From: Armatimonadota bacterium
GTDB lineage: Bacteria > Armatimonadota > SYMT01
NCBI GenBank assembly: GCA_041690135.1
Contig: JAWLHY010000005.1
Coordinates: 340,106 to 404,105, forward strand
Length of the DNA stretch: 64,000 nt
Direction of reading: 5' to 3'
In this document: one piece after another, positions 1 through 64,000 of the stretch
How positions within the stretch are numbered: the first letter of the stretch is position 1
Layout of the letters: each line of letters opens with the position of its first letter
Made by a program: the position numbers and the translations under genes
Notes under the pieces: model-generated
The model's input: only the letters and a program-made list of their open reading frames with translations
What the model was told of the DNA's origin: nothing
Databases searched by the model: none

Positions 1-320
1 GTGCGGTTTTCCACCTCGACGTGGGATTTGGCGCCACGAAGCCTGTGGGTTCCGCACCTGCTGGCAAAGGACCGTTCGGTACTGTGGACCAGGCCGGCGG
101 CGTGTTCGAGTGGTGTTCCGACTGGTACGCTTCCGGTTACTACGCCAGTAGCCCGCGAGAGAATCCTACCGGGCCGGAATCCGGAGAGATGCGAGTGATT
201 CGGGGCGGAGGCTGGCTGAGTCTCCCCGATGCCCTGGCCGCCTGGGCTCGCGAGAAGTACCCTCCCGAAAGCCGCAGTACTCTCATCGGCTTTCGGGTCG
301 CGCGCGATATTCCATCTTGA
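1..320 (+). CDS. Formylglycine-generating enzyme (FGE/SUMF1) domain protein, C-terminal fragment (5' end outside window)
   Basis: ORF 21..320 translation contains the C-terminal FGE-sulfatase signature ...FEWCSDWY..YYASSPRENPTGPESGEMRVIRGGGWLS...GFRVARD. There is no upstream start in the window, so the gene begins before position 1. Confidence 0.6.
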   Translation, partial: AVFHLDVGFGATKPVGSAPAGKGPFGTVDQAGGVFEWCSDWYASGYYASSPRENPTGPESGEMRVIRGGGWLSLPDALAAWAREKYPPESRSTLIGFRVARDIPS

Positions 321-365
321 GTTCCTCCTGCCCCCGGTCGAAGGATCCTCCAGGTAGGCCCTTCG

Positions 366-2387
366 GTGCCGCTGGGCAGGGTAGGAACACAGATGTCGAT
401 CAGTCGAGGCGAAACACCCCATTGGTTCGGGCCGGCGCTCTTCCGCGCGGTTCCGGAGATCCCTCCCCCACCGGCAGCCGCGGTCACCCCGCAAGCGCCG
501 GTGGCTCCCGGTGAGAACGGGGCTCGCAAACCCGGACGGGTGCCCGGGCGGCCGAATGTCGGCCACCTTCTGCTCAAGAACGGCATCATCAGCCAGGCAC
601 AACTCGATGAGGCGATCGCCACGCAGGCGGAGCGCGGCTGCCGCCTGGGCGAGGCGTTGGTGGGGCTCGACTTCTGCTCCGACGCGCAGATCGCGCAGGT
701 CCTGGCGGAGCAGTTGGAAATTCCATACATCGATCTCCATCAGCACCCGCCTTCCCCCGAATGCGTGGCCCTGATCTCCCGGGAGACGGCGCTGGAACAC
801 GGCGTGTTGCCGGTCCGTCTCGACGGCGACCGGTTGCTCGTCGCGGTGCGCGATCCCTACGACATCCGGGTAGACGAGGTCCTCCGGCGCGCCACGGACC
901 ACCAGATCGTACTGGGCGCCGCGCCGGAGAGCCAGATTCGCGACCTGCTGTACCAGTTCTACAGCGTCAATACGTTTGAGGAAGCCCGTACGACCATCGC
1001 CGACGCGGACCTGGACCTCGAGGACCCGTCGCAGAGCACCGTGGATCGCCTCCTGGTCGCTGGGGAGGACATGTCCGCCACTCGCGTCGTGAGCACCCTG
1101 ATTGCCGATGCCGTGCGACGCAATGCGAGCGATCTGCACATCGAACCAGACGAAACCCACGTCCGCGTCCGGTACCGGATCGACGGCAAGATGTGCTCTG
1201 TACTGACGCTGCCGACCTCCCTTCTGTCCAGCGTGGCGGCGCGCATCAAGATTGTGTGCTCGATGGATATCTCCGAGTCGCGCAAGCCCCAGGACGGAGG
1301 CTGTCGCGTGCGGGTACACGGGCAGAACATTGAGATCCGCGCGTCGACGCTCCCCGGAGTTTATGGCGAGATCGTGGTCCTTCGGCTTCAGACGCAGCAG
1401 GCACACCTCTTCAGCCTGGATGCGCTGGGGATGGATGAGCGGACCCTGCGCGACTTCCGCCGCCTGCTCAGCGTGCGACAGGGAATGATCCTGATCACCG
1501 GCCCGACCGGGTCCGGCAAGACCACCACCCTTTACGGGGCGCTCTCCCACCTCAACCGGGACGATGTCAACATTCTCACGGTCGAAGATCCGGTGGAGCG
1601 GAAGCTCCCGGGCCTGAACCAGGTGCAGGTGAACGATCGTGCGGGTCGATCCTTTGCGGCAACGCTCCGCTCGATGCTCCGCCAGGACCCGGACATCATC
1701 ATGCTGGGAGAGATTCGCGATCTGGAAACTGCCGACATCGCGTGTCGGGCCGCCCTTACCGGTCACCTCGTGCTCTCGACCTTGCACACGACCCACGCCG
1801 TGGGAACCCTGGCCCGGTTGCACGATATGGGGGTTCCCTCCTACATGCTCGCGGCGGCGCTCAACGGGGTCGTCGCGCAGCGTCTCGCGCGCCGCGTGTG
1901 CGAGAAATGCGCCGTGGAGTTTCGTCCTCCCTCCCGTATGCGTCGCGCGCTGGAGGCGCAGTTCGGTTCCCTGGAAGGAGCGCAATTCCGTAAAGGTCGA
2001 GGCTGCCCTTCGTGCCACCACCGTGGAACCCGCGGGCGAGTGGGAATTTACGAGTACGTGCTGGTGGATGAAGATTTGCGGACCTTGCTGGCGGAAGGGG
2101 TGGCGCCCAGCGAGTTGAGGAAGCGGCTCCGCGACCGGGGTTTCCGTTCCATGGAGGAGGATGCGTTCGAAAAGGCATGTCGCGGTATAATACCCCCCGA
2201 AGATGTGGTGAACCTGGGTCTGGCGTTGGTGCCGGCAGCGGATGAACCGGTGTCGCCCGGCGCTGTTGCGACGACGGATCTTCGCCAGCGGTCGTACCGG
2301 GTCTCCGGGGATCCCGGCCTCGCGGTTTCCGGAATGGAGCCGAGTTCACTGGTGGATGGCGGCCGGTTTGCCCCGATGGAAGCATGA
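366..2387 (+). CDS. Type II secretion / type IV pilus assembly ATPase (GspE/PilB family)
   Basis: N-terminal T2SE_N-like domain (LLLKNGIISQAQLDEAIATQAE...). Walker A GPTGSGKTTTLY. MLGEIRD and Asp/His boxes. C-terminal tetracysteine CEKC...CPSCHHRG zinc motif. Start may be 366 or 393. Confidence 0.85.
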   Translation: MPLGRVGTQMSISRGETPHWFGPALFRAVPEIPPPPAAAVTPQAPVAPGENGARKPGRVPGRPNVGHLLLKNGIISQAQLDEAIATQAERGCRLGEALVGLDFCSDAQIAQVLAEQLEIPYIDLHQHPPSPECVALISRETALEHGVLPVRLDGDRLLVAVRDPYDIRVDEVLRRATDHQIVLGAAPESQIRDLLYQFYSVNTFEEARTTIADADLDLEDPSQSTVDRLLVAGEDMSATRVVSTLIADAVRRNASDLHIEPDETHVRVRYRIDGKMCSVLTLPTSLLSSVAARIKIVCSMDISESRKPQDGGCRVRVHGQNIEIRASTLPGVYGEIVVLRLQTQQAHLFSLDALGMDERTLRDFRRLLSVRQGMILITGPTGSGKTTTLYGALSHLNRDDVNILTVEDPVERKLPGLNQVQVNDRAGRSFAATLRSMLRQDPDIIMLGEIRDLETADIACRAALTGHLVLSTLHTTHAVGTLARLHDMGVPSYMLAAALNGVVAQRLARRVCEKCAVEFRPPSRMRRALEAQFGSLEGAQFRKGRGCPSCHHRGTRGRVGIYEYVLVDEDLRTLLAEGVAPSELRKRLRDRGFRSMEEDAFEKACRGIIPPEDVVNLGLALVPAADEPVSPGAVATTDLRQRSYRVSGDPGLAVSGMEPSSLVDGGRFAPMEA

Positions 2388-2396
2388 GGACGGTAG

Positions 2397-2804
2397 ATGA
2401 TTCGCATCCTGTGCGTGGATGACGATCCGCTGATGCGGACCTATCTCGCTACCCGCCTGGCGATTGAGCCGGACATGAAGGTGGTGGGAGTGGTCGGCAG
2501 TGCCGCGGAGGCCATGGCTCACCTGGCTCGCGGCGAAGTGGACGTGGTCGTCCTCGATTACCAGATGGAAGGGATGACGGGTCTGGAGCTTCTCAAGGCG
2601 ATCGCCCCGCGCACCGAGAGTGAGCGGGACCTTCGCAATGCCATCCTGTTCTGCACGGGCTGGGCGGATGAAGTCTTCATGCAGGAAGCGCGAGCGCTCG
2701 GTGCGGCCGGCGTGGTGGCGAAAGAGCAGATGAGCACGGACCTCATCCCCGCCGTGCGCGCGGTTGCGGCCCACGGTACCTGGTTCAAAGAACTCGACGA
2801 CTAG
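2397..2804 (+). CDS. Single-domain response regulator (CheY-like receiver)
   Basis: MIRILCVDDDPLMR...VVVLDYQMEGMTGLELLKAI is a receiver fold with the phospho-acceptor Asp context. It starts 7 nt after the PilB-like stop. Confidence 0.8.
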   Translation: MIRILCVDDDPLMRTYLATRLAIEPDMKVVGVVGSAAEAMAHLARGEVDVVVLDYQMEGMTGLELLKAIAPRTESERDLRNAILFCTGWADEVFMQEARALGAAGVVAKEQMSTDLIPAVRAVAAHGTWFKELDD

Positions 2805-2846
2805 ATTCCTTCTTCCCTTGGATCGGCTGCAGTTGCACTGCGCTCC

Positions 2847-5800
2847 TTAGATTTCTGCCTCTCGCAACGCCATTTCGAGCGCTACCACCGGGTGCACGGC
2901 CTTTCGTCCCGTTGCATCGAGGATCTGGTGCCGGCAGCTCGTCCCCGGAGCCACGAGTAGCGTTTCCTCGCCTGTCTCACGCACCGCCGGGAAGAGGCTC
3001 ATCTCTCCGATTTGCAGCGAGAGTTCATAGTGCTCCTTCTCGTAACCGAAGGAGCCGGCCATCCCGCAGCAACTGGAGGCGATCGGCGTGACGGTGTAGC
3101 CTGGGACCATCCGCAGTGCCTCGAGTGATCGCTGCGTCCCCAGGACGGCTTTCTGGTGGCAATGGCCATGGTACAGCACTCGCCGATCCTGCACGCGAAA
3201 CGGCCACCCTTCCTCGCTGACTCCCTTCCTCCCCGCGGTTCGCTCTCCGGCTCCCGACTCGCCTTCTGCCTTCTGCCCACTGCCTTCTGCCTTCTGCGTT
3301 TCGCCTTCTGACTTCTGGCCCACAGCCCCGGCGCCCAGCCCCCGGCCATGCCGTTCGAAGAGGAAGTCCTCCAGCATCCAGGCGTTGGCCGCCACGTCAT
3401 CCGCGGATGCCCCCAGCCGGAACTCGCGGTACTCATCTCGATAGGTTACAAGGCAACTGGGCTCCAACCCGACCAGGGGGATGCCTCTCCTGGCGGCATC
3501 CGCCAGCGTGGCCACGTTGTGGACCGCGTTCTCACGCGCCTGGGCAAGCATTCCCTTGGAGATCATCGGCCGGCCGCAGCACCGCAGGGCCGGAACCTCG
3601 ACCCGGTAGCCGAAAGCCTCGAGCACCCGGACCGCTGCCTGGCCCACCTCCGGCTCGTAGTAGTTGGTGTACGTATCCGCCAGCAGCATGACGGATCCGT
3701 TCGCGCCGGCCCGCGAGGACGGCTGATGCAAGCGCCACCAGGCCATGAAAGTCTTCTCCGCAAACGGCGGGAGTGGGCGCCGGCGATCGATGCCGATCCA
3801 GCGGTCCATCAGGGAGCGCACCAGCGGCAGCTCCAGCAACCGATTGGCCAGTGGCGCGAGCGCCGACCCAAGCCGACCGGCCTGCGCGGCCTGGGCGAAC
3901 ACCTGCGCGCGGAGCGGCGTGCCGTGGCGCGCGTGGTAGTGGGCCAGGAACTCGTATTTGAGCTTCGCCATGTCCACGTTGGAAGGGCACTCGCTCTTGC
4001 AAGCCTTGCATTCGAGACAGAGGTCGAGCGCCTGGTGGATGCGCGGGTCGGCCAGGTCCGGTTCGCCGGCCTGTCCGGAGAGGACCATCCGGAGCACGTT
4101 GGCCCGGCCCCGGGTGGAGTGCTCTTCTTCCAGGGTGGCGCGGTAGGAGGGACACATTGCCCCATCCAGCTTCTTGCGGCAAGCTCCCACCCCGCTGCAC
4201 ATCTCCACCGCACCCGCAAAACCATGGTCGCGGCTGAAATCGAGGGTGGTTTCCACATGCGCCATGCGGTAACTCGCCTCGCCGCCGCCCAGTACCCGTA
4301 GGTGCGTGTGCATGGGAGGTGCGTCCACGATCTTGCCGGGGTTCAGCAGGCCCTGGGGATCGAAGGCTCGCTTGACTTCGCGGAACGCCTCGTAGACCTC
4401 CGGCCCGAACATCTTTTGCTGCCACTCGGACCGGGCGAGGCCATCGCCGTGCTCGGCGCTGATGGTCCCTCCATACCGCAGCACCAGGTCGGCGACTCCT
4501 TCCGAAATCGCGCGCATGCGGTCCCGGTCCGCGGGCTCCTTGAGGTTGAGAATCGGTCGCACGTGGAGACAGCCCACGCTGGCATGGGCGTAGTAGCAGG
4601 CGGTCAAACCGTGCCCGGCGAGCAGGTCGCGGAAGTCACGGATATAAGCGGCCAGCCCCTCCACCGGCACCGCCGTGTCCTCCACGAACCCGGCCGGCTT
4701 GGCGTCGCCCTTCATCCCCATGAGCAGGCCCAGGCCCCCTTTGCGGATGTCCCACACGTCTTTCTGCCGGGCGGGGTCGGAGAACAGGTGGTGCGCGTGA
4801 CCCACGCCGGACGTTTCCAGCTCGCGCTGCAGTTCCCGGAGGCCGTCCACGGCTTCCTCGGGGGTTTCGCCGAACCCTTCGATTACGAGCAGCGCCTCCG
4901 GATCGCCCTGGAGGAAGGTACGCGCCTTGACCAGTTCCCGGTTGTCGCGGGTGAGATCCAGGATGATCCGGTCGATCAACTCCACGGAAGCCGGGGCGAA
5001 CTCCACGATCCGCGGAACGGCTTCGAGGGCCGCGAGCAGGTCGCGGAACTGGACCACCAGCAGCGCCGTGGCGCGCGGCCGCGGGACCAGGTTCAGCTTG
5101 GCCTCGGTAACGATACCGAGCGTGCCCTCCGACCCGACCATGAGATGCGCCAGGTTGTAACGGCCGTGGCGCACGATCTCGTCGAGGTTGTAACCCCCGA
5201 CGCGCCGCATGATGCGGGGGAAGTGGCGTTCGATGGCTTCCCGGTGATTGCGGCAAATGTTCCAGATCTCCCGGTAGATCCGCCCTTCCAGCGTGTCCGC
5301 CTCTCCGCGCCGCTGCCATTCCTCCGGTGGCACCGCGTGGAAGTGCGCCCGGGAGGCATCCGAAAGAACCACCTGCTGTTCCAGCACGTGGTCGATCGTC
5401 TTGCCGTAGCGGATGGACCGGGCACCGCAGGAGTTGTTGCCCATCATGCCGCCGATACTGGCGCGGTTGCTGGTCGCTACGTCGGGCGCGAACATCAGGC
5501 CATGAGGCCGCAGGAGGGCGTTCAGCTCATCCAGGATGACGCCGGGTTGTACCCGCACCCAGCGCTCCTCGGCGTTCACCTCCAGCACCGCGTGCATGTA
5601 CTTGGTGAAATCCAGCACCAGCGCTGTGCCCACGGTCTGTCCCGCCAGGCTGGTCCCGCTTCCCCGTGGGAGCAAGGGGACGCCGTGGGTGGCCGCAATC
5701 CGCATCGATTCCACCACGTCCTGGGCGTCCCGGGGGCAGATGACCCCTACCGGCATCATCTGGTAGATGCTTGCATCGGTGGCATACATGAGCCGCGAGA

Positions 5801-5927
5801 CGTCGTCGAACCGCACCTCGCCGCGGATCCGGCTCTGGAGATCTGCCTCCAGTGGCTGTCTTTGGTTCGGCCGGCTCACCGTCCCCACTCCCCCCTGTAC
5901 GCCCATCGGCTGTAAGGCCTCTCCCAT
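2847..5927 (-). CDS. FAD-linked oxidase fused to 4Fe-4S and CCG domains (YdiJ-like; D-2-hydroxyacid / glycolate-oxidase-type dehydrogenase), paralog 1
   Basis: 1026 aa. N-terminal FAD-binding PCMH domain (GSGTSLAGQ). Central CLECKACKSECP ferredoxin motif. C-terminal CCG repeats (CCG...). Same architecture as the ORF at 41678..44923. Contains an EG/QK-rich insertion absent from the paralog. Confidence 0.85.
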   Translation of the reverse strand: MGEALQPMGVQGGVGTVSRPNQRQPLEADLQSRIRGEVRFDDVSRLMYATDASIYQMMPVGVICPRDAQDVVESMRIAATHGVPLLPRGSGTSLAGQTVGTALVLDFTKYMHAVLEVNAEERWVRVQPGVILDELNALLRPHGLMFAPDVATSNRASIGGMMGNNSCGARSIRYGKTIDHVLEQQVVLSDASRAHFHAVPPEEWQRRGEADTLEGRIYREIWNICRNHREAIERHFPRIMRRVGGYNLDEIVRHGRYNLAHLMVGSEGTLGIVTEAKLNLVPRPRATALLVVQFRDLLAALEAVPRIVEFAPASVELIDRIILDLTRDNRELVKARTFLQGDPEALLVIEGFGETPEEAVDGLRELQRELETSGVGHAHHLFSDPARQKDVWDIRKGGLGLLMGMKGDAKPAGFVEDTAVPVEGLAAYIRDFRDLLAGHGLTACYYAHASVGCLHVRPILNLKEPADRDRMRAISEGVADLVLRYGGTISAEHGDGLARSEWQQKMFGPEVYEAFREVKRAFDPQGLLNPGKIVDAPPMHTHLRVLGGGEASYRMAHVETTLDFSRDHGFAGAVEMCSGVGACRKKLDGAMCPSYRATLEEEHSTRGRANVLRMVLSGQAGEPDLADPRIHQALDLCLECKACKSECPSNVDMAKLKYEFLAHYHARHGTPLRAQVFAQAAQAGRLGSALAPLANRLLELPLVRSLMDRWIGIDRRRPLPPFAEKTFMAWWRLHQPSSRAGANGSVMLLADTYTNYYEPEVGQAAVRVLEAFGYRVEVPALRCCGRPMISKGMLAQARENAVHNVATLADAARRGIPLVGLEPSCLVTYRDEYREFRLGASADDVAANAWMLEDFLFERHGRGLGAGAVGQKSEGETQKAEGSGQKAEGESGAGERTAGRKGVSEEGWPFRVQDRRVLYHGHCHQKAVLGTQRSLEALRMVPGYTVTPIASSCCGMAGSFGYEKEHYELSLQIGEMSLFPAVRETGEETLLVAPGTSCRHQILDATGRKAVHPVVALEMALREAEI

Positions 5928-6124
5928 ACCTCAAGCTCTCCTACCGGTTCCGGCCGGCTCCAACCTGCCACTCCCTACCAGTCCAGCAAACCGGGTCCCC
6001 CACCGGGTCCCGGCCGCATGCCCGTTCGCCCGGTTGGGGTTTCCTGTGCCGTGTACCGGGTAAAGGCATAGCAAACGCACTTTCCAGGCCTTCCGGTCCT
6101 GTCACGATACGGAGGAAGTCTGCT

Positions 6125-7054
6125 ATGCTGTACCGCGCGCACTCCGCCCGCGCCGTCCTGGCCATCGCCCTGTTTCTGCTCGGTTCCTTCGCGTTGTTCG
6201 CCTCGCCGCGCGTGGAAGCGCAGATCGATCCGGTCCCCCGCCAGGCGCCCGACTTCGTTCCCCCCGAACTGTTCGAAGGCTTCGAGCCGCTCTTCCCCGG
6301 TCCTTCCGGCCTATCCCCTCTCGGACGGTTTCTGGTGGTTCAGGACGTCCGCGGGTTGCGGATCGTACGGGTGGCGAACGGCGAGACCGTGTTTCGCGAG
6401 GCCGCTCCGGAGCGCGCAGAGATCGGCTTCGACTTCTTCGACCGGCGTGCGTACCTTATCGAGAACCAACGCCAGACTTATCGCTTCCGCTTCATCGACC
6501 CGAGCACGGGCTTTGTACTCCTCGACCTGCGCCTGACCGAACGACCGGAAATTCGTCTGAACGTCGACGGTAGTCTCAACGTGCTGCTCCGTCGTTACCG
6601 AAACCGCACTCAAGCCCTGGTATTCAACGGCGCCGGCCTGGTTACCTACCGAAGGTTCAGCACCGGCAGTTTCCAGATCGGCATCAATTTGTTCGCTCCC
6701 GTGGTTGCGTTGGTGGATCGGCGGGCCGGTTCCCGCGCGGAGATCGTTGTGGTCAACGCGGACCTGGGTCGTATTACCTACCGCACATCCACCAGCGACC
6801 AGTTCGAGGCAGGTTTCGAACCGTTCGGGCCCGCTTTCGTGTTTGCGCGTGCCACCAGCCCATCCAGTTTCCGCGTGCGGATGGTCAACGGCCTGAATGG
6901 GCGGTTCCTGACAAACCGAACGTTTTTCGGCCCTCTGAACGCGGGCTTCACTCCCGATTCTACGTTCCTGGGGGTGAAGAGCCGTTCCGGATTCTCCGAC
7001 CGGGTCTACCTTTTCCAGACCGCGACGGGGCGCATCGTGTTTCTCGGCCGCTGA
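6125..7054 (+). CDS. Secreted hypothetical protein (signal peptide)
   Basis: Internal ATG at 6125 preceded by GGAGGAAG. N-terminus MLYRAHSARAVLAIALFLLGSFALFASPRVEAQ is a typical Sec signal. The listed longer ORF from 5852 overlaps the divergent upstream region and is less plausible. Confidence 0.6.
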   Translation: MLYRAHSARAVLAIALFLLGSFALFASPRVEAQIDPVPRQAPDFVPPELFEGFEPLFPGPSGLSPLGRFLVVQDVRGLRIVRVANGETVFREAAPERAEIGFDFFDRRAYLIENQRQTYRFRFIDPSTGFVLLDLRLTERPEIRLNVDGSLNVLLRRYRNRTQALVFNGAGLVTYRRFSTGSFQIGINLFAPVVALVDRRAGSRAEIVVVNADLGRITYRTSTSDQFEAGFEPFGPAFVFARATSPSSFRVRMVNGLNGRFLTNRTFFGPLNAGFTPDSTFLGVKSRSGFSDRVYLFQTATGRIVFLGR

Positions 7055-7364
7055 ACACGAAAATCACTCTAAGGATCGCGTGCCGCACAACCACAATTGT
7101 CGTAATTAATTAACGGAGAGAAAACGGGTCCCCCACCCGTCGGGGTGGAGTGACTTGAAAGAAACCGGCACGCCACTGGCCCTGACAATCAGGAAACACG
7201 TCGCAGTTTGACGTCGACAGGCTTTCGCCGTGGCGCCAACGCTCCCCCGAACGTGGGTGATTCCGGCGGGATGCTGGTTTCAGCAACTCACCGGAGGGGC
7301 AAGCCACAGCGAAGGGCCAGCTCGGATCTCGCTCTTGGGCGGATCCGGAGGGGAACACTGTAAG

Positions 7365-7664
7365 ATGCAAATCTCAACCGAGCAAATAGATGCGATCAAG
7401 AGGACCGTCTCCCAGCCTCGCACGGAGGCCGCAAAAGCCCCGGCAGGCAATGTCGCGGAACTTGCGGCGGCCTACGGCGTGAAGATGGACGAAGTCCGCC
7501 GGTTTACGGAAATGACGCTGGCGGCGGAAGACGATCCGTTTCGCGCGCGCCGTCTCCGGGAAATCGCCCGCAAGGTTCAGGACGGCTCCTACCAGGTGGA
7601 CGCGGACGCCATCGTCGACATGGCAGAGCGCCGCGCGATCGCGGACCGTGCCGCGGATCTCTGA
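7365..7664 (+). CDS. flgM: FlgM-like anti-sigma-28 factor
   Basis: 100-aa product. C-terminus EIARKVQDGSYQVDADAIVDMAER matches the FlgM family C-terminal helix (xAIxxGxYxVDxxxIAD). ATG at 7365 is preceded by GGAGGGGAAC. The long ORF from 7230 has a non-protein-like N-terminus. Confidence 0.6.
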   Translation: MQISTEQIDAIKRTVSQPRTEAAKAPAGNVAELAAAYGVKMDEVRRFTEMTLAAEDDPFRARRLREIARKVQDGSYQVDADAIVDMAERRAIADRAADL

Positions 7665-7909
7665 TCCCGTTGGTCACCTCGCCTCCGTGATGATGCGGGA
7701 GCGGTGAGGCCGATATTGGGGTATTTGACCTCGCATACCACCCGCCGGACTCCGGTCCGGCGGTGAACATACCGGCGGGAAGGCCAAATGGCCTTCCCGT
7801 TTTGCATGGCTGAGACGGCCGGCGGATGATTTGCCGAGGCAGCCGACTCCTATCCGGGTCGCATTCCCGCCGACAAGGTGAGTGACACTCGAACTGGCAG
7901 TGAGGTCGG

Positions 7910-8953
7910 ATGGAAGGCACAAAACCACAGAGCGGACCTGACAGCAGGTATAGAAGATTCTTCAACGGAGCCCTCATTGCGGTGGTGTGGCTCACCGCGG
8001 GGGGATGGCTGCTCAAGGATCGTCTCCAGCCGCGGTTCGTGCTCGTCGATTCCCGCCTCGACCTGGGCCGGGTGAATGCCGGAGCCTCCGCAGAAGCCCG
8101 GTTCCGGGTGGAGAACCGCGGCCTGGCGCCTCTCCGCATCCACCAGGTCGTGGGGAGCTGCGGCTGCCTCACGCCCGAATATCCCGAGTCCATTCCTCCC
8201 TTCGGGAACGCGGAGATCCGCACCCGCTTCGAGCCGCTTCCCCAGTGGAACGGGCCGATGGACAAGGTGCTTACGATCCGCACCAGCGACCCTGCCCACC
8301 GGGAAGTGCAGGCGCATCTGCTCGCGAATGTGCAGGGCCTGGTCCGCCGCGAGCCCCCTGACTTGCCCCCGGTTGCCTATCGCTATGGTGAGACGCGACG
8401 TGAGCAGATTCGGCTCACTCCGCGGCCCGGGAGCGGAGTTCGGCTCACCGGCGCCACTTCCGATGCCGCCTTCATCCGGCCCCGCCTGATTCCCCCGGTC
8501 GCTGGCAAACCGGACGGCGCATCCACCCTGGAGGTGACCGTCGGCCCCTGCAACATGGTGGGTGACTTCAGCCTCCCGGTCCGCGTGACCACTACCGATC
8601 CGCAGATCCCGCACATGGACGTGATGGTGATGGGCATGGCGGCTTCCGGCCCGGTCCTTAACCCCATCCGGATCTTCATGTCCACCGTCCGCCCCGGCAA
8701 CCCCGGCGACGAGATCGTCCAGGCTCGCGTCTTCACCCGCGAGGGTAAGTTGCGGGTACTGGACGCACGCACCACCCTCCCTACCCTCAAGGTGCGAATT
8801 GTTGAAGACGAGCCCGGCCGCACCTTCCTGCTGAACCTCTTCCAGACCGAAACACTCAAGTCGGGTCCCCACGAAGGCCGCCTTATCGTCGAAACCGACG
8901 CCCCCGGCCCCGGCAAGACGCTCTCCGTCCCTATTCACCTCACCGTGAAATAG
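7910..8953 (+). CDS. DUF1573 domain-containing protein (membrane-anchored)
   Basis: N-terminal TM helix (ALIAVVWLTAGGWLL) followed by the DUF1573 hallmark ...RFRVENRGLAPLRIHQVVGSCGCLTPEY. This family is abundant in Planctomycetota and Bacteroidota. Confidence 0.7.
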   Translation: MEGTKPQSGPDSRYRRFFNGALIAVVWLTAGGWLLKDRLQPRFVLVDSRLDLGRVNAGASAEARFRVENRGLAPLRIHQVVGSCGCLTPEYPESIPPFGNAEIRTRFEPLPQWNGPMDKVLTIRTSDPAHREVQAHLLANVQGLVRREPPDLPPVAYRYGETRREQIRLTPRPGSGVRLTGATSDAAFIRPRLIPPVAGKPDGASTLEVTVGPCNMVGDFSLPVRVTTTDPQIPHMDVMVMGMAASGPVLNPIRIFMSTVRPGNPGDEIVQARVFTREGKLRVLDARTTLPTLKVRIVEDEPGRTFLLNLFQTETLKSGPHEGRLIVETDAPGPGKTLSVPIHLTVK

Positions 8954-9123
8954 GTGGTGGCGTGGTGAGGGGTGAAGTGTGAGGAGAGAGGTGCGAGGTG
9001 ATGAAAGGGGTGAAGGGCGGAGGTGCGAGGTTCGAAGGCGGTGCAACGATCTAACCGGTCTCGCAATGACGATCTAAAGCGTCGGGAAGCATAGACGTCG
9101 CTCTTGTAAGCACTTGATCCGTG

Positions 9124-9735
9124 CTATTCGCTTCGGGGCCGGCGCAGTTCCCACAACTGGACCTCTCCCAGATCCCGCATCTGGACCCGCCAGCCGGAGC
9201 GTTCGGCGAGGACGAAGAAGTCGAGGCTCATGGGGCGGCCAGGGTCGGCGATCAGGGCCGCGCCTTCCGGGGCCACGGCCTGGTTCAGCACTTCCAGCAG
9301 GGGGGCATGCGAGGCGCGTTCGTAGGCCAGGTCGCTCCCCAGGACCAGGGGCCAGGGTTCCCGGAAAGGCCACTGGTGCCAGTCGGCGGCGACATGCCGC
9401 ACGTCGGTGAGACCGTTCCGGCGGGAGTTCGCGCGGGCCGCCGCCACCGCTTCGGGAAAGAGATCCGTTTGCGTGACCTTCGCCCCCATCGCCGCCGCCG
9501 CCAGTCCGGCCAGACCGACTCCACAGCCCAGTTCCAATACGCGGGTACCCCTCCAGTCGTCCCGTTCGACGATCCACCGGGCCAGGGCCGGCGCTGCGTC
9601 CCACACCACCGCCCAGAAGGGGATGCGGTCCGGATCGGTCCTGTCCGTCACCAGGCGGTCCAGGCTTGGAGCGGCCGCGATTTCGAGGTTCACCTCGCGA
9701 TGATTGAAGTCATAAGGCTCGGTTGAAAACTCCAT
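9124..9735 (-). CDS. Class I SAM-dependent methyltransferase (protein-lysine / small-domain MTase-like)
   Basis: Motif I VLELGCGVGLAGLAAAAMGAKVTQTD and downstream acidic motif LVLGSDLAY. The overlapping ORF 9074..9604 in another frame lacks motifs. Confidence 0.7.
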   Translation of the reverse strand: MEFSTEPYDFNHREVNLEIAAAPSLDRLVTDRTDPDRIPFWAVVWDAAPALARWIVERDDWRGTRVLELGCGVGLAGLAAAAMGAKVTQTDLFPEAVAAARANSRRNGLTDVRHVAADWHQWPFREPWPLVLGSDLAYERASHAPLLEVLNQAVAPEGAALIADPGRPMSLDFFVLAERSGWRVQMRDLGEVQLWELRRPRSE

Positions 9736-10334
9736 AGCGGCTATTACCTTGCGGCCAATTCTCTCCGGGTGGAATGGATTAGGACTAGATTACGATGAGG
9801 ATGAGGATCCCCGCTTCTCGCCATGACTAACGTGTCTGTTGTTATACGGCCTGAAAGCCTGACGGCCTGAACACCCGATCACCTGCACACCCGAACACCG
9901 CCAATCTTTTACCGTCACCTTTTCCTTCCGACCCCGTTATGTAGCGCATAGCCGGCTGTGTGGAAGGGCGGGGGAACGGAGTTGGCCCCGAGTCCGGAGG
10001 CTGGCCGCCTGAGGGCGGCCTGGGGCGAGAAGCCATGGGTCATCCCTGGGCAGGCTCGCACCTCCGGTCGAATCCGGGGATTTCGGGATAAGTCGAGCCC
10101 CCTGCCCTTCCCGCCGTTCCGACGAAGGGAGGATCGATGGCGCGCTCTTCAACCCTTTCTCCGCCGCAAGGGGCTGGTGAGGGAGCTTCATTGCAAAGCG
10201 AAGTTGCATGGCACTATAATAGGTGGCTGGGGCGGTGGCGTGCGCAGGATAATTCCCCCGCCGCGCGTGAATTCCCGGATGCGGACGGTACCGTGCTCCA
10301 AGCCGTAACCTCCGCGGCGGCTGCAAGGGACGTC

Positions 10335-10967
10335 ATGGCCTTCGACGAGAGCGACCGAACCCTGGTAGAACGCGTGAAGGCCGGCGACGTCCGCGCCTTC
10401 GAGATGCTGCACCGGCGTTACTACGCCCGCATCTACCGCTTCGCCTTGATGCGTATGGGGAACGCCGAGGATGCCGCCGACGTGGCGTCCACCACTTTCA
10501 TCAAGGCGCTGAACCGCCTCGATTCCTTCCAGTTCCGCCGCACCGCATCCATTTACCCCTGGCTCCACCAGATTGCCAGCAATTGCGTCATTGACGCTAT
10601 TAGAACCCGGCCCGCCGGGGGTATGCTGTCTTTGGACGCGCAGGCCGCGGAGGACGTCGACTCCTTCCTCGAGTATCTACCGGCGGATGGGCCTTCCGCC
10701 CAGGAACTGGTGGAACGGGACGAAGTACGTGGGATCGTGCTGCAGGCGATCGATCAGTTGCCGGCAGACCAGGCGCGGGCCGTGGCCCTGAGGTTCCTGG
10801 ACGATCAGTCCATCCGTGAGATCGCACAGGCGCTGGAGCGTTCGGAAGGGGCCGTAAAGAGCCTGCTTCATCGCGCTCTGCAGGGCCTGCGACAACATCT
10901 GAAGTCTACGGTGGCCAACGCGAAAGCCGCAGCCGTCAGCACGCCGCAGAAGACGCGGCGCGGGTAA
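10335..10967 (+). CDS. RNA polymerase ECF-type sigma-70 factor
   Basis: Region 2 (LVERVKAGDVRAFEMLHRRYYARIYRFALMRMGNAEDAADVASTTFIKA) and region 4 HTH (ADQARAVALRFLDDQSIREIAQALERSEGAVKSLLHRALQGLR). Start chosen at the internal ATG to give ~210 aa; the ORF track start 10137 is also possible. Confidence 0.8.
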   Translation: MAFDESDRTLVERVKAGDVRAFEMLHRRYYARIYRFALMRMGNAEDAADVASTTFIKALNRLDSFQFRRTASIYPWLHQIASNCVIDAIRTRPAGGMLSLDAQAAEDVDSFLEYLPADGPSAQELVERDEVRGIVLQAIDQLPADQARAVALRFLDDQSIREIAQALERSEGAVKSLLHRALQGLRQHLKSTVANAKAAAVSTPQKTRRG

Positions 10968-10974
10968 CTCGAAA

Positions 10975-11286
10975 ATGTCCCAGAAGTCATCCACCTTTAT
11001 CCAGGCGACTCGTGAGCGCGAGACGTGGCTGCCCTCGACCCTGGAAAGGGAACAGGGGAATGCGAACGACGCCGAACCACTGATCGCCACCGCGGCCCTG
11101 CTGCGGGGCGTGATGGAGTCGATCCCCGTGCCTGAAGAGGCCGAGGAGCAGTCGCGGGCGGCGGCCGTGGCGCACATGCAGCGGATGTTGATCGAGCGCG
11201 GGCGAAGCACCCAGGCCCAGGCTCCGTGGTATCTCCGCCTCGGACACTTCATGCGCTACGTTTTCACCCTCGGGCGCAGGCGGTGA
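10975..11286 (+). CDS. Hypothetical protein, possible cognate anti-sigma factor
   Basis: 103-aa ORF starting 8 nt after the ECF sigma stop (operon position typical of anti-sigma factors). No recognisable motif, no TM segment. Confidence 0.35.
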   Translation: MSQKSSTFIQATRERETWLPSTLEREQGNANDAEPLIATAALLRGVMESIPVPEEAEEQSRAAAVAHMQRMLIERGRSTQAQAPWYLRLGHFMRYVFTLGRRR

Positions 11287-11293
11287 TAGACGC

Positions 11294-12190
11294 GTGCCGG
11301 TAGTAGTTGGCGTCAGTTTCAGACCGGCGGGCCGAATCTACTCATTCGACCCAGGAGATCTCCAACTCTCCCGCGGCGATCGGGTGATCACGGAGACGGC
11401 GCGTGGCGTCGAATTCGCGGAAGTCAAGCACGCCCCACGGGAAGTCCGGGATGATCAGGTCATCTTGCCACTGAAGCGGATCGTGCGCCTCGCCACCCCG
11501 GAGGATCTGGCGCAGGTGGAAGCGAACCGGTTGGAAGCGGAAGCGGCCCTGGAAGCGGCGCGAGAACGCGTCGCCATCCACGCGCTGCCGATGAAGTTGC
11601 TGCGCTCCGAGTACACCTTCGATCGGTCGCAGATCACCATCTACTTCGCCGCGGAGGGCCGCATCGACTTCCGGGAACTGGTCAAAGACCTGGCCGCCGC
11701 GCTCCGCACCCGGATTCAGTTGCACCAACTGGGGGCCCGGGACGTGGCCAAGCTCGTGGGCGGCATTGGCCCCTGTGGCCGGGCTCTCTGCTGCAGCACC
11801 TGGTTGACTTCCTTCGAGCCCGTCTCCATGAAGATGGCGAAGGAGCAGAGCCTGTTCCTCAATCCCTCCAAGTTCAGCGGCGTCTGCGGCAAGCTGATGT
11901 GTTGCCTGCGGTACGAGTACGACCACTACCGCGAGACCAAGGCCCAGATGCCGTCGGTCGGCGCCGACGTGAATACCCCGGACGGCCGAGGGAAGGTCGT
12001 CGGCCACAACATCATGAAGGAGGCGGTCATCGTCGGCTTTGGCGATGGGCGCGAGGCGGAATATCCCGCCGGTGAGGTGGAGCGGCCGATCGTCCGCGGC
12101 TGTAACGTGCTGGCCGGTGGATCATGTGTTGGCGGCTGCGGTACCCGGAAACGGAGCCCGGAGCCGGAGCCCGACGAAACGGAAGATTAG
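11294..12190 (+). CDS. ricT: PSP1 C-terminal domain protein (RicT/YaaT family)
   Basis: N-terminus VVVGVSFRPAGRIYSFD and cysteine cluster GPCGRALCCSTWL...CGKLMCCLRYE are characteristic of YaaT/PSP1. GTG start. Confidence 0.8.
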   Translation: MPVVVGVSFRPAGRIYSFDPGDLQLSRGDRVITETARGVEFAEVKHAPREVRDDQVILPLKRIVRLATPEDLAQVEANRLEAEAALEAARERVAIHALPMKLLRSEYTFDRSQITIYFAAEGRIDFRELVKDLAAALRTRIQLHQLGARDVAKLVGGIGPCGRALCCSTWLTSFEPVSMKMAKEQSLFLNPSKFSGVCGKLMCCLRYEYDHYRETKAQMPSVGADVNTPDGRGKVVGHNIMKEAVIVGFGDGREAEYPAGEVERPIVRGCNVLAGGSCVGGCGTRKRSPEPEPDETED

Positions 12191-12416
12191 GTCGGGGCCG
12201 AGGCGGGCGAGACGCCCGCCCCACTCCACCCCTCACCTCACTGGCGGGCGAGACGCCCGCGCTCCTTCCCGCATTGCGGTTCGCGGCGGTAACTGGTAAA
12301 GTTCCCTGCGTAGGGGTCCATTCCGCGGGCGCCGGGCAACCGGCGCCTTTTGCACGCCCCGCCCGAATTCAGGCCAAAACCATCCGGTCGGCCCCAGTCC
12401 ATAGGAGGCAACGGAT

Positions 12417-14420
12417 ATGTCGCGTTTCTACATCACCACCCCGATCTACTACGTCAACGATATCCCGCACATCGGAACCACCTACACGACGGTAGCGGCG
12501 GACATCCTGGCGCGGTTCCATCGGATGCGTGGTGAGGAAGTGCTATTCGCCACGGGGACGGATGAGAACGCCACCAAGGTTGTTCAGGCCGCCGAGCAGC
12601 GAGGTAAGGACCCGCGTACGTTCGTGGACGAGATGGCGGAGAACTTCAAAAAGGCGTGGGCCGACCTGAACATCAACTACGATGTCTTCATCCGGACCAC
12701 CGAAGACCGCCACACCCGCGCCGTGCAGGCCTTCTTTGAGACGGTGCAGCAGCGAGGGGACATTTACAAGGGCCCCTACGAGGGTTGGTACTGCGTCTCC
12801 TGCGAAACGTTCTTCACCGCCGAGGAGGCGCCGGAGGTCAATGGCGAGCGCCGCTGTCCCGACGTGCCCCAGCACGCGCCGCTCAAGCTGGTACAGGAAG
12901 AGAACTACTTCTTTGCGCTTTCCCGCTACGGGGATCGCCTGCTCGAGTGGATCGAGGCGCACCCGGAGTTCCTCCAGCCGGAGTTCCGGAAGAACGAAGT
13001 CATCGCGTTCATCAAGCAGGGGCTCCGGGACGTCTGCATCACCCGCTCCGCCACGAATTGGGGGATCCCGGTTCCCGGCGACCCGTCGCAGGTGGTTTAC
13101 GTCTGGTTCGACGCGCTCATCAACTACATCACGGTCGCCGGGTATCCGGACCGTACCGGGGACCTCGCAAAGTGGTGGCCCGCCGACCTGCACCTGGTGG
13201 GCAAGGACATCTACGTGCGGTTCCACTGCACCCTCTGGCCGGCGATGTTGATGGCGGCGGGGTTGGAGCCTCCCCGGCAGGTGTTCGGGCACGGCTTCTG
13301 GATGAGCGAGGGGATCAAGATCTCCAAGACTCTCGGCAACATGATCGAGCCGCTAAAGCTGGTGAATGCGCTGGCGGAGATCGTCGGTGCCCGGCGGGAG
13401 ATCGCGGTCGATGCCATCCGCTACTACCTGTTTCGGGAGATGCCTTTCGGCGAGGATGGGAATTTCCAGCGCGCCAACCTGCTCCAGCGGTTCAACAGCG
13501 ACCTGGCGAACGACCTGGGGAACGCCCTGAACCGCTCCCTGTCGATGACCCGGCAGAACTTCGAGCTCCGGGTGCCGTCGCCCCAGGAAAGCGAAACACG
13601 ACTGGAAGAACTGGCCCGGGCTACTCATCCGCGGGTGACCGCCGCACTCGAGGCGCTCGATTTTCAGGGGGCTCTAGTGGCCGCGACGGAGTACGTCAGT
13701 GCCATCAACGGCTACCTGGCGGAGCGCGCGCCGTGGATCCTGGCGCGTGAAGGAAAGAGCGAGGAGCTCGGAGGCGTTCTTTATCACGCCCTGGAGGCCC
13801 TCCGGGTGGCTTCCACCTGGTTGGCGCCCTTTATGCCGGAGGCGATGGCGGAGGTGCGCCGCCAGTTGGGCCTGGGTGTGCTGGCTCCGGAGTGGAATTC
13901 GGCGGGGGAATGGGGCCTCCTTCAGCCGGGAGAAGTACTGGAAGAGCCGGCGCCCATCTTCCCGAGGATAGACAAGAAGGTTATGGAAGAAGCACTCAAA
14001 CAACTGGATCAGAAATCCGGCGCGGCGCCGGCCGAGCCGGCGCCTGCGGCGAAGGAGAAGGCAGCCCCCGCACCAGCCGCGGAGCCGGAAGCGCCGGCTA
14101 CGATCAGCATCGACGACTTCATCAAGGTGGAACTCCGTGTCGCGGAGGTCTTGAGCGCCGAGCGGGTACCCAAGTCGGACAAGCTCCTGCACCTGAAGGT
14201 TAGCCTGGGCGATGAGGAGCGTTCCGTGCTTGCCGGGATGGCCGAGTACTACGAGCCGGAGGCGCTGGTCGGCCGGAAAGTGATCATGGTCGCCAACCTG
14301 GCCCCGCGGAAAATGCGCGGCCTGATGTCCGAAGGCATGCTGCTGGCGGCGGAAGCGGACGGGAAGGTGAGCCTGCTCCAGCCGGACCAGGATCTCCCCG
14401 CCGGGGCCCGGATCCGCTAA
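12417..14420 (+). CDS. metG: Methionyl-tRNA synthetase with C-terminal tRNA-binding (EMAP/Trbp111-like) domain
   Basis: FYITTPIYYVNDIPHIGTTYTT (HIGH-type motif), KISKTLGN (KMSKS), Zn knuckle CVSCETF...CPDV. C-terminal ISIDDFIKVELRVAEV...GMLLAA OB-fold tRNA-binding domain. Confidence 0.95.
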   Translation: MSRFYITTPIYYVNDIPHIGTTYTTVAADILARFHRMRGEEVLFATGTDENATKVVQAAEQRGKDPRTFVDEMAENFKKAWADLNINYDVFIRTTEDRHTRAVQAFFETVQQRGDIYKGPYEGWYCVSCETFFTAEEAPEVNGERRCPDVPQHAPLKLVQEENYFFALSRYGDRLLEWIEAHPEFLQPEFRKNEVIAFIKQGLRDVCITRSATNWGIPVPGDPSQVVYVWFDALINYITVAGYPDRTGDLAKWWPADLHLVGKDIYVRFHCTLWPAMLMAAGLEPPRQVFGHGFWMSEGIKISKTLGNMIEPLKLVNALAEIVGARREIAVDAIRYYLFREMPFGEDGNFQRANLLQRFNSDLANDLGNALNRSLSMTRQNFELRVPSPQESETRLEELARATHPRVTAALEALDFQGALVAATEYVSAINGYLAERAPWILAREGKSEELGGVLYHALEALRVASTWLAPFMPEAMAEVRRQLGLGVLAPEWNSAGEWGLLQPGEVLEEPAPIFPRIDKKVMEEALKQLDQKSGAAPAEPAPAAKEKAAPAPAAEPEAPATISIDDFIKVELRVAEVLSAERVPKSDKLLHLKVSLGDEERSVLAGMAEYYEPEALVGRKVIMVANLAPRKMRGLMSEGMLLAAEADGKVSLLQPDQDLPAGARIR

Positions 14421-14516
14421 GGGACCGGATACTCACCACGGAGACACGGAGAAGGACACGGAGCGCCACGGAGTTTGGGGTCGCGAGTTAGAGGCGTCTG
14501 GTAATCGAGGACAAGT

Positions 14517-14551
14517 GAGGATCCTCGGCGGTTCCTTTGCCGAGGATCCTC
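14517..14551. terminator. Bidirectional stem-loop between convergent metG and alcohol dehydrogenase genes
   Basis: Perfect 12-nt inverted repeat GAGGATCCTCGG (N11) CCGAGGATCCTC located ~100 nt after the metG stop and ~170 nt after the stop of the minus-strand ADH gene. Confidence 0.5.
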
Positions 14552-14724
14552 AGGAATTATTCGCGGACGGCGCCGGTTCCACGCGGATTCCGCTTGCTTT
14601 GCTCGCGGCCTCCCCAGGGCACGGATGCCGCGTCTCTCGTCGCAGCTGCGGACAGCGCTAAAACGCCTGGCCACAAGCCAGCGCAAATCTGGTTCCAACC
14701 TGCGGAGCGACTTTCCCCAACCGC

Positions 14725-15930
14725 TCAGTACGCGGCTCGAAGAATCTGTTCGATGTCGTCAACCGTCGCCTGCCGTGGGTTGACCCGTAGGAGGCGCTGG
14801 AAGGCACTGGAGGCCTCCGCAAACCCGCGGAGTTGCTCCTCCCGCACGCCGATATCGCGGAGCCGTTCCGGAATACCGACCTCGCGCCGGAGGTTCCGGA
14901 CGGCTTCAATCGCGGCATCGGCCGCCGCTTCGGGGGTTTTGCCGCGAGTGTCCGCGCCCAGGATCTCGGCGATGCGCCCCATCGTCTCGATCCGCTCGGG
15001 CTTGTTGAACTCCATCACATAGGGGAGCAGCAGGCCATTGCCCCGGCCGTGCGGGCAGTGCGCCGCGGTGCCGATGGGGAACTCCAGGGCGTGGACCAGC
15101 GCCACCCCGATGTTACCGAAGGCGAGCCCCGCCAGCAGGGAGGCCAGGTGCATCCCCTCCCTCGCGGCGAGGTTGCTTCCCTCTTTCACCGCCGTGGGCA
15201 GGTGCTGCCCCACCAGGTGGATGGCCTTCTCCGCCAGGTACTCGCCCAGCGGATGGCGGCCCTGGTAGATCGTCACCTCTCCGGGCGGCAGCGGGAACGT
15301 CTCATTGTCCACCGCGGTGTAGGCTTCGATGGCGTGGGTCAAGGCGTCGATGCCGCTGTCGGCGGTCACGCTCGGCGGGCAGGATAGGGTCAACAATGGG
15401 TCGACGATGGCCACCAGGGGGCGAAGGTAGTTGCTCAGGACCCCGAACTTCACGTTCCGATCGGTGTCTTTGAGCACCGTGGCCGCGGAGACCTCGGAGC
15501 CGGTGCCCGCCGTGGTGCTGATGGCGATCAGCGGCGCGATCGGTCCGGGGATCTTGCTATCCCCCATGTAATCGCCGGGGTGCCCGCCATGGGCCATCAG
15601 GACCGCCACGATCTTCGCGAGGTCCATGTTGCTGCCGCCGCCAAGCCCGATCACCACGTCCGGTTGGGTCTCCGCGGCCAGCGCCCGGCATTCCAGCGCG
15701 GCACGGATGGTCGGTTCCGGTTCTCCACCGTCGTAGAGCGTTACGGCCACTCCGGCAGTCTCCAGCGAGTCCCGGATCGGATCGGCCAGGCCTGCGCCGA
15801 GGAGCACCGGGTCGGTGATCAACAGGGCTCGTGTCGCTCCCTGTGAGCGCGCGATCTCGCCGGTCTGGCCGGCCGCGTGCGCCCCAAACACAATCCGCCC
15901 GGCACTCTGAAAACTCCAGATGGTTCGCAC
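14725..15930 (-). CDS. Iron-containing alcohol dehydrogenase (Fe-ADH family)
   Basis: GGGSNMDLAKIVAV, GTGSEVS, and the His-rich metal site HALE...H are typical of group III Fe-ADH. Confidence 0.85.
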   Translation of the reverse strand: MRTIWSFQSAGRIVFGAHAAGQTGEIARSQGATRALLITDPVLLGAGLADPIRDSLETAGVAVTLYDGGEPEPTIRAALECRALAAETQPDVVIGLGGGSNMDLAKIVAVLMAHGGHPGDYMGDSKIPGPIAPLIAISTTAGTGSEVSAATVLKDTDRNVKFGVLSNYLRPLVAIVDPLLTLSCPPSVTADSGIDALTHAIEAYTAVDNETFPLPPGEVTIYQGRHPLGEYLAEKAIHLVGQHLPTAVKEGSNLAAREGMHLASLLAGLAFGNIGVALVHALEFPIGTAAHCPHGRGNGLLLPYVMEFNKPERIETMGRIAEILGADTRGKTPEAAADAAIEAVRNLRREVGIPERLRDIGVREEQLRGFAEASSAFQRLLRVNPRQATVDDIEQILRAAY

Positions 15931-15972
15931 CCCTTAAGCCCTCCCCTTATCCTTATCTTTATCCTTATCCCC

Positions 15973-16539
15973 TTATCCGCCGGGGCTCGGCACCCATGGG
16001 CTCTCCGCGTGACCGGCCTGGTGGTTGGCGTAGCGGGCGAGGGTGAAGAGGAGATCGGAAAGGCGGTTGAGATAAACGATGGCGTCCGGGTTGATGCTCT
16101 CTTTCCCCGCCGCGGCGACCACGGCACGCTCGGCCCGACGACAGACGCACCGCGCCAGGTGGAGATACGCCGCCAGCGGAGTGCCGCCGGGCAGCACGAA
16201 GTAGGAGAGCTCCGGAACGCCCTCTTCGTGGCGGTCGATCAGGGCCTCCAGTTCCGCGCACATACCTTCCGAAACGCGTTGGACCGGCTTCTTTCCCACC
16301 GTATCTCCCTCTTCGAGCGGAGTGGCGAGGTCGGAGCCGACGACGAACAGTTCGGATTGGAGGCTCTCCAGCAGGGTGCGGAGATGCTCCTCCGCGCAGT
16401 GCGCCACGCAGATCCCGAGGATCGCGTTTAATTCGTCCACATCTCCGTAGGCTTCGACGCGAGGGTGGCTCTTCGCCACCCTCTGTCCGCCGAAAAGGCC
16501 GGTCTCACCCTGGTCACCGGTCCGCGTGTAGATTCGCAT
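15973..16539 (-). CDS. ATP:cob(I)alamin adenosyltransferase, PduO/MMAB type
   Basis: MRIYTRTGDQGETGLFGGQRVAKSHPRVEAYGDVDELNA is the canonical PduO-type N-terminus. Start set at the internal ATG giving MRIYTRTGD; the ORF track start 16593 adds 18 non-conserved residues. Confidence 0.85.
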   Translation of the reverse strand: MRIYTRTGDQGETGLFGGQRVAKSHPRVEAYGDVDELNAILGICVAHCAEEHLRTLLESLQSELFVVGSDLATPLEEGDTVGKKPVQRVSEGMCAELEALIDRHEEGVPELSYFVLPGGTPLAAYLHLARCVCRRAERAVVAAAGKESINPDAIVYLNRLSDLLFTLARYANHQAGHAESPWVPSPGG

Positions 16540-16620
16540 CCGAATACTCCGTCTTGCGCCTGTTCCAGGCGGAATCCTCTCGGAGGTCCACACCCGGCCT
16601 GGTAAGTAGGGTAGGCAGGA

Positions 16621-17061
16621 TCAGTCCTGGACCTCGACGATCATCTCGATCTCGACCGCCGCATTCCCGGGCAGTTGGTACACACCGATCGCGCTGCGTG
16701 CGTGCCAGCCGATCTCCATCCCAAACGCTTCATGCAGGAAGAGCGTCGCCCCGTTGATGACGGGCGGGGTATTGGAGAAGCCTTCGGCGCAGTTCACCAT
16801 ACCCAGAAGCTTCACCACGCGCGTCACCTTATTCAAGTCGCCGATGAGCCACTGCACGGAAGCCAGGCACTTGATGATGGCGTCACGCGCGCCCTCGGCT
16901 GCCTGCTCGACGGTGACATCGTCCCCCACTTTGCCCTCGACCGCCGAGGTTGCGCCGCTGGTGTACACCAGGTTGCCCGTGCGGACTGCCGGCGCGAGGA
17001 TTCCCGGCTTCACCTCCGGGATCTCGACGCCCATCTCCTTCAACTTCTCAACAACTGCCAT
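16621..17061 (-). CDS. RidA/YjgF/TdcF (Rid) family protein
   Basis: 146 aa. Rid-family core ...VVKLLGMVNCAEGF...GWHARSAIGVYQLPGNAAVEIEMIV. Co-oriented with the adjacent PduO and Fe-ADH genes. Confidence 0.7.
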   Translation of the reverse strand: MAVVEKLKEMGVEIPEVKPGILAPAVRTGNLVYTSGATSAVEGKVGDDVTVEQAAEGARDAIIKCLASVQWLIGDLNKVTRVVKLLGMVNCAEGFSNTPPVINGATLFLHEAFGMEIGWHARSAIGVYQLPGNAAVEIEMIVEVQD

Positions 17062-17248
17062 CCGTTACTCCTCTCAAAACGATTGCGAAGGATCCCCGGC
17101 GGCGCGTTCGGAATGAGGCCGACCGGCCACCCGGGTGACCCGCCTCTCATATTACGCGCGGGGCGCTCCGGCTTCCTACGCAATCTGGGCCAAAAGTCCC
17201 GAACCCGGCTCCTACCGCCATTCGTCTCTCCAGATCGGGGTTGTGTAG

Positions 17249-18211
17249 ATGCACGATTTGAACCAACCGGAAATCACGAGTGGACGCGCCAACGCCTCTT
17301 TGCTTGCGCAGGCATGGGTTTATTGGGGCGGACGCCGCCTCTGGCTGTGGCTGCTTCTGGCCACGGGATGCGAGGCCTGGCTGGTGTTTGCTCCGGAAGT
17401 TGGGCTCTCCAGTCCGGCATTTCAGACGGCTTGCGCGGTTTCATGCTGGATTCCGGCCTGGGTGTGCGCGGATCTGCTATCGGTGCGGAAACCGGATAAT
17501 CCGGCCCCGCACCGGGAGTGGCGGCCCCGAGCATTTCTCCTGATCGCGGTCGGACGGCTTGTTCCACTGCTGGCAGTTCTCACCGTTTGGTGCGGAACAT
17601 ACGTGGCCCGCTCGCTGCTGGACGAGTTGCACTCCTCTCCCGCCCCCTTCTTCCAGGCGATTCAGGAATGGAGAGACTTTCCCGCAGTGTGGCTGGCGTG
17701 GACCCTTGTGTTTGTTGTGAGCGCACTGACCTATGCGGCCGCTTCGGCTCTGTGCAGTTCCCTCTTCCGCCGGCCACGGAGGTGGCTGGTCACCTCGGCC
17801 ATCGTGGTGCCGGCGAGCGTGATCGTTGCGGGTGTCGCGGAACTGATGTTCCTGCCCTATTTGGATCGGGGCGGCTGGGCTGGGTCCAGCCTGGCGAATC
17901 CTCCCTTTGCCGCTACCCTGGCCCTGCTGACGCCCAACTACCTGGTGGGTTCCACCCTGGCGGCCGGCACTCTCGGTTGGCTGGAGAAACACGGAGTGGA
18001 GTTGGACTGGTTCGCGCGTATCGTCCCGCCAGGAATTGCGATCTTTTGCTGGATCGCCACGCTGTTCTTCCTCTGTGGCACGCTGGCGCTGGTGTTGGCG
18101 ACCGGCTGGGTGGCACGCCAACGTTACCTGCGCCACCCCTACACGGCGACGACACCGGCGGACTCCGACGAACCGGTGCCGGATACCGCTCCAAGACCTG
18201 TTGAGGGGTAG
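17249..18211 (+). CDS. Polytopic membrane protein, hypothetical
   Basis: 320-aa ORF with at least 7 hydrophobic segments. Protein-like composition, no assignable family. Confidence 0.5.
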   Translation: MHDLNQPEITSGRANASLLAQAWVYWGGRRLWLWLLLATGCEAWLVFAPEVGLSSPAFQTACAVSCWIPAWVCADLLSVRKPDNPAPHREWRPRAFLLIAVGRLVPLLAVLTVWCGTYVARSLLDELHSSPAPFFQAIQEWRDFPAVWLAWTLVFVVSALTYAAASALCSSLFRRPRRWLVTSAIVVPASVIVAGVAELMFLPYLDRGGWAGSSLANPPFAATLALLTPNYLVGSTLAAGTLGWLEKHGVELDWFARIVPPGIAIFCWIATLFFLCGTLALVLATGWVARQRYLRHPYTATTPADSDEPVPDTAPRPVEG

Positions 18212-18494
18212 TGTCCGAAGTGCGGAATACGCTCGCTGTTCGTTTGCGAGCACGCCGCTATTTAGGGACGGCCACTAACGACCGTAAAGGATGGCGCCTT
18301 TGGCCGGGTGCTTGTCGACGACGGCTTTGCTCGCCGCATTCTCGAAGAAGTAGTGGGCCATTCAGGCCTATCCCGGGTGGGCAGCATGGAGCTCATGGCC
18401 AATCTCATATAATGGTGCCTTACTGCTTGCCTGCTTGTAAAACCAATGAAATCAACAAATCGGGGCGCCGCCCACGATCCACACAGGAGTACCT

Positions 18495-19238
18495 ATGCGC
18501 CAGCCGACTCGCGGCTTTACGCTGATCGAACTACTCGTCGTCATTGCCATTATCGCTATCCTCGCCGCCCTCCTCTTTCCGGTGTTCGCCCGCGCCCGCG
18601 AAGCCGCGCGTGCTACCGCCTGCCGCTCCAACCTGAAGCAAATCGGAGCTGCCATCCAGATGTACACGCAGGACTACGACGAAAACTGGTTCGCCGCGGG
18701 CGGCTGCGGTACCACCGGCGTCAATGCTATCCAGGGGCAGTCCTTCGGTGCCTGGCCCGATAGTTCACCCATGTGGGGTTATTGGAATGCCTCTGTCCAA
18801 CCGTACGTCAAGAATGCCCAGGTATTCCGTTGCCCGAGCGAGACGGCCCCTCACAAGTGGACGGCATGTGATGGCCGTTCGCAGGCGTACTGGGGGGACT
18901 ACGCAATGAACGCCTTCGCATTTGGGCAGAGCCTCGCGGGATTCGAATCGCCGGCGAGTACCGCGGCGGTCGTCGAGGCGCGGAATAACTTCTACCGGGT
19001 CTGTTGCAACACCGACCTGTACCAGTGCTGTGGTGGCTCGCCGAGTGGCAACCCGAATGGCCAGCACCCCCTCCCGCGTCACAGCGAAGGGTCGAATGTG
19101 CTGTTCGCGGACGGGCACGTCAAGTTCTTCCAACGGATGAAGAGTTCCATGGGCACCGCCGACTACCACTTCCATCTCCAGTACCACCAGCCGGGTCTCA
19201 ATCAGCCGTGTCGCAGTGCGACGCAGACGGACGCTTGA
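18495..19238 (+). CDS. DUF1559 (H-X9-DG) protein with prepilin-type N-terminal cleavage/methylation domain
   Basis: N-terminus [30 protein letters not shown] (class III signal / N-methylation site). C-terminal [17 protein letters not shown] matches the H-X9-DG motif of DUF1559, a family expanded in Planctomycetota/Verrucomicrobiota. Confidence 0.85.
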
Positions 19239-19468
19239 GCTTTCAGGCTCACCAGCATCGCCAACCGGACGCTCCACAATCGTGAGATCTTCGCTTCGCG
19301 GGGGCCGCGATTGTGGTTGCGTTGTCCTCCCGTATGAATTCTTCAGCTCATCGCCATCCTGTGAGGCGGCTGTTTAACCCGGCCCTCGCCGGGTAAACAG
19401 GGCGCGGTGGTTCCCTTTGGTATCAAGGATGGGCCACCCAGCGTTTCGAGAGCAGCGAAGGAACACGG

Positions 19469-20800
19469 ATGGCGACGACACAGGAATCCCAGCCCCACAG
19501 GGGTAAGGACGGCAGGCGCCGGTCCTACGGCCGGTTCTATCCGCAGGTTTGTCCGCACAACCCTACAACCCAGCGGTTCATGTTCGCCACGGGCATCGAA
19601 TGCAGCTATCCCACCATCGAGACGAAGGAGGGGCGACGCAAGCGCATCGATGAGTTGGAGAAGACGCGGCACTACGACTACTGGAAAGAGGACCTACAAC
19701 TTACCCGCGAACTCGGGATCCGTTACTTGCGTTACGGGCCCCCTTACTACCGCATGCACGTGGGGCCGGACCGCTATGACTGGTTCTGGACCGACATGGT
19801 TTTTCCGGAGATGCGCCGATTGGGGATCGTGCCCATCATCGATCTCTGTCACTTCGGCGTGCCGGACTGGCTTGGAGATTTCCAGAACCCGGATTTCCCC
19901 GGACATTTCGCGCAGTTTGCCCGCGCATTTGCCGAGCGCTACCCGTGGGTCCGCTTTTACACCCCGGTGAACGAGATGTACGTGGCGGCCGAGCACAGCG
20001 CTCTGCTTGGCTGGTGGAACGAGCGTATGACCTCGGACCGGGGCTTTGTGACGGCCCTCAAACACCTCGCGCGGGCCAATGTCGAGGCAATGCTCGCGAT
20101 TGTGGAAGTTAGGGATGACGCGCTATTTATCCAGAGCGAGTCCTCGGAGTACACGCATGCGCGCCACCCGGACCTCCTGGATGAGGCGGAGATGCACAAT
20201 GAGCGGCGCTTTCTGTCCCTCGACCTTAACTACGGACGACGGGTGAGTTCCGGAATGTACGAGTACTTGCTCGACAACGGCATGTCGGCCGAGGAGTATG
20301 ATTTCTTTTTGCAGCATAACCTCCGCGAGCACTGCCTGATGGGCAACGACTACTACGTAACCAATGAGCACTTGCTGGTGGAAGAGGACCGCTACGTCTG
20401 CGCCGGTGAGATCTTTGGCTACTATGTGGTGACCAAGGATTACTACGACCGTTACAACCTGCCGGTGATGCACACCGAAACCAACCAGGACGAGCCGGAC
20501 GCCGAACGGTGGCTTTGGAAGACCTGGACCAACATTCAGCGCCTGCGCCACGACGGGGTCCCGGTGGTCGGCATGACCTGGTACAGCTTGCAGGACCAGG
20601 TGGACTGGGATACGGCGCTGCGGGAAGACAACGGCACGGTGAACCCGCGCGGTCTTTGCGATCTGGATCGCAACCTTCGCGCGGTGGGAAGGGCCTACCA
20701 GGAATTGATCGAGGCCTGGGACTTCATTCCGCTGCTGCCGAATGGTCCGCTCACCCTCGTCGGCAACTGGAGCGAGTCTGGGCACCTTGCGCAAGAGTAG
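19469..20800 (+). CDS. Glycoside hydrolase family 1-like TIM-barrel protein
   Basis: 443 aa. Motifs F.FATGIECSYP..E, YTPVNEMYV (NEP-like acid/base) and MHTETNQ (TENG-like nucleophile). RBS AAGGA 7 nt upstream. Family assignment is by motif resemblance only. Confidence 0.55.
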   Translation: MATTQESQPHRGKDGRRRSYGRFYPQVCPHNPTTQRFMFATGIECSYPTIETKEGRRKRIDELEKTRHYDYWKEDLQLTRELGIRYLRYGPPYYRMHVGPDRYDWFWTDMVFPEMRRLGIVPIIDLCHFGVPDWLGDFQNPDFPGHFAQFARAFAERYPWVRFYTPVNEMYVAAEHSALLGWWNERMTSDRGFVTALKHLARANVEAMLAIVEVRDDALFIQSESSEYTHARHPDLLDEAEMHNERRFLSLDLNYGRRVSSGMYEYLLDNGMSAEEYDFFLQHNLREHCLMGNDYYVTNEHLLVEEDRYVCAGEIFGYYVVTKDYYDRYNLPVMHTETNQDEPDAERWLWKTWTNIQRLRHDGVPVVGMTWYSLQDQVDWDTALREDNGTVNPRGLCDLDRNLRAVGRAYQELIEAWDFIPLLPNGPLTLVGNWSESGHLAQE

Positions 20801-20958
20801 GAGTTTCCTCGTTCCGTTTCTTTCCGGGCGCATCTGGCTATGTCCTGAGAAATAGCCGGACGAATCTTTCCGAACACCGGACCACGGATCCCGCTGGAAA
20901 GGCCACCTGCGCGGAGCCTGCGGTGAGCTGGGTGCGGTACAGATAAAGGAGGCCAGGA

Positions 20959-21648
20959 ATGGCGAGAAGACGCCGAAATCGCAGTGAGAACCCGCCACCG
21001 GTGGAACTCTCCGAGAGCAGGGACAGGGTGGTGATCGAACCCGCGGAAGCCGGTGAGCCCACCGAGGCCGGTCGGAAAGGCGGCGCAGTGATTGCGACCC
21101 ATCCAGCGGCCGGCATCCACATCGCTCGCGCCGAGAGAGAACGCGTGGGCGAGCGTACGGGTCTGGTCAACTGGGGCGCCGCGCTGCTGGCGGGGCTGGC
21201 GGCTGGGATCCTGCTGTTGCTTCTGGAAGTGCTCCTCGTTCCGATTGCGTTCCGGGAGAGCCCCTGGGCGCCGATCCGGATGATGGCGTCCGTGATCTTT
21301 GGAGAGTCGCTGATCACCTCCGCAGCGCCGCTCGGCCTGGGAGCCATTGTGGTGGGCCTGCTGGTCCACTTCGCGGTCTCCCTCTTGTTTGCGGTGGTGC
21401 TGGGCATGCTGGTTCGCTGGTTCGACTGGGGCCCCGCGGCGCTCTTCGGCGCGGGCTTCGGACTGGTGATGTACATGATCCTGTTCCACGCGACCTGGAC
21501 CTGGCTCGGCTGGTTCGCGGCGGGGAGAACAGCGGTTAACATCCTGCTCCATGTGCTCTTCGGCATCACCGCGGCCCTGGTCTACCGCGCCGTGGCGGGC
21601 CCTCCGGAACCCGTGGCGGACTACGCCCAGCCGGATCTGGGTAACTAA
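20959..21648 (+). CDS. Membrane protein, hypothetical
   Basis: 229-aa ORF with a charged N-terminal region followed by ~5 TM helices (LLAGLAAGILLLLLEVLLVPIAF..., GLLVHFAVSLLFAVVLGMLV...). Confidence 0.5.
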   Translation: MARRRRNRSENPPPVELSESRDRVVIEPAEAGEPTEAGRKGGAVIATHPAAGIHIARAERERVGERTGLVNWGAALLAGLAAGILLLLLEVLLVPIAFRESPWAPIRMMASVIFGESLITSAAPLGLGAIVVGLLVHFAVSLLFAVVLGMLVRWFDWGPAALFGAGFGLVMYMILFHATWTWLGWFAAGRTAVNILLHVLFGITAALVYRAVAGPPEPVADYAQPDLGN

Positions 21649-21693
21649 GGCCTGCCGGGGCGCCGGAGACTCGCGCCCGGCAGGAGGTAAGAA

Positions 21694-21945
21694 ATGCCGA
21701 GACAGGTGAGCGTCTTTACGCAGCCCGGGTGACCCCCGTGCAGCCAGGTGAAGGAGTTTCTTTCACGCAATAACGTACCGTTCGCGGAACGGGACGTCCG
21801 CACGGATCCACAAGCCATCGACGAACTGCGCCGGTTGGGCGCCATGATGACGCCGGTCACCGTGATCGACGGTCAGCAGGTGCTCGGTTTCGATGAGCCG
21901 CAGTTGCGCAATCTGCTGGGGCTGAACCAGCAAAAAGCCGCCTGA
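21694..21945 (+). CDS. Candidate selenocysteine-containing glutaredoxin-like (thioredoxin-fold) protein; in-frame TGA at 21730-21732 read as Sec
   Basis: The ORF track begins at GTG 21748 and gives a Grx-like protein lacking its active site. Extending the same frame upstream gives TGA(21730) and then ATG 21694 preceded by AGGAGG (spacing 6). Reading TGA as Sec gives MPRQVSVFTQPG-U-PPC-SQVKEFLSRNNVPFAERDV..., which is the beta1-CxxC-alpha1 architecture of glutaredoxin/NrdH with U replacing the first Cys. Confidence 0.6.
21748..21766 (+). promoter_or_regulatory. Candidate bacterial SECIS-like hairpin downstream of the in-frame UGA
   Basis: 7-bp stem GUGAAGG/CUUUCAC (one G-U) with apical loop AGUUU. 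It begins 16 nt after the UGA. The loop G/U lie ~25 nt from the UGA, within the range reported for bacterial SECIS elements. Confidence 0.4.
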
Positions 21946-22022
21946 GAAGCCAGATCCGCTGGAGCTTGGAGGGAGAGGTGTGGGAGCGAGCCTCGCACAC
22001 CTCTCCTACTCGTTCCGGGTAA

Positions 22023-25031
<3,009 letters not shown>

Positions 25032-25133
25032 TGCCGGCATTACGGCAGCGGGCGAACAAAGTCCAGTTTGCTTGCTACGTTCCGCGGGTAAGGGGGACGT
25101 GTCGTCTCACCGATGAGATTGGAGACCGCAACC

Positions 25134-25640
25134 ATGAACTCACTCACCGATGCCTATGTGGAAACACTGCAGGACCTGTATGACGCGGAACGCCAGATCA
25201 CCCAGGCGCTTCCGCAGTTGGCCCAGGCGGCGGCCCACTCCGATTTGAAGCAGGCGCTGCAGGAGCACCTCCAGCAGACGCAGGGCCAGATCGCGCGACT
25301 GGACCAGATCTTCCAGCGTCTGGGCCGGCAGCCGGGCGGGAAGACCTGTCGCGGCGTGCAGGCACTGATTCAGGAGACCCAGGAGAAAATCCAGGGCGGC
25401 GGCGACCCTGATACCCTGGATGCCGTGCTGATCGCCGCGCAGCAAAAGATCGAACACTATGAGCTGGCGGGTTACGGGACCGCCCGCACCTGGGCGGTCC
25501 ATCTCAACCAGATGGATGCCGCCGAACTGCTGCAGCAGACGGCGGACGAGGAGGGTGAGACCGACAAACGGCTGACGCGGCTGGCCGAGGCGCACATCAA
25601 CCGCGAAGCCATGCAGAACCCGCAGGCCGCCGCAGCCTGA
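25134..25640 (+). CDS. Ferritin-like DUF892 (YciE/YciF family) protein
   Basis: Four-helix-bundle ferritin-like pattern (TLQDLYDAERQITQALPQLA..., EHYELAGYGTARTWA). Start set at the internal ATG MNSLTD. Confidence 0.65.
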   Translation: MNSLTDAYVETLQDLYDAERQITQALPQLAQAAAHSDLKQALQEHLQQTQGQIARLDQIFQRLGRQPGGKTCRGVQALIQETQEKIQGGGDPDTLDAVLIAAQQKIEHYELAGYGTARTWAVHLNQMDAAELLQQTADEEGETDKRLTRLAEAHINREAMQNPQAAAA

Positions 25641-25727
25641 TCGGGACAGATGCCGTGGGAGGGCGGGTCATATACATGGAGGCCACCCGCCCTCCCACGG
25701 CGCCAAACCCAGAGGGCACGGAGGGCG

Positions 25728-27239
25728 TCAGGCGAGCAGGTCCCGAACGATGTGCCCGTGCACGTCCGTCAGACGGAAATCGCGGCCGGCGTACCGGTAA
25801 GTCAGCCGCTCGTGATCCAGCCCCAGCAGGTGCAGAATCGTCGCCTGCAGGTCGTGCACGTGGACCGGCTTTTCGACCACGTTAAAGCCGAGCTCGTCCG
25901 TGGCGCCGTAGGTGATGCCGGGCTTGATCCCCCCGCCCGCCAGCCACATGGTGTAGGCCTGGGGATGATGGTCTCGACCGAGGCTGCGGCCCAGGGCGGC
26001 ATTCGTTTCCACCATGGGGGTGCGTCCGAACTCCCCACCCCAGATCACCAGCGTAGAATCGAGGAGACCGCGCTGCTTCAGGTCCTGGATCAGCGCCGCG
26101 GAGGCCTGGTCGGTGGCGCCGCAGTTCCGCTTCAGATTGCCCGCCACATCGGAGTGCGCGTCCCATCCTTCGTGGTAGATGTTGATGAAGCGCACCCCGC
26201 GCTCCACCATCCGGCGGGCCAGCAGGCAGGCGCGGGCGAAACTAGGTTTGGCGGGGTCGACGCCGTACAGGTCCAGCGTCTCCTTGGACTCGCCCTTCAG
26301 ATCCATCAGGTCGGGAGCGGAGGACTGCAGGCGATAGGCCAACTCGTAGCTGGCGATGCGGGTGGCGATCTCCGGGTCCCCCTCCCGCTCCAGGCGTCTC
26401 CGGTTCAGGGACCCGATGAGGTCGAGTGAGTCCCGTTGGAGCTGAGAGTCGATGCCGTCCGGGCTCGTGACGTTGAGGATGGGATCCCCCTGGTTGCGGA
26501 ACCGCACGCCGGAGTAGACCGTGGGGAGGAAGCCGCTCGACCAATTGGCGGCACCACCGCTGATCCCGGCCCCCGTGGACATGACGATAAAGGCCGGCAG
26601 GTCCCGTGTTACCGCACCCAGACCATAGGTGACCCACGATCCCATGCTGGGGCGGCCCGGCTGTGAGAAGCCGGTGTTGAAGAAAATCTGCGCCGGCGCG
26701 TGGTTGAACTGGTCCGTCTTGACGGACTTGATGAGGCAGATGTCATCCACCACTTTCGCGAGATGGGGCAGCATCTCCGAGAGCTCGGCGCCGGACTGGC
26801 CGTGTTTGGCGAATTTGAAGCGGGGTCCCAGCGCCGCCGCATCCGAACGGATGAAGGCGTAGCGCTGCCCGCCGATCACTTCCGGAGGGATCGGCTTACC
26901 CTCGTATTTGGTCAGCACCGGCTTGTAGTCGAAGAGGTCGAGCTGGCTCGGCGCTCCGGACATGAAGAGATGGATGACCGCCTTCGCCTTGGGGGTGAAG
27001 TGGGGCTCGCGCGGCGCCAGGGTGTTGAGGGTTGGCGCCGGCGCTCCGGCCGGGGGCGCGGCGGAGGCACCTCGTGGGGCGAAAGCATCCGCGACGAGCG
27101 AGGCCAGCGCGATCTTGCCGACCCCCACCCCACACTCCTGGAAGAAATGCCGGCGCGTCAACGCCAGGGCTTCTTCCGGTGAGCCGGGTTTGCGTCTGTT
27201 ACAGGAATGAGCCATGGGTCGTTTCCTCTTTTCCCACAC
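25728..27239 (-). CDS. DUF1501 (sulfatase-like) protein with Tat signal
   Basis: Twin-arginine motif [14 protein letters not shown] followed by the DUF1501 core. The gene overlaps the stop of the upstream DUF1549/DUF1553 gene, the classical Planctomycete PSD1/DUF1501 pair. Confidence 0.8.
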
Positions 27240-30200
27240 TACTGCTTGACGATCGCCTCGTCCAGATTCAACAGGCTCCGCGCTACCAGAGTCCAGGCGG
27301 CCCGTTCCGCCACATCGCCCTCTCCCGAACCGGCGATCTTCGCCCCGTCCAGCTCTTTCTTGCGCAGGCGCGCCAACTGCGCCTGGTAGTAACGGAGGAT
27401 GGCAACCTGCTCCTGGGCGTCCGGCGGACGGGTCAGGCAGCGCTGGAAGAGATAGGTGAGCCGCTCTTCCGGCGTTCCGGCCTTGGCCGCCAGCATCCGG
27501 CCGAGCGCCTGTGCCGCCTCCAGGAAGACCGTGTCATTGAGCAATGTCAGCGCCTGGAGTGGTGTGTTGGAGACCTCCCGGCGGGCTACGCAGGCCTCCC
27601 CACTGGGGCCATCGAAGGTGGTGAACATCGCATAGGGCGCGGTCCGCTTGGCGAAGGTGTACATCCCGCGGCGATAGCGGTCTTCACCGGTGCTGACGTT
27701 CCACGCCAGCGGGCCGTACGTGCCCTCCGAGGTCACCCCCGGCGGCTGCGGCGGGAAGACGCTGGGCCCACCGATCTTCGTCGACAGGAGCTCGCTCGCC
27801 TTCAGTGCATAATCGCGGATCAGCTCCGCCTCCAGTCGCACCCGGGGAGCCCGCGCCAGCCACCGGTTCTGCGGGTCCTTCGCCAGCAGTTCCGGGGTCA
27901 CCCGCGAGGACTGCTGGTACGTGGCGCTGGTAACGATGAGCTTATGCAGGCGCTTTAAACTCCAGCCTAGACCTTGCTCGTGAGTGCGCGGTTTTGGGGA
28001 ATTGACAATTGGCAATTGTCCCTGGCTCCCCTGCTGCCCACTGCCTGCTGCCTGCTGCCTACTCTCCCGGCCCCTGACCCCTGGCCCCTGACCCCTGGCA
28101 TCGGTCGTGAACAGGACGGCGAGGTAGTCGAGCAACTCGGGGTGGCTGGGCGGTTCGCCCTGGAAGCCGAAGTCTTCCGTGGTGCGGACGATCCCCTGGC
28201 CGAATAGCGCAGCCCAATGGCGGTTGACGACCACGCGGCCGACGAGGGGGTTTTGGGGATCGACCAGCCAGCGCGCGAAGGTGAGACGGTTGCGGGGTGC
28301 TTCCCTGGGGAGTGGCGGCAAGAAAGAAAGGACGCCGGGCTCCACGCGCTCGCGCGGTTGCAGGAACTCACCCCGGTTGTGGATGAAGGTCGGGCGCGGG
28401 TTGTTATCCGGCTGCTCCGTGAACACCAGCGTGGTGGGGAAGGACGGCAACTGCGCCCGCAGCTTGCGGATCTCCTCCCGCTCGCCCGCCAACTCCAGGG
28501 CCACGGAAAGGAAATGCCGGAGGAGTTGCTCCCGCTGGGCCGCAGTCCGCTTCCCTCCGGGCACGAGCAGCAGTTCCTCGATCTCGACCGGGAGACCCGC
28601 GCGGGCGGGACGCGGGTCTGTGGTAACCGAGACCCGGAAGCGCCCCATCCCGCAGGCGTAGTACCGCTCAAACAGCAGGCCCAGGTCTAGCTTTCCGGCG
28701 GGGTCGAGTGGTTGTTTCAGGTTGAAGACGGCAGTGTGGGGCCTCCCCTGCCCGCCGTTGATCGACCACCCCGTCTGTGGGTCGCCGTCGATCGCTGCTT
28801 GCGCCGTGCTGCCGCCGTTGGCGAAGCTGTGGCTTGCAGAAGCGATCGGGACTTTGGTGCCGCCGGCGGCAACCGTCACCTCGCTGAGGAAGAAGTCCCC
28901 AATCGGCCCCTCGTAGTAGACCCGCCCCGGACCGAACCGCGGCAGGCGCTCGTCCGGCACGGTCTCGATGCGGACCGCGGTGATGCCGCGCAGGTCCGTA
29001 GGGAACGAAAGATCGTAGACGTCCCGCTTGCTCTGGTCGCCGCTCGAGAGAACGGAGCCGTCCTCCAGGATCGTCAGCAGCGGCAGGTTGCTCTTCGCGC
29101 TGGCCGGGCGGAGGCGCGTCCACCTCACGGCCCGAGCGCTCTCGGCAGAGAGCCAGGCCTGGAACTTCCTGTCCCGGTGCTCCCGGCGGCGCACCTCCAG
29201 GGGACGGCCGTCACTCGCGCGCTGCCCCAGGCTGATCCGGAACCGTCCCAGGGTGTGCTGGGACCCGTGCTGCTGCTCCAGCTTGATCGTCCAGCGTGTC
29301 CCTCCGGCGATGCTCACCGGCTTCGGGAGGGCCAGGGTGAGGGACCGGTTGACGTTCCAGGGCTCCTTGCCGTGGATCGCCCAACCGGTTTTCGGATTGC
29401 CGTCAATCACCCCACCGGCCGCGAACCCGTCCTGCGAGAAGTCGGCCGTAGCCGAGGTGAACTTGACGGCCTGTGCCTCTCCAGGTGCGTTGCGAGGGGT
29501 AACGGTGGCGGTGAGCTCACTCAGGACGAAGTTGCCGTGCGGCGTGCGGCCCGGCCCGTTTCCGCCGAGCGAGGAGTCCGTCAGGGCCTCCAGGCGGAGG
29601 GCTTCCACATCGGGATGCTCCGTCTCCAGGATCAGGGTGTAGGTGTTCCGTTCCGGGTTCGGCCCGGAGATGCGGACGGAAGCGTCGGGAAGCGTATGGG
29701 GCTGGGCGCCTCCCTCCGCCGTCACCTTTACAGGAGCGACCGAATGCCAGCGGATCTCGCCTTCCGGCGGGAAACGTTCGGCCAGGTCGGCTTCCCGGGC
29801 CGCGATCTGTTTCTCCAGTTCAGCGCGTCGGGCCTGGATGTCGGGGAGCGGAACTTCGATCTCCGGCTCATCGGCGTTGTTCAGGAACGCCATGAACTGA
29901 TAGTACTCGCGATGCGGGATCGGGTCGTACTTGTGGGTGTGGCACTGCGCGCAGCCGATGGTCAGGCCGAGCCAGGTGGTCCCAGTGGTGCTGACACGAT
30001 CGGTCATCGCGTGGAAGCGGAACTCGAGGGGGTCGATGCCGCCCTCTTCGTTCAGCATCGTGTTGCGGTGGAAGCCGGTGGCGATCCGCTGCTGGAGCGT
30101 GGGGCCTCCTCCGGGACCTCCCAGCATGTCGCCCGCGAGTTGCTCCACCGTGAACTGGTTGAACGGCATGTCCGCGTTGAGGGCGTTGATGACCCAGTCG

Positions 30201-30979
30201 CGGTAAGGCCAGACGGAGCGGGGCCGGTCCTTTTCGTAGCCGTTGGTGTCCGCGTAGCGGGCCAGGTCCAGCCATTTGCGCGCCCACCGCTCGCCGTAGT
30301 GGGGAGAGGCGAGGAGGCGGTCTACCACCTTCTCATAGGCGTTCGGGCTCGGGTCCTTGATGAAAGCGACGGTTTCTTCCGGCGTGGGCGGGATGCCGAT
30401 CAGGTCGAGGTAGACACGGCGGATCAGCGTGTATCGATCCGCGGGCGGCGATGGCTGGAGACCCTGCTTTTCCATCCGCGCCAGCACGAAGTGGTCGATG
30501 CCGCTGCGCGGCCAGTCTTTCCGCTTCACCGGAGGCAGCGCGGGAAGTTTTGGCGCCACGAACGCCCAGTGGGGCCGGTACTCCGCGCCTTCCGCTATCC
30601 ATCGGCGTAGAACCTCCTTGTCTCGCTCCGAGAGGGGGTTCTTGGTGGCCGGCGGAGGCATAACAAGGGCCTCGTCCTTCGACAGGATCCGCTCTACCAG
30701 GCTGCTCTGGTGCGGCTTTCCCGGGACGATGGCCTTGAGCGCGAGGGCGGAGGTGCGGTCATCCAGCCGAAGGCCGGCCTCGCGGGTCTTGTCGTCGGGG
30801 CCATGGCATTTGAAGCAGTGGCGGGAGAGGACGGGCCGCACGTCCCGGTTGAAGTCGACGCCGGGTGTGGCCGGCTTCTTGGGCGCCCCCTGCGGCACTC
30901 CTTTCGGCGCCCCCAGGGTCGGAACCGTTGCCACTGCCGCCAAACCGACCAACGCACCGGCAATCCACGCTCGCATCAT
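27239..30979 (-). CDS. PSCyt/DUF1549/DUF1553 (PSD1) large secreted protein
   Basis: 1246 aa. Signal peptide, cytochrome-like [19 protein letters not shown] (PSCyt) motif, [11 protein letters not shown] (DUF1549) and the long C-terminal DUF1553 region. Confidence 0.8.
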
Positions 30980-31029
30980 CAGGCCTTTCCGCTCATCGCC
31001 TTCGTCGCCGACCTTTTATACTCCACCCC

Positions 31030-32589
31030 TTATGGCGGTCCTCCCTCCGTCGTGCCGGGGAGGCTGAGAAACTTTCGGACCCGGGCAAGGATGTCGCCGC
31101 GGGCTTCCGAGAGGCGCGCCGCACGGGCGTCGGCGTCCAGGGTCTGCAGGACGGTATCCAGTTCCGCCCGCCGGCGGGCTAAAACCTGCGCGATCTCTTC
31201 CGCAAGGGCGGGCCGCGCCAGCAGCACTTCGCGGAAGGCTGCTTTTTCCAGGCGAAGGCACACGACGTCGGTGGCTGCGCGGACGGTGGCGCTGCGCGGC
31301 TCACCGGTCATCAGGCCCATTTCCCCAAAGAAACTGCCCGGAGCAAGCTCCGCCACACGACTGGCATCCCCTGCGACACTGGAGACCAGAACATCGGCAG
31401 TGCCGGAAACCAGGATAAACAGACAGTCCGCCGTCTCTCCTTGCCGGGCGATGATTTCCCCACTTCGGAAGGGAGAGGATTGGAGCCGCGCGGCCAGCCC
31501 CTGCAGTTCTTCGAGATGTAGACCAGTGAAGAGCTCCACGGAGCGGAGGGCGTGGAGACGTTCCTCGATTTCCTTCGCCGCCTTATCGCTCTTCCGTTCC
31601 GGGGTCTCCTGTGTCAGAAAGACGGCCTGGGCGGGGATGGAGAGCCCAATACCCGCCCGCCGCAGCGCGAAGTAGACGTGGGTGCGGACCTCCGAGTCGA
31701 CCGCGTCGTCCCCGGTGAGGTCCGTGAGCCAGTAGCGGGCGGCGTAACACCCGAAGCTATGTTCGAAGCTCAGGAGAAGGCAGTTGGGCGGAGGCTCGGT
31801 GGCCACGGCCCGGATGCGCGCGTTTTGTAGAGCCCTGCTCACGACCTCCATCACCTGGCTGGGCGGAACGCGGTAATCGACGTTGAACCGGACGGTCCTT
31901 CGCAACTGCACGGGTTGTCCCTGGCGCCGGCCCAGCACCAGGAAACGGTTCTTGACCAGTACGCCGTTCGGGATGACCACCGTTTCCCAATCGCGCGTCT
32001 CCAGCGAGGTATGGCGCCAGCGGATCTCGACAACGCGGCCCACGAGATCGTCCACCTGGATCCAGTCTCCCACCCGGATCGACTGGTCGAACTGAATGGC
32101 TACTCCGCCCAGGATGTTGCCGAGAGTGTCCTGGAGGGAGAGCCCGATGACGGCGGTGACCACCGCGGAGGTAGCGACCAAGCCGGCAACATTGACCCCG
32201 TTTTCCCGGAGCCAGATGAAGGACCACACGACGGCCGCGGTGGCGACGACCACCTCTTCCACGATCCGGGGTAGGGTCATCCGCGCCGCCGGAAGGGTCA
32301 CGCGGAATATGGCCACTCCCAGCAGCCGAATGATGCAGAACCCTTCCAGGAAGACGCAGGTCCAGCGCAGATAGCGAGCCGTGGACGATCCGGACCCGAA
32401 GAGGGGGTTCGCGGCCTCCAAACCGGCAATTGCCAGCAAGAATGCAGCCGCGATCATGGGCAGGGTGCGGTCGCCGGACTTTCGAGTCATCCCCCACAGC
32501 AGGGCCGCCAGAAGCAGGACGCCGACCACCATCGGCAGCCGGCCATCGGACAGCGCACCAGGGACACCATTTGCGGCGGCGAGTGGCAT
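31030..32589 (-). CDS. Mechanosensitive channel (MscS family) fused to a C-terminal cyclic-nucleotide-binding domain
   Basis: MscS TM3/beta-domain (VVTAVIGLSLQDTLGNILGGVAIQFDQSIRVGDWIQVDDLVGRVVEIRWRHTSLETRDWETVVIPNGVL). C-terminal cNMP-binding fold (FRSGEIIARQGETADCLFILVSGTADV...FFGEMGLMTGEPRSATVRAATDVVC). Confidence 0.8.
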   Translation of the reverse strand: MPLAAANGVPGALSDGRLPMVVGVLLLAALLWGMTRKSGDRTLPMIAAAFLLAIAGLEAANPLFGSGSSTARYLRWTCVFLEGFCIIRLLGVAIFRVTLPAARMTLPRIVEEVVVATAAVVWSFIWLRENGVNVAGLVATSAVVTAVIGLSLQDTLGNILGGVAIQFDQSIRVGDWIQVDDLVGRVVEIRWRHTSLETRDWETVVIPNGVLVKNRFLVLGRRQGQPVQLRRTVRFNVDYRVPPSQVMEVVSRALQNARIRAVATEPPPNCLLLSFEHSFGCYAARYWLTDLTGDDAVDSEVRTHVYFALRRAGIGLSIPAQAVFLTQETPERKSDKAAKEIEERLHALRSVELFTGLHLEELQGLAARLQSSPFRSGEIIARQGETADCLFILVSGTADVLVSSVAGDASRVAELAPGSFFGEMGLMTGEPRSATVRAATDVVCLRLEKAAFREVLLARPALAEEIAQVLARRRAELDTVLQTLDADARAARLSEARGDILARVRKFLSLPGTTEGGPP

Positions 32590-32751
32590 CGGTTACCTTT
32601 GCTATGGAAGAGGACGAGGGGCTGCTCTGCCCCGCGAGCGGTGTCCGTGTAGTGCGCGATCGCGGCGCCGGTGGAGGTTGAGGGACGCTCCCTCCGGGTA
32701 CAGCCAGGAGGAAATTGCCACAAACAGAAGGGCAGACCACGGGTTAATACG

Positions 32752-33555
32752 ATGGGAACTCACAGGGAGTATGCGCGGTCGGGAGTGATGGAGCAAACGG
32801 AGGCCGCAGAGCTTTCGCAAGACTGTCCGGACACGGAGAGGCTTCCCGGGCGCGAGGGGGCATTGGGACCAAGCCTACCCTCCAGGGAACTCTATCTCCC
32901 TGGAGCGCCGGAGGTCGAGGAGTGGGTACGCTGGGCGCTTGACAGTCGCTCTCCTGGGCTGATGGTGGGCCGGTTCCGGCAGTCGGGAGCGATCGCCGAA
33001 TATCCGGAGATCGCGGCCCTCATTGACGTGCCGCAGGACCCGGAGTGGCACCCGGAGGGTCCGGTCGACGTGCATACCTGCCATGTCCTCAATGCCGCCG
33101 CGGAGATCGCGTCGCGCGAGGGCCTGGAGCGTGAGGAGCGCCTCATCCTGGTTCTTTCCGCCTTGAGCCACGATTTCGGCAAGGCACACACCACCCAGCT
33201 TCGGCGCAAGGGACACCAGATGCGCTGGACCTCCTACGGTCACGAAGCCGTAGGTGGACCCATCGCCGCGCGTTTCCTGCGCCGCATCGGGTTCACCGAG
33301 GAATTAATCGGGATCATCGTGCCGCTGGTCAAGAACCACATGGCCTACCGGGACTACCGGGAAACGCATACGGGCGCCAGGACGGTGCGGCGGCTAGCGC
33401 AGCGGTTGGCACCCGCCACACTGCGCCAGTTGGGTTACCTGATCGAGGCCGACCATTCGGGGCGCCCTCCCCTGCCCAAGCAGCTTCCGGATGCGGCGAA
33501 ACGGATGTTGAAGTTGGCGGAGAAGAGCGGCGTTCTGGACGGGGTTGGGAGTTAA
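32752..33555 (+). CDS. HD-domain phosphohydrolase
   Basis: HD motif LSALSHDFGKAHT and downstream His/Asp residues. Resembles the HD domain of CCA-adding/tRNA-NT type enzymes. Start chosen at ATG 32752 (MGTHRE...). Confidence 0.6.
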   Translation: MGTHREYARSGVMEQTEAAELSQDCPDTERLPGREGALGPSLPSRELYLPGAPEVEEWVRWALDSRSPGLMVGRFRQSGAIAEYPEIAALIDVPQDPEWHPEGPVDVHTCHVLNAAAEIASREGLEREERLILVLSALSHDFGKAHTTQLRRKGHQMRWTSYGHEAVGGPIAARFLRRIGFTEELIGIIVPLVKNHMAYRDYRETHTGARTVRRLAQRLAPATLRQLGYLIEADHSGRPPLPKQLPDAAKRMLKLAEKSGVLDGVGS

Positions 33556-34268
33556 AGGGTTGCATTCGGCAAGTATGGTTCAAATTTCGTGTGCGGCATC
33601 GCAGACAGCGCTGGAATGGTTCGGATCCAAGACGAACATCTGAAGACCCGGATGGTAGGGAATGCGACGTACACCCGGCGCAGCTAGGGCCGCTTCATTC
33701 CGCAGTCGACAAATAAGACCCCGTCCTGCCAAACCGGAACCACATCGGAGTTCGTGCCACCACGATTTGGCAGAACGGGATTAGCCACAGGGCGGCGGAA
33801 CGCTACGGCGAGACGTTCCCTACCGATATACGGGCGCCCGTGAGTTCTCAACCACGCACCCCGTGTTTGCTCGTTATCGAAAAAGCGTCAAATCACGGCC
33901 CGGCTGAGCGGGCACGCTGAAGCAAAGACACCACGAATGTGGAGGGAACCATGGAACAGCGTATCGTTCAGCCTACACCTGTCGTCGTTTCCGGGCGCAC
34001 CGCCGTGCCCACGAAGGAAGAAGCTCGGGCCGCACATCAGTCCCACGTGATGGACTGGATACTCGGAATTGCCGCCATCGTTACCGGGTGGGTCATCGTC
34101 GTCAGTTGGCTCGTCTTGTTCCTCTGGGCCTGTGGCGGCTGGAGAATCCTGACCGGCTCCTGGCTTCGCTAAGTGCTTCGGAGCCGGCGCTTGGGGTACA
34201 GTGCGCCTAACGCCGGCTCCGAACCCGGCTCGGCAGGCGGGTTCCCGTCTGCCTGTTGTATGGAGCGT

Positions 34269-34862
34269 TTACCGCGCCGGTTGGCCGTCCGTTGCCGGCT
34301 TCCGCATGCGTGGCGTGGTACCCATCCTTTCCACCATGAGAACGGGCTTGCCCTCCCAGGCCACGAACTCCGTGCCGGTCAGGTTCGCCGCCGGTACGTC
34401 CTGGGCGAAGTCCATCCGGACCAGCCGGCGGACCGTTCCCGTAACCTGCACGATGTCGTCATCGACGAGGTACTCGTTCTCCGGCCGGTTCGGCATACTC
34501 GGAAAGCCCTTGGGGCTGATGACCAGTAGTTCTCCCGGTGGCAGGAACTCCTCGCCGCCGAGGGTGAAGGCGTGCGCATTGATCACGTCGTTGACTTCGC
34601 CGGCGATCGTCACTACTCGCCCCTCGTACTGCTCGGGATTATCGAGCAACTCGCCCAGACCCACGCTCAGCGGCGCAGTACCCGGAGGCGCCTGACCGAT
34701 CTGGCTCTCGGCCTCGACGGGGGTTTCGCGGGGCTGGCAGGCACTCAGCATGAGGGGGCACAGGGCCAGTGCCGTTGTAACCAGCCCACGGTGGAGCCAC
34801 GTCCCGCGTACGCCTCGTTTTCGGTAACCCAACCGCTCTCCGCCCCTCATCCTCGACAACAT
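34269..34862 (-). CDS. Lipoprotein, hypothetical
   Basis: Signal peptide with lipobox LMLSAC. 197 aa, no family assignment. Confidence 0.45.
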   Translation of the reverse strand: MLSRMRGGERLGYRKRGVRGTWLHRGLVTTALALCPLMLSACQPRETPVEAESQIGQAPPGTAPLSVGLGELLDNPEQYEGRVVTIAGEVNDVINAHAFTLGGEEFLPPGELLVISPKGFPSMPNRPENEYLVDDDIVQVTGTVRRLVRMDFAQDVPAANLTGTEFVAWEGKPVLMVERMGTTPRMRKPATDGQPAR

Positions 34863-34913
34863 CTCTTCACTTCCTCCTGCTTCGCGTGGTTTGCCCTTTG
34901 CTTTTCTGCACCG

Positions 34914-35903
34914 CTATTCCGTGAGTGTGATGACCTCGTCCGCGACGTAGTTGCCGTTTTCGAGCGCCGTGACGAACATTCCCCGCACCACGTAGCGTCC
35001 CGGTTGGACCGGCTGCCCCGCGTTGTTCCGCATGTTCCAGAGCGCGGTGTAGATGATCTCCTCGTCCGGCTCCAGCGTGCGCTGCTGCAGGATCTGGATA
35101 AATGCCTTCTCGTGCGCCCAGTTCCAGACCAGTTCGCCGTTGCGATAGATGCGGAAGTCGAACTGCTGGCCGCCCATGGGGATCTGCAGCGTTCGGTTAC
35201 TCGTGTTCCGCACCACGACCCGCAGTGGAATGCCGCGGCCGCGGTCCAGGTCGTAAGTGTCGCTGCGCAGCTCCGTCTCCACCTGGATAGCCTGGGCCAA
35301 CTGGCGCGAGGTCAGCGGAGCGTTCGCGTTCGGCTGCGGTTCTGCCTGGGGTTGGCGCGGCTGTGCGGGCTGCGGCGTCTCCGGGGTTTCCGGGGCCGCA
35401 GGCTGCGTTTGCTCCTGTCGCGTGCCCGCGACCCGCTCCGATTGGATATAGACCGCCGGTGTGGTGGCAGAATAGCGGACGTCCGCCTTGAGCGCTTCGG
35501 AGGCGAAACGCAGCGGCACGAACACGCGCCCGTCCGCGATGAGCGAAGGTACGTCGAGCGTGTAGGTGCCTGTTATGCTTCCCCAGTTTCCGGGGCCCGG
35601 CGCGGCGCTCATATCCATGGTCTGCGCGCGGGCAGCCCCCACGGGAAGCCGGACTCCGGTGCCGTCGGGTTGCCATGCATAGACGGCGCGCTGTTCGGGG
35701 TCCCACTCCACTCGCGCGCCGATCGACTCGAAGAGGGCGCGCATCGGTACCACCGTGCGGGCGACTTCGTTGACCATCTGGGCGTTCGTCGAGAGCCGCT
35801 CTCCGTTTACGAAGACCGGAATGGTTTGCGCGCTGGAGGCCTGTCCGCTCCCCAGGGCCAGCGCGACACCAGCGGCGAGGGCCCATTGCGTTTGCGTTTG
35901 CAT
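34914..35903 (-). CDS. Secreted protein with copper-amine-oxidase N-terminal-like domain and BsuPI (proteinase-inhibitor) like domain
   Basis: Start set at the ATG giving signal peptide MQTQTQWALAAGVALALGSGQASSAQ. VFVNGERLSTNAQMVNEVARTVVPMRALFESIGARVEWD matches the Cu_amine_oxidN1 fold. The C-terminal beta-sandwich (QFDFRIYRNGELVWNWAHEKAFIQILQQRTLEPDEEI) resembles BsuPI. Confidence 0.55.
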   Translation of the reverse strand: MQTQTQWALAAGVALALGSGQASSAQTIPVFVNGERLSTNAQMVNEVARTVVPMRALFESIGARVEWDPEQRAVYAWQPDGTGVRLPVGAARAQTMDMSAAPGPGNWGSITGTYTLDVPSLIADGRVFVPLRFASEALKADVRYSATTPAVYIQSERVAGTRQEQTQPAAPETPETPQPAQPRQPQAEPQPNANAPLTSRQLAQAIQVETELRSDTYDLDRGRGIPLRVVVRNTSNRTLQIPMGGQQFDFRIYRNGELVWNWAHEKAFIQILQQRTLEPDEEIIYTALWNMRNNAGQPVQPGRYVVRGMFVTALENGNYVADEVITLTE

Positions 35904-36169
35904 CACTTTCACTCCCTGCGCCGCTTCGCTGCTTCCGAGCAGTAACAACCTTCTCGGATGGACGGCGCTCCGGTCCCGTTTACCCAGGAGTGTCCCGACC
36001 GAAGCTTCGCCGACTTTTAGACCCATCGGTAGACGGCATAGGGCCTGGAGGATTGGCGGCCAGGAGGCGGGAAGTGTATGAAACGACAGGTTGAGGGTTC
36101 CGGTCCGCACCGGCGCGGGCCGAGGCGATTCGGTGGGCGTCCGTTGACGCCGGACACAGGAGAGCACGG

Positions 36170-37573
36170 ATGAGTGAGCGAGTGACGCGGCGGGAGTTGC
36201 TGGGCCAGGCGGGTCGCTCCGCGGCGACCGTGGGTGTGGTGGGTGTGGCGGGCGCGGTTACGGCCTCCGCGGCGCATGCCCAGGGTGCGGGCGGCGCACG
36301 TGAAGTGAAGAACGGCAAGCTCCAGGCGGCCCTGATTGGGTGCGGCGGCATGGGGCGCGGCAACATGAACAACTTGATCTCCCACAGGGGCGAGATCGTG
36401 GCCGTGTGCGACGTCGACTCCGAGAACATGGCGCGAGCCGCCGCCGATGCGGAGAAGCGCCAGGGACGCCGGCCGGCGGAGATCAAGGACTTCCGGAAGC
36501 TGCTGGAGCGGAAGGACATCGACGCGGTGATCATCGCCACGCCGGACCACTGGCACGCGCTGCCCTTTATCTATGCGTGCGAGGCCGGCAAGGACATCCT
36601 GTGCGAAAAGCCGATCTCCCACAACATCGAGGAAGGGCGCGCCATGGTGGCCGCGGCCCGGAAGTACGGCCGGATCTGCCAGGTGAACACCTGGCAGCGC
36701 AGCAACAAGGACTTCGTGGACGCCGTCCACTACATCCGCTCCGGCAAGCTGGGCAAAGTGACCACGGTCCGCGCCTGGAAGACCGACTGGTTTTCGATGG
36801 GCAAGAACACGCCCCAACCGGTTCCCTCCAACCTGGACTGGGACTTCTACCTCGGTCCGGCGGAAAAGGTCCCCTATACCGGCAAGAACGGCCACTTTAA
36901 CTGGCGCTGGTACTTCAACACCGCGGGCGGCAATACCGGCGACTGGGGCGTGCATATGATCGACATCGGGCTCCTCGCCATGAGCCCGGATACCGACCTG
37001 GTGATGCCGACGCACGTCTCCAGCTTCGGCGGCAAGTTCACCTCCGGGGCGGATGACGACCGCACAACGCCCGACACCCAGGTGGCCATTTTCCAGTTCC
37101 CGGAGTTCGTGCTGCACTGGCAGACCGGTCGCCGCGGCCTGGAGTACGGCTACGGAAAGCACGTCCCGGCGGGGGATGGCGGTCCGAAGCGAGACGCCCA
37201 GGACATCCTGGATAACGGCACGGCCTTCATCGCCGCCGACGGGAAGAGCCTGGTCGTCTGGCGCGGCGGCTGGATGGTCCGGGACGCGCAGGGCAACGAG
37301 CTGCCGAAGGTTTACGACGAGAGCTTCCCCCACCACGACCACATGCGCGACTGGATGGAGTGCATCCAATCCCGGAAGCAACCACGCAGCAACATCTACT
37401 CCATGTACCAGACCACGGCGGTCTGCCACCTGGCGAACGCCGCCTTCGTCTCCGGCGAAGTCGTCCGCTGGGACAAGGCCAAGGACGACATCGTCGGCAA
37501 AGCCGGCAAGAATACCCTCCCCTACGCCCGCGAATACCGCAAACCCTGGAAACTCCCCCTGCATCGGGGTTAG
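36170..37573 (+). CDS. Gfo/Idh/MocA family oxidoreductase with Tat signal
   Basis: Tat motif TRRELLGQAGRSAATVGVV. Rossmann motif ALIGCGGMGRGN. Shares a conserved C-terminal block with the paralog at 48722..50002. Confidence 0.85.
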   Translation: MSERVTRRELLGQAGRSAATVGVVGVAGAVTASAAHAQGAGGAREVKNGKLQAALIGCGGMGRGNMNNLISHRGEIVAVCDVDSENMARAAADAEKRQGRRPAEIKDFRKLLERKDIDAVIIATPDHWHALPFIYACEAGKDILCEKPISHNIEEGRAMVAAARKYGRICQVNTWQRSNKDFVDAVHYIRSGKLGKVTTVRAWKTDWFSMGKNTPQPVPSNLDWDFYLGPAEKVPYTGKNGHFNWRWYFNTAGGNTGDWGVHMIDIGLLAMSPDTDLVMPTHVSSFGGKFTSGADDDRTTPDTQVAIFQFPEFVLHWQTGRRGLEYGYGKHVPAGDGGPKRDAQDILDNGTAFIAADGKSLVVWRGGWMVRDAQGNELPKVYDESFPHHDHMRDWMECIQSRKQPRSNIYSMYQTTAVCHLANAAFVSGEVVRWDKAKDDIVGKAGKNTLPYAREYRKPWKLPLHRG

Positions 37574-38134
37574 GGGACACGGATTCACCGCGGAGATGGC
37601 CCAAAGGGCACCCCAGGACGCAGAGCCGACGCAGAGGGGCGGAGAGGTTCTCGGGGCGGAGAATAGCAAGTTAGGTTCGCTGGGTCCAGTTCTGACTGAA
37701 CGCTAAACTCAAGACGCCTTCTGCTCGCAACTGGCACCCTGAACAAACAGAGTGGGAAGCCGCTGGCGGCCACGCTCCAAGCGCAAGTAACGCTGGTGGC
37801 GTGGCCGCTTTCGTGCTTGGTCCCAAACTGGCGTGGACATGTTCACTAGGCAGCACGTCGAAAAACTCCACCCCCTGAATTACTCGCGCTCCTCCGTCTT
37901 CTCAAGTCGCTTTCCGCGTGTTCTCACGCGGAAATAGAAGGTTCCTCAATTCCGCGATCTTGTGCAGCGCTCAGCCAATTCCCTCAATTTCCCCTCTGCG
38001 TCCCCTCTGCGCACTCTGCGTCTCTGCGGTTGAGACTGCCGGGAGCCCACAGCGAGTTTCATTGCCGAGGGGGGCCGGGAACAGTGGAACGACGGACGCA
38101 CTGACTACGGCTGCCCACGCTGTCGCCGGCCTGA

Positions 38135-38704
38135 TTGCCGGAGAAGAAGACTCGCGTCCGCTCTTTCCATCCGGCGCGGGCGAAGGAGTGGAGATACGTG
38201 CGGTACCAGCGATTCGGCAACCAGTACGTGCTGCGACTGATGCCTGGTGAAGAGGTGATGGCCACGTTGTGCGACTTCGTGGAGCGCGAAGAGATCCCCG
38301 GCGGCTACTTCGTGGCGTTCGGCGCGTTCGAGCGGGTCTGCCTGCAGTACTTCGACATCCAGCAGAAGCAGTACCACGATAACCCCATCGATCGGCAGGT
38401 CGAGGTGGTGAGCCTGATGGGCAATATCGCCTGGCAGGACGCTCGCCCGAAGCTCCATATCCACGGAGCGTTTGGTGACGGACAGGCCAATACCTGTAGC
38501 GGACACGTTGCCTCGGGGATCGTCCGGCCCACCCTGGAGGTCTTCCTGACCCGGTTCGACGGCCAGGTGCGGCGTGAGAAGGATCGGGAGACCGGGCTGG
38601 ACCTCCTCGCCCTGCCGCGCGATACCTCGGAACGCGACGGTCAGGAAACGGATGAGGAAAGCGAGTCGATCACCCTGACCGGCCTGGGGCCCTACAGCCC
38701 ATAG
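38135..38704 (+). CDS. PPC/DUF296 domain protein (PCC-type putative DNA-binding)
   Basis: YVLRLMPGEEVMATLCDFVEREEIPGGYFVAFGAFERVCLQYF...LHIHGAFGDGQANTCSGHV matches the DUF296/PPC beta-fold. The start is uncertain; internal ATGs are possible. Confidence 0.55.
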   Translation: MPEKKTRVRSFHPARAKEWRYVRYQRFGNQYVLRLMPGEEVMATLCDFVEREEIPGGYFVAFGAFERVCLQYFDIQQKQYHDNPIDRQVEVVSLMGNIAWQDARPKLHIHGAFGDGQANTCSGHVASGIVRPTLEVFLTRFDGQVRREKDRETGLDLLALPRDTSERDGQETDEESESITLTGLGPYSP

Positions 38705-38816
38705 GGGGTGTGGGGGTGTGGAAGTTCGGATGTAGGGGCAAGGGGTGGATGGAGCCATCCGATCGGGGTGAGCCGGTGGCGGACGCGTGGTGAGAGTTTT
38801 TGCAAAGGAGAGAGAG

Positions 38817-40571
38817 ATGGCGAAGACGGCGGCGGATGTGATGGTCGAGGCCCTCCACGATTGGGGAGTGGAAGTGATTTTCGGGCTTCCGGGGGACGGG
38901 ATCAACGGGCTCATGGAGGCGCTGCGCACGCGTCAGGACAAGATTCGGTTCGTCCAGGTGCGGCATGAAGAGTCGGCGGCGTTCATGGCGTGCGGGTACG
39001 CCAAGTACACCGGGAAGCTGGGCTGCTGCCTGGCGACCTCCGGTCCCGGCGGCATCCACCTGATGAACGGCCTTTATGATGCCAAGATGGACGGGCAGCC
39101 GGTGCTGGCGATCACCGGGCATCACTACCACGACCTGATCGACACGCATGCGCAGCAGGATATCAACCTCGACCAGGTGCTTCAGGACTGTTGTGTCTAC
39201 AGCACCCGGGTGATGGGTCCGGCCCATGTACCGCACGTGACCGACATCGCCTGCCGGGCTGCGCTCACGAAGCGGCAGCCTGCCCATATCAACTTCCCGG
39301 TCGACTTCCAGGACATGGCGTGCGACCAGGGCGAGCCATCCAAGCGCGGCAAGCAGTACCAGACCTCGGACGTGCTGGCGTGCAAGGCGGGCCAGCCCGC
39401 GGATGAGGACTTGAAGCGCGCCGCCGAGATCATCAACAAGGGCAAGAAGATTGTGATCCTGGCGGGGCGTGGGGCGCTCGGGGCGGGCGATGAGCTGGAG
39501 CGCCTGGCGGACCTGCTGGCGGCCCCGATCGTAAAGGCGCTGCTGGGAAAGAACGTGGTCCCGGACGACAGCGAGTACACGACCGGCGGTCTCGGCTTGC
39601 TCGGCACGGCCCCCTCCCAGGAAGCCATCGAGAAATGCGATCTGCTCCTGATGGTGGGCACGTCGTTCCCGTACATCGAGTACTACCCGAAGCCCGACCA
39701 GGCCAAGGCGGTCCAGATCGACATCGATCCGCTCCGGATCGGCCTCCGGTACCCCGTGGATGCCGGCCTGGTGGGCGACGCCAAGATAACGCTCCAGAGG
39801 CTCATTCCGCTCCTCAAGCGCAACCGCAACCGGCGCTTCCTGGAGGAAGCCCAGGACGGCATGGCGCAGTGGTGGAAGCTGATGGACGAGCGCGCCAGCC
39901 ACATGGGCAAGCCGATGAAGCCGCAGGTGGTGGCGGCCGAATTGAGCAAGCGCCTGCGAGACGACGCCATCGTCTCCTCGGACAGCGGCACCATCGCCAC
40001 CTGGTTCGCGCGCCACATCAAAGCCCGCAAGGGGCAGATGTATTCCCTATCGGGAACCCTGGCCTCGATGGCGAACGGGCTTCCCTACACGATCGCCGCG
40101 CAGATCGCCTATCCCGAGCGGCAGTGCGTGGCCTTCGTGGGAGACGGCGGCTTCTCCATGCTGATGGCCGACTTCGTGACGGCGGTGAAGTACCAGCTCC
40201 CGATCAAGGTCGTCATCATCAAGAACAATAGCCTGGGCCAGATCAAGTGGGAGCAGATGGTCTTCCTGGGCAACCCGGAGTACGGCTGCGAGCTCCAGCC
40301 GATCGACTTCGCCGGCTTTGCCCGGGTGTGCGGCGGCAGCGGATTCACGATCGAGGATCCCAAGCAGTGCGGCGATATTCTCGATCAGGCTCTCGCCGTA
40401 CCGGGCCCGGTGGTGATCGAGGCGGTAGTCGACCCGTTCGAGCCGCCGATGCCCGGAAAGATCGAGCCGGAGCAGGCGCTCAAGTTCGGCCAGTCGCTCC
40501 TGCGGGGCGAGCCCAACCGCGAGAAGATCGCGATGACCGTCCTCGCGGACAAGGTGCGCGAGCTGGTCTAG
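38817..40571 (+). CDS. Thiamine-diphosphate-dependent pyruvate oxidase/dehydrogenase (PoxB-like)
   Basis: MAKTAADVMVEALHDWGVEVIFGLPGDGINGLMEAL...CLATSGPGGIHLMNGLYDAKMDGQPVLAITG is the TPP Pyr domain. Central FAD-binding domain. C-terminal TPP-binding GDGGFSMLM. RBS AAGGAG. Confidence 0.85.
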   Translation: MAKTAADVMVEALHDWGVEVIFGLPGDGINGLMEALRTRQDKIRFVQVRHEESAAFMACGYAKYTGKLGCCLATSGPGGIHLMNGLYDAKMDGQPVLAITGHHYHDLIDTHAQQDINLDQVLQDCCVYSTRVMGPAHVPHVTDIACRAALTKRQPAHINFPVDFQDMACDQGEPSKRGKQYQTSDVLACKAGQPADEDLKRAAEIINKGKKIVILAGRGALGAGDELERLADLLAAPIVKALLGKNVVPDDSEYTTGGLGLLGTAPSQEAIEKCDLLLMVGTSFPYIEYYPKPDQAKAVQIDIDPLRIGLRYPVDAGLVGDAKITLQRLIPLLKRNRNRRFLEEAQDGMAQWWKLMDERASHMGKPMKPQVVAAELSKRLRDDAIVSSDSGTIATWFARHIKARKGQMYSLSGTLASMANGLPYTIAAQIAYPERQCVAFVGDGGFSMLMADFVTAVKYQLPIKVVIIKNNSLGQIKWEQMVFLGNPEYGCELQPIDFAGFARVCGGSGFTIEDPKQCGDILDQALAVPGPVVIEAVVDPFEPPMPGKIEPEQALKFGQSLLRGEPNREKIAMTVLADKVRELV

Positions 40572-40779
40572 GGATTGCGGAAGTTAAGGGAACCGTGTTT
40601 TGCCCGCGGAACACGCGGAATTACGCGGAAAAAGACGCAGGAAGGTCGGTTGGCATCGAGGGGGGAGTATCCGGCAAACTCCTTGGCGGATACTCCCTCC
40701 CTCTCCCCTTCGAACGGGTAAGGTCAGTCAGTGGTCAGCACCAGTTCTGGATGGACCGCAGAGCGAAGGGGTCATTACG

Positions 40780-41400
40780 GAGTCCCGCTGCGAGGCGGGC
40801 CTTCGCGATGGGGGTGTGCGGATCCCGTGAGGGTGAGTGGATTAACGCTTGGCCCTATTCAGGGTGTAGTTTTAACGGTCAGCCTGGGGGGCGCATCGCA
40901 TTGGTGGCGCGGAGGCCCACACGGCCCTGTCCCGTACTCCGTCAACGGGATCCGGACGCGGTGGGCGCGAAGGCCCGCCTCCCAGCGGGACTCCGTCAGG
41001 GGGCGCGACTGGTCACCAACGGCAAGACGGGCAGCGGGTTCAGGTATCGCCAGTGGGGGAGCCGGTGTTGGGTCGCTGGTGGTGCTTGGGAGGCAGGACG
41101 GGATCCGGAGTATAGGTTCGCGAGGGCCCGCCTCCCAGCGGGACTCCGTTAGGGGGCGCGACAAGGCACCAACGGCCAAACGGGCAGCGGGTTTGGGTAG
41201 CGCCGCTTGGGGATCCGGTGGCAGTTTGTTGGTGGCGGTCGGGAGGCAGGACCTGATCCGGGGCGATGGGCGCGAAGGCCCACGTCCACATTCAGGGGTA
41301 CCCGGCACCCGGCAGCGAGACTCCGCAACAGGGCACCAACTGTCGGGACTGGTGCAGGCGCCCACCGTCGCAAACCGGAAGGCGGGCGCTTGACGTGCTC
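40780..41400. repeat. Non-coding array of ~150-bp degenerate tandem repeats (2 full copies plus partial/inverted fragments)
   Basis: The unit GCGCGAAGGCCCGCCTCCCAGCGGGACTCCGTCAGGGGGCGCGAC...GGGAGGCAGGAC...GATCCGG recurs at ~40966 and ~41116, with a partial third copy at ~41267. An inverted fragment GAGGCGGGCCTTCGCG lies at ~40790. No ORF with coding character. Confidence 0.7.
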
Positions 41401-41423
41401 TGAACGCGGACAGAGGATCTGTC

Positions 41424-41552
41424 CTAAAAGATGACCGTGAGCAGGTAAATCAAACCGAAGAGGACCACCGCGGCCAGCAGGCCGAGGAGGGCGATCCGGT
41501 AGCCGATTCCGCGGCCCGGCATCTGGTCTTCCGGCGGTCGTATCTGGCTCAT
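41424..41552 (-). CDS. Possible small membrane protein (42 aa)
   Basis: ATG preceded by GGAAGGAACACCT. Product MSQIRPPEDQMPGRGIGYRIALLGLLAAVVLFGLIYLLTVIF has a single TM helix. It is below the ORF-track length cutoff. Confidence 0.3.
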   Translation of the reverse strand: MSQIRPPEDQMPGRGIGYRIALLGLLAAVVLFGLIYLLTVIF

Positions 41553-41677
41553 AGGTGTTCCTTCCTTTCCCTCTTGACCCCGTGGTGGGGTCCATTGCGT
41601 TCGGGACTCCCCTCACGGGAGCCCCGTTGTTTCCGGTGGGTTTTCCCCGGCGCGGGAGGACCGCAAACGGAGGGCGG

Positions 41678-44600
41678 TTACTTCCTGCGCCGTTGTAGGG
41701 CCCATACCAGCCCCGCGCCCAATACGGCGCCGGTTCCCACGATGGCGGCGGTGCGGAGGGTAGCGGCCGCCTTGTCCGCCGCGTCCTCTTCGAGGCGGTC
41801 GAATGCGCTTTCCGGGTAGTCGCGGGGCACCGGCTCGTCCTGGCGCAACGCCATCCGGAGCACCTGGGCCAGGTGGAGGGCCTCGCGATCCGTGGTCTGC
41901 CGGATCTGCTCGTGGCAACTGAATCCGTCGGTGATGATCAGCGCGTCCTTGGGGGCTTCCCGGACCGCCGGTAACAGTACCCGCTCGCCGCATTGCATGG
42001 AGACCTCGTACTTGTCGCCCGGTTCGAAACCGAAGGCGCCGGCCATCCCGCAGCAGCCGGAGTTGAGGACCTGGAAATCGAGGCCCATCGCCTCGAACAG
42101 CTCCCGGTCTGCATCCAATCCGGCCGTGGCCTTGTGGTGGCAATGGCCATGCACGACCGCCTGGCGCGTCAGGTCCGGCAGCTCGAAGTCGGGAGCCCTC
42201 TCGCGCAGGAACTCACCGAGGAGGAAGGTCTGCCGCTGCAGTCGCATGGCGTCCTCGTGGTTCGGGAACAGGTTCGTCAGCTCTTCGCGGAAGACGGACA
42301 TGCAGCTCGGTTCCAGGCAGACCACGGGGACACCGGCCTGGATCTCGGGCTGCAGCTCCGTGAGGATCTGTCGCAGCCACTGCTTGGCGGTGTCGAGGAA
42401 CCCCCAGTCGTAGAGGGGCCGGCCGCAGCAGAAATCGCGCTGCGGCACGCGGACCTCGAACCCGGCCGCCTCCAGTACCTCCACGGCGGCCTGTGCGATC
42501 TCCGGGTGGAAGTGGTTGTTGAAGGTGTCCGGCCAGAGGATGACGGGACCGCGCCTGGAGTCTCGGCCCCGGGCCGACGCCTGGTTCCTGGCCCCAGCGC
42601 GTTTCTGGAACCACTGCTTGAACGTTTGGGGCGCGAAGGCGGGCAGTTCCCGGTCCGGGGCGATGCCGCCGGCGCGTTTCATCAGGTCGCGGAGACCGGG
42701 CGCGTGAGCGACGAAGTTGGCCATTCCCGGAAGCAGCGAAGCGAGACGCGCCCACCAGTGGATGAACCCGAAGATATAGGCCTGGCGGGGGCGCCGCTTG
42801 CCCTCGAAGTAGTGGGCGAGGAATTCCGCCTTGTAGGTCGCCATGTCCACCTGCACGGGACACTCCTGCTTGCAGCCTTTACAGGAGAGGCAGAGCTCCA
42901 GCGATTCCTTGACGTGCTCGCTCTGCCAGCCGTGCTCAAGCGGATCGCCCTGCAGCATCTCGAAGAGCAGCCGCGCCCGTCCGCGGGTGGTGTGCATCTC
43001 CTCGCGGGTGGCCATGTAGCTGGGGCACATCGTCCCCACATCTTCCTTGCGGCACTTCCCCACCCCCACGCAGCGCTCCATGGCGTAGCCGAAACTGAAG
43101 TGATCGCTGGGGAACTGGAAGTGGGTTTTCAACTCCGGCTGTAGGTAGGCGGCTCCGTAGCGCAGGTTGGTCGTGATGGGGTCGGCGTTGATGACCTTGC
43201 CGGGGTTCATCTTTCCCTCGGGGTCCCAGATCGCCTTGAACTCCCGGAACGCCTCCATCAATTCCTCGCCGAAGAGCTTCGGCAGCAGCTCGCCGCGCGC
43301 CTGGCCGTCGCCGTGCTCTCCCGAAAGGGAGCCGCCATACCCAATGACCAGGTCCGAGGCTTCGTCCAGGAAGCTGCGCCATTTGCGGATGCCCTCCGCT
43401 GTTTTCAGGTCGAAGTCGATGCGGGCGTGGATGCAGCCGTCGCCGAAATGCCCGTACACGGAGGTGTGATAGTCGTATCTCTCCAGGAGCTTGTGCAAAT
43501 CCCGGAGGTAGTGGCCGACCCTCTCCGGAGGGACCGCTGAGTCCTCCCAACCTTCCCAGTTTTCCCTTTCGCCCGGAACGTGGGAGGTTGCACCCAGGCC
43601 GTTCTCCCGGACATCCCAGATCATCTCCTGCTGTTCCGGGTCGTCGAACAGCTTTACACTGGGAGCATCCTCCCGGTCGCGCAGCTTCTCCATCAGGCGG
43701 CAGGCGCGTTCCCGGGCCTCCTCCACGGTATTCCCGCCGAACTCCGCAAGCAGCCAGCCGTTGCCTTCCGGAAAAAGGCAGATCTCCTTCCGGTTGAGGT
43801 CCTTCTTCCGCAGGTCCTCGATGAACTTGCCGTCGATCCCTTCCAGGCCCGTCGGCTGAAACTCCAGCACCTCCGTGACGTGGTCCGCGGCCTGGTACAC
43901 GTCCGGATAGCCCAGGAGCAGCAGCACCCGCTCGCGAGGGAGCGGAATGAGGTGGGTGGTGACCTCCAGCACGACCACGCAGGTGCTTTCCGTGCCGGTC
44001 AGCGCCCGCGCCACGTTGAAGCCGTTTTCCGGGAGCAGTTCGTCCAGGTTGTAGCCGGAGACCCGGCGCGGGAGCTTCGGAAATCGCTCGCGGATGAGGT
44101 CCGCGTAGCGGTCGCGGAGCGCCTTCAGGCGTCCGTAGATCTCCCCTTTTCGACCGCCCTCACGGATGATCCGCTCCAACTCCTCTTCCGAGGTGGGGCC
44201 GACCCGCATCCGGACGCCGTCGTAGGTGAGGATCTCCATCTCGTGGATGTTGTCGCTGGTCCGCGAGCCCAGTCCCGCCATCCGCGCCATCACGGAGTGC
44301 ACCCCGCAGGAGTTGTTCCCGACCATCCCTCCAAGCGTGCACCAGCGGTGCGTGGCCGGGTCCGGCCCGAACGTAAGGTCGTGCTCCCGCGCCGCCTTGC
44401 GCAGGGTATCGAGTACGCAACCTGCCTGGACCCGCGCCAGGCGCCGCTCCGGATCGATCTCCAGTACCCCGTTCAGGTACTTGGAGAAGTCCATCAGCAC
44501 GGCCACGTTGCAGCACTGGCCGGCGATGCTGGTTCCCCCGCCCCGCGCCAGGAGCGGCGCCCCGTACCTGCGGGCCGCGCCCACGGTCGCCACGACATCC

Positions 44601-44923
44601 TCCACGTTGCGGGGAATCACCACGCCGATGGGCACCTGGCGGTAGTTCGAGGCGTCCGTGGCGTAGAGCGCGCGGCTGCCCGGATCGAACCGCAATTCTC
44701 CGTCCAGCAGCGATTCCAACTCTTGCTCCAGGCGGTCGGCGGCGATCTCACGCCGGCTCGAGCGATTGGCGGGGGCCGTGGAAGCGTTCGGCAGGACGGG
44801 AAGCGGTTCCGGAGCGGTGGTTCCGGATTCCTGGCGGGTGGTGGCGGACATGCTCTCTCCCTTCGCGCGCGCCAGCCACTCGCCCGGGCGGACCCGTCGC
44901 GGTGGCCGGCGGTGGTTCGTCAC
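41678..44923 (-). CDS. FAD-linked oxidase fused to 4Fe-4S and CCG domains (YdiJ-like), paralog 2
   Basis: 1081 aa, same domain order as 2847..5927: FAD PCMH domain (GGGTSIAGQ), CLSCKGCKQECP, C-terminal CCG motifs. Lacks the EG/QK-rich insertion. Confidence 0.85.
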   Translation of the reverse strand: MTNHRRPPRRVRPGEWLARAKGESMSATTRQESGTTAPEPLPVLPNASTAPANRSSRREIAADRLEQELESLLDGELRFDPGSRALYATDASNYRQVPIGVVIPRNVEDVVATVGAARRYGAPLLARGGGTSIAGQCCNVAVLMDFSKYLNGVLEIDPERRLARVQAGCVLDTLRKAAREHDLTFGPDPATHRWCTLGGMVGNNSCGVHSVMARMAGLGSRTSDNIHEMEILTYDGVRMRVGPTSEEELERIIREGGRKGEIYGRLKALRDRYADLIRERFPKLPRRVSGYNLDELLPENGFNVARALTGTESTCVVVLEVTTHLIPLPRERVLLLLGYPDVYQAADHVTEVLEFQPTGLEGIDGKFIEDLRKKDLNRKEICLFPEGNGWLLAEFGGNTVEEARERACRLMEKLRDREDAPSVKLFDDPEQQEMIWDVRENGLGATSHVPGERENWEGWEDSAVPPERVGHYLRDLHKLLERYDYHTSVYGHFGDGCIHARIDFDLKTAEGIRKWRSFLDEASDLVIGYGGSLSGEHGDGQARGELLPKLFGEELMEAFREFKAIWDPEGKMNPGKVINADPITTNLRYGAAYLQPELKTHFQFPSDHFSFGYAMERCVGVGKCRKEDVGTMCPSYMATREEMHTTRGRARLLFEMLQGDPLEHGWQSEHVKESLELCLSCKGCKQECPVQVDMATYKAEFLAHYFEGKRRPRQAYIFGFIHWWARLASLLPGMANFVAHAPGLRDLMKRAGGIAPDRELPAFAPQTFKQWFQKRAGARNQASARGRDSRRGPVILWPDTFNNHFHPEIAQAAVEVLEAAGFEVRVPQRDFCCGRPLYDWGFLDTAKQWLRQILTELQPEIQAGVPVVCLEPSCMSVFREELTNLFPNHEDAMRLQRQTFLLGEFLRERAPDFELPDLTRQAVVHGHCHHKATAGLDADRELFEAMGLDFQVLNSGCCGMAGAFGFEPGDKYEVSMQCGERVLLPAVREAPKDALIITDGFSCHEQIRQTTDREALHLAQVLRMALRQDEPVPRDYPESAFDRLEEDAADKAAATLRTAAIVGTGAVLGAGLVWALQRRRK

Positions 44924-45006
44924 ACGGCGAGCGTGCTACTACGCGCATTCCCGTCGAGCCGGAGGGCCAAACCCGGGCGGGTGAGGAGGGCATGTGCGTG
45001 AACTAC

Positions 45007-45136
45007 GGCGGGGACGGTGCCCAGGGTGCCCTCACCTCCCTTGCCCTATGTGCGTTTACTTTGGCGAGTGCGGCGACCAGGGTGAACCCGGCCGCAAGTA
45101 CGTTACCCTCGGCGGGTACGGTGACCAGGGTAACCT
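45007..45136. promoter_or_regulatory. Triplicated ~30-nt motif containing GGTNACC half-sites in a divergent promoter region
   Basis: GGCGGGGACGGTGCCCAGGGTGCCCTCACC, GGCGAGTGCGGCGACCAGGGTGAACCC and GGCGGGTACGGTGACCAGGGTAACCTCACC lie between the divergently transcribed YdiJ-like gene and the desaturase gene. Each copy falls in a different reading frame, so it is not coding. Confidence 0.45.
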
Positions 45137-45707
45137 CACCCCCCTGCCCCCTCTCCGACACAGAGAGGGGGAGCCGACGCTCAAACCAAGGTGGTGGACA
45201 TAGATCGCGTTCGACGCAGCGGAGGTTGTAGCGCCGCAAAGTTTACGCGCATGCCCCTATCCCACCGCCTCGGGGCGCAAGCACCCCCTCGGGGCCTAAA
45301 CCTCTCGCACGCAGAGAGCGGGAAACCACGCGCGAAAGCACAGGGGAGTACGGTTCTGAACTACCGATCCACGCTCAGGTCGAGGCAAGGTAGCGGTTGT
45401 GGGATGGGCGGGTGAAGGTGAATCGTTGAGGGTCACTCTCCAGGGGCTTATGCCGTTGCGGCAACCGCCGTGAAAATTGGCGGTCCGCAGGCGAATCGAT
45501 GGCGGACGGATGCGATAGAATTCGCACTTGGAGAGCGACGACGGTTCCCTACCTCGCACGGGCCGACGGCGGGCTTGCCCTGCGTTGTCCGAAGGGTAGA
45601 GGGAACGGCGTTTCTGCCGTAGAATTAGGGACGGGTTGCCGGGTGTTCGTCCTGGCGCCTCCCTGTTGGTTGAACTACCCCTTGCCGCAAGTACGGAGAT
45701 CCCCTGG

Positions 45708-46505
45708 ATGAGTCTGGAGATCATGCGCGACCCGCGCATCCGCTCGGTCGAGTGGAAGGACCTCCTGGAGCTGAGCACCTGGGAAGTGGTTAAAGAACTG
45801 CTTCTGGTGTTCCCCTGGTTGATCACCTCCCTCGTTCTTGCCTATCACGGTCATTATATTTTCGCCCTGGGATTCTCGTTCATCTTCTTCCTCACCGGCC
45901 TTCGGGTGGTCCACAACGCGTATCATTACGCGATGGGAATCCCGCGCTGGGCCACCGAGTGGGTGATGTACGTTCTCAGCGTGTTGATGCTGAGCGCCAT
46001 GCACGCGCTGCAGCAGACCCACCTGCACCACCACAAGCACTGCATGGGCGACGACGACGCGGAAGCCGCCAGCGCCCAGATGCCGGGCTGGAAGGCCATT
46101 GTGTTCGGGCCGCGCTTCTACATCCTGATCCAGACCAAGGGGATCGAGCTGGCGAACGCCCGGCAGAAGCGGTGGATCATCGGCGAGTACATCTCCATGG
46201 CCATCTGGGTGCCGCTGGCGCTGTTCGTGCTCGACATCCCGCTGCTGAAGTACCACATCGTGGCGATGCTCATCGGCCAGTGCCTCACCGCGTTCTTCGC
46301 CGTGTGGACGGTCCACCACGACTGCGACCGCTCGCACTTCATCGCCCGGACGCTGCGCAGCCCGCTGAAGAGCTTCATCGCCTTCGACATGTTCTTCCAC
46401 GTGGAGCACCACCTGTTCCCCAAGGTGCCCACCTGCAAGCTCTCCACCCTGTCGAAGCGCCTGGACGCCGCCGCCCCCGAGCTCCAGCAGTATCAGGTGT
46501 ACTGA
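45708..46505 (+). CDS. Membrane fatty-acid desaturase family protein
   Basis: Histidine boxes HNAYHY, HLHHHKHC and HVEHHLF with intervening TM helices. Start at ATG 45708 (MSLEIM); the ORF-track start 45636 is an alternative. Confidence 0.75.
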   Translation: MSLEIMRDPRIRSVEWKDLLELSTWEVVKELLLVFPWLITSLVLAYHGHYIFALGFSFIFFLTGLRVVHNAYHYAMGIPRWATEWVMYVLSVLMLSAMHALQQTHLHHHKHCMGDDDAEAASAQMPGWKAIVFGPRFYILIQTKGIELANARQKRWIIGEYISMAIWVPLALFVLDIPLLKYHIVAMLIGQCLTAFFAVWTVHHDCDRSHFIARTLRSPLKSFIAFDMFFHVEHHLFPKVPTCKLSTLSKRLDAAAPELQQYQVY

Positions 46506-46899
46506 TCCGGCTCTCACCACGGAGACACAGAGGGCGTACGGAGGGGAAGGAACCGAACGTGACTCACCGCAGAGACGCAGAGCACGCTGAGGTAACGCAG
46601 AGAGGAAAATGAGGTTGGGTGGGTGCGTGAAGTCACGGGAAGGTGCTTTCTGACAGGGTTGCCAACTCGGAAACTGCTCTTCACGCAACGCCCAACTCGG
46701 TACTCAATTCATTCTCGCGGCGCCCCTCGTGGCAAGCGAGTTTCTGTGTATGGGGATCGAAGTCCAAGGCGACTGCAGATCGAATCGGCAGTCAGGACTT
46801 TATTTCCCTAATTCCGCTCTTTCTCTCTCTGCGCCGGCTCAGCGTCCTCAGCGTCTCTGCGGTGAATCCGGTCGGTCCGGTTCGGGGTTCGGAATCACG

Positions 46900-47781
46900 A
46901 TGAGTAGTAAGCTGGTTCTGGTGGGTGGGGCGAGTGGTCGGCTGGGGGTGGAGGTTTGCCGGGAGCTGCGGGAGCGCGGGAACCGGGTGCGGGCGATGGT
47001 CCGCAGTCCCCGGAAGGCGGCGGCGCTGCGGGGAGTGGCGGACGAGATCTGCGTGGCGGACGCGATGGACCCGCGCACGCTGCCGAGCGCGCTGGAGGGG
47101 GTGGACCGTGTCTTCTCGTGCCTCGGGGCCAGCGTGATCCCGATGCCGAAGTATGGGGGGAAGACGTTTACCCAGATCGACTACCCCGCCAACCGGAACC
47201 TGGTGGATGCGGCCGTGGCGGCGAAGGTGGAGAAGTTCGTCTACGTCTCCGTCTACGGCGCGCACAAGCTGCCCAAGGCCGACTTCATCCGCGGGCATGA
47301 ACTGGTGGTGGAAGCGCTGCGGAAGAGCGGCCTTAGCTACTCCGTCCTGCGCCCGACCGGCTTCTTCTCCGCGATGGACGAGATCCTGCTGGTTGCCAGC
47401 CGCGGCCTGCTGCCGGAGTTCAACGGCGGAACGGCCCGGACCAACCCGATCCACGAGGCCGACCTGGCCGTGGTTTGCGCGGACGCCTTCGACCAGCCCT
47501 CCGGCTGGGAGCAGGACGTGGGCGGCCCGGATCCCCTCACCCGCAAGGAGATCGCCGCGCTCGCCTGGCAGGCGCTCGGGAAAGAAGCCCGCGCCGTCCG
47601 CGTGCCGGTGACGGTGCTGAAAACGGCCGGCTACCTCTTCCGCCCCTTCTATCCCCGCGTCGGGCACCTGTTCGACTTCATCGCCGATATCCTGGTCGAC
47701 GACTTCGTGGCCCCCTGCTACGGCACCCGGCACATCGCGGACTACTTCAAGGAGCGCTACGCCGAAATGCGAACCGGTTAG
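46900..47781 (+). CDS. NAD(P)H-binding NmrA-like / atypical SDR family protein
   Basis: LVLVGGASGRLGVEVCRELRERGNRVRAMVRS is the Rossmann GxxGxxG motif of NmrA/epimerase-like proteins. ATG 46900 follows GGAATCACG. Confidence 0.75.
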   Translation: MSSKLVLVGGASGRLGVEVCRELRERGNRVRAMVRSPRKAAALRGVADEICVADAMDPRTLPSALEGVDRVFSCLGASVIPMPKYGGKTFTQIDYPANRNLVDAAVAAKVEKFVYVSVYGAHKLPKADFIRGHELVVEALRKSGLSYSVLRPTGFFSAMDEILLVASRGLLPEFNGGTARTNPIHEADLAVVCADAFDQPSGWEQDVGGPDPLTRKEIAALAWQALGKEARAVRVPVTVLKTAGYLFRPFYPRVGHLFDFIADILVDDFVAPCYGTRHIADYFKERYAEMRTG

Positions 47782-48003
47782 GGATCGCTTTAACCGCAGA
47801 GGCACAGAGGACGCAGAGGGCGCGCAGAGAGGAAAAGAGGGGGAGAGGGTAGCGGTCACCGGGCGCTTGCAGGAATCTCCATGGCGCGTGGGCCGTTCGC
47901 GACATTTGCAATCGAACCTTGTACCGGGAAACCCGGACAACGTGCTGGATCCTGCCCGGAGTCCGCGAGATATCTCGGCACGGCGGTCGTCAGGGTCGCT
48001 GCA

Positions 48004-48237
48004 GGGTGCGTTCTTCTACCCTTTCGGCCCCCGGGCTGCGCGGATAAGGATAACGATAAGGATTCGGAAGCTGAAGCCATAAACGAGCATCCATTCGCCT
48101 TGTCAGGGTGCGGGCTTCGGCCTTCTCGGCCCCCCAAGCTGCGCGGATAAGGATAATGATAAGGATTAGGATGCTGAAGCCATAAACGGGCATCCGTTTA
48201 CCTTGTTTGGGTGCGTGCTTCTGCCCTTTGGGACTCC
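48004..48237. repeat. ~104-bp tandem repeat, 2.3 copies, intergenic
   Basis: Unit ...GGGTGCG(T/G)(T/G)CTTC..GGCCCCC..GCTGCGCGGATAAGGATAA(C/T)GATAAGGATT(C/A)GGA(A/T)GCTGAAGCCATAAACG(A/G)GCATCC(A/G)TT... begins at 48004 and 48105, with a partial copy at 48210. It contains a GGATAAGGATAA core whose reverse complement (CCTTATCCTTATC) recurs at 15945-15978. Confidence 0.7.
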
Positions 48238-48721
48238 AATCATCCCACCCAGGAGGTATCTGTAAGCCCAGGACTGAGGGCTTTGTCCAGCAATGTGCGC
48301 CGGCAACTGCCCTCGTCAGCCCTGATCTCTGCAGACTCGCAGGGCGCTGGCGCCGCTTTCAGCGATTTCGCGTCTCGCAACTCCGTACGTTCTCGCGAAT
48401 AGGGCAGCACCTGCTCGGGGGACGCGGTGCGTATACTCATGCGTCCCCTCACCCCCAACCCCATGCCCCACGTCTTTCCTACTCCTACTCCTACTCCTAC
48501 TCCCCTCCCCATGCCCGCAGCCCCAACCCCAACCCTCTGCGTCCCCACTCCCCTACTTCGCTAACATCCACATCCTCATCGGCGAAGCCTGGGCAGGCAG
48601 AACGGGCACTTGCGCTGAATAGGTAATCAGAACGGGCGGAGACGGGCCCCTCCCGGGCGATCCCTCCCCCACTTCCGTTTTCATATCCGAGATCGAGAGA
48701 GTCCGAGGCAAAGGAACGAAG

Positions 48722-50002
48722 ATGAACCGACGAGAGTTCGTGAAGAATACGGCAGTCGGTGCCGGGATCATGTCGCTGGGCGCGGAGGCGTTCCAGCCGA
48801 GGTCGGTCCGCGGCGCCAACGAGAAGGTGGTGATGGCGGTCGTGGGGCTCAACATCCGCGGCGGCCAGCTCTGCTCCAGCCTGGTGAAGCTGGACCAGGC
48901 GGAGATCGGCTACCTCTGCGAGGTGGACGAGAAGGTCCTGGGCCGGGTGACCGGGCAGGTCGAGAAGAGCGGTCGCCGCCGGCCCGAGGGGGTCCGTGAT
49001 ATCCGCAAGCTGCTGGAGATCCCCGGCCTGGACGCCATCCTCGTGGCGATGCCGAACCACTGGCACGGCCCCGCCACCATTATGGGGGTGCAGGCCGGGA
49101 AGCATGTCTACTGCGAAAAGCCCGCCTGCCAGACCCCCGAGGAAGGCGAGATGATGATCGCCGCGGCCCGGAAGTACAATAAGGTGGTCCAGATCGGCAT
49201 GCAGCGCCGCAGCATGCCGGGCGTGCAGGAGGCGGTCCAGAAGCTGCGGGAGGGCGTGATCGGGAACGTCACCTTCGCCCGCGGCTGGTACAACAACCTG
49301 CGCTCCACCATCGGCAACGGCAAGGTCGCGCCCGTGCCCTCGCACCTCGACTTCTCCCTCTGGCAGGGACCCGCGCCCGAGCGGCCGTATAAGGACAACC
49401 TGGTCCACTACAACTGGCACTGGTTCTGGCACTGGGGCAACGGCGAGCTCGGCAACAACGGCATCCACGCGCTGGACGTCTGCCGCTGGGGCCTCGGCGT
49501 GGACTACCCCACCCGCGTCACTTCCGGCGGCGGCAAGTACCGCTTCCCCACCGACGACCAGGAAACGCCGGACACCCACACCGCCACCTTCGACTTCGAC
49601 GGGAAGTCGATCACCTGGGAAGGCCGCAGCTTCCACAAGCGCGGCTTCGAGGGCAACGGCTTCGGCATGGCGTTCTACGGCGACGGCGGCACCCTGCTGA
49701 TCGACGGCGGCGGCTACCGGGTCCTGGACATGAAGGACAAGGAAGTGGCGAAGGTCCCCGGATCCGGCGCCCAGGAGCCGCACCTGCAGAACTTCATGGA
49801 CTGCATCAAGAGCGGGAAGCGCCCGAACGCGGACGTGGAGGACGGCCATAAGAGCACCCTGCTCTGCCACCTGGGCAACATCGCGTGGCGGACCGAGAGC
49901 ACGCTCAAGATCGACCCGAAGACCGGCCACATCCTGAAGAACAAGCCCGCGGCCGCCCTGTGGGGGCGCGAGTACCGCAAGGGCTGGGAGCCGAAGGTCT
50001 GA
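48722..50002 (+). CDS. Gfo/Idh/MocA family oxidoreductase with Tat signal
   Basis: Tat motif NRREFVKNTAVGAGIMSL. MAVVGLNIRGG Rossmann motif. C-terminal block ...FMDCIKSGKRPNADVEDGHKSTLLCHLGNIAWRTESTLKIDPKTGHILKNKPAA. Confidence 0.85.
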   Translation: MNRREFVKNTAVGAGIMSLGAEAFQPRSVRGANEKVVMAVVGLNIRGGQLCSSLVKLDQAEIGYLCEVDEKVLGRVTGQVEKSGRRRPEGVRDIRKLLEIPGLDAILVAMPNHWHGPATIMGVQAGKHVYCEKPACQTPEEGEMMIAAARKYNKVVQIGMQRRSMPGVQEAVQKLREGVIGNVTFARGWYNNLRSTIGNGKVAPVPSHLDFSLWQGPAPERPYKDNLVHYNWHWFWHWGNGELGNNGIHALDVCRWGLGVDYPTRVTSGGGKYRFPTDDQETPDTHTATFDFDGKSITWEGRSFHKRGFEGNGFGMAFYGDGGTLLIDGGGYRVLDMKDKEVAKVPGSGAQEPHLQNFMDCIKSGKRPNADVEDGHKSTLLCHLGNIAWRTESTLKIDPKTGHILKNKPAAALWGREYRKGWEPKV

Positions 50003-50461
50003 TCGGCTCCGGACGAGAGTCCACAGATTACGCAGCGCATGCGTCCGAATGGAATGGGAAAGATGGGAAAGATGGGGCTCCGCGGGTGCGCGGGGCCCCG
50101 CCTTTATCCCGTTCGGGTGCGTTCAGGCCGGTAGCTTTCGCAGAGTGGCCGCGTCGTGGGGAGTGGAGCAGGACATGAAGAGTGACCGTCGCTATCCGAC
50201 GCCGATAGAGACCGGTGAAAAAGTGCTGCGGAAACTTCGGGAGATGTCCCGAGAGGAGATCGAGGAGGCGATTGACCGGGAAGGTCGCCGCCTACAGGAA
50301 GCGGCGGCGCGGGGGTGTGCCCAACGCCGCGAAGAGCTCGCCCGCCGCTGAGTGCCACTCGGATTCCCAAGCCGTAGCCGGCCCCAAGCGCTTTGTGCTC
50401 AAGAATGACTGGGCGGCGGCGAAGCTCGTGGGCTGCTTTGCCCACGAGTCGCACCTGGAGA

Positions 50462-50648
50462 ACTTCACGGATGCATCAAGAGCGGCAAGCGCCCGAACGC
50501 GGGCGTCGAAGACGGCCACAAGTGCACGCTCCTGTGTTTATTAGGAAACATCGCTTACCGCCCCGAGAGCACGCTGAAGATCGACCCGAAGACCGGTCAC
50601 CTCCTGAAGAGCAAGCCCGCCGCCCTCTGGGGGGCGCGAGGACCCTAA
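50462..50648 (+). pseudogene. Remnant of the 3' end of a Gfo/Idh/MocA oxidoreductase gene
   Basis: Translates to CIKSGKRPNAGVEDGHKCTLLCLLGNIAYRPESTLKIDPKTGHLLKSKPAALWGARGP. This matches the last ~60 residues of the intact gene at 48722..50002 (nucleotide identity roughly 80%). It has no N-terminal body and no start codon. Confidence 0.7.
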
Positions 50649-50972
50649 GGGCTGTGCGCCCAAGGGCTAAGCAGCAAGGCCGCCTAGTCAACCAAGTAAG
50701 CCTATTAATAGCCACTTGCTGCCAGGTCTTTGCATTGGAATGAAGCCTTCGGGGATTTCGTTGGACACGATCATCCGCCAATCCATTTCTACACAAGTGC
50801 AGGCCAGATGACGCGTACTGCACAGGGTCGATGATCCAAATGATAGTCCGCAAGGAATACATTACTTATTCACCCCGGTCGGTATCTGGCCCTGCTGACG
50901 TTAGGTAGGCGCCTCCATTGACTTGGCGTGCATCGAGCCGCCGTGTATTTCAGGCGCGGGTTTTGCAACAGA

Positions 50973-53777
50973 TCATGTGGGCAATGCGCCCGGCGCGAGA
51001 AGCCAATTCCAGTCCGTCTGGGTGAAGGAACCAGTGCGGAACCGTTCTCGCAGAGCGTGGACGTCGGGAGCGAGGTTGGGGACCGCTTCCTCTGCGGCGA
51101 CCGCTTCGGCGTGGGGCATGGCGTCGGCGGCGAGGTCTGCGAGCGTCAGCACAGGAAGGCTACAGGTACCGCTGCGTACGAGCTGCTGCACGGCAGTGAT
51201 GACTGCAATCTCCTGGGGCAGCTCGGCATGGAGGTTGCGTGCGAGGAAACGGCCGCCGACCTCAGGAGCGTTTACGGCGCCAGCGGAGCGGAGCGGAACC
51301 GTGCCGTCTCCGCGAGTGTTGGCGGTGCCAAATAGGTTGGCGACGGTGGGGTGCCGTTGGCTGACGACCAGGTAGGCACGCGTCAGCAGCGGACTGCCGC
51401 TGATCTTGCCCTTCAGCGCGCGGCTGCGCTTGAGGTGCAACTCGGAGGGCGCCAACTGTGGATCCGGCCAGCCGTTGGTGCGGTAGAGGGGGTGCGCGTC
51501 CCCGAAAACGGCGGGGTCTGGCAGCATGTCGAGCAGGCCGGAGAGCGAGCAGGCCATCAGCTGGAAATCGCGAACGGTATCGTTCCGTGATAGGAACGCG
51601 AGCTTCTTGAGGGTATCGTAGGTGCCGAGCACGGCCTGCATCGACGCATAGCTCCCGTGCAGGGGGGAGCCCAGCAGCACTGCGCTCTCCACCCGATCGC
51701 TCCATTCCCGGTGCCGGGCCGCGTAGAGGCAGGCCACCAGACCACCCATCGAGTGGGCGACGAGCGCGAACCTTTTGTGCGGACGCTGGGCGGCGAGTTC
51801 CTCGATGAACCGGTGGAGACTGTCCGCCAGTGCTTCGATCGGCTTGCGCCAATCGTAGGAGAACTCGTTGACTACGAACCCGGCGTTGCGCCAAGTTCGG
51901 GAGGCGCGGGCGTAGGTGAGCCGGAGCATGCCGTCCGGCTTGAGCACCTGCCCCGAGGTGGCTTCGCGCACGCCGTCCGGATCGAGCGAGAGGCGCTCGG
52001 CCAGATCGCCCGCGAAGAACGCCAGGGGGTTGATCCAGAGCCGCCCGCCCATGCCGGCGGTGCGGGCTAGGTGCCCGCCGAGGATGCCGTGGATGAAGAC
52101 GATCTCCGGCAGCGCGGGATCGGCGCGGCGCCCGAAGAGCCCTGACAGGAACGATTCCTCCAGGGCGACGGACTCCACCGTGGGCTCCCCGAGCGATACC
52201 AGGGTCAGTTCCCGGATGAGGGCATCAGCCTCCGCGGGCGGCAGCACCGCGTAGAGGCGCCGGGCCGTTTCGGCGGGATGGTCCTGCAGCTCGGCGGCGA
52301 TGGCCGCATCATCGGTCTGCTCGTACCAGGCGGTGGGCGAGACCGCTTCCGGCGCTGCTGCCGGGGTCAGCCCGAGGGACGCCGGCGCGGGCAACGGAGG
52401 ACCGGGCGCTGCTGGGGCCGGCGTGCCAGTCTCGCTCGCCGCCGGGTTGGAGCGGGCCGCGCGCCGCGTGTAGACGGTGGGACCGGAGCCGCGGTAGGTG
52501 TCCCAGTAACGGAGCCATTCCGGATCCGGCTGCTCCGGCGCGTCTTCCGGCACAGGGCTGAACCGGAAGCCCAGCGCCCGCAGGTAGGGATCTCGAGCCA
52601 GCTCCCAGGCGGGCACCGCCCAGTTGGTGAGCAGGTACTGCCCCGCGAAGTGGAGGCCGATCACCTCTCCCGTGAGCAGATCGAGGATCGCAGAGCCGGA
52701 GTTACCGGTTAGAGTGGAGCAGTCGTGCGTGAGCGCCTCCACCTCCGGGCGATTGAGGGGCGCAAAGCGGGAGAGCGGCTCCCGGCCGCCGTTCCGCACC
52801 ATGCCCAGGAGCCCGGGGAGGAGCCGCTTGCGGCCGTAGATTCCCCGGAACTCCCGGTCCTGGACCTCTACGTTGGAGAAGGGGTTCCGGTGCGGATAGC
52901 CCACGGTGACCACGTAGCGGCTCTCCAGCGGGCCGGCGGGGCGGACGGAGGCGAGGGTCAACGGGCGGGGCATCGCAGCCCCTAGCGGCGCCCGCACGGC
53001 CAGGACCGCGGCGTCCCAGTATGGGTGGATAAGGGCGACGTCTTCCACCTCCAGCAGCACTGGCGCCGGCTCCGGGGTGCCGGACGGGTGGACCTCACGG
53101 CGGGTGTCCAGAGCCGCCGCTCCGGGCCGGTAGGAGAGCGTACCGCTGCCGGGGTGCCCATGACCCGACGCGAACAGCTGCGCGACGTGCCGATTCGTCA
53201 GCAGCAGCCCCTCCCCCACGAAGAAGGCGGTGCCGCCGAACGGACGGAGCGGGTCCTGCGGCAGTTCCACGCGGCCAATGGCGGGGAGGGCGGCCTCCAG
53301 CAGTTCCCGCTCCCGGGGGCGGCCGAGGAATTCGAAAGGGAAGGCCGGCGTCTGGTACGTACCGCCGGTGACGTCGATGACGGGGCGCTCTCCGGGCAGG
53401 ATCACCTCTTCCAGCACTAACGCTTCCCGGGCGGTGAGTGGGTCCCCGTTCACCAGCTTGGTGACTACGTTCTGCGCGGTGCGGATCGTCTCGTCGGTAA
53501 GCCCTGGCGATGGGAGGGTGAAGGACTCGAAGGCCGCTTCCTCCCGGGCAGCCTGCTGCTGCCGGGACGTCAGCATCCGGGCGACGCTTTCCTCATTGAT
53601 CGGCCGCGCGGGTGGGAGCAGAGCCGGCGCGCTTCCTTCCGCCGGGATCCCCTCTTCTTCTCCCCGCTGGAATCGCTCGTGGAAGGCCTGCGCGGGCCGA
53701 TCCGAAGGGATTTTGCGTACCTGCTCGAAGTAGCGCAGGAGACGCTGCTGGTGGGCAGGAGAGTACGGATCGCTCAT
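50973..53777 (-). CDS. Multidomain putative effector: N-terminal helical adaptor, trypsin-like (S1) serine peptidase domain, Pro/Ala-rich linker, C-terminal alpha/beta-hydrolase (LCAT/PGAP1-like lipase) domain
   Basis: Start set at ATG 53777 (MSDPYSP..., RBS AAAGGA); the ORF track start is 53876. Peptidase region GGTAFFVGEGLLLTNRHV (His) ... TGNSGSAILD (Ser). Lipase region ...FALVAHSMGGLVACLYA (GxSxG nucleophile elbow). Confidence 0.7.
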   Translation of the reverse strand: MSDPYSPAHQQRLLRYFEQVRKIPSDRPAQAFHERFQRGEEEGIPAEGSAPALLPPARPINEESVARMLTSRQQQAAREEAAFESFTLPSPGLTDETIRTAQNVVTKLVNGDPLTAREALVLEEVILPGERPVIDVTGGTYQTPAFPFEFLGRPRERELLEAALPAIGRVELPQDPLRPFGGTAFFVGEGLLLTNRHVAQLFASGHGHPGSGTLSYRPGAAALDTRREVHPSGTPEPAPVLLEVEDVALIHPYWDAAVLAVRAPLGAAMPRPLTLASVRPAGPLESRYVVTVGYPHRNPFSNVEVQDREFRGIYGRKRLLPGLLGMVRNGGREPLSRFAPLNRPEVEALTHDCSTLTGNSGSAILDLLTGEVIGLHFAGQYLLTNWAVPAWELARDPYLRALGFRFSPVPEDAPEQPDPEWLRYWDTYRGSGPTVYTRRAARSNPAASETGTPAPAAPGPPLPAPASLGLTPAAAPEAVSPTAWYEQTDDAAIAAELQDHPAETARRLYAVLPPAEADALIRELTLVSLGEPTVESVALEESFLSGLFGRRADPALPEIVFIHGILGGHLARTAGMGGRLWINPLAFFAGDLAERLSLDPDGVREATSGQVLKPDGMLRLTYARASRTWRNAGFVVNEFSYDWRKPIEALADSLHRFIEELAAQRPHKRFALVAHSMGGLVACLYAARHREWSDRVESAVLLGSPLHGSYASMQAVLGTYDTLKKLAFLSRNDTVRDFQLMACSLSGLLDMLPDPAVFGDAHPLYRTNGWPDPQLAPSELHLKRSRALKGKISGSPLLTRAYLVVSQRHPTVANLFGTANTRGDGTVPLRSAGAVNAPEVGGRFLARNLHAELPQEIAVITAVQQLVRSGTCSLPVLTLADLAADAMPHAEAVAAEEAVPNLAPDVHALRERFRTGSFTQTDWNWLLAPGALPT

Positions 53778-53926
53778 GGATCTATCCTTTAAGTTACAGG
53801 CGAACCGGCGACCGGGCGTGGGGACGGCCTGAGGCGACCGGCAATGCAGGGAACTTTCTACCGGATGGTTGAACAATAGAGGGTGTCATTCCTCGCTCTG
53901 GGGGTAACGAGGCTGCCCGTATTGAG

Positions 53927-54014
53927 ATGAGTGCCGGTTGAGCCTGCGCCTGGTGAGCGAGCTAGGGGCTACAGGGGGCAAAGCCTGCCTGCGCAGGCTG
54001 GGAGTTCCGGCACT
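53927..54014. promoter_or_regulatory. Long interrupted inverted repeat in the divergent promoter region of the two peptidase genes
   Basis: GAGTGCCGG-TTG-AGCCTGCGC ... GCGCAGGCT-GGGAGTT-CCGGCACTC: two 9-bp arm segments on each side with a ~40-nt central region. Located between divergently transcribed genes 50973..53777(-) and 54342..55526(+). Confidence 0.45.
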
Positions 54015-54341
54015 CAACCAACGGTCTTCCCGAGAGGCGGGTACAAGCATGGTCTATTTGTGCTCGCCAGGACCCCGGACGAGAGATCCAATCGGGAGGC
54101 AGGTACCGGTCTGGCCTGGTGCCGAGATCCCTCCTGCAGTTAGGATGACTCCTTATGGGGGGCGACAATGCCCGGGTACGGTATTTTGTAAGTGGAAGCC
54201 GTTCAGTAGTGTTGCGTTCAGGATAACTGGTCCCGCAAGGTGTGAAATGCGTGAATGCCGTTGTTTGAGACCCACTACGACGAACCGGTTTCTGCTTTCG
54301 GTCAGCAATAGGTCAGCATTCGAACTACCTGACTACCGACT

Positions 54342-55526
54342 ATGCCCACACTCACGCGAGCTCAAGAAGATAACCTGATCCGGATCCTCTCCCGGCATCC
54401 GGATTTCCAGACGGCGGAGGACCGGCTGCGGTTGCTGCTGCAGATCATCCCAACCGCGGCGGACGGGGACGAGACCGCGTACCACGTGAACCTGGGAAAG
54501 GATGCCATCCGGGTCGCGGAGGGATTGCTCGCGCAGCTCAAGTTCGAGGGGGTGGGCCCGGACGGGGTCCACCGCCTGCGGCACATGGTAGCCGGTCTGC
54601 GGGAGAAGGTGCGAGACGAGCGGGACCGGGGACGGCTAGCGGGGATGCTCACCTACCTGGACCAGCACACCCCGGCGGTGGCGCCGCCCCCGCCGCCCCC
54701 GGCGCCGCTCCGCCCGGACCCGCAGCCGCGGCTGGACCCCGCGGACTGGCGGGGCAAGAATTCCGACGCACCGCCGTATGAGAAGGTGGTGCGGGTAAAT
54801 ACGCTGCGGCAGTTCTATCTGCTGGAGCGTGCGGTGCCTGCTTCACGCGGGGTGTTCCGCATCGAGGGACGTCCACCCGGCACGGAAGGCGAGCCGGCGG
54901 CTTCCACCGGCTTCCTCATCGCCCGCGGTGTGGAGACGGCCCCCGGCGGACCAAGGGTGGCGCTAGCGATGACGAACCACCACGTGATCGCCACTCTGGA
55001 AGAGTTCCCCGGTTATGAGTGCTGGTTCAATTACCGGCTTGACCTGGACGGCCGCGAGCCGGTGCCCTCGCCGCAAGGGTTCTGCAAGCTGCAGCCGCTG
55101 CCGCTGGCCGAGTGGTTCTTTACGGACGCGGGGCTGGACGTAACGGTGTTTGCGCTCGACGATGCGGTGGTGCCGGCGAATGCGGTGGCTCTGGGGGTGC
55201 GAGAGGCCCGCCCACTGGAGGGGGCGCGGGTGCCGATCATTCAGCACCCGAACGGGGAGTACCTGCAGATCTCGTTCCAGAGCAACTTCATCGCGTACGC
55301 GAACGACGAGATCCTGCAATACACCACTACTACCCTGCCCGGCTCTTCGGGCTCCCCTGTGTTCAATGAGCGGTTCGAGGTGATCGGGATCCACTCAATG
55401 GGCGGGGACCTGCCCCACCCCGGTCAGCCAGGACTGACTACCCTAATCAACCAGGGCACTTCAATCAAGGCGATCCTGGCGGTTCTGCCGGGGGCTATCC
55501 GTGGGCGGGTTATGGTGCTGGGGTAA
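54342..55526 (+). CDS. Trypsin-like (S1) serine peptidase with N-terminal alpha-helical adaptor (EAD-like) domain
   Basis: N-terminal ~110-aa helical region (EDNLIRILSRHPDFQTAEDRLRLLLQIIP...). Pro-rich linker (PPPPPAPLRPDPQPRLDP). Catalytic domain with LAMTNHHVI (His) and TLPGSSGSPVF (Ser). Confidence 0.75.
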   Translation: MPTLTRAQEDNLIRILSRHPDFQTAEDRLRLLLQIIPTAADGDETAYHVNLGKDAIRVAEGLLAQLKFEGVGPDGVHRLRHMVAGLREKVRDERDRGRLAGMLTYLDQHTPAVAPPPPPPAPLRPDPQPRLDPADWRGKNSDAPPYEKVVRVNTLRQFYLLERAVPASRGVFRIEGRPPGTEGEPAASTGFLIARGVETAPGGPRVALAMTNHHVIATLEEFPGYECWFNYRLDLDGREPVPSPQGFCKLQPLPLAEWFFTDAGLDVTVFALDDAVVPANAVALGVREARPLEGARVPIIQHPNGEYLQISFQSNFIAYANDEILQYTTTTLPGSSGSPVFNERFEVIGIHSMGGDLPHPGQPGLTTLINQGTSIKAILAVLPGAIRGRVMVLG

Positions 55527-55728
55527 GGTTGTGGGCTCGGGCAGAGCGGCCCGACGGTCGTAGTCTTGGCGCCGAACTTCGCGAATCGCTCGGATGTCAT
55601 ACCGTTCGTATGGCAGAGGGACAGGAAGCCAGGAAGCCAAGAGTGATGCCAAGCGACTGAACTCGCGGCTATAAAACGCGAAGCGAGCCTTCGCAGGGTG
55701 TAGCACCGACCTATCCACCCGCTCGCCC

Positions 55729-57408
55729 TTGAGTGGAGGGGGAGGTGTTAGCCCGGCTGACGGACAATTAACACTTGGGAGACAGCGGCTAATCCGAATA
55801 AGCCGCGACGAGGCACTGTCGTCTCCGGTACTGGTCTTGAGTTCGAACGTGCTCTTTCCACTGTTACAACCGGCCGACGAACGGCTGCTCCGCGACTATC
55901 TGCTCTCCGTGCTGGCACGAACCGGAGACGAGCCGGAGCGGCGCCGGGCCTTGTGCAAATACTTGCCGGACTCGGTAGCCCAGCTGCCGGCGGAGGCGTG
56001 GCTGACCGAGAGGCGGCTGCGACTGGACCGATCCCACGCTGAGATCCTGGAGCAGTTCTTCGAAGCGCTTCAGAGCCATCCGCCGGCGCTGTTGGCGCAC
56101 TTGGAAGTGCTGAGCCAGAGCGTGAAGGACGGGCCGACACGCGAGGAGTTCGCGCGGATGCGGGACGGGCTGCGGTTGGCCCTCGATCCGCTGACGGAGG
56201 CGCAGCGCCTTCTGGACGCCGCCGCTTCGGCGGACCCGGACGTCCTTCCGGACGCACTGGCCGCCGGTCTCTGGAAGGCGCTGGGGAAGCGCGAGTCGGG
56301 TACGTTCTGGCAGGCGGTGGCGCTGCTGGTGCCGCATCCCGCCCGCACTTACCAGGAGTCGGGACAGGAAGTGCTGCGCCTGCCGCTAGTGGTGGCGCTG
56401 GAGCGAACCGCGGCCCGGGTGGGCTTGTCCGGGCCAGACCGGACCCAGTATGGCGAACTCGTCCAGCAGGCGGTGGAGCGTCTTTACCCGCCGCCTCCCA
56501 AAGCCCCGGAGGCAGACCAAACAGCGCCGGGGCCTACCGCGCCGGCCTTCGATCCGATCACCGTGTACGTGCTGGCACTCGGCTCTAACACCCTGAGCAC
56601 GGCGGACACGCGCTACCGGCTGTGGTACACGGATCCGCAGGGAGACCGCGGCGCCCGAGACCTGACCGGCACCCTGAAGGAACTGCAGGCCGGCTTCTCC
56701 GCCTGGATCAGTGACGTCCTGTTCGAGTGGTCCGGCGATACCCCACTGGTGGAGTTTGTGCTGCCCGAGGAGTGCCTGGAGTGGGACGTGGAGCGTTGGG
56801 AAGTGGCCCTCAACCCGCGCAACCCAGCCACCGGAAAGCCGATTGGCACGGCGTTTCCGGTGGTGCTGCGGAACTGGGGGCGGTACGAAGCTCGGCCGCA
56901 CATCAAGCGCCTGGAGCGCCGCTGCAAGGAGTTGAAGGGCACCGGCACCCTGTACTGGTGCCACGAGCCGGCTCATGAGCCGGGCTTGCCGGTCTACCTG
57001 GACCACTCGGACTGCCGGACGGTGCTCTACCTGGGCGCGGGCTACCCCTTGCAGCGGACCGGCGGTAGAAACCTCTGGCTGGCGGTACTCCGGAACGGGG
57101 TTCCAGTAGTGATCTGGCGCCGCACCGCCGGCAGCGGAGCGGTGCCCATCCCGGACCAACTGGAGAAGCTACTCCATCAGGCACAGCGTCTCCACCCGTT
57201 CAACGAGCTGCCAAGTAAGATCAAGGACTGGCGCAGCCTGGTGATCCAGGAGCCACCGCAGTACGACGACACGGCGGATGAGGTCTCCCTGCTCTGGGAG
57301 AACCCCTACCGGCTCCCCGCCGCCCCACCCCTGCCCGAGGGGGCACCCACCGCACCCGACGAAGCTCGCCCGGCGCCGGCGCCCACCAGCACGGGGCGGA
57401 TCGATTGA
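55729..57408 (+). CDS. VMAP-like protein (vWA-MoxR-associated protein position) with N-terminal EAD-like helical motif
   Basis: 559-aa ORF immediately upstream of and overlapping (4 nt) the MoxR ATPase gene. There is no in-frame ATG near the 5' end, so TTG 55729 or a downstream GTG is the likely start. The N-terminus DERLLRDYLLSVLARTGDEPERRRAL resembles the N-termini of both peptidase effectors. No enzymatic motif recognised. Confidence 0.55.
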   Translation: MSGGGGVSPADGQLTLGRQRLIRISRDEALSSPVLVLSSNVLFPLLQPADERLLRDYLLSVLARTGDEPERRRALCKYLPDSVAQLPAEAWLTERRLRLDRSHAEILEQFFEALQSHPPALLAHLEVLSQSVKDGPTREEFARMRDGLRLALDPLTEAQRLLDAAASADPDVLPDALAAGLWKALGKRESGTFWQAVALLVPHPARTYQESGQEVLRLPLVVALERTAARVGLSGPDRTQYGELVQQAVERLYPPPPKAPEADQTAPGPTAPAFDPITVYVLALGSNTLSTADTRYRLWYTDPQGDRGARDLTGTLKELQAGFSAWISDVLFEWSGDTPLVEFVLPEECLEWDVERWEVALNPRNPATGKPIGTAFPVVLRNWGRYEARPHIKRLERRCKELKGTGTLYWCHEPAHEPGLPVYLDHSDCRTVLYLGAGYPLQRTGGRNLWLAVLRNGVPVVIWRRTAGSGAVPIPDQLEKLLHQAQRLHPFNELPSKIKDWRSLVIQEPPQYDDTADEVSLLWENPYRLPAAPPLPEGAPTAPDEARPAPAPTSTGRID

Positions 57409-57425
57409 AAACACAGGTATCTCCC

Positions 57426-58574
57426 ATGCAGCTCGAGCCCCCTACAGCTACTCCCAATCCGGACGTGCCCGCCGACTGGTGGGCATTCCACGGTGACCGC
57501 AACGCCGATGAGAAGATCGCGGCGGAGCGACGGTCCCGGCTGGGCCCCGCCCCGCCCTGGCGGCCGTCCCGGGCCGTGCCGGACAACACCCTCTACACGC
57601 CCCGTCCGGAGCCGCTGGGAGAGACCTATCGCTGCGGGAAGGCGGTGATCGAGATGGTCAACGCCGCTCTCGTGCTGCGGCGGCCGCTGTTGATCACCGG
57701 TGAGCCGGGCAGCGGGAAGTCGTCCCTGGCGTATGCCGTGGCGCGGGAACTGGGCCTGGGCCGCGTGCTGCGGTGGAACATTACCAGCCGCACCACCCTG
57801 CGGGACGGTCTGTACAGCTACGATGCCCTCGGGCGGTTGCAGGCTTCCGACCTGGGCGGCGACAGTGACCAGGTGGCGGAGATCGGGCAGTTCATCACCC
57901 TGGGGCCGCTGGGCACCGCGCTGCTGCCCTGGTCCACACCGCGGGTGCTGCTGATCGATGAGATCGATAAGAGCGACGTGGACCTCCCGAACGACCTGCT
58001 GCATGTGTTCGAAGAGGGCGAGTTCGAGATCCCGGAACTGGTGCGGCATCCGGATCCGGACGACCGGGGCGTGCGGGTGTGGCCGGACAAGGCGGACCGT
58101 CCGCCCCTGGACCGAACGAACCCGGTGCCGCCGGAGCAGTACCAGGTAACGGTGCACCGGGGCCGGGTGCAGTGCAGCCAGTTCCCCTTCGTGGTGCTGA
58201 CCAGCAACGCCGAGCGAGAGTTTCCGCCGGCGTTCCTGCGCCGGTGCCTGCGCCTGCGGCTGCCCCGACCCGGCCGCGACCAACTGAAGGAGATCGTGCG
58301 GGCCCACTTCTCCAATCCGGAGCGGCCGGTGCCCTCCGAGACGCAGCTCGACGAGCTGATCAGCCGGTTTCTCAAGCGGCGGGACGTGGGCGCCCTGGCC
58401 AACGACCAGCTGCTGCAGGCGCTGTTCCTGCGGCTGCGGGGCGGGGAGGCGATCGACAGCAACCCGGAAGATGACCTCCGGAACCTGATCAACCGGCTGC
58501 TCCATCCCCTGAACCAGCCGGAGGCGGCGGTGGAGCCGGACGAGGACGCGGATGACGGCTGCGGGCGCGGATAA
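57426..58574 (+). CDS. MoxR-family AAA+ ATPase
   Basis: Walker A LLITGEPGSGKSSLAYAVA. Walker B VLLIDEIDKSD. Sensor-1 VVLTSNAEREF. Arg finger PPAFLRRCLRLRL. ATG 57426 is chosen; a TTG at 57405 is the alternative. Confidence 0.85.
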   Translation: MQLEPPTATPNPDVPADWWAFHGDRNADEKIAAERRSRLGPAPPWRPSRAVPDNTLYTPRPEPLGETYRCGKAVIEMVNAALVLRRPLLITGEPGSGKSSLAYAVARELGLGRVLRWNITSRTTLRDGLYSYDALGRLQASDLGGDSDQVAEIGQFITLGPLGTALLPWSTPRVLLIDEIDKSDVDLPNDLLHVFEEGEFEIPELVRHPDPDDRGVRVWPDKADRPPLDRTNPVPPEQYQVTVHRGRVQCSQFPFVVLTSNAEREFPPAFLRRCLRLRLPRPGRDQLKEIVRAHFSNPERPVPSETQLDELISRFLKRRDVGALANDQLLQALFLRLRGGEAIDSNPEDDLRNLINRLLHPLNQPEAAVEPDEDADDGCGRG

Positions 58575-61500
58575 GTCGCCATCGGCGCCGGAATCCCTGA
58601 TCCAGTTGCTCGACTGCCTGAGCGGGCTGGAAACCCGCCTGCTCGCCGCGGAATTGGCGGACGTGCTCTGGCTGGCCCAGCGGCTGCCGGAGCGGCAGGC
58701 ACCTTCCCGGTCCGGGGAGGCGGCCGAGGCACCGGCAACGGAGGAGACGGAGAGCCCCCGGGATTCGGCCCGGTCCGAGGCCGGATCGCCCGACGGCACG
58801 CCTGCCCACACGGACGCCGACTCGGGTACTAACGCGGAGGTCGGACAGGAGAGGGAACGTCCACCGGGATCTGTCCCACCGACGGACGCCGGGCAGCCGG
58901 AGGACGAGCGGATCCGACTATTTCCAGGCCGTCCCAACTCCCCCGAGCAGACGGGCGCGGGCGAGATGCCTTCTTCCTCATTCCAGGGCACGGCAGCCCG
59001 CGCCCTCCCCCGGACCCGGCAGATCCTGCGGGCCCTCCGCCCACTCGCGGGCCGGGTCCCCTCGCCCCGGCGGGACGAGCTGGAGGTGGACGTCGAGGCA
59101 ACGCTCGAGCGGATTACGGAGGGGCTGCTGGCTGCCCGCGCTCGTTCGGAAGCCAGTGGGGCGGCGCGCCGCAACCGTCCCATTCCCCGCACGCCCGTGT
59201 TGCGGCCGGCCGAGGTGCGGCCCTACGAGCTGCACCTGGTGGTGGATACCAGCGCCAGCATGGCGGTGTGGGAGGAGGCTGCGGGAGAGCTGGCACAGCT
59301 GCTGGTGGGCCTGGGCAGCTTCTCGGACGTGCGGGTCTGGTACCTAGACACCCAGTCTGGCGGGGAGCCGCCGCTCTACGCGGGAGTCCGGTGCGGCGGG
59401 GGGACCCAACGCGGGGAGCGGCGGTCCGGTGCCGAGCTGCGGGGCGGGGGCGGCAGCATTCCGGGTGCCGGGGCGCGGCTGGTGCTGGTGCTGACTGACG
59501 GCCTGGGGCCAGCATGGTGGGATGGCCGGGCGCTGGACCTGCTGGCCTCCTGGGCGGACACGGGCCGGGTAACGCTGCTCCAGACGCTGCCGGAGCGGCT
59601 CTGGGGCCGCGCGGTGCACGGTGTACCTCGCTGGCTGGTGGGCGCCCACGAGGCCGGTGTCCCGAACCGGCGGCTGCTCACGGCTCCCCGGCCGGGCGTC
59701 CGCAGCGCGGCGCCGGCGAACGCCCCCCGGTATGATCGAGACCCGGAACGAGTTTACGTTCCGGTGGTCGCGCTAGACCCGGACCCGCTGCACACCTGGG
59801 CGCGACTGATGACCGGACGCGGCGGGGTGTGGCTGCCGGCGTTTCGCATGCGCCTGAAGTCCTCACCGGCCCAAACCGTCGCGCCTCTCGAGCCCGTAGA
59901 CCCGGAGGAGCCGGAAACCGAGGCGGCGCGGGCAGCCCGGATGGTACGCGAGTTCCGGGCTGGCGCCCCCTGGGAGGCACGCCGCCTGGCGGAACTGTTC
60001 GCGGCCGTGGGCACCCTCACCATACCGGTGATGCGCGCCATCCAGGATGCGATGGTGGCCGGCTCCGGGCTGGAGGCACTGGCGGAGGTGCTGGCCAGCG
60101 GCCTGCTGGAAGCCCGCGAAGCTGCGGGCGGGACGGTCTACGCTTTCCGTGGAGAGCAGCACGGGATAGCCCTGCGCCAGCGGCTGTGGCAGCGCGCAAG
60201 CGTTCCGGACACGCTGCGGGCCATGCAGACGGCACTGAACGAGCTCCAGCGGAGCGTGGGGGATTTTCTGGCCGGAATGAACGCCGAAGGTGCAGCCCAG
60301 CCGCTCCAGGTGCTTGATCCACAGGGCCTCCAGCGGCTGTCGGCGGACCACGCCCTGGCGCCGTTCGCGGCGGTGGCGGCGGAGTACCTGGAGTCGCTGG
60401 GCGGGCAGTACGTGCGGAGCGCCCGGACGTGGCAGACAGGCATCGCGTTACCGCCGCATCAAGGAGACGCCGGCGATCCCACGTCGTATTCGCTGAACGA
60501 TCTGATCGCGTTGTCCCGGAACCTGGACGGACAGGGCCCGTGGCTGCAGGGGAAGGTACCGCCCATCCATCTCCTCACCGCAGCGGAGAAGCTCGGGGAG
60601 CCGATCAGCGCGGTAATGCACCGGCTGGGCCGGTTTGAAGCCCGGTTCGAGCTGGAGCTGCCGGTGCTCGACGACCTCGAGCTGACGGCACTTGATGAGC
60701 CGCTGCCTAACGAAGCCGATCGGATCGTGCTGTCCCACGGTCTGGACGGCCAGACGCCCTGGCTGCACGGGCGGGTCGGGAAAGAACACCTCCTGGCAGC
60801 GGCCGTCCAACTGCGAGAGCCCGTGGTGACCGTGCGGCAGCGACTGGAGCGGTTCGCGGCCCTGTTCGAGCTAGAGCTCCCGGCACCCGGCGACCCCTCC
60901 CCCACCCAACCCCTGCGGGTCTTCGTCTCGGCGTCGTTCCGGTATTGCCACCAGGAACGGCGGGCGATCTTGGCGGAGTTGGCCCGGCGCCCGGAGATCG
61001 TGGACACCAGTTGGGAAGCACTGCCGGCGGACCAGCGGGACCGGCAGCACCGGCTGCCGGTGGTGGCCGCATGCGATCTCTTCCTGCTGCTCCCGGGGGA
61101 GGGGCCCAGCGCGGGGCTGGAGGCGGAATACGCCGCAGCATTGGAGCACGGGAAGACCTGCCTCGCATACTTCCACCGGGACGCGGCACCGCTGGACGAA
61201 ACCACGCGGGAGTTCTGGAAGAGACTCCGGGACCGGCACGGCGTTCGGACTTATGGCAGCTCGGAAGAACTGATCCGGCAGGTCTCACTCGACCTCGATT
61301 TTGAGCTGGCGCGGCTGACCGGGAAAGTTCAGGAGCACCCGATGGAGGTGGTGGTCCTGTTCTCGGATGGGCAATGCGCGGCTCTGCCGGTAGGCGTCGG
61401 CGTGTTGGACGCGGCGTTCCACGTGGACCCCGAGCTAGGGCTGCGGATGAACGGCGCGCGCGTGAACGGCGAGGCGGTGCCGCTGAGCTATCAACTCCGT

Positions 61501-64000
61501 CAACGGGATCAGGTGGAGCTGGTCACGACCCCCCACAGTTATCCGTCCCGGGAGTGGCTCGACTGGGTTCAGACCGAGCGGGCGCGGCACGCCATCCGGG
61601 ACTGGCTGCGCCGCTACCAGGTGTATGTGGCTGCCGGCGAGATTCCCGACATCCCGGGCCTACAGTTTGAGTGGGCGGTCCGGTCAGACATCCCCGAGAG
61701 AGAGCGAGCAGCAGTCCTCCGCGAATGCGGCCTCTTCATAGCCACATTCCGGCCGCCTGGGTTTGACTACTGGGAAGGGATCCGGGACGGAGATGTGTCG
61801 GTGGTCCGTGGCGCAGTAGGACAGCACCTTCCAGAGTTCGCTCTGGCCCGGCGGTTGGGACTCCGCTGCCTCATCTACCTGTATGACGATGTGGACGGCC
61901 GCAAACCCGCGGGAATGCTCACAGCGGAAACACTCTATCGCTGCGCTAATGTCTCAGAGTTGCGTGAGGCCATGCGCGGCGACTTCCAGGCGGCTGTGGC
62001 AAACCAATGGCCGCTAGAGGGGATTCGAGACGGACGAGAGCCCTTGCTCCGCGACCTGTACCAAATGCTAGGGCTACCCCCACTACGCAGTGATCTGGAG
62101 ACCTTCGAGCTCTCGAGGTTCGCTGGCGAGCGAGGATGGTTAGTCCAGGACTTGAACCGTCCAAATCTGGCGATGCTGGTGTCCGCCGTGCGGGGTTTGC
62201 AGAAGGCACCCGCGGCCGTATGGGCGTTGCCACTGCCGCGAACGAACGTCGAGAATGAACTTCTAAACCGCCTGGCAGGCTGGCTGCGCCAGGAACCGGC
62301 AAGCTCTCTGCGCGCGCTGCAGCGTTTTTGGGGAATGTGCGGTCGGGCGGCGCAGCAACCCACTGACGGGCGGGCGGTGGCGGGTTACCTTCTAGCGTTG
62401 GTGTGGTTGGGGCAACTAGTAGAGGGGAACTTTGGGAGGGCCGATCCCGCTCTGGTACTGTCCCCGCTGAATCCCCCCAACCTGCGCGATTTCCTCGTTC
62501 TCGTGGGGGGACGGCAGCCGGCGGCGCTCGATTTCCGCATTGCCGTGGATGGTGTGACAGTGGCGCACCTCCCCCGCCTTCGTCTCGACACACCCGAATC
62601 GGAGGTGAGGCGGCAGGCGCTGGAGGTTCCCGAGGTCGTTGAGCGTATCGTGAACCGAAACGTCCGCTCTGTCGAGGTGAGCTTCGGGACTGGGGTGACA
62701 ATTTCCACCGAGCCGGCATCCCACCCATCATTGACTGGATGCCGTGTCCTCTGGTGTGATCCCAAGCAAGACCGTGTCAATAGCAGGGAGATAAGCTGGC
62801 TCCAGCAACACGGCGCCGTGATTGCCCGCGTACCGCCCAGCCACGTTCAGCTAGCATTAGGGAGTGGGCTTCCATACGACGCGCTGATTACGAGCATGGG
62901 CGGCGTGTTGCCAGAGGAAGATAGTCTGGGCCTTCATGTGGTTAGGATCGCGAGGCGGCTACGGCCGGAACTCCCGGTGATCCTGTTTACCCACCGCACC
63001 GTGCCATCGGTTCAGGAGGCCAGAGAGGCGGGAGTTGCGCTGATCACCCCCAAAGTTGAGGTGATCCTGCGGGAACTCCAAACGCTGGTCGACCGCCGAA
63101 CCCCGACCCTGCCCGAGGATTCGGAGGGGTTCTACACGGAGCGCGGTCTTTGCGACGTGATCGACCGGTACCAACTCCGGAGTGGGCGCCAGGAAGCCGA
63201 CGCGGTGCTCACCCTGCTGCTGCTGTTCCGGACGGAGACGCAGCGGACGTGGTTGGCAACCACCCACCGGCATCTCTACATCTTGCTGGATGATGCGGAG
63301 ACGCGCGCTACGGGACCGGATACGGAGCGCGTGATCCAGGAAGAACTGACGCTGAAGGAGGCCCAGCCCGTCTTCAGCAGCGAAGCACGGGAGTGGCTGG
63401 AAACGCGTCTTCTCCACATCGGCCGGGCGCGGAACTGGCATTACACGCTCTCCCTCCACCCGCGTGCGCAGGACCTCGAGGTGACTGTCCGCGAGTTGAT
63501 TCTTAATGCGAGACACGGTGATCTTAACCCAACATACCGGCAGCTCTTGCTGCTGGCTGCCGAATACGAGGCCATCCAAGCGACACAAGAGGCCGGTGGC
63601 GAGCGCTCACGCCGTTCGGTATCGGTCTACAAGAGGATGCAGCGATCCAGCCAGGCAGCTGACAGGGCACTGCTTTCCCGCCTAGCTACCAGCGAGAGCC
63701 CGGGCGAACGGTTGGCGGCGGTAGCCATCCTTCAGGAGAAGCCAGCTTCGGAGTATCTGCACTGGCTAGCTGCCCGCGTGCATGAGGACCAGGCGTTTAT
63801 CGGGTATCAGGCCGCGCTGGCCCTAACCACGGCGGCCGAGGAACTCAATTCGGTCTACCTGGAAGAGGTAGGCACAAGCATCCGCTCGGCTCGGGATACA
63901 CTGACCTCAGAGGTGAAGGCCGGCACTGACACGGATCGCTACCGCGTACTCGAGCGAGGACTCGAGGTCCTCGTACAGCGCGAGCGGCAGGATGAGGCGC
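58552..64000 (+). CDS. Giant vWA-domain protein (>1816 aa, 3' end outside window) with DUF4062/TIR-like, TGS, receiver-like and HEAT-like modules; vWA partner of the MoxR ATPase
   Basis: A frame-1 ORF opens after TGA 58510-12. The first ATG is 58552, overlapping the MoxR stop by 23 nt. I found no stop codon through position 64000; it is absent from the ORF track because it is open-ended. MIDAS-type vWA motif LHLVVDTSASMAVW at ~59233-59274. DUF4062-like RVFVSASFRYCHQERRAILAEL (~60913). TGS-like VVVLFSDGQCAALPVGVGVLDAAFHV...ARVNGEAVPLSYQLRQRDQVELVT (~61342-61530). CheY-like CRVLWCDPKQD...PVILFTH (~62740-63000). HEAT-like C-terminal repeats. Confidence 0.75.
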   Translation, partial: MTAAGADKSPSAPESLIQLLDCLSGLETRLLAAELADVLWLAQRLPERQAPSRSGEAAEAPATEETESPRDSARSEAGSPDGTPAHTDADSGTNAEVGQERERPPGSVPPTDAGQPEDERIRLFPGRPNSPEQTGAGEMPSSSFQGTAARALPRTRQILRALRPLAGRVPSPRRDELEVDVEATLERITEGLLAARARSEASGAARRNRPIPRTPVLRPAEVRPYELHLVVDTSASMAVWEEAAGELAQLLVGLGSFSDVRVWYLDTQSGGEPPLYAGVRCGGGTQRGERRSGAELRGGGGSIPGAGARLVLVLTDGLGPAWWDGRALDLLASWADTGRVTLLQTLPERLWGRAVHGVPRWLVGAHEAGVPNRRLLTAPRPGVRSAAPANAPRYDRDPERVYVPVVALDPDPLHTWARLMTGRGGVWLPAFRMRLKSSPAQTVAPLEPVDPEEPETEAARAARMVREFRAGAPWEARRLAELFAAVGTLTIPVMRAIQDAMVAGSGLEALAEVLASGLLEAREAAGGTVYAFRGEQHGIALRQRLWQRASVPDTLRAMQTALNELQRSVGDFLAGMNAEGAAQPLQVLDPQGLQRLSADHALAPFAAVAAEYLESLGGQYVRSARTWQTGIALPPHQGDAGDPTSYSLNDLIALSRNLDGQGPWLQGKVPPIHLLTAAEKLGEPISAVMHRLGRFEARFELELPVLDDLELTALDEPLPNEADRIVLSHGLDGQTPWLHGRVGKEHLLAAAVQLREPVVTVRQRLERFAALFELELPAPGDPSPTQPLRVFVSASFRYCHQERRAILAELARRPEIVDTSWEALPADQRDRQHRLPVVAACDLFLLLPGEGPSAGLEAEYAAALEHGKTCLAYFHRDAAPLDETTREFWKRLRDRHGVRTYGSSEELIRQVSLDLDFELARLTGKVQEHPMEVVVLFSDGQCAALPVGVGVLDAAFHVDPELGLRMNGARVNGEAVPLSYQLRQRDQVELVTTPHSYPSREWLDWVQTERARHAIRDWLRRYQVYVAAGEIPDIPGLQFEWAVRSDIPERERAAVLRECGLFIATFRPPGFDYWEGIRDGDVSVVRGAVGQHLPEFALARRLGLRCLIYLYDDVDGRKPAGMLTAETLYRCANVSELREAMRGDFQAAVANQWPLEGIRDGREPLLRDLYQMLGLPPLRSDLETFELSRFAGERGWLVQDLNRPNLAMLVSAVRGLQKAPAAVWALPLPRTNVENELLNRLAGWLRQEPASSLRALQRFWGMCGRAAQQPTDGRAVAGYLLALVWLGQLVEGNFGRADPALVLSPLNPPNLRDFLVLVGGRQPAALDFRIAVDGVTVAHLPRLRLDTPESEVRRQALEVPEVVERIVNRNVRSVEVSFGTGVTISTEPASHPSLTGCRVLWCDPKQDRVNSREISWLQQHGAVIARVPPSHVQLALGSGLPYDALITSMGGVLPEEDSLGLHVVRIARRLRPELPVILFTHRTVPSVQEAREAGVALITPKVEVILRELQTLVDRRTPTLPEDSEGFYTERGLCDVIDRYQLRSGRQEADAVLTLLLLFRTETQRTWLATTHRHLYILLDDAETRATGPDTERVIQEELTLKEAQPVFSSEAREWLETRLLHIGRARNWHYTLSLHPRAQDLEVTVRELILNARHGDLNPTYRQLLLLAAEYEAIQATQEAGGERSRRSVSVYKRMQRSSQAADRALLSRLATSESPGERLAAVAILQEKPASEYLHWLAARVHEDQAFIGYQAALALTTAAEELNSVYLEEVGTSIRSARDTLTSEVKAGTDTDRYRVLERGLEVLVQRERQDEA

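Follow-up and report, generated by a model that had tools for sequence, protein, structure and literature searches.

Sec-glutaredoxins, in which selenocysteine (Sec, U) opens the redox motif UxxC, were already recorded in 2005 among the selenoprotein families of prokaryotes (PMC1088965); the family (Grx, PF00462, UxxC) is listed in surveys that span the years 2005 to 2026 (PMC1088965, PMC1794560, PMC9312934, PMC13188914). A crystallized representative is glutaredoxin-1 of Clostridium (Alkaliphilus) oremlandii (cGrx1; PDB entries 7C10, 7C12 and 7C13, Sec-to-Cys forms), which is natively a selenoprotein, has a U(C)PXC active site and was crystallized for the structure 7C10 with Cys in place of the catalytic Sec (PMC7642778); its numbering as U13 derives from the construct Grx1 U13C/C16S that was used in earlier work (PMC4479559). 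The gene analyzed here occupies positions 21694-21945 of a 64-kb stretch of DNA (hereinafter, the window) that probably comes from a member of the Armatimonadota; this gene, the RBS and codons assigned to it and the two hairpins described below lie on the forward (+) strand of the window. A search of solved structures started with the product of this gene identifies 7C10 as the best match (E = 2.5e-18), with 47% identity in a gapless alignment of 79 residues (pairwise E = 2e-27), followed by BC3987 (3ZIJ) and then by Spx and NrdH. The numbering of the two proteins coincides, the UGA of the window gene being codon 13 and the next active-site residue, a cysteine, residue 16. Thus, the locus very probably encodes an 83-residue glutaredoxin/NrdH-like thiol/selenol-disulfide oxidoreductase with a predicted catalytic Sec13 in the motif U13-P-P-C16.

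In the source genome, this gene is annotated from GTG 21748 as a 65-residue “glutaredoxin”. The same frame continues upstream, through a TGA, to ATG 21694, which is preceded by a Shine-Dalgarno-like AGGAGG (21682..21687) with a 6-nt spacer. The translation of this frame reads MPRQVSVFTQPG, a stop symbol, and PPCSQVKEFLSRNN..., that is, 12 sense codons (MPRQVSVFTQPG) are followed by the in-frame TGA of codon 13 (21730..21732), which opens the U-P-P-C redox motif, and then by CCC CCG TGC (P-P-C), where TGC (21739..21741) encodes Cys16, the resolving cysteine of UxxC; the stop TGA of the complete frame is at 21943-21945. With Sec at the internal UGA, the product would be MPRQVSVFTQPG-U-PPC-SQVKEFLS…, a complete glutaredoxin domain. 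With C in place of U, the complete ORF aligns with positions 1-59 of the 60 positions of the Pfam Glutaredoxin profile PF00462 with 57.4 bits (E = 1.7e-15; gathering score 22.9), whereas the GTG-start ORF matches positions 16-59 only (31.6 bits), so that strand β1 and the redox motif, which correspond to profile positions 1-15, are missing from it. Hence two claims of the earlier note are borne out, namely that the annotated ORF lacks the N-terminal β-strand and the CxxC motif, and that the frame extends through the TGA to an ATG with an AGGAGG ribosome-binding site (RBS), for which all positions are confirmed by direct reading. The 70 codons downstream of the UGA show a normal coding composition (GC3 0.77, GC2 0.39). 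Among them, the Pro54 codon (21853..21855; T53-P54) aligns with the VP/TP of cGrx1 and BC3987 and is the counterpart of the cis-proline loop of the thioredoxin fold; judging from the fold, Pro54 would adopt the cis conformation.

The annotation can be taken at face value, in which case the protein would be the 65-residue product started at GTG 21748, a truncated glutaredoxin-like domain that has no redox motif, with the upstream frame as an untranslated leader. Such a gene call was made for the source genome and, in similar form, for six relatives, and even the short ORF scores above the Pfam threshold (31.6 vs 22.9 bits). However, direct reading finds no Shine-Dalgarno-like or comparable purine-rich site upstream of the GTG, which is itself part of a stable hairpin (in the 5' arm); the short product would be deprived of β1 and of the whole active site; the supposed leader comes with an RBS and an ATG and encodes a β1 strand that is conserved across phyla; and truncation at UGA is built into gene callers. 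This reading is accordingly very unlikely, and the deposited 65-residue “glutaredoxin” is almost certainly the tail of the 83-residue selenoprotein, with the catalytic residue cut off in the annotation.

The internal TGA belongs to a conserved column. A search of 5.8 billion proteins identifies nearest relatives that are all called as proteins of 63-71 aa and cover ~70-78% of the query, as is to be expected because gene callers stop at UGA. Inspection of the contigs of the six closest relatives reveals an in-frame TGA in the same column in 6 of 6 cases, along with a conserved hydrophobic strand upstream, an ATG ~12 codons 5' of the TGA, and a purine-rich RBS-like stretch before this ATG (judged by eye, unscored). 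The motifs of the closest relatives are QPG-U-PPC or a near variant in five cases, QRG-U-MFC in one and HER-U-VAC in one. A scan of GTDB, with one genome per species and the pattern TGH-N6-TGY-N6-GTGAARGAGTTYCTTTCAC that permits TGA, TGC and TGT alike in the first position, detects TGA in 118 of the 119 species genomes among the matches listed and TGT in a single one (Pelotomaculum). According to their titles, the matches listed include ~48 Acidobacteriota, 33 Chloroflexota, 26 Bacillota, 4 delta/Desulfobacterota, 2 Planctomycetota and 6 others; isolates among the Bacillota include Natronincola peptidivorans, Fonticella tunisiensis, Alicyclobacillus mengziensis, Wukongibacter baidiensis and Acetoanaerobium pronyense. 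No title among the matches listed, from at least 119 genome loci, names Armatimonadota. The listed genome matches share 29-63% protein identity with the window product (median 44%), and the residues between U and C are freely variable among them; the downstream cysteine codon (TGY), which aligns with Cys16 of cGrx1, is invariant in the alignment as required by the search pattern. Upstream, more than 90% of 194 family members share the peptide [IV]-[IVT]-V-[YF]-[ST], which corresponds to strand β1, and most members also have an ATG 9-15 codons upstream of the TGA; the Grx domain follows downstream of the UGA.

Homologs with cysteine in the same column are available for comparison. The UGA column is TGT in Bacillus, Chlorohelix and Pelotomaculum, yielding the motifs CPPC, CPYC and CPHC, respectively, and the window TGA aligns with Cys13 of 7C10 (Sec13 of native cGrx1) and with the Cys of 3ZIJ. 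The alignment with Cys homologs thus corroborates the earlier suggestion that the TGA is found exactly at the position of the first active-site cysteine. As for the nature of the codon itself, TGA is one base away from TGC and TGT, and the source is probably a metagenome-assembled genome, so a sequencing or assembly error could in principle have turned an ordinary CPPC glutaredoxin into an apparent selenoprotein; but more than 200 contigs, assembled in unrelated projects, carry the same TGA independently of one another, always together with the hairpin described next, and such an error is extremely improbable.

The hairpin, GUGAAGGA-GUU-UCUUUCAC (21748..21766), which is the candidate bacterial SECIS element, overlaps codons V19-K-E-F-L-S-R25 at the start of helix α1 and includes the mis-annotated GTG in its 5' arm. 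It can be read in two registers, as a 7-bp stem with an AGUUU loop or as an 8-bp stem with a GUU loop, and begins 15 nt after the UGA. The 7-bp hairpin with the AGUUU loop that had been noticed previously is therefore recovered by direct reading, with the 8-bp register as an additional option, whereas the distance of 16 nt given for it has to be corrected to 15 nt. The published bSECIS model specifies an apical loop of 3-9 nt and an upper stem of 4-16 bp (PMC13188914, Fig. 2 legend), as well as a G in the first two loop positions, a UGA-to-loop distance of 16-37 nt and an MFE of -7.5 kcal/mol or lower (PMC13188914). The window hairpin has a loop of 3 nt (GUU) or 5 nt (AGUUU) on a stem of 8 or 7 bp, respectively; the loop A-G-U-U-U fits the form N1-G-[G/U]-N-N2 and thus has G where the model calls for it; and the loop lies 22-23 nt from the UGA. 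A G-U loop of this kind is recognized by the SelB protein of E. coli. With two flanking nucleotides on each side, the MFE is -8.4 kcal/mol (z = -3.28; a single shuffle out of 200 is equally stable); the bare 19-mer folds with -6.8 kcal/mol, so that the threshold of -7.5 is passed only with the flanking bases, and the 61-nt fold counted from the UGA is unremarkable (z = -0.35). Thus, the anticipated SECIS-like hairpin is indeed located in the expected region and fits all four published bSECIS criteria (PMC13188914).

Codon usage within the hairpin points to constraint beyond the protein sequence. A metagenome scan with the protein-level pattern TGA-N6-TGY-N6-GTN-AAR-GAR-TTY-YTN, in which all synonymous sites are free, provided a sample of 77 unique Grx-like members among the matches listed, with the rest of the same ORFs as the background. 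In these listed members, the hairpin Val is encoded by GTG in 75 of 77 sequences (43% in the background), Glu, which supplies the loop G, by GAG in all 77 (52%), Phe by TTT in 63 of 77 (31%), and Leu, with a U that pairs with A5, by CTT in 74 of 77 (96%, compared to 13% in the background). For Lys, both AAA and AAG occur, and either pairs with U14. The Ser codon is followed by C in 67 of the 77 listed members; this base closes the stem with G1, which accounts for the almost exclusive occurrence of R, Q or H as the next residue. In an alignment of 80 sequences, 90% of the cells are paired, compared to 39-73% when the partners are slid by 1-3 columns. Covariation in this alignment is scarce, with three double-change cells (two G-C→C-G and one G-C→A-U), and RNAalifold detects no consensus pairs; because the hairpin sequence is almost invariant, support from covariation is weak, and the argument for selection at the RNA level is accordingly based on the synonymous-site statistics. 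These biases support the view that the hairpin is subject to selection as RNA. A minority variant, GUGAAGG-AGUU-CCUUCAC, encodes the peptide VKEFLHQ and forms a 7-bp stem in a register shorter by one base (read by hand). Cys forms served as controls: in Bacillus sp. N5-665 (CPPC), the peptide VKEFLK is encoded by a sequence starting with GTG AAA GAA TTT TTA and no hairpin forms, and in Chlorohelix allophototropha (CPYC) the corresponding peptide is VKDYLT. The Sec form of Acetoanaerobium noterae (UPHC, VKNYLT) carries a different hairpin, so that the family includes more than one SECIS type.

Low-level read-through of UGA by near-cognate tRNAs is known in bacteria. Together with the fact that the Sec machinery of this genome is presumed, this gives some room to the possibility that the UGA is read without Sec (by near-cognate Trp or Cys tRNAs, by a suppressor tRNA or under a reassigned code), to yield a sulfur-only or inactive protein. 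However, TGA is the ordinary stop codon of 14 of the 38 called genes in the window, from which it follows that the genetic code is standard and not reassigned. Moreover, the association of TGA with a hairpin that has G-U in the loop, at 118 of 119 genomes among the matches listed, is the signature of SelB-dependent recoding, and the orthologous position in cGrx1 of C. oremlandii is proven to be Sec. Read-through without Sec is therefore a very poor candidate explanation, on a par with the annotated short product. The earlier proposal that the gene encodes a Grx-like selenoprotein with Sec in the CxxC position is supported by the near-universal TGA among the matches listed, by the constraint on the hairpin and by the homology to cGrx1, and is the one adopted here.

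Under this proposal, translation would initiate at ATG 21694, and the complex SelB·GTP·Sec-tRNA(Sec) would bind the hairpin 21748-21766 and deliver Sec at UGA 21730, where release factor 2 (RF2) would compete with it. The ribosome would then melt the hairpin and read the same bases as V-K-E-F-L-S-R, the start of helix α1. In the mature protein, the Sec13 selenolate is predicted to attack a disulfide or a sulfenic acid in the substrate, and Cys16 would resolve the mixed Se-S intermediate, giving rise to an intramolecular selenenylsulfide that a cellular reductant, either glutathione or thioredoxin reductase, could reduce again. The analysis itself shows the layout of the ORF, the conservation of the TGA and of the coding sequence on its two sides, the agreement of the hairpin with the SECIS model, its constraint as RNA, and the homology to a proven selenoprotein; the Sec machinery of the host, the actual incorporation of selenium, the substrate and the reductant are inferred.

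The genomic neighborhood adds no functional clues. The gene is flanked by an unannotated membrane protein upstream (20959-21648) and by aconitase downstream (22104-25031), and clustering of neighbors across loci indicates that neither recurs beside other family members. The same clustering reveals no conserved partner across the family loci, be it TrxR, MsrA, Prx or sel genes, and neither msrA nor a glutathione-related gene adjoins the window gene. A subgroup of loci, apparently from Acidobacteriota, pairs the family gene with aminotransferase-like and CoA-transferase-III-like genes, a context that has nothing in common with the window. A strong GC-rich hairpin (21959..22018; MFE -39.3 kcal/mol, z -3.14) starts 14 nt after the stop codon; it has no U-tract and is not called as an intrinsic terminator but may be a transcript-end or stabilizing structure that separates the gene from the aconitase gene at 22104. 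A scan of the 64-kb window for TGA-bridged split ORFs outside called genes identifies this locus alone, and no further selenoprotein genes are seen in the window by this read-through ORF scan. The window also carries genes of the planctomycete-style DUF1501, PSCyt and DUF1559 families, which suggested a planctomycete at first sight; however, those relatives of the MetRS that bear a name all come from Armatimonadota, with identities of up to 72%, and point to this phylum instead.

No selA, selB, selD or tRNA-Sec gene is found in the window (ARAGORN detects 0 tRNAs, and a Pfam scan covered 39 genes), Rfam at gathering thresholds yields 0 matches across the entire window, and ARAGORN detects no tRNA-Sec near the family members in 1.46 Mb of relatives' loci. 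One search of the literature retrieved no statement on whether Armatimonadota use Sec; some Planctomycetes possess full sets of sel genes (PMC4807772). The absence of sel genes and tRNA-Sec from the window and the negative outcome of this literature search are what would be anticipated if the gene were a relic in a lineage that lacks or has lost the Sec machinery, where UGA 21730 terminates translation after a 12-residue peptide and the locus is an inactive remnant still to decay. Damaged or misassembled copies can occur, as exemplified by a frameshifted-looking copy in the genome set, and the Cys-converted copy in Pelotomaculum indicates that lineages can abandon Sec. The absence of sel genes weighs little here, given that the window is a small part of the genome, and against the relic stands the integrity of the locus: the RBS, the ATG, the β1 codons, the UGA, Cys16, the hairpin of family-consensus sequence and the 70 downstream codons are all intact, and comparison with a 64%-identical relative shows that the 12 upstream codons differ mostly synonymously (by eye). 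Because every element is intact, a relic is considered improbable, if less so than the other alternatives discussed above. An intact selenoprotein gene is thus the preferred reading, which corrects the annotation of this genome from 65 to 83 residues and predicts that the host, probably one of the Armatimonadota, uses Sec.

A broader reading, which we put forward tentatively and to which we assign somewhat less than an even chance, is that the gene belongs to a very large and largely un-annotated subtype of Sec-glutaredoxins whose SECIS is a near-invariant, dual-coding module of 19 nt common to many phyla. This module, GUGAARGAGUUYCUUUCAC, would encode V-K-E-F-L-S-[R/Q/H], and the subtype would extend across Acidobacteriota, Chloroflexota, Bacillota, Desulfobacterota, Planctomycetota and, through the window, probably Armatimonadota. 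If this is the case, Sec-glutaredoxins would be no rarity but rank among the more widespread bacterial selenoproteins in soils, and the module could serve as a simple signature for lineages that use Sec, also in phyla for which no use of Sec has been documented. The invariance of the module across phyla, as opposed to protein identity of 29-63%, would then imply either that this SelB-binding hairpin is particularly universal or that gene and SECIS have spread horizontally as a unit. A near-invariant SECIS that encodes part of a helix might also find use in sequence mining, as a signature, or in selenoprotein engineering, as a short SECIS. The known workings of Sec insertion and of glutaredoxins are unchanged by these findings; that the VKEFLS-hairpin subtype is so widespread, and that its dual-coding SECIS hardly varies between phyla, are side observations of modest interest.

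Several related families differ from the window protein in the position or the identity of the active-site residue. The NCBIfam models place it below every curated cutoff. The best similarities in this collection are to the NrdH-redoxin and YruB families (TIGR02194 and TIGR02196), which have the same Grx-like fold and a length of ~75-85 aa; these proteins contain an N-terminal CxxC, whereas the window protein has Sec in place of the first Cys. Assignment to the YruB family is rejected at 71.0 bits against a cutoff of 88.55 (TIGR02196), and assignment to NrdH-redoxin at 50.8 against 85.75 bits (TIGR02194) and 18.8 against 131 bits (PRK10329); a Pfam scan of the 64-kb window identifies no nrd genes (nrdEF) and no rubredoxin neighbors. 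The UXX-star families (NF041212, NF041211, NF041114, NF047338) share with the window protein both the Grx-like fold and the use of Sec but are rejected as well because their Sec is located 3 residues from the C-terminus, whereas the window protein has an N-terminal Sec and ends with …NQQKAA, and the score is 51 vs 66 bits. The Bacillus cereus BC3987-type proteins (PDB 3ZIJ and 3ZIT; E = 1.4e-15) are similar in fold and length and contain CPPC, and even the peptide QP-x-CPPC…VKEFL of this type, represented by the homolog from Bacillus sp. N5-665, matches that of the window protein; in the N5-665 gene, however, Cys (TGT) stands where the window gene has Sec, and no hairpin forms.

The closest correspondence is with cGrx1. 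Both proteins have Sec13 and Cys16 in a U-P-x-C motif, followed by a helix that starts with VKEFLS, a (T/V)P loop and a GFD motif, and in the window protein U13-P-P-C16 comes directly after VSVFT (β1), that is, Sec occupies the first position of the N-terminal CxxC equivalent. The differences concern the active site (UPPC in the window, UPHC in cGrx1), the host (high-GC and probably Armatimonadota vs Clostridium) and the selenoprotein MsrA, the proposed partner of cGrx1, for which there is no Pfam match in the window. Natronincola and Acetoanaerobium pronyense, genus-level relatives of cGrx1, carry the window-type hairpin in their DNA, and by extension from these relatives the SECIS of cGrx1 is likely to be of the same type. 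Like the Grx selenoproteins listed in the surveys, the window gene belongs to PF00462, places Sec first in UxxC, carries a SECIS directly downstream and has Cys homologs. Relative to these listings, the VKEFLS-hairpin subtype alone occurs in at least 119 GTDB species genomes and at least about 100 metagenome contigs; given this abundance and the similar truncation of all seven closest relatives in the database, Sec-glutaredoxins are under-counted in protein databases. By sequence, then, the window gene is a member of the known and experimentally studied family of UxxC glutaredoxin selenoproteins.

The glutaredoxin-like relatives that combine an in-frame TGA in a UxxC motif with a downstream SECIS hairpin (Sec-Grx family) include at least about 24 members with a C-terminal extension of approximately 100 residues and products of 160-190 amino acids (among others, loci L010, L021, L023, L028, L050, L051, L056, L062, L067, L072, L086, L089, L099, L111 and L124). 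Wherever the taxon was checked, the extended members belong to Chloroflexota, with the exception of L050, which comes from an unclassified MAG. The additional residues probably constitute a PDZ domain. On a plasmid of Chlorohelix allophototropha (L247, NZ_CP128401.1), a PDZ domain is encoded by a gene of its own, which follows the gene for a glutaredoxin with Cys at the Sec position; the surroundings of this pair contain genes for TusA, rhodanese, DsrE and TrxB.

A different gene context is represented by at least about 56-63 Sec-Grx loci, which have a CoA-transferase family III-like gene in divergent orientation on one side and a class I/II aminotransferase-like gene on the other; the examples seen come from Acidobacteriota or from untitled metagenome contigs (e.g., L042, L052, L082, L167 and L169). 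This neighborhood was not found around the glutaredoxin gene of the window (21694-21945, plus strand). A very stable GC-rich hairpin (21959-22018, -39 kcal/mol, z -3.1) lies 14 nt past the stop codon of this gene; it lacks a U-tract, and no intrinsic terminator is called there.

Within the family, TGT replaces TGA in L011 from Pelotomaculum sp. PtaU1.Bin035 (5843-5879), the sole such case among the 119 genome matches listed. The full SECIS hairpin is kept despite this codon; L011 looks like a recent Sec-to-Cys conversion. Another member, L041 (Acidobacteriota MFD00905.bin.1.54), carries an apparent frameshift soon after VKEFLSRAGVTYTV, which is compatible with either a decaying gene or an indel in a long-read assembly. 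Genes of the bacterial type, together with the bacterial SECIS, are also present on contigs binned to unexpected taxa, namely L024 in a MAG labelled Promethearchaeota (an Asgard archaeon), L059 in Bifidobacteriaceae and L080 in Betaproteobacteria; either mis-binning or horizontal transfer could account for these occurrences.

The metagenome contigs L140, L239 and L240 encode a separate, longer family (more than 100 amino acids) that reads W-Q-P-G-U-T-S-C-(L/V)-R-V-K-E-F-L, with an in-frame TGA but lacking the GUGAARGAGUUYCUUUCAC hairpin. These contigs may thus represent a further family of selenoproteins that uses its own type of SECIS. In Acetoanaerobium noterae (L246, NZ_CP154629.1, 3031-3085), a Sec-form glutaredoxin with the UPHC motif and the helix VKNYLT is followed downstream of the UGA by a hairpin whose sequence differs from that of the VKEFLS-type hairpin. 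The respective record, a 2.6-Mb replicon, is classed as a plasmid; it is nearly unannotated and has no annotation at the matched site.

As for the other genes of the window, the named close relatives of the methionyl-tRNA synthetase MetRS (12417-14420) are all from Armatimonadota, with up to 72% identity, and a MAG of this phylum is the probable source of the window; families of the planctomycete style, DUF1501, DUF1549/1553/PSCyt1 and DUF1559, are nevertheless present. The gene cluster at 50973-63999 encodes two trypsin-like peptidases, a VMAP-C protein and a MoxR-like AAA ATPase; it also includes a giant ORF (over 1,800 amino acids) that contains wHTH-Hsp90_Na-associated and TGS domains and extends beyond the window edge. 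The cluster appears to be a conflict or signalling system of the vWA-MoxR type. Two paralogous fusions of FAD-linked oxidase, 4Fe-4S dicluster and CCG domains (2847-5927 and 41678-44923, both on the minus strand, about 1,000-1,080 amino acids) resemble GlpC and glycolate oxidase. One of the known selenoprotein families comprises GlpC-like Fe-S oxidoreductases, but both copies in the window are uninterrupted.

Follow-up and report, generated by a model that had tools for sequence, protein, structure and literature searches.

How the 3′ end of a second Gfo/Idh/MocA oxidoreductase gene (hereafter Gfo) came to lie between an intact copy of this gene and a conflict system was the question raised by the 64,000-nucleotide stretch of DNA analyzed here, which we refer to as the window. 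An earlier note had proposed that the genes from 50.9 to 64 kb arrived by horizontal transfer and were inserted into this second Gfo copy or beside it. We assessed this proposal by examining the anatomy and divergence of the fragment, the DNA on either side of it, and the corresponding loci in related lineages.

The intact gene (48722–50002, plus strand, 426 aa; Pfam GFO_IDH_MocA plus C2/C3/C domains) is followed directly, on the same strand, by a 5′-truncated and frameshifted Gfo 3′ fragment, hereafter the remnant, which alignment to the intact copy placed at 50393–50670 with a left limit between ~50384 and, conservatively, ~50440. The remnant was 75.8% identical to the 3′ end of the intact gene over 285 nt and 80% identical in its core, with repeat pairs at 50472–50638 versus 49802–49968 (81% over 167 nt) and at 50630–50675 versus 49962–50007 (78%). 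The local alignment score was 152, compared to 11.1 ± 1.5 for shuffled sequences, and tblastn matched the remnant to the Gfo C-terminal part with 85% amino acid identity over 55 residues (E = 1e-21). On these alignments the remnant is a real Gfo/Idh/MocA pseudogene fragment, far above chance. Recognizable homology extended over ~77–93 codons divided among three frame segments; the ~60 residues at 50462–50648 reported earlier were correctly assigned to Gfo but represent the second of these segments, which ends at a premature stop (50646–50648). Near 50471 a 1-nt deletion causes a −1 frameshift, a G-run near 50633 has gained one nucleotide (+1), and a further deletion of 3 nt leaves the frame unchanged; the original stop position was retained (TAA, 50668–50670). 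Nothing Gfo-like was found upstream of ~50384, in agreement with the earlier observation that the N-terminal body is missing, and since the N-terminal Rossmann body is absent and the frame is disrupted, the remnant cannot encode a Gfo protein. Its broken end points toward the intact gene and its natural stop toward the conflict system.

We found that the remnant differed from its intact neighbor by 20–24% substitutions (24% overall) and three indels, with the differences distributed 21/18/30 across codon positions. Its dN/dS against the intact copy was 0.26–0.38, compared to 0.03–0.19 for functional pairs and ~0.5 expected for a sequence dead throughout, and dS was 0.58, compared to 0.81–0.88 between the neighbor and the relative L162 over the same segment, all estimates for the remnant being based on 50–95 codons and too noisy to separate an in-genome from a foreign origin. 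The remnant was also mosaic. The part at 50393–50570 clustered with the L161/L083 lineage (98% bootstrap), a grouping driven by TGTTTATTAGG...TAC encoding CLLGNIAY, a motif exclusive to that cluster among 249 proteins, and the final 100 nt grouped with the neighboring intact gene. In local BLAST against the 249 proteins, the identity of the remnant protein was 73.6% to its own neighbor, 69% to P0121/P0122 and 58–62% to cluster 2, and a protein search with the frame-corrected peptide returned no matches. Divergence, dN/dS and mosaicism together indicate that the remnant is not a fresh copy of the neighboring gene.

The spacer between the intact gene and the remnant holds a small conserved plus-strand module (50023–50383) with 83% nucleotide identity to positions 68–424 of L173, a contig from Logan accession SRR15430508. 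It comprises a GC-rich hairpin (50074–50099, plus strand) and a 58-aa ORF (50175–50351, plus strand). The hairpin has an 11-bp stem and a GGTG loop and precedes a weak T-rich tract; on sequence inspection it is terminator-like, and a consensus terminator scan did not flag it. The hairpin was conserved in L173 with one stem pair changing from T·G to T-A, and the ORF had a dN/dS of 0.28 and codon-position differences of 6/6/14 between the window and L173, a pattern suggesting that it is probably a real small gene and probably still under selection. No Pfam, NCBIfam, PADLOC or PHROGs family matched the ORF. AlphaFold2 predicted helices at residues 10–23 and 26–57 of its product (mean pLDDT 87.9), and this fold of two plain helices is too simple for a meaningful fold search. 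L173 was the sole homolog of the module among 1.84 billion representative proteins, and two scans of a viral contig collection with conserved module parts gave no match. The spacer is not junk, and because the module is tied to a Gfo fragment in both the window and L173, this stretch has a history of its own.

Downstream of the remnant, the GC scan and six-frame check delimited a non-coding low-GC stretch (50671–50972; 52.6% GC), which bears out the ~300 bp of AT-rich DNA described before. Across all 300-bp windows in the 64 kb, GC averaged 65.4% (s.d. 3.6%) rather than the ~68% previously given, and the minimum fell inside this stretch (51.3%, starting at 50685). Other convergent spacers had 57.6–65.5% GC and other intergenic minima reached 53–56%, all above the values here, so that the stretch is the extreme of a continuum. 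The second low-GC spacer, which had been noted at a divergent promoter, was also recovered (53877–54341; 57.8% GC overall, with a 300-bp minimum of 53.7% at 54079). Codon-position GC asymmetry was absent from 50671–50972, stops occurred in all six frames, and its RNA fold z-score of −0.35 indicated an unstructured sequence. No Rfam family was found in it (a CRISPR-DR28 match was sub-threshold and located elsewhere), nor any promoter or terminator consensus or plasmid BLAST match, and neither the rest of the window nor the 173 fetched loci had a second copy.

The low-GC stretch ends at the minus-strand stop of a peptidase-lipase gene, as had been reported. This first gene of the block (50973–53876, minus strand) encodes a fusion, identified with Pfam, of a Trypsin_2 peptidase and an LCAT/PGAP1-type alpha/beta-hydrolase (lipase), with the database entry starting 33 codons later (934 aa). 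Its homologs have the same N-terminal peptidase joined to interchangeable lipase, nuclease, phospholipase C or S41 domains, and the closest relative, P0131 (59%), is the first gene of a VMAP system with five genes in the same orientation. Beyond the divergent spacer, four plus-strand genes encode a Trypsin_2 peptidase (54342–55526; 58.4 bits) whose N-terminal region weakly resembles EAD8 (23.6 bits; cut-off 27 bits), a VMAP protein (55729–57408; Pfam VMAP-C, 93.1 bits), a MoxR-type AAA ATPase (57405–58574; Pfam AAA and AAA_5 over threshold, bpMoxR at 26 bits just short of the required 27), and a protein of more than 1829 aa whose very large ORF runs off the window (58513–64000). The latter occupies the vWA/effector position and carries an NCBIfam SAV_2336 N-terminal domain (312 bits) together with Pfam wHTH-HSP90_Na-assoc and TGS; the portion inside the window had no vWA model match. 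VMAP-C and the MoxR AAA ATPase lie in one operon, and the same gene order occurs in L170–172. These domain assignments identify the genes beyond Gfo as a conflict system of the VMAP-type vWA-MoxR class, described as patchy and mobile, with a putative vWA component.

The intact Gfo gene is the last gene syntenic with L162, the closest relative among the loci compared (Gfo 87.8% identical at the nucleotide level). L162 and L163 retain the desaturase-NmrA-Gfo order and have unrelated genes thereafter; in L162 these are a 61-aa ORF followed by CheB, pentapeptide and two Band_7 genes, none of which has a counterpart in the window. Homology between the window and L162 ends at the Gfo stop codon. The comparison therefore places the boundary between conserved and variable DNA at 50003–50022, not at 50650–50970 where the earlier note had drawn it. 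L162 has no such block after its Gfo gene, an absence at this site that rests on a single relative lineage. The DNA after the Gfo stop differed in every relative compared, and in this comparison the 3′ flank of the conserved gene is hypervariable. Scans of genome and metagenome contigs with the Gfo protein returned at least 160 loci, and among the matches listed none shares a flanking gene with the window. The 3′ end of the intact gene itself showed no similarity discontinuity relative to L162 or L164 and was congruent with the Gfo fragment of L173 as well. Across the clade, Gfo 3′ ends were phylogenetically mosaic. These results, together with the VMAP type of the system, support one part of the earlier proposal: beyond the Gfo gene the DNA is accessory and lineage-specific.

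Related structures were present at two other loci. In L173, the order is non-Gfo sequence, the module, two extra genes and a frameshifted Gfo 3′ fragment that is cut within ~20–30 nt of the truncation point of the remnant, each fragment lying directly to the right of inserted DNA, with no shared core sequence discernible at their left ends. The L173 fragment was 90.6% identical to the intact gene of the window (12 L173-specific and 2 window-specific changes) and 74–78% identical to the remnant, and all three L173 proteins were singletons. In L169, a Gfo gene that is itself chimeric at its 3′ end is followed by 2.9 kb with two ORFs and then by an in-frame 156-nt Gfo 3′ fragment (89% identity, dN/dS 0.17, clean and mostly synonymous divergence), with the breakpoint ~125 nt further on. 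Among the 173 sequences scanned, a close same-strand fragment downstream of an intact Gfo gene occurred in the window and L169 only. No integrase or recombinase was found in the L169 insert or in L173, and Pfam, NCBIfam, PADLOC and PHROGs yielded only DUF7689 for the small ORFs and for the genes inserted in L169 and L173.

When a block enters a plus-strand gene, the 5′ part of that gene remains to the left of the block and the 3′ part to the right. In the window the 3′ part lies to the left of the block with its stop facing the block, so that insertion into the paralog is excluded by geometry, and this orientation indicates that insertion of the VMAP-type system into a gene did not create the remnant. 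The stretch at 50003–50972 is best read as an older, ordinary recombination scar of displacement type in the Gfo 3′ flank, composite and largely non-functional, which the VMAP-type system, as accessory DNA, merely abuts, a reading to which we give about an even chance. The scar would consist of the hairpin and 58-aa module, the orphaned 3′ fragment of a Gfo allele or duplicate, and ~300 bp of unconstrained DNA. The remnant would have been orphaned by an event on its left side, in which a complete Gfo copy and its trailing module were placed before the last ~90 codons of another Gfo copy. We infer that the likeliest mechanism would be displacement-type homology-facilitated illegitimate recombination, with one homologous crossover and one illegitimate join inside the gene. 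Later short-tract recombination could then have made the remnant mosaic, and the ~300-bp stretch may have drifted neutrally to low GC.

The geometry of the locus is that of a displacement: the truncated end of the remnant faces a complete homolog that lies directly upstream in the same orientation, and the two are separated by unrelated DNA. Displacement would also predict that the orphan is the native, resident allele, yet the intact gene looks native, with a 3′ end congruent with relatives, and the remnant is the odd one, being distant and mosaic at the few sites available. In L173, the module is present without the preceding Gfo gene that displacement would lead one to expect on its left flank. 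The near-identical cut points of the remnant and the L173 fragment hint that the fragments share an ancestor or that the site is specific, more than that illegitimate joins arose independently, but as the two fragments are only 74–78% identical, gene conversion must be invoked. A simple tandem duplication of 670 bp was rejected because the spacer (50003–50392) and the DNA after the fragment (50671–51070) are unrelated (alignment score 9, shuffles 10.9 ± 1.4).

The reading in which the 50.9–64 kb block is a horizontally acquired island inserted into or next to a Gfo paralog, with the remnant as its target and the AT-rich DNA as its edge, is unlikely. The block is absent from this site in L162, its VMAP-type system is of a patchy kind whose best homolog is 59% identical and sits in another context, and the GC minimum of the window falls at the junction. 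The tetranucleotide comparison suggested in the earlier note also deviated in the block, though weakly (r = 0.625, controls 0.69–0.80; L1 = 0.181, controls 0.08–0.13), and GC3 of the block genes was unremarkable (0.78–0.88, inside the range of the remaining window). The orientation of the fragment, with its broken end facing away from the block, argues against insertion into the gene. The synteny break at 50003 rather than 50650–50970 and the link between the remnant and the module, which recur together in L173, also argue against this reading. Neither the integrase nor the tRNA that the earlier note had named as island marks was detected, the 50–64 kb ORFs having no integrase or recombinase domain in Pfam and the window having no tRNA or flanking repeats. 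A second segment replaced relative to L162, at 35.8–45.6 kb, contains ordinary metabolic genes, so that a synteny break alone is weak evidence for an island, and the window, which covers the left but not the right end of the block, cannot show that the block entered as one unit. An origin within the genome is also unlikely. It would have a tandem paralog or partial duplicate lose its 5′ kilobase, or only the 3′ end be copied, followed by decay and occasional gene conversion from the neighboring gene, with no foreign DNA involved in making the remnant. The remnant protein is closest to its neighbor, the lower dS to that neighbor than between neighbor and L162 favors an in-genome duplicate or conversion, the codon-position spread fits one neutral and one constrained branch, and tandem Gfo paralogs were common in the fetched loci. 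Those paralogs were, however, merely 23–33% identical, the DNA flanking the remnant does not form a tandem unit, the CLLGNIAY/TTATTA patch recurs only in another lineage, the module between the copies has another context in L173, and L169 has the same architecture with clean divergence.

Site-specific integration into the Gfo 3′ part with tandem accretion, the elements carrying a replacement 3′ end as at icd or tRNA-gene targets, is quite unlikely. The VMAP-type block would have come first, bringing the remnant as a working 3′ end, and the module would then have entered the same site and displaced it, making the remnant and the low-GC DNA the true left end of an island. The similar cut points in the window and L173, each directly right of inserted DNA, would fit this order of events, as would the occurrence of a gene or insert followed by a 3′ fragment at three loci, the mosaic Gfo 3′ ends of the clade with the chimeric L169 gene among them, a dN/dS signaling a period under selection and a CLLGNIAY patch signaling ancestry in a foreign lineage. 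Accretion would nevertheless require a Gfo 3′ end before the L173 module, where there is none, and the L169 breakpoint is displaced, the left ends of the fragments have no evident shared core, the module has no match in viral contigs, and integrases or recombinases are absent from 50–64 kb of the window, the L169 insert and L173. We regard as very doubtful a broader version in which the Gfo 3′ third (~codon 335–376) would be a recurrent landing site, in an Armatimonadota-like lineage, for small cassettes that lack a recombinase and for larger accessory blocks, each arrival bringing or regenerating a 3′ end and stranding the previous one, such that the window would hold two stacked arrivals, the module and the VMAP system. 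If true, this would amount to an unrecognized attachment-site system in a metabolic gene. That the remnant is an assembly artefact, a mis-joined read pile from the real gene, as the earlier note had allowed for, is ruled out for practical purposes by its substitutions and three indels relative to that gene and by the analogous structures in the independent assemblies L169 and L173.

For annotation, the remnant should be labeled a pseudogene remnant, the ORF at 50175–50351 should be treated as a probable small gene, and the lineage-specific DNA should be taken to start at ~50003 rather than 50650. More generally, a gene remnant beside a defense locus need not mark an insertion target; the question is settled by how the fragment is oriented. 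Three related lineages carry stranded Gfo 3′ ends, and if more genomes confirm them, the site would be a modest example of a hot spot where recombination acts on the end of a housekeeping-type gene.

Several known systems resemble parts of this locus. The prophage e14 and phage 21 integrate in the 3′ end of icd in Escherichia coli and supply an element-borne substitute 3′ end. Similarly, the Gfo gene is intact here, a displaced 3′ fragment lies downstream, and the copies have diverged; unlike at icd, neither an integrase nor an att core was detected, the copies are separated by just 0.37 kb in the window or by 2.9 kb lacking a recombinase in L169, and the large accessory block lies outside the duplicated pair rather than between its copies. 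Some genomic islands have a tRNA gene at one boundary and, at the other, a direct repeat of the 3′ end of that gene. The way in which accessory DNA borders here on a partial 3′ copy of a conserved gene, next to a local GC drop, recalls such islands, whereas the window has no tRNA or recombinase, its composition barely deviates, and the second boundary lies outside it. The block itself resembles the ternary vWA-MoxR-VMAP conflict systems (Kaur, Burroughs, Iyer & Aravind 2020, eLife, PMC7159879) in its VMAP-C protein, MoxR-type AAA ATPase, trypsin-like peptidases, very large downstream TGS/wHTH component, and the interchangeable effector domains among homologs, with neither vWA nor EAD8 above family thresholds here. 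In its closest relative (L170–172) all five genes are co-oriented, whereas here the first gene, peptidase-lipase, is inverted.

In Rhs, CDI and T6SS effector-immunity arrays, orphan 3′ ends are left by displacement (Kirchberger et al. 2017, PMC5361080), and for the model of homology-facilitated illegitimate recombination that paper cites de Vries & Wackernagel 2002 and Prudhomme et al. 2002. Unlike in those arrays, the gene here is a metabolic oxidoreductase rather than a polymorphic toxin, it comes without an immunity gene or obvious selective reason for 3′-end turnover, and the orphan does not resemble the native allele. As in the arrays, a complete gene, newly placed DNA and a stranded homologous 3′ end follow one another on the same strand, and the pattern recurs with different breakpoints in the window and L169.

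The intact Gfo/Idh/MocA gene (48722..50002, +; assigned with Pfam) is followed by 20 nt past its stop codon (50003-50022), a module at 50023-50383 comprising a GC-rich hairpin (50074-50099) and a 58-aa ORF (50175..50351, +), a Gfo 3' fragment at ~50393-50670, 302 bp of low-GC non-coding DNA (50671-50972) and a minus-strand Trypsin_2-lipase gene (50973..53876) with its stop at 50973. The remnant that an earlier note described downstream of the intact gene is real, with a local alignment score of 152 compared to 11.1 ± 1.5 in shuffles and a tblastn match to Gfo at E = 1e-21. The extent reported there, 50462-50648, captures the middle frame segment only, and homology continues ~70 nt further leftward and 22 nt further rightward. 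Two stretches match the 3' end of the intact gene, 167 nt at 81% and 46 nt at 78%; across all 285 aligned nt identity is 75.8%, with a core of ~80%. The fragment has three indels (1 nt lost near 50471, an in-frame loss of 3 nt, and +1 within a G-run near 50633), and its stop codon lines up with that of the intact gene.

The unusually AT-rich ~300 bp noted behind the remnant were also borne out. The stretch at 50671-50972 has 52.6% GC and holds the lowest-GC 300-bp window of all 64 kb (51.3%; sd 3.6% around a mean of 65.4%, which replaces the ~68% first given), compared to 57.6-65.5% in other convergent spacers of the window. It lacks codon-position asymmetry, has stops in all six frames, matches no Rfam family, consensus terminator or promoter, does not fold above shuffles and gave no second copy in the rest of the window, the 173 fetched loci or plasmids. 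Its low GC would most simply be that of unconstrained DNA under AT-biased mutation, though a foreign origin is also possible.

Right of the peptidase-lipase gene lie genes for a Trypsin_2 protein with a weak EAD8 match, a VMAP-C protein and a MoxR-type AAA ATPase, and an ORF of >1829 aa with SAV_2336 N-terminal, wHTH-HSP90_Na-assoc and TGS domains that runs past the window end. Judged by domain content, this block corresponds to the VMAP ternary vWA-MoxR conflict systems (Kaur et al. 2020; PMC7159879). Among homologs of the peptidase-lipase, the nearest (59% identity) leads the same five-gene set in loci L170-172, where the five genes are co-oriented and sit beside an AAA_15/AAA_21 gene rather than Gfo. 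The peptidase-hydrolase and EAD-trypsin genes of L170 (10001-13682) are co-oriented and 23 bp apart, whereas their counterparts at window 50973-55526 are divergent, the first being inverted and a 465-bp lower-GC spacer lying between them, indicating inversion or independent assembly of the cluster. Homologs of the peptidase-lipase (50973-53876) share its Trypsin_2 N-terminal module and carry interchangeable C-terminal domains (lipase, NUC or endonuclease I nucleases, phospholipase C, S41 peptidase, calcineurin-like phosphoesterase), as is classic for effector swapping in conflict systems. The divergent spacer also contains a sub-threshold Rfam CRISPR-DR28 match at 53977-54000 (+; 33.2 bits against a gathering threshold of 35, E = 0.004), a single copy without an array that is probably due to chance.

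Contigs of relatives were found by protein search via members of the same 90% cluster. The 17.5-kb contig L162, whose Gfo is 87.8% nucleotide-identical to that of the window, shares several genes of window 29.9-35.8 kb plus the desaturase, NmrA and Gfo genes, but homology stops at the Gfo stop codon, beyond which L162 has a 61-aa ORF, CheB, a pentapeptide protein and two Band_7 genes, none of them carried by the window; window DNA from 50003 onward is thus lineage-specific. Caution in reading this break as a lineage-specific signal comes from the high synonymous divergence between the two (dS 0.5-1.5) and from a second replaced segment, in which ordinary metabolic genes at window 35.8-45.6 kb (a second Gfo paralog at 36170..37573, a PCC-domain protein, a TPP enzyme and a 1081-aa FAD-oxidase/Fe-S/CCG protein) face a single unrelated 676-aa gene at L162 4.2-7.0 kb. 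Still other DNA follows the Gfo stop in each of L161, L166, L169 and L083; across the compared sequences the 3' flank of the gene is hypervariable. GC3 of the Gfo gene itself (48722-50002) is extreme (0.95), and among six syntenic genes its dS against L162 is the lowest (0.53; others 0.60-1.48), which is consistent with strong codon bias or recent allelic exchange. Upstream, REP/MITE-like CGCAGAG-rich repeats bracket the NmrA-like gene in inverted orientation (46561-46609, 46814-46873, 47783-47842; 48002-48237), with arms of 60 nt at 77% and 49 nt at 82%, and the 940-bp NmrA-Gfo spacer, just ~300 bp in L162, holds a ~103-nt unit in three tandem copies.

Pairing of the module with a truncated Gfo tail occurs in two genomes. 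The 58-aa ORF, which is unannotated and matches no known family, had a single homolog in a set of 1.84 billion representative proteins, on the 1906-nt contig L173, where positions 68-424 match window 50023-50383 at 83% identity and the hairpin is kept, one stem pair changing from T.G to T-A. The ORF (50175-50351 +; L173 214-390) is probably a real small gene, because its copies, at 79% amino acid identity, show a dN/dS of 0.28, differences biased by codon position (6/6/14) and a predicted two-helix product. L173 reads from non-Gfo sequence through the module and two extra genes (169 aa; 174 aa with DUF7689) to a frameshifted Gfo 3' fragment that reaches the contig end and whose left end lies ~20-30 nt or less from the corresponding start of the window's fragment. 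This tail shares 90.6% identity with the window's intact gene (12 changes L173-specific, 2 window-specific) and just 74-78% with the window's fragment; neither tail is simply the ortholog of the other. The spacer between intact gene and fragment has a separate history of its own.

A third stranded 3' end occurs in L169 (1547-5764), in which 2.9 kb with two paralogous signal-peptide-like ORFs (414 and 352 aa, function unassigned) separates an intact Gfo gene (1547-2827) from an in-frame 156-nt 3' fragment (89% identity, dN/dS 0.17); genes for a GerE regulator and an IS66 transposase come next. Its breakpoint, at ~codon 376, differs from that of the window. The intact L169 gene is itself chimeric at its 3' end, its 5' part being 87-89% identical to L161/L166 and its last 156 nt nearer the window/L164 type. 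A scan of 173 sequences found a close same-strand fragment 3' of an intact copy in just two, the window and L169.

Insertion into a plus-strand gene puts the 5' part left of the insert and the 3' part right. Here the 3' part lies left of the block, which contradicts the proposal that the block was inserted into a Gfo paralog, and since the broken end of the fragment faces the intact gene while its natural stop faces the block, the truncating event was on the fragment's left. Arrival of the block next to Gfo, the other form of the proposed island boundary, is a less likely reading than displacement; L162, the single close relative available, lacks the block at the Gfo site. The window contains no tRNA and no flanking repeats, and its 50-64 kb part no recombinase domain; tetranucleotide deviation was present but weak, and GC3 was inside the host range. 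The earlier observation is confirmed and its interpretation partly supported.

Evidence on the origin of the fragment points both ways. A paralog or duplicate of Gfo that lost its 5' end within this genome is an unlikely source, even though estimates from fewer than 100 codons place the fragment's protein nearest its own neighbor (73.6%, vs. 69% and 58-62% for other clusters) and its synonymous distance to that neighbor (0.58) below the neighbor-L162 distance (0.81-0.88). From the same few codons, the part at 50393-50570 groups with the L161/L083 lineage (98% bootstrap), with which it has in common TGTTTATTAGG...TAC (CLLGNIAY), confined among 249 proteins to that cluster, and the fragment-neighbor dN/dS (0.26-0.38) falls between functional pairs (0.03-0.19) and the ~0.5 expected if dead throughout. 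The description that fits the fragment best is that of an old, mosaic copy, probably functional during part of its divergence. A simple 670-bp tandem duplication is excluded, because the spacer and the DNA past the fragment share no homology.

The best fit, to which we give about an even chance, is a displacement-type scar, in which a complete Gfo copy with trailing DNA would have been placed ahead of the final ~90 codons of a second copy by two joins, one homologous and the other illegitimate, followed by short-tract recombination and neutral decay. Two points weaken this model: the orphan fragment does not resemble the native allele, and the window and L173 fragments are cut at similar points, a hint of shared ancestry or of site-specificity. 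Accretion by site-specific events at an att-like site in Gfo would fit the latter, but neither a recombinase nor a core sequence was found and we consider it more doubtful still than an in-genome copy. The whole feature is an ordinary pseudogene and recombination scar bordering accessory DNA; its sole mildly unusual element is that three related lineages carry a stranded Gfo 3' end. Joining by one homologous and one illegitimate event, as would underlie the displacement scar, has been proposed for Rhs, CDI and T6SS arrays (PMC5361080), where it accounts for orphan 3' ends, the counterpart here being a stranded Gfo 3' end.

Follow-up and report, generated by a model that had tools for sequence, protein, structure and literature searches.

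A probable VMAP-type MoxR-vWA conflict system with a two-protease, phospholipase-containing output module in an Armatimonadota bacterium

Five genes, here called G1 to G5, are found together at the end of a 64,000-nt stretch of an Armatimonadota contig; this whole stretch, with a GC content of 65%, is referred to below as the window. G1 (50973..53777, minus strand) encodes a 934-aa fusion of a trypsin-like protease with an alpha/beta-hydrolase resembling LCAT and lysosomal PLA2 (LPLA2). It faces away from four plus-strand genes: G2 (54342..55526), a 394-aa protein with an EAD8-like domain and a trypsin-like serine peptidase; G3 (55849..57408), a VMAP protein of 519 aa; G4 (57405..58574), a MoxR-clade AAA+ ATPase of 389 aa; and G5 (58552..64000, continuing past the window end), a vWA protein. 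The window holds the first 1,816 codons of G5; the complete sequence (P0002) is 2,771 aa, and the gene is expected to end near position 66867. All five ORFs exist, and their codon-position GC pattern is that of real genes, with GC3 values of 0.78-0.86.

The start of G1 is the ATG at 53777 in the database copy (P0122), as opposed to an upstream TTG at 53876. The maximal ORF of G3 spans 55729..57408, opening with a TTG at 55729; its likeliest start codon is the GTG at 55849, where both the database copy (P0001) and the two nearest aligned relatives (P0238 and P0239) begin. The original prediction described overlaps of 4 and 23 nt among the last three genes. The 23-nt overlap of G4 with G5 is solid, the ATG at 58552 having GAGGA six bases upstream. 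The 4-nt overlap of G3 with G4 stands if G4 starts at the TTG at 57405, but an alternative start is the ATG at 57426; overlaps of 4 nt occur at the corresponding junctions in two related loci, L090 and L091. Both promoters presumably lie in the 564-bp divergent region between G1 and G2 (53778..54341), which contains no match to the sigma-70 consensus and a single 12-nt palindrome (53984-54001).

Pfam VMAP-C (PF20028) matched G3 with 93.1 bits (cut-off, 27; E = 3.3e-26) over profile positions 5-226 of 226, a region corresponding to nt 56614-57306. Among 1.84 billion cluster representatives, 27 homologues of G3 were found at E≤1e-3, two of them close. VMAPs usually follow a tripartite plan, with an N-terminal peptidase, cyclase, or EAD followed by VMAP-M and VMAP-C, from which G3 departs: aa 1-294 gave no Pfam EAD or VMAP-M match even at E≤10, and P0238, the relative nearest to it, likewise gave none. 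In VMAPs farther removed, Pfam does recover EAD1, EAD2, trypsin, and VMAP-M0/1. The N-terminal and middle ~250 aa of G3 may represent a novel or strongly diverged form of the usual VMAP region.

G4 was matched by the Pfam families AAA_5 (28.8 bits; cut-off, 22), AAA (29.2 bits), and, below its cut-off of 27, bpMoxR (26 bits), and among proteins of known structure it is most similar to midasin (5.9e-9, or 1.9e-7 in a profile search). Both Walker motifs are kept, Walker A at G99-S106 with K105 and Walker B at D185/E186, as are sensor-1 at T266-N268 and R279/R280. Two N-terminal motifs, WxhapG and PsWRxa, are specific to the MoxR proteins of VMAP systems (Kaur et al. 2020, PMC7159879). In G4, WWAFHG (aa 25-30) fits the first, and PPWRPS (aa 50-55) fits the second except at the last, aromatic position; both align with the motifs of three other ATPases from VMAP contexts. 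G4 is also 47-63% identical to the ATPases encoded between VMAP-C and vWA genes in the related loci L001, L090, L091, and L092. The order VMAP, MoxR, vWA is common to the window and to L001, L002, L003, L090, L091, and L092.

The original prediction placed a vWA domain in the giant ORF, G5. Pfam VWA models gave no match to G5, and neither did a sequence-profile search of the PDB; the domain is assigned because of the NCBIfam family SAV_2336_NTERM (NF041121; 312 bits against a cut-off of 200), the MIDAS motifs, and the predicted fold. The MIDAS comprises DTSAS (D232-S234-S236) and LTDG (D316), with D232 and D316 invariant in the alignment. The AF2 model has a pLDDT of about 85-90 over aa 150-570, and its best Foldseek matches are the VWA domains of NorD in NorQ-NorD complexes (2.7e-5); CMG2, integrin, and vWF-A come next. 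Within the window, the protein starts with an N-terminal helical extension in which E34 and W40 are invariant (ELADVLW, aa 34-40), continues through a disordered linker (aa 48-147) into the vWA core (about aa 217-435), and then carries a C-terminal helical extension that ends around aa 570, a pair of wHTH-Hsp90_Na-associated domains (about aa 650-780), a weak DUF4062-like region (aa 789-849), a TGS domain (aa 935-992), and ~700 aa with no domain assignment. Beyond the window lie HEAT repeats identified by Pfam, a metacaspase-like domain recognized by alignment (about aa 2036-2290), and a TIR_2 domain (aa 2309-2425). The metacaspase-like domain is probably inactive, with R2092 and S2149 at the positions of the catalytic His and Cys. 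Homologues of G5 have only the N-terminal third in common; their C-terminal arrays vary, with STAND, kinase, TPR, SAVED-TIR-SIR2, or WD40 modules.

Two observations would allow G4 and G5 to be read as an ordinary MoxR-vWA chaperone pair, with the proteases unrelated: structurally, the G5 vWA domain comes closest to NorD bound to NorQ, and oxidoreductase genes lie upstream of the island. Like NorQ/NorD, CoxD/CoxE, or RavA/ViaA, such a pair would mature a metalloenzyme or a respiratory complex. We regard this reading as highly improbable. The pair is encoded beside a VMAP-C protein, so far known from conflict systems only (PMC7159879), and the operon contains no gene for a client enzyme; the VMAP-specific motifs of G4, the 2,771-aa length of G5 with its TIR, caspase-like, TGS, and wHTH modules, and the variability of the arrays in its homologues also argue against a chaperone role.

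In G2, a Pro-rich linker joins an EAD8-like helical adaptor (aa 10-97) to a trypsin-like peptidase (aa 189-350) in which the catalytic triad H214/D266/S336 is present. Trypsin_2 was matched at 1.7e-15. The EAD first proposed for G2, like the DUF4062 region proposed for G5, was recovered as a similarity, but both fall below the Pfam cut-offs; EAD8 scored 23.6-26.2 bits against a cut-off of 27. In L092, an orthologue that is 56% identical over its full length, adaptor included, lies directly upstream of the VMAP, MoxR, and vWA genes. Because L092 keeps an alpha/beta-hydrolase, EAD8-trypsin, VMAP, MoxR, and vWA in order, we assign G2 to the VMAP-MoxR-vWA operon on the basis of conserved gene order. 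The "EAD principle" is that the same adaptor domain occurs on a core component and on a neighboring effector or peptidase (Kaur et al. 2020, PMC7159879). Neither Pfam nor BLAST nor hhalign (probability, 0.5%) detected a second copy of the G2 adaptor in G3 or G5, these comparisons being based on shallow alignments and a 3-sequence profile.

G1 has an N-terminal helical region, a trypsin-like module (about aa 95-430), a disordered Pro/Ala-rich linker between protease and lipase (aa 430-476; pLDDT <40), a small helical domain (aa 481-528), and an LCAT/LPLA2-like alpha/beta-hydrolase (about aa 556-930) whose nucleophile, S676, lies in AHSMGG, so that GxSxG is kept. The protease triad H197/D255/S360 is invariant in a 41-sequence family alignment. 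Pfam identified Trypsin_2 (2.7e-12) and LCAT (2.5e-10), as well as PGAP1 and Abhydrolase_1. The AF2 model has a pLDDT of 82, with low-confidence linkers at aa 430-476 and 531-548; by Foldseek its C-terminal domain resembles LPLA2 (4x92; 7e-9) and LCAT, and its protease resembles Rv3671c and HtrA/DegS. Both proteases, the lipase, and the MoxR ATPase are predicted from their conserved motifs to be catalytically competent. Of the domains first proposed, the following were recovered: Trypsin_2 (twice), an LCAT/PGAP1-type hydrolase, VMAP-C, AAA_5, and TGS.

The trypsin module of G1 (aa 95-430) is 36-49% identical to ~70 trypsin-Endonuclease_NS proteins, and fusions to Lipase_3, PLD, and Endonuclease_1 are also related; the family thus joins a constant trypsin module to an LCAT-like hydrolase, Endonuclease_NS, Lipase_3, PLD, or Endonuclease_1. 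On this evidence G1 is a member of the "NucA-trypsin" or LypC-like family, a large family with a swappable toxin domain, its link to LypC and Azospirillum running via family homology and architecture. Among 80 genome loci of the family, a second trypsin gene was present in 48 and a STAND ATPase in at least 14; MoxR, vWA, or VMAP was found beside a family member in none. In the Mesorhizobium locus L064, for example, the family member adjoins a bDLD2-trypsin and a NACHT ATPase; in L088 it stands alone. The five genes of the window include no STAND/NLR-like ATPase, nor was one seen within 15 kb upstream; the sole NTPase is G4.

The original prediction read the five genes as one system, and comparison of neighborhoods shows that they are co-localized elsewhere: the same set recurs in unrelated contigs, so their clustering is not due to chance. 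In L092, on a 51%-GC contig, the order is alpha/beta-hydrolase (303 aa), EAD8-trypsin (56% identity), VMAP (31%), MoxR (63%), and vWA (41%), the hydrolase being a separate gene that lacks a protease domain. In L001, L002, and L003, from a soil metagenome, a G1 homologue, an EAD1/EAD7-trypsin, VMAP-C, AAA_5, and a giant vWA-WD40 protein are encoded on a single strand. This G1 homologue, the closest at 58-59% identity, is separated by 23 nt from the EAD-trypsin-VMAP-MoxR-vWA operon that follows it in the same direction; the L001 copy lacks ~200 aa of the hydrolase domain.

The peptidase-lipase recurs in the L001-L003 set, but it is not specific to VMAP systems, and its family usually accompanies STAND/NLR-like sensors. 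The locus might instead consist of two adjacent systems, a four-gene VMAP system made up of G2 to G5, and G1 as an independent NucA-trypsin/LypC-type effector or the sensor-less remnant of a CARD-NLR-like system that happens to share a defense island with them. G1 lies on the opposite strand, the neighbors of its family in all 80 genome loci lack MoxR, vWA, and VMAP, some members are solitary, as in L088, the G2-G5 operon of L092 has only a plain alpha/beta-hydrolase upstream, and a metagenome scan found no composite of G1 with VMAP beyond the L002 contig. We nevertheless consider two systems an unlikely reading in view of the soil operon just described, and the alpha/beta-hydrolase holds the same position in L092. 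Most family loci, moreover, pair with a second protease and some also with an NTPase sensor, and the only candidates for these partners in the window are G2 and the VMAP core, no other NTPase sensor adjoining G1. Since G1 is divergent, the 80 genome loci contain no such pairing, and no further metagenome composite was found, its linkage to the core rests on one independent extra organism.

Our preferred reading, which we consider probable, takes these genes to form a ternary conflict system of the VMAP type, with a MoxR-vWA-VMAP core coupled to a two-protease output module, G1 plus G2, that carries a phospholipase. The vWA-MoxR-VMAP class, already named in the original prediction, is upheld by VMAP-C in G3, the VMAP-specific motifs of the midasin-like ATPase, SAV_2336_NTERM in G5, and the conserved gene order. 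From domain content and gene neighborhoods, the locus is a rare hybrid in which a VMAP-MoxR-vWA core is combined with a module usual to NLR-like sensors. PADLOC does not recognize the system: PADLOC-DB v2 models gave no match to G3 or G5, and elsewhere only weak partial matches (RT-Protease, IetA, and mad8; E≥5e-5) restricted to P-loop or protease motifs. Approximately 1,500 members of the VMAP ternary class, which is predicted computationally to act in bacterial immunity or cell suicide, are already catalogued. That none has been characterized experimentally holds for VMAP systems, on which no experiments were found in the literature searched, but the protease-cascade module has analogues (PMC10312443, PMC13236601).

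We infer a proteolytic cascade. An invader-derived cue would be recognized by the fast-evolving N-terminal part of G3 or by a module of G5; ATP hydrolysis by G4 would then remodel the vWA protein, which would hold a peptide at its MIDAS site, and thereby set a threshold. The adaptor-bearing protease G2 would be recruited and activated, and would cut G1 and possibly also the inter-domain linkers of G5. Release of the phospholipase, causing membrane damage, and of TIR, consuming NAD+, would lead the infected cell to die or arrest. In Caulobacter, lysis by LypC, a trypsin-endonuclease fusion, requires the protease serine, and the effector domain is dispensable (PMC13236601); given the latter, the toxin fused in G1 may not be the killing activity.

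The same architecture could serve a purpose other than antiviral defense, namely, programmed lysis or self-non-self conflict, such as release of GTA or prophage-like particles, developmental death, or kin discrimination. LypABC, which resembles G1 and G2 in domain architecture, controls GTA-linked lysis in Caulobacter and lies outside defense islands (PMC13236601); Kaur et al. tie VMAP-type systems to a multicellular habit (PMC7159879); and the window genes flanking the island are housekeeping or metabolic, not defense genes. Set against this, operons of a CARD-protease, an NLR-like ATPase, and a trypsin-fused effector, which carry the same module, protect against phage (PMC10312443), the L001 copy adjoins an AAA_15/AAA_21 gene pair, a Zoogloea member of the G1 family adjoins TIR genes, and the parts of the window examined showed neither GTA nor prophage genes. 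We assign a non-antiviral role a low probability.

We tentatively propose, with rather less confidence than an even call, that G1 and G2 form a portable proteolytic output cassette, with NLR-like STAND ATPases as its driver in CARD-NLR and LypABC and a MoxR-vWA-VMAP core as an alternative driver. If this is true, the VMAP ternary core would be functionally equivalent to a sensor and threshold device of the inflammasome type. The locus and its L092 and L001 relatives would then make a simple biochemical read-out available for a VMAP system for the first time: cleavage of G1 that depends on G2, and then phospholipase activity.

Among known systems, NorQ-NorD, midasin, and other MoxR-vWA pairs share with G4 and G5 an AAA_5/MoxR ATPase and a MIDAS-containing vWA partner, but they mature or remodel a specific client complex and lack VMAP, an effector array, and associated proteases. 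The VMAP systems of Kaur, Burroughs, Iyer, and Aravind (eLife 2020, PMC7159879) share with the present locus VMAP-C, a motif-bearing MoxR, and a vWA protein with helical extensions and an effector array. In both, genes overlap, an EAD-trypsin is encoded on its own beside VMAP, the vWA protein includes a peptidase domain that is inactive (probably so in G5), and TIR and TGS occur among the effector domains. NCBI's "SAV_2336 N-terminal domain-related protein" family is the family of G5-type vWA proteins. At ~11 modules in 2,771 aa, G5 stands at the top of the published range (1 to 11 domains; mean, 3). Unlike the published systems, G3 matches no Pfam VMAP-M or EAD family in its N-terminal and middle region, and a cognate EAD was not found; the host, too, is neither an actinobacterium nor a cyanobacterium. 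Trypsin was described with Trypco1/2, and alpha/beta-hydrolase with caspase on both the vWA protein and VMAP, whereas here trypsin pairs with, and is fused to, the alpha/beta-hydrolase; Trypco had no match in the five proteins, and the caspase-like domain on G5 has no caspase on G3 as its counterpart.

NucA-trypsin ("System 3" of Kaur et al. 2020), the CARD-NLR operons of three genes (Wein et al., PMC10312443), and LypABC (PMC13236601) resemble the output module. G1 has the order protease, flexible linker, toxin, as in LypC, and G2 corresponds to the second trypsin, whose N terminus bears a helical adaptor (EAD, bDLD2, or CARD-like). The present locus differs in having the MoxR-vWA-VMAP core in the place of the STAND/NLR-like ATPase, an LCAT/LPLA2-like phospholipase and not an endonuclease as the G1 toxin, and an EAD8-like adaptor on G2 in place of bDLD2 or CARD. 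Tuck et al. (Science 2025, PMC12799240) describe the activation of a pro-nuclease by a trypsin-like protease in Hachiman and AVAST. The families are unrelated, and the nuclease-protease pairs of Hachiman, AVAST, and Lamassu comprise a separate MBL-fold pro-nuclease and a sensor-fused protease, whereas here there are two proteases with the effector fused to one. The likeness to our proposal is that a sensor-attached trypsin-like protease cleaves a latent hydrolytic effector site-specifically, and that the pair moves between unrelated sensors (PMC12799240), as G1 and G2 may do.

ORF listing and codon-position GC content recovered five long ORFs. Each shows the raised GC3 that marks real genes in a window of 65% GC, which bears out the original prediction of five co-localized genes. 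G1, on the minus strand (50973..53777), encodes a trypsin fused to an LCAT-like hydrolase (934 aa; database copy P0122). The other four lie on the plus strand: G2 (54342..55526), with an EAD8-like domain and a trypsin; G3 (55849, or 55729, to 57408), the VMAP protein (519 aa; P0001); G4 (57405..58574), the MoxR ATPase; and G5, the giant vWA protein, which begins at 58552 and runs beyond 64000 to give a full product of 2,771 residues (P0002). P0122 starts at the ATG at 53777, not at a TTG upstream, and P0001 at the GTG at 55849, the same aligned position as in its two nearest relatives. Overlaps of 4 and 23 nt had been claimed for the last three genes. The 23-nt overlap of G4 and G5 has good support from a GAGGA six bases 5' of the G5 ATG, whereas the 4-nt overlap of G3 and G4 presupposes a TTG start, and an alternative ATG 21 nt downstream is possible.

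Upstream, the island is bordered by genes with metabolic or housekeeping roles (GFO/IDH/MocA oxidoreductases, a TPP enzyme, FAD oxidases, MetRS, and aconitase). Scans of the 50- to 56-kb interval detected nothing promoter-like and a single terminator-like site (minus strand, 55695-55677), below the 3.4 expected from shuffles; searches of the whole window for tRNAs and Rfam families returned none, and the window proteins looked up in protein clusters were all singletons or near-singletons. The stop codon of G1 is separated from a GFO/IDH/MocA gene by 970 bp without a convincing ORF (50003-50972), containing two short direct repeats of 18 and 13 nt, each spaced exactly 275 bp; alignment of the two stretches gave no sign of a real duplication. 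Farther away, the minus strand encodes a 1,246-aa protein combining PSCyt1, PSCyt2 (DUF1549), and PSD1 (DUF1553), a combination typical of Planctomycetota (27239-30979), and a fusion of an MscS-type mechanosensitive channel domain with a cyclic-nucleotide-binding domain, unrelated to the island (31030-32589). The PSCyt1/PSCyt2/PSD1 protein suggests a planctomycete-like host and is the one clue to its identity. Two paralogous giant fusions of ∼1,030 to 1,080 aa, 36 kb apart on the same strand (2847-5927 and 41678-44923), share the architecture FAD_binding_4, FAD-oxidase_C, 4Fe-4S dicluster, and CCG, and resemble fused glycolate or D-lactate oxidases.

G3 matched Pfam VMAP-C with 93 bits (cut-off, 27). 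A word-index search with G3 returned only itself, and a full HMMER search found just two close relatives; its N-terminal and middle region fits no classified family and has hardly any relatives among 1.84 billion cluster representatives. G4 scored above the AAA_5 cut-off (28.8 versus 22 bits) and narrowly missed that of bpMoxR. Among solved structures its best relative is midasin; apart from midasin, a MoxR profile matched PDB entries at Walker-A level only. Alignment with the ATPases encoded between VMAP-C and vWA genes at four other loci showed that the Walker A, Walker B, sensor 1, and arginine residues of G4 are intact, and that it carries both of the N-terminal motifs W.IF.G and P.P.WR, of a type described as unique to the MoxR proteins of VMAP systems (Kaur et al., PMC7159879).

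Several lines of evidence show that G5 contains a vWA domain. None of the Pfam VWA models match it; the NCBIfam model SAV_2336_NTERM does, with 312 bits (cut-off, 200). In a 15-sequence alignment of this region, an N-terminal extension (ELADxLW) is invariant, as are D232 (DTSAS) and D316 (LTDG), the aspartates expected at the ends of vWA strands 1 and 4. A sequence profile of the region found nothing in the PDB, so that a fold search was needed: the AlphaFold2 model (pLDDT of ∼85 to 90 over residues 150 to 570) best matches, among solved structures, vWA domains, headed by NorD from NorQ-NorD complexes, a vWA protein that partners a MoxR ATPase. The order VMAP, MoxR, vWA, with overlapping genes, was found again at three soil-metagenome loci (L001, L002, and L003) and at three further loci (L090, L091, and L092). 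A reading of the MoxR-vWA pair as a housekeeping chaperone was considered and rejected. The original prediction had staked its class assignment on the ATPase being MoxR-like and a large ORF containing a vWA domain; since the domains and the recurring gene order of the core agree with it, the assignment to the VMAP-type vWA-MoxR ternary systems stands.

Homologs of G5 have only the N-terminal third in common, at ∼30% identity; their C-terminal arrays are wholly different, with STAND NTPases, kinases, TPR, CHAT/caspase, SAVED-TIR-SIR2, or WD40 modules. Such effector displacement is the pattern that defines the class (Kaur et al., PMC7159879). The array of G5 itself comprises two wHTH-Hsp90_Na-associated domains, a weakly matched DUF4062-like region, a TGS domain, ∼700 residues with no domain assignment, HEAT repeats, a metacaspase-like domain (PDB 3bij, 6e-13; MCA2, 1e-11), and a TIR_2 domain, with E2379 as its putative glutamate; a sequence search with residues 1440 to 1700 found no solved relative. 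The metacaspase-like domain has Arg (FAGRG) in place of the catalytic His and Ser (DCSHSG) at the catalytic Cys position, and is therefore probably inactive, to judge from these residues. Many peptidase domains that form part of the vWA component have been reported to be inactive (Kaur et al., PMC7159879). A helical module of ∼115 aa occurs twice in G5, at residues ∼1668 to 1781 (63553-63895) and ∼2471 to 2584 (past the window), the second copy directly after the TIR domain; the copies are 33% identical, follow the pattern …GERLxAxxxLxxxPxxExLxWLAAR…FxGY…, and gave no family match.

The trypsin domain of G2 has an intact triad, and its N-terminal domain falls just below the EAD8 cut-off. The nearest relative of G3 (P0238, 31 to 33% identical) is encoded on a 6.9-kb contig of 51% GC (L092), clearly from a different organism, which carries in order a 303-aa α/β-hydrolase, a 396-aa relative of G2, VMAP, MoxR, and vWA. 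The G2 relative is 56% identical to G2 over its full length, including the EAD8-like domain; the MoxR and vWA proteins are 63% and 41% identical to their counterparts. Because the same gene order is kept there, G2 is a conserved member of the operon. A cognate EAD was sought in G3, G5, and G1 by BLAST and hhalign and was not found.

The closest homolog of G1, P0123 (58 to 59% identical), comes from a soil-metagenome organism, where its gene is followed after 23 nt, on one strand, by genes for EAD1/EAD7-trypsin, VMAP-C, AAA_5, and giant vWA-WD40 proteins. This is the same five-gene set and one independent confirmation of the linkage of G1; the gene set is co-localized elsewhere, completely at the P0123 locus and for G2 to G5 on L092. 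When metagenomes were scanned with the G2 alignment, no further composite appeared apart from the one on contig L002. At the three soil-metagenome loci, an AAA_15/AAA_21 ATPase gene (439 aa) overlapping a 174-aa gene is found immediately upstream of the five related genes (L001, 7160-9000, minus strand); the pair looks like another two-gene defense candidate.

Homology searches showed that residues 95 to 430 of G1 form a well-conserved trypsin module with invariant H197, D255, and S360, which elsewhere is fused to LCAT-like hydrolase (∼24 proteins), Endonuclease_NS (∼70), Lipase_3, PLD-like, or Endonuclease_1 domains. The AlphaFold2 model of G1 (pLDDT, 82) consists of the protease, a disordered stretch (residues 430 to 476), a small helical domain, and, modeled with confidence, an α/β-hydrolase, for which lysosomal phospholipase A2 and LCAT are the best matches among solved structures. 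In GTDB species representatives, which do not include the source genome, >590 loci of the G1 family were found. Among the best 80, none had MoxR, vWA, or VMAP, 48 had a second, separate trypsin gene, and at least 14 had a STAND-type ATPase. Examples are a Mesorhizobium locus (family member, trypsin, bDLD2-trypsin, NACHT ATPase), an acidobacterial locus (LCAT-type member, two P-loop proteins, EAD5-trypsin), and Zoogloea, with TPR-S-trypsin upstream. The family is what Kaur et al. (PMC7159879) named the "NucA-trypsin" system, and by domain architecture it matches effectors fused to a protease in CARD-NLR systems (PMC10312443) and LypC of the Caulobacter LypABC system, in which a trypsin is joined to an endonuclease and lysis depends on the serine of the protease (PMC13236601). 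For LypA and LypB of that system, complex prediction had given a confident interface.

The P-loop pair is conserved, following LCAT-type members at six loci in Acidobacteria, Cytophagales, and Gaiella (L005, 12461-16196; L007, L009, L015, L020, and L044). Its proteins, of 351 aa (weak AAA_22) and 899 aa (weak AAA_16/NPHP3_N), have almost no Pfam signal and are probably a divergent STAND-type sensor pair; EAD5-trypsin comes next in L005 and L006, the two loci with gene calls. Another G1 homolog, P0237 (1,043 aa), joins an LCAT-like hydrolase, 30% identical to residues 557 to 870 of G1, to a CHAT/caspase-like domain, a fused form of the α/β-hydrolase-caspase pairing described in VMAP systems by Kaur et al.

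The analysis showed directly what the domains are, that the catalytic motifs are intact, that the gene linkage is conserved, and how the families are related. From the model of Kaur et al. (PMC7159879), and from the proteolytic activation experimentally established in CARD-NLR (PMC10312443), LypABC (PMC13236601), and nuclease-protease systems (PMC12799240), we infer a mechanism in which VMAP and/or modules of G5 would sense a cue, ATP hydrolysis by MoxR would remodel the vWA protein, and G2 would be brought in by its own adaptor. Once activated, G2 would cleave G1, and perhaps also linkers of G5; the phospholipase and the TIR domain would then act, leading to cell death or arrest. The weak points are that BLAST and hhalign detected no cognate adaptor on G3 or G5, that G1 is transcribed divergently and the evidence for its linkage comes from one other organism, and that the fused nuclease of LypC is dispensable for lysis (PMC13236601).

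The prediction of VMAP ternary systems dates from 2020, when ∼1,500 examples were catalogued; in multicellular prokaryotes they are suggested to be the bacterial equivalent of an apoptosis-like immunity (Kaur et al., PMC7159879). The class is thus already known, from computation only; no experimental work on any VMAP system was found in the literature searched, in keeping with the earlier statement that it is experimentally uncharacterized. The locus will not surprise a specialist, but experiments on the class could well begin with it: its VMAP core is coupled to an output module, relatives of which work by genetic evidence (CARD-NLR and LypABC), so that there are known residues as targets for mutation (K105 and E186 of G4, D232 of G5, S336 of G2, and S360 and S676 of G1) and a cleavage step that can be tested. 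It also extends VMAP systems to what appears to be a planctomycete. The effectors and the vWA domain content had been called unusual; this holds for the pairing of trypsin with α/β-hydrolase, which departs from the published description, within a class that is itself known. In the VMAP systems of Kaur et al., trypsin occurs with Trypco and a caspase is borne on VMAP, whereas here trypsin occurs with an α/β-hydrolase, VMAP bears no caspase, and the N-terminal and middle parts of G3 defy classification. In NucA-trypsin and LypC-type systems, the effector accompanies a STAND ATPase; here it accompanies a MoxR-vWA-VMAP core, and the locus documents module exchange between otherwise unrelated sensor types, MoxR-vWA-VMAP and STAND/NLR.

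Follow-up and report, generated by a model that had tools for sequence, protein, structure and literature searches.

Candidate EAD8 adaptor domains on a trypsin-like peptidase and on the neighbouring VMAP, beside an adaptor-less trypsin-lipase, in an Armatimonadota conflict-system locus

When two proteases are encoded next to the core genes of a vWA-MoxR conflict system, are both attached to it by the same kind of adaptor domain? This question is raised by a locus within a 64-kb window (the whole stretch of 64,000 nucleotides that was analyzed) of an Armatimonadota genome, where gene A, encoding a trypsin-lipase, is transcribed divergently from gene B, encoding a second trypsin-like peptidase, and where B and C, the latter encoding a VMAP, are neighbors on the + strand (Table 1). 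An earlier note on this DNA had proposed that all three proteins begin with similar Leu/Arg-rich helical segments, which, as shared effector-associated domains (EADs), would couple both proteases to the MoxR/vWA machinery. Our best explanation, to which we assign a probability of about 0.68, is that the N-termini of B and C are EAD8-type, Death-like six-helix adaptor domains, that the first ~110 residues of C form a divergent EAD8-like domain missed by Pfam, and that A is an adaptor-less cascade partner. As part of the same explanation, the locus is read as a VMAP-type MoxR/vWA ternary conflict system with the order B, C (VMAP), D (MoxR) and E (presumed vWA-effector).

Table 1. Genes, domains and quoted segments of the locus; coordinates are positions within the 64-kb window
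Feature	Position	Strand	Description
Gene A	50973..53777	-	934 aa; trypsin-like peptidase with C-terminal LCAT/PGAP1-like alpha/beta hydrolase (lipase); without EAD
Quoted motif in A	53694-53750	-	QQRLLRYFEQVRKIPSDRP, residues 11-29; exact match; helix conserved at the N-terminus of the trypsin-lipase family
Gene B	54342..55526	+	394 aa; EAD8 and Trypsin_2 peptidase
B EAD8 domain	54348..54665	+	residues ~3-108
Quoted motif in B	54366-54452	+	corresponds to helices 1-2 of B EAD8
Gene C	55849..57408	+	519 aa; VMAP (vWA-MoxR associated protein)
C EAD8-like domain	55858..56199	+	residues ~4-117; putative, divergent; profile-profile evidence
Quoted motif in C	55876-55968	+	corresponds to helices 1-2 of the C EAD8-like domain
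C VMAP-C domain	56614..57306	+	Pfam PF20028, E 3.3e-26, 93.1 bits (cut-off 27)
Gene D	57405..58574	+	MoxR-type AAA+ ATPase
Gene E	58552..63999	+	>1,800 aa, continues past window edge; presumed vWA component with C-terminal effector/signalling modules

Gene calls and genomic context

The start of A was placed at the ATG at 53777, as in the identical NCBI protein P0148. For C, the longest open reading frame begins with TTG at 55729; a start at the GTG at 55849 is supported, since the N-termini of homologs (MFHPLL and MFLPHL) align with it, and the length of the identical NCBI protein P0121 (519 aa) fits this start. An exact look-up of the B sequence found no record. The three peptides quoted in the earlier note are encoded exactly where it had placed them, are all Leu/Arg-rich and, after correction of start codons, lie about 10 residues from the true N-terminus of each protein. 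C and D overlap by 4 nt, the start of D lying across the stop codon of C. Between A and B and between B and C, a scan for promoters and terminators gave nothing beyond chance.

Pfam detected Trypsin_2 (47.9 bits) and LCAT (40.5 bits) in A, and Trypsin_2 (58.4 bits) in B. Several residues were invariant in an alignment of 22 members of the A family, including H197, D255 and S360 (in the motifs TNRHV, WDAA and GNSGS), S676 (HSMGG), D824 and H850. D matched AAA and AAA_5, with a weak bpMoxR match, and its Walker A (GEPGSGKS) and Walker B (LLIDEID) motifs were both intact. Its N-terminal 55 residues contained WWAFHG and PPWRPS, comparable to WxhapG and PsWRxa, the second without the final aromatic residue. 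E occupies the position downstream of MoxR, is homologous to the counterparts at two other loci, L001 (41%) and L007 (30%), and contains conserved DTSAS...TDG (DxSxS...TDG) motifs; Pfam matches were two wHTH-HSP90_Na-assoc domains, TGS, a weak DUF4062 and HEAT. No vWA domain was detected in E by Pfam or PDB sequence searches, whether E was used singly or as a 3-sequence profile. PADLOC made no system-level assignment for the locus, and no STAND ATPase was found in it.

Comparison with other loci helped place these genes. The syntenic locus L001 contains a B ortholog, a VMAP, a MoxR (63% identity to D) and a vWA protein in that order. In L007 and L008, a trypsin with EAD1 and EAD8-like domains lies upstream of a VMAP, which in L007 is unrelated to C. 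A canonical arrangement was observed in L005, consisting of EAD8-trypsin, EAD8-WD40, EAD8-iSTAND, MoxR and vWA.

The position of A is less regular, and A could be an independent neighbor, either a self-contained trypsin-lipase toxin/effector or part of another system. It lies on the opposite strand, and L001 has no A-type gene: an unrelated 303-aa alpha/beta hydrolase occupies that place and was rejected as an A ortholog when tblastn gave no match. Most members of the A family occur in other genomic contexts, and among 80 A-like loci from species-representative genomes, none lay within 10 kb of a VMAP or of a MoxR of the present type; the link between A and the VMAP system is therefore lineage-specific. 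Against independence, the closest homolog of A (P0149, 59% identity) lies 22 nt upstream of an EAD-trypsin/VMAP/MoxR/vWA operon and is co-directional with it, and this context was seen in L007 and L008, which represent two independent metagenomes. More distant family members are found in a cassette with an EAD5-trypsin at its end. Across contexts, members of the A family repeatedly occur with an NTPase and with a second trypsin that bears an EAD, and the NTPase cores differ; this agrees with the three-gene systems published for NucA-trypsin and CARD-NLR, which include a trypsin-fused effector. We consider an independent A unlikely, if still worth keeping in mind.

N-terminal domains of B and C

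Several lines of evidence point to an EAD8 domain in B. The Pfam EAD8 model (PF19961) gave 23.6-25.8 bits (E 2e-5 to 9e-5), just below the cut-off of 27. An independent HMM built from 58 EAD8-trypsins scored B at 34.8 bits, a value reached by none of 2000 shuffled sequences, and hhalign aligned B with EAD8 at 97.6% probability (E 3.7e-12). The N-terminal domain alone retrieved no matches from an index of 5.8 billion proteins, and full-length B was used instead; most of its best 120 homologs were annotated with EAD8 and Trypsin_2, and PF19961 was present in homologs aligned across 94-99% of B. By homology, the N-terminal domain of B can be assigned to EAD8 (PF19961) as a clear member.

Similarity between B and C was not apparent from single sequences of domain length. 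In Smith-Waterman comparisons of N-terminal regions of ~110-280 residues against shuffles, none of the pairs was significant (p = 0.67 for A-B, 0.48 for A-C and 0.13 for B-C). When only the short motifs were compared, B-C stood out from shuffles (p ~0.009), A-C was marginal (0.05) and A-B was not distinguished (0.9). At the profile level, hhalign aligned the C family with B plus EAD8 at 84% probability (E 7.3e-6) over 98 collinear columns that covered almost both whole domains. The alignment began at the N-terminus of both proteins and ran well past the quoted motif. Its score of 35.5 was compared with controls that preserve composition: 200 column-shuffled profiles had a mean of 11.1 (sd 2.1, maximum 21.3), and reversed profiles scored 8.5-8.8. 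Control comparisons with EAD1 and EAD11 aligned 12-13 columns (E 0.11-0.18). The C-family profile contained three sequences only, because a full HMMER search with C against 1.84 billion representatives yielded just two relatives sharing its N-terminal and middle regions. Taking B apart from the other EAD8 sequences lowered the probability to 15-18%; the respective E-values (0.0018 for the B family and 0.0013 for other EAD8) revealed no special closeness between B and C.

Additional members of the VMAP side were consistent with these observations. A close C homolog, P0123 (41% identity over the N-terminal domain, E 4e-24 to C), scored 18.2 bits on an EAD8 HMM, and the VMAP of L007/L008 scored 12.7 bits on it. 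Both matches were in the N-terminal register and were equaled by none of 2000 composition-preserving shuffles; the HMM had been built without P0123 and the L007 VMAP. In addition, an AF2 model of the C N-terminal domain (pLDDT 87, pTM 0.78) contained six helices in register with B, and the helices of the B and C models corresponded one to one.

It is also conceivable that the N-terminus of C is a variable helical VMAP region with a merely compositional likeness to B, whose EAD8 partner would be encoded at a different place in the genome. VMAP middle regions are diverse all-alpha modules (PMC7159879), and EAD copies may be encoded at other genomic sites. C, P0122 and P0123 are all without an EAD match in Pfam. 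On the EAD8 HMM, C alone obtained 1.7 bits (p ~0.08) and its ortholog P0122 no score. A reciprocal 3-sequence C-family HMM gave weak scores with individual EAD8, EAD1, EAD11 and A-family N-termini and did not discriminate among them; a Foldseek search with the C model found no significant match in PDB (best E ~1), and a scan of genome contigs with C alone confirmed nothing. However, a compositional origin is hard to reconcile with control profiles that never came near the observed score, with collinearity over both domains from their N-termini, with the separate HMM matches of P0123 and an unrelated VMAP, and with the one-to-one match of helices. Moreover, a six-frame EAD8 HMM scan of the window detected B only, and a further EAD8 copy within it was therefore rejected. 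We regard a purely compositional likeness as improbable, and favor a divergent EAD8-like domain in C.

The similarity proposed in the earlier note thus holds for B and C at the profile level and fails for A, whose scores fall inside the shuffle range. The same division applies to its adaptor logic: B and C are adjacent genes with putative EAD8-type N-terminal domains, and A has no profile similarity to EAD8.

The leader of the trypsin-lipase

The N-terminus of A follows a pattern of its own. Members of the A family share Q..LL.YLR.V, followed by an 'LES' motif, within a conserved leader that precedes the trypsin domain and is 56-81 residues long in most members; in these it is therefore too short for a six-helix EAD8 of ~100 residues. 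The A-family profile matched EAD8 or the C N-terminus with probabilities of 0.3-2.5% over 11-42 columns, and the N-terminal matches (11-20 columns) scored 13.6-15.9, as shuffles do. With the full-length family profile, probabilities were 0.3-0.8% and the matches fell elsewhere in the protein. The A N-terminus obtained at most 0.2 bits on the EAD8 HMM, which 215-305 of 2000 shuffles matched, and no EAD was found in A or its 116 homologs, Pfam being negative as well. The N-terminal helix is just as conserved in members far from any VMAP/MoxR system. The family also includes trypsin-NucA and trypsin-PLD fusions. Judged from its sequence, the helix of A is part of a family-specific leader ahead of the protease and not of an EAD.

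An experimental analog is available in LypABC of Caulobacter, in which the trypsin LypA uses its CARD to bind the N-terminal domain of the LypB ATPase, whereas LypC, a CARD-less trypsin-endonuclease, binds neither LypA nor LypB in two-hybrid assays and needs its peptidase activity (Banks et al. 2026, PMC13236601). The idea that A, B and C share one short N-terminal helical motif through which both A and B are recruited to the VMAP homotypically could draw on the composition and placement of the quoted segments, the marginal A-C motif score, a rough hhalign register between helix 1 of the A and C families (columns 8-27 vs 8-27) and the recurrence of A-type proteins beside EAD-trypsin systems, but the shuffle-level profile scores, the short leader, its conservation without a neighboring VMAP and the behavior of LypC make it highly improbable. 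Homotypic adaptor docking of A to the system is unlikely, and docking of both proteases to the MoxR/vWA machinery through a shared adaptor would go beyond the evidence.

What else the leader might do is a matter for tentative proposals. It is possible, if doubtful, that the leader (the Q..LL.YLR.V helix, 'LES' and a second helix before LEAIxLPxxRPV) is an undescribed coupling element, such as a pro-peptide or a short docking motif, through which adaptor-less effector-proteases would be recognized and activated by EAD-trypsins, whether the NTPase core is VMAP/MoxR, as here, or STAND-like, as elsewhere. A and P0149, the two VMAP-linked members, are alone in having an extra insertion of ~60 residues, which might adapt the leader to the VMAP/MoxR core.

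Proposed coupling and relation to known systems

Kaur, Burroughs, Iyer and Aravind (2020, eLife 9:e52696) described VMAP-type vWA-MoxR ternary systems and the 'EAD principle', by which one EAD copy resides on a core component and the same EAD on an effector or signaling enzyme, usually encoded by the adjacent gene (PMC7159879). Homotypic interaction of EADs is a proposal in the source papers as well. As far as sequence can tell, C and B would provide this pair of copies, C as the core third component and B as the effector encoded next to it, and A would not; parallel cases were seen in L007 and L005. The B-C pair is a new instance of this principle under our preferred reading. Following the published EAD model and the studied bacterial CARD systems, the EAD8 of B would dock onto the EAD8-like domain of C, which would set the B protease on a sensor/switch complex; MoxR-driven remodeling or oligomerization might then activate the protease through proximity. 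A would most likely be placed downstream of the EAD-bearing trypsin, as its substrate or partner, with a proteolytic cascade freeing or activating the lipase. A-type proteins recur beside EAD-trypsins whose NTPase cores differ, which points to proteolysis, and not an adaptor, as the means of coupling. Two modes of protease attachment may be set apart, one with an adaptor (B) and one without (A, probably a cascade substrate). Residues 1-112 of B would be predicted to bind residues 1-119 of C, and A would not, which would parallel the experimental outcome for LypABC.

The locus resembles the VMAP ternary systems (PMC7159879) in its VMAP with a VMAP-C domain, its MoxR AAA+ protein with an N-terminal W-rich motif and its large, variable downstream protein. 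It differs from them in that the putative EAD8 of C is too divergent for Pfam, the vWA of E is unconfirmed by sequence searches and an adaptor-less trypsin-lipase is attached. Adjacent EAD pairs are usually closer to each other than to other copies (PMC7159879), and B and C depart from this rule. Similar to PF19961 loci of the L005 type, an EAD8-trypsin, for which B is a clear case, lies directly upstream of a third component with an EAD8 (a putative one in C) and MoxR; here, however, the third component is a VMAP and not an iSTAND, and its domain is visible only by profile-profile comparison. The EAD adaptor logic would extend to this locus, with a copy on the core protein that escapes the standard Pfam model, and counts of cryptic, highly divergent EADs on VMAPs may therefore be too low.

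Resemblance to bacterial CARD-NLR systems, which include the gasdermin-type systems of Lysobacter and Pedobacter (Wein et al. 2023, PMC10312443) and LypABC (PMC13236601), would be functional and not a matter of membership. In contrast to their STAND/NLR-like ATPase, the core here comprises VMAP, MoxR and a presumed vWA protein; there is no gasdermin, and identity to those CARDs is negligible (5-10%). For A, a close comparison is 'System 3' in Kaur et al. (2020), a NucA-trypsin system in which a trypsin fused to Endonuclease_NS occurs with EAD1-trypsin paralogs (PMC7159879). In A, an LCAT/PGAP1-like alpha/beta hydrolase takes the place of NucA as the effector domain, and A is attached here to a VMAP ternary system. 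In both cases, the EAD resides on a paralogous trypsin and the effector fusion has none, and the trypsin domain of A is closest to trypsin-Endonuclease_NS fusions (E 1e-45 to 1e-74).

Gene content of the locus

Five genes of a putative conflict-system locus, flanked by ordinary metabolic genes, were delimited by GC3-based frame analysis and ORF listing; their domain content and conserved gene order are directly established. Starts of A (ATG at 53777) and C (GTG at 55849) were set by identical NCBI proteins. The longest ORFs of both genes open upstream of these supported starts, that of C with TTG at 55729, 120 nt upstream. The start of D and the stop codon of C overlap by 4 nt. Catalytic motifs of A and B are intact, as are the Walker motifs of D, whose N-terminal WWAFHG / PPWRPS motifs are typical for MoxR of VMAP systems (PMC7159879).

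Genes, insertion and structure models of the locus
Feature	Window position	Strand	Description
Gene A	50973-53777	-	934 aa; Trypsin_2 + LCAT/PGAP1-like alpha/beta hydrolase
Insertion of A	53600-53700	-	A residues ~27-90
Gene B	54342-55526	+	394 aa; weak Pfam EAD8 + Trypsin_2
Gene C	55849-57408	+	519 aa; VMAP-C, 93 bits
Gene D	57405-58574	+	389 aa; MoxR-type AAA+
Gene E	58552 to beyond 63999	+	>1,800 aa; domains by Pfam
Model B(1-112)			pLDDT 89, pTM 0.84; predicted helices 6-17, 25-35, 45-48, 55-69, 78-89, 93-108
Model C(1-119)			pLDDT 87, pTM 0.78; predicted helices 8-23, 28-37, 48-54, 63-75, 78-91, 95-117

B and the supported start of C lie 322 nt apart (55527-55848); the equivalent gaps measure 75 nt in L001, the locus syntenic with B-E, and 136 nt in comparison locus L007. 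The sole terminator-like hairpin in the 322-nt gap lies on the minus strand (55677-55695). Gene E, which extends past the window end, has conserved DTSAS...TDG motifs marking the presumed vWA region; no vWA domain was found in it by Pfam or PDB searches. It contains two wHTH-HSP90_Na-assoc domains, TGS, a weak DUF4062 and C-terminal HEAT-like repeats, an unusual effector/signalling combination for a vWA component.

N-terminal domains of B and C

Sequence comparisons identify B as an EAD8-trypsin (EAD8, Pfam PF19961, is an effector-associated domain). Searches with full-length B recovered two orthologues (54-57% identity) and many EAD8+Trypsin_2 proteins aligned across 94-99% of B. An independent EAD8 HMM, built from 58 EAD8 N-termini of EAD8+Trypsin_2 proteins with the B family left out, scored B at 34.8 bits (0/2000 shuffles equal), and the B family matched EAD8 in hhalign at 97.6% (E 3.7e-12).

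The N-terminal and middle regions of C were common to only two proteins in a search of 1.84 billion representatives: the VMAP of L001 (P0122) and a 237-aa protein (P0123), 41% identical to C across the first ~118 residues. On the independent HMM, P0123 scored 18.2 bits in the N-terminal register (0/2000 shuffles equal), C alone 1.7 bits (p ~0.08), and P0122 gave no hit. Pfam did not call an EAD8 domain in C, and a reciprocal HMM search with the C family was non-discriminating. We compared a profile of the three C-family sequences with one of B plus 26 EAD8 domains. Here hhalign gave 84% probability (E 7.3e-6) over 98 collinear columns (residues 4-106 versus 6-109), with a score of 35.5; 200 column shuffles averaged 11.1 (sd 2.1) and peaked at 21.3, and reversed-profile controls scored 8.5-8.8; EAD1 and EAD11 controls aligned over 12-13 columns, no more. 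These comparisons support, with moderate confidence for C, homology of the N-terminal domains of B and C, the copy on C being a divergent EAD8-like one.

The structure models of both domains contain six helices each, which correspond one-to-one in the hhalign register. Foldseek of the C model against PDB gave no significant match, so a Death-like fold for this domain is plausible but weakly supported; it would agree with the parallel between most helical EADs and the Death superfamily (PMC8195603).

P0123 (L002 582-1295) is a stand-alone protein that joins the EAD8-like domain to the C-family middle region and has no VMAP-C. Truncated VMAP, decoy and adaptor are all possible identities for this protein, whose contig, L002, is just 2.2 kb.

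The A family and a possible mechanism

The earlier note had described similar N-terminal helical motifs in A, B and C, an observation that is partly confirmed, and had proposed that EAD-type adaptors of this kind couple both proteases to the MoxR/vWA machinery. All three quoted peptides are exactly present, each opening ~10 residues from the corrected N-terminus. Pairwise local alignments of the N-terminal regions did not exceed shuffles, and the short motifs alone gave p ~0.009 for B-C, 0.05 for A-C and 0.9 for A-B; the three-way motif is therefore without residue-level support. The B and C motifs form helices 1-2 of the models and align to each other in the profile alignment. A-family profiles gave 0.8-2.5% against EAD8 and 0.3-0.9% against the C N-terminus, all scores inside the shuffle range. 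The adaptor interpretation is supported for the B-C pair; for A it is incorrect or, at a minimum, lacks support.

None of the 116 homologues of A, in which trypsin is fused to LCAT-like hydrolase, Endonuclease_NS, Lipase_3 or PLD, carries an EAD, and scanning the entire window in all six frames revealed no further EAD8. Judged from these searches, A does not share the EAD8-type domain of B and C. Its family has a conserved leader of its own, composed of an N-terminal helix (Q..LL.YLR.V), an 'LES' motif, a second helix and LEAIxLPxxRPV, and 56-81 residues long in most members. In A and its closest homologue (P0149), an extra ~60-residue insertion separates the N-terminal helix from the 'LES' motif. 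This insertion is absent from all other members, and these two proteins are the only ones found beside VMAP/MoxR operons.

EAD8-EAD8 docking would place B on the VMAP/MoxR complex, consistent with the proposal of docking via paired EADs (Kaur et al. 2020, PMC7159879). Activation would be followed by proteolysis of downstream targets, plausibly including the leader or linker of A, whose cleavage would free a cell-killing lipase. The nearest experimental parallel to the A/B/C arrangement is LypABC, in which LypA, a trypsin, uses its CARD to bind the N-terminal domain of the ATPase LypB; two-hybrid assays showed no binding to either by LypC, a trypsin-endonuclease that lacks a CARD but requires its peptidase activity (PMC13236601). 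Another parallel comes from the CARD systems of Lysobacter and Pedobacter (PMC10312443). The locus is a further instance of an already described organisational principle, with two small departures: the EAD8 on the VMAP is cryptic, and the trypsin-lipase companion has no adaptor.

Related loci

In L001, the order is B orthologue, VMAP, MoxR and vWA-like, and the upstream gene encodes a 303-aa hydrolase unrelated to A. An alpha/beta hydrolase of ~300 aa lies directly upstream of the EAD8-trypsin in both loci orthologous to the B-C operon, L001 (953-1864) and the P0003 contig (672-1571). Both have weak Lipase_3 and DUF900 matches, and tblastn ruled them out as A homologues; a lipase-like gene therefore recurs at this site in a different form.

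At L007/L008, 22 nt separate the end of the closest A homologue (59% identity) from the downstream gene for an EAD1+EAD8-like trypsin; VMAP, MoxR and a giant WD40 protein come next. The VMAP N-terminus scored 12.7 bits on the EAD8 HMM (0/2000 shuffles equal). The B homologue (L007 12225-13682) has tandem adaptors ahead of its trypsin domain, EAD1 (66 bits) and then EAD8-like (22 bits by Pfam, 26-29 bits by our HMM). A useful reference for the window's arrangement is L005 (10001-15446), a textbook EAD8 system with the canonical genes EAD8-Trypsin_2, EAD8-WD40, EAD8-iSTAND, MoxR and CoxE-type vWA.

HMMs run with positive controls found VMAP-C, MoxR of the D type or EAD8 within 10 kb in none of 80 A-like loci from species-representative genomes. 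Four of these 80 (L010/L021, L011, L013 and L026; e.g., L010 8001-15335) share another, conserved four-gene cassette: A-like trypsin-lipase, a ~350-aa protein with weak AAA_22, a ~900-aa STAND-like NTPase with TPR, and EAD5-Trypsin_2. Pfam detected no EAD5 on its putative core proteins. These contexts indicate that A-type proteins are mobile effector-proteases, which are found again and again with an EAD-bearing trypsin plus an NTPase core but never have an EAD of their own.
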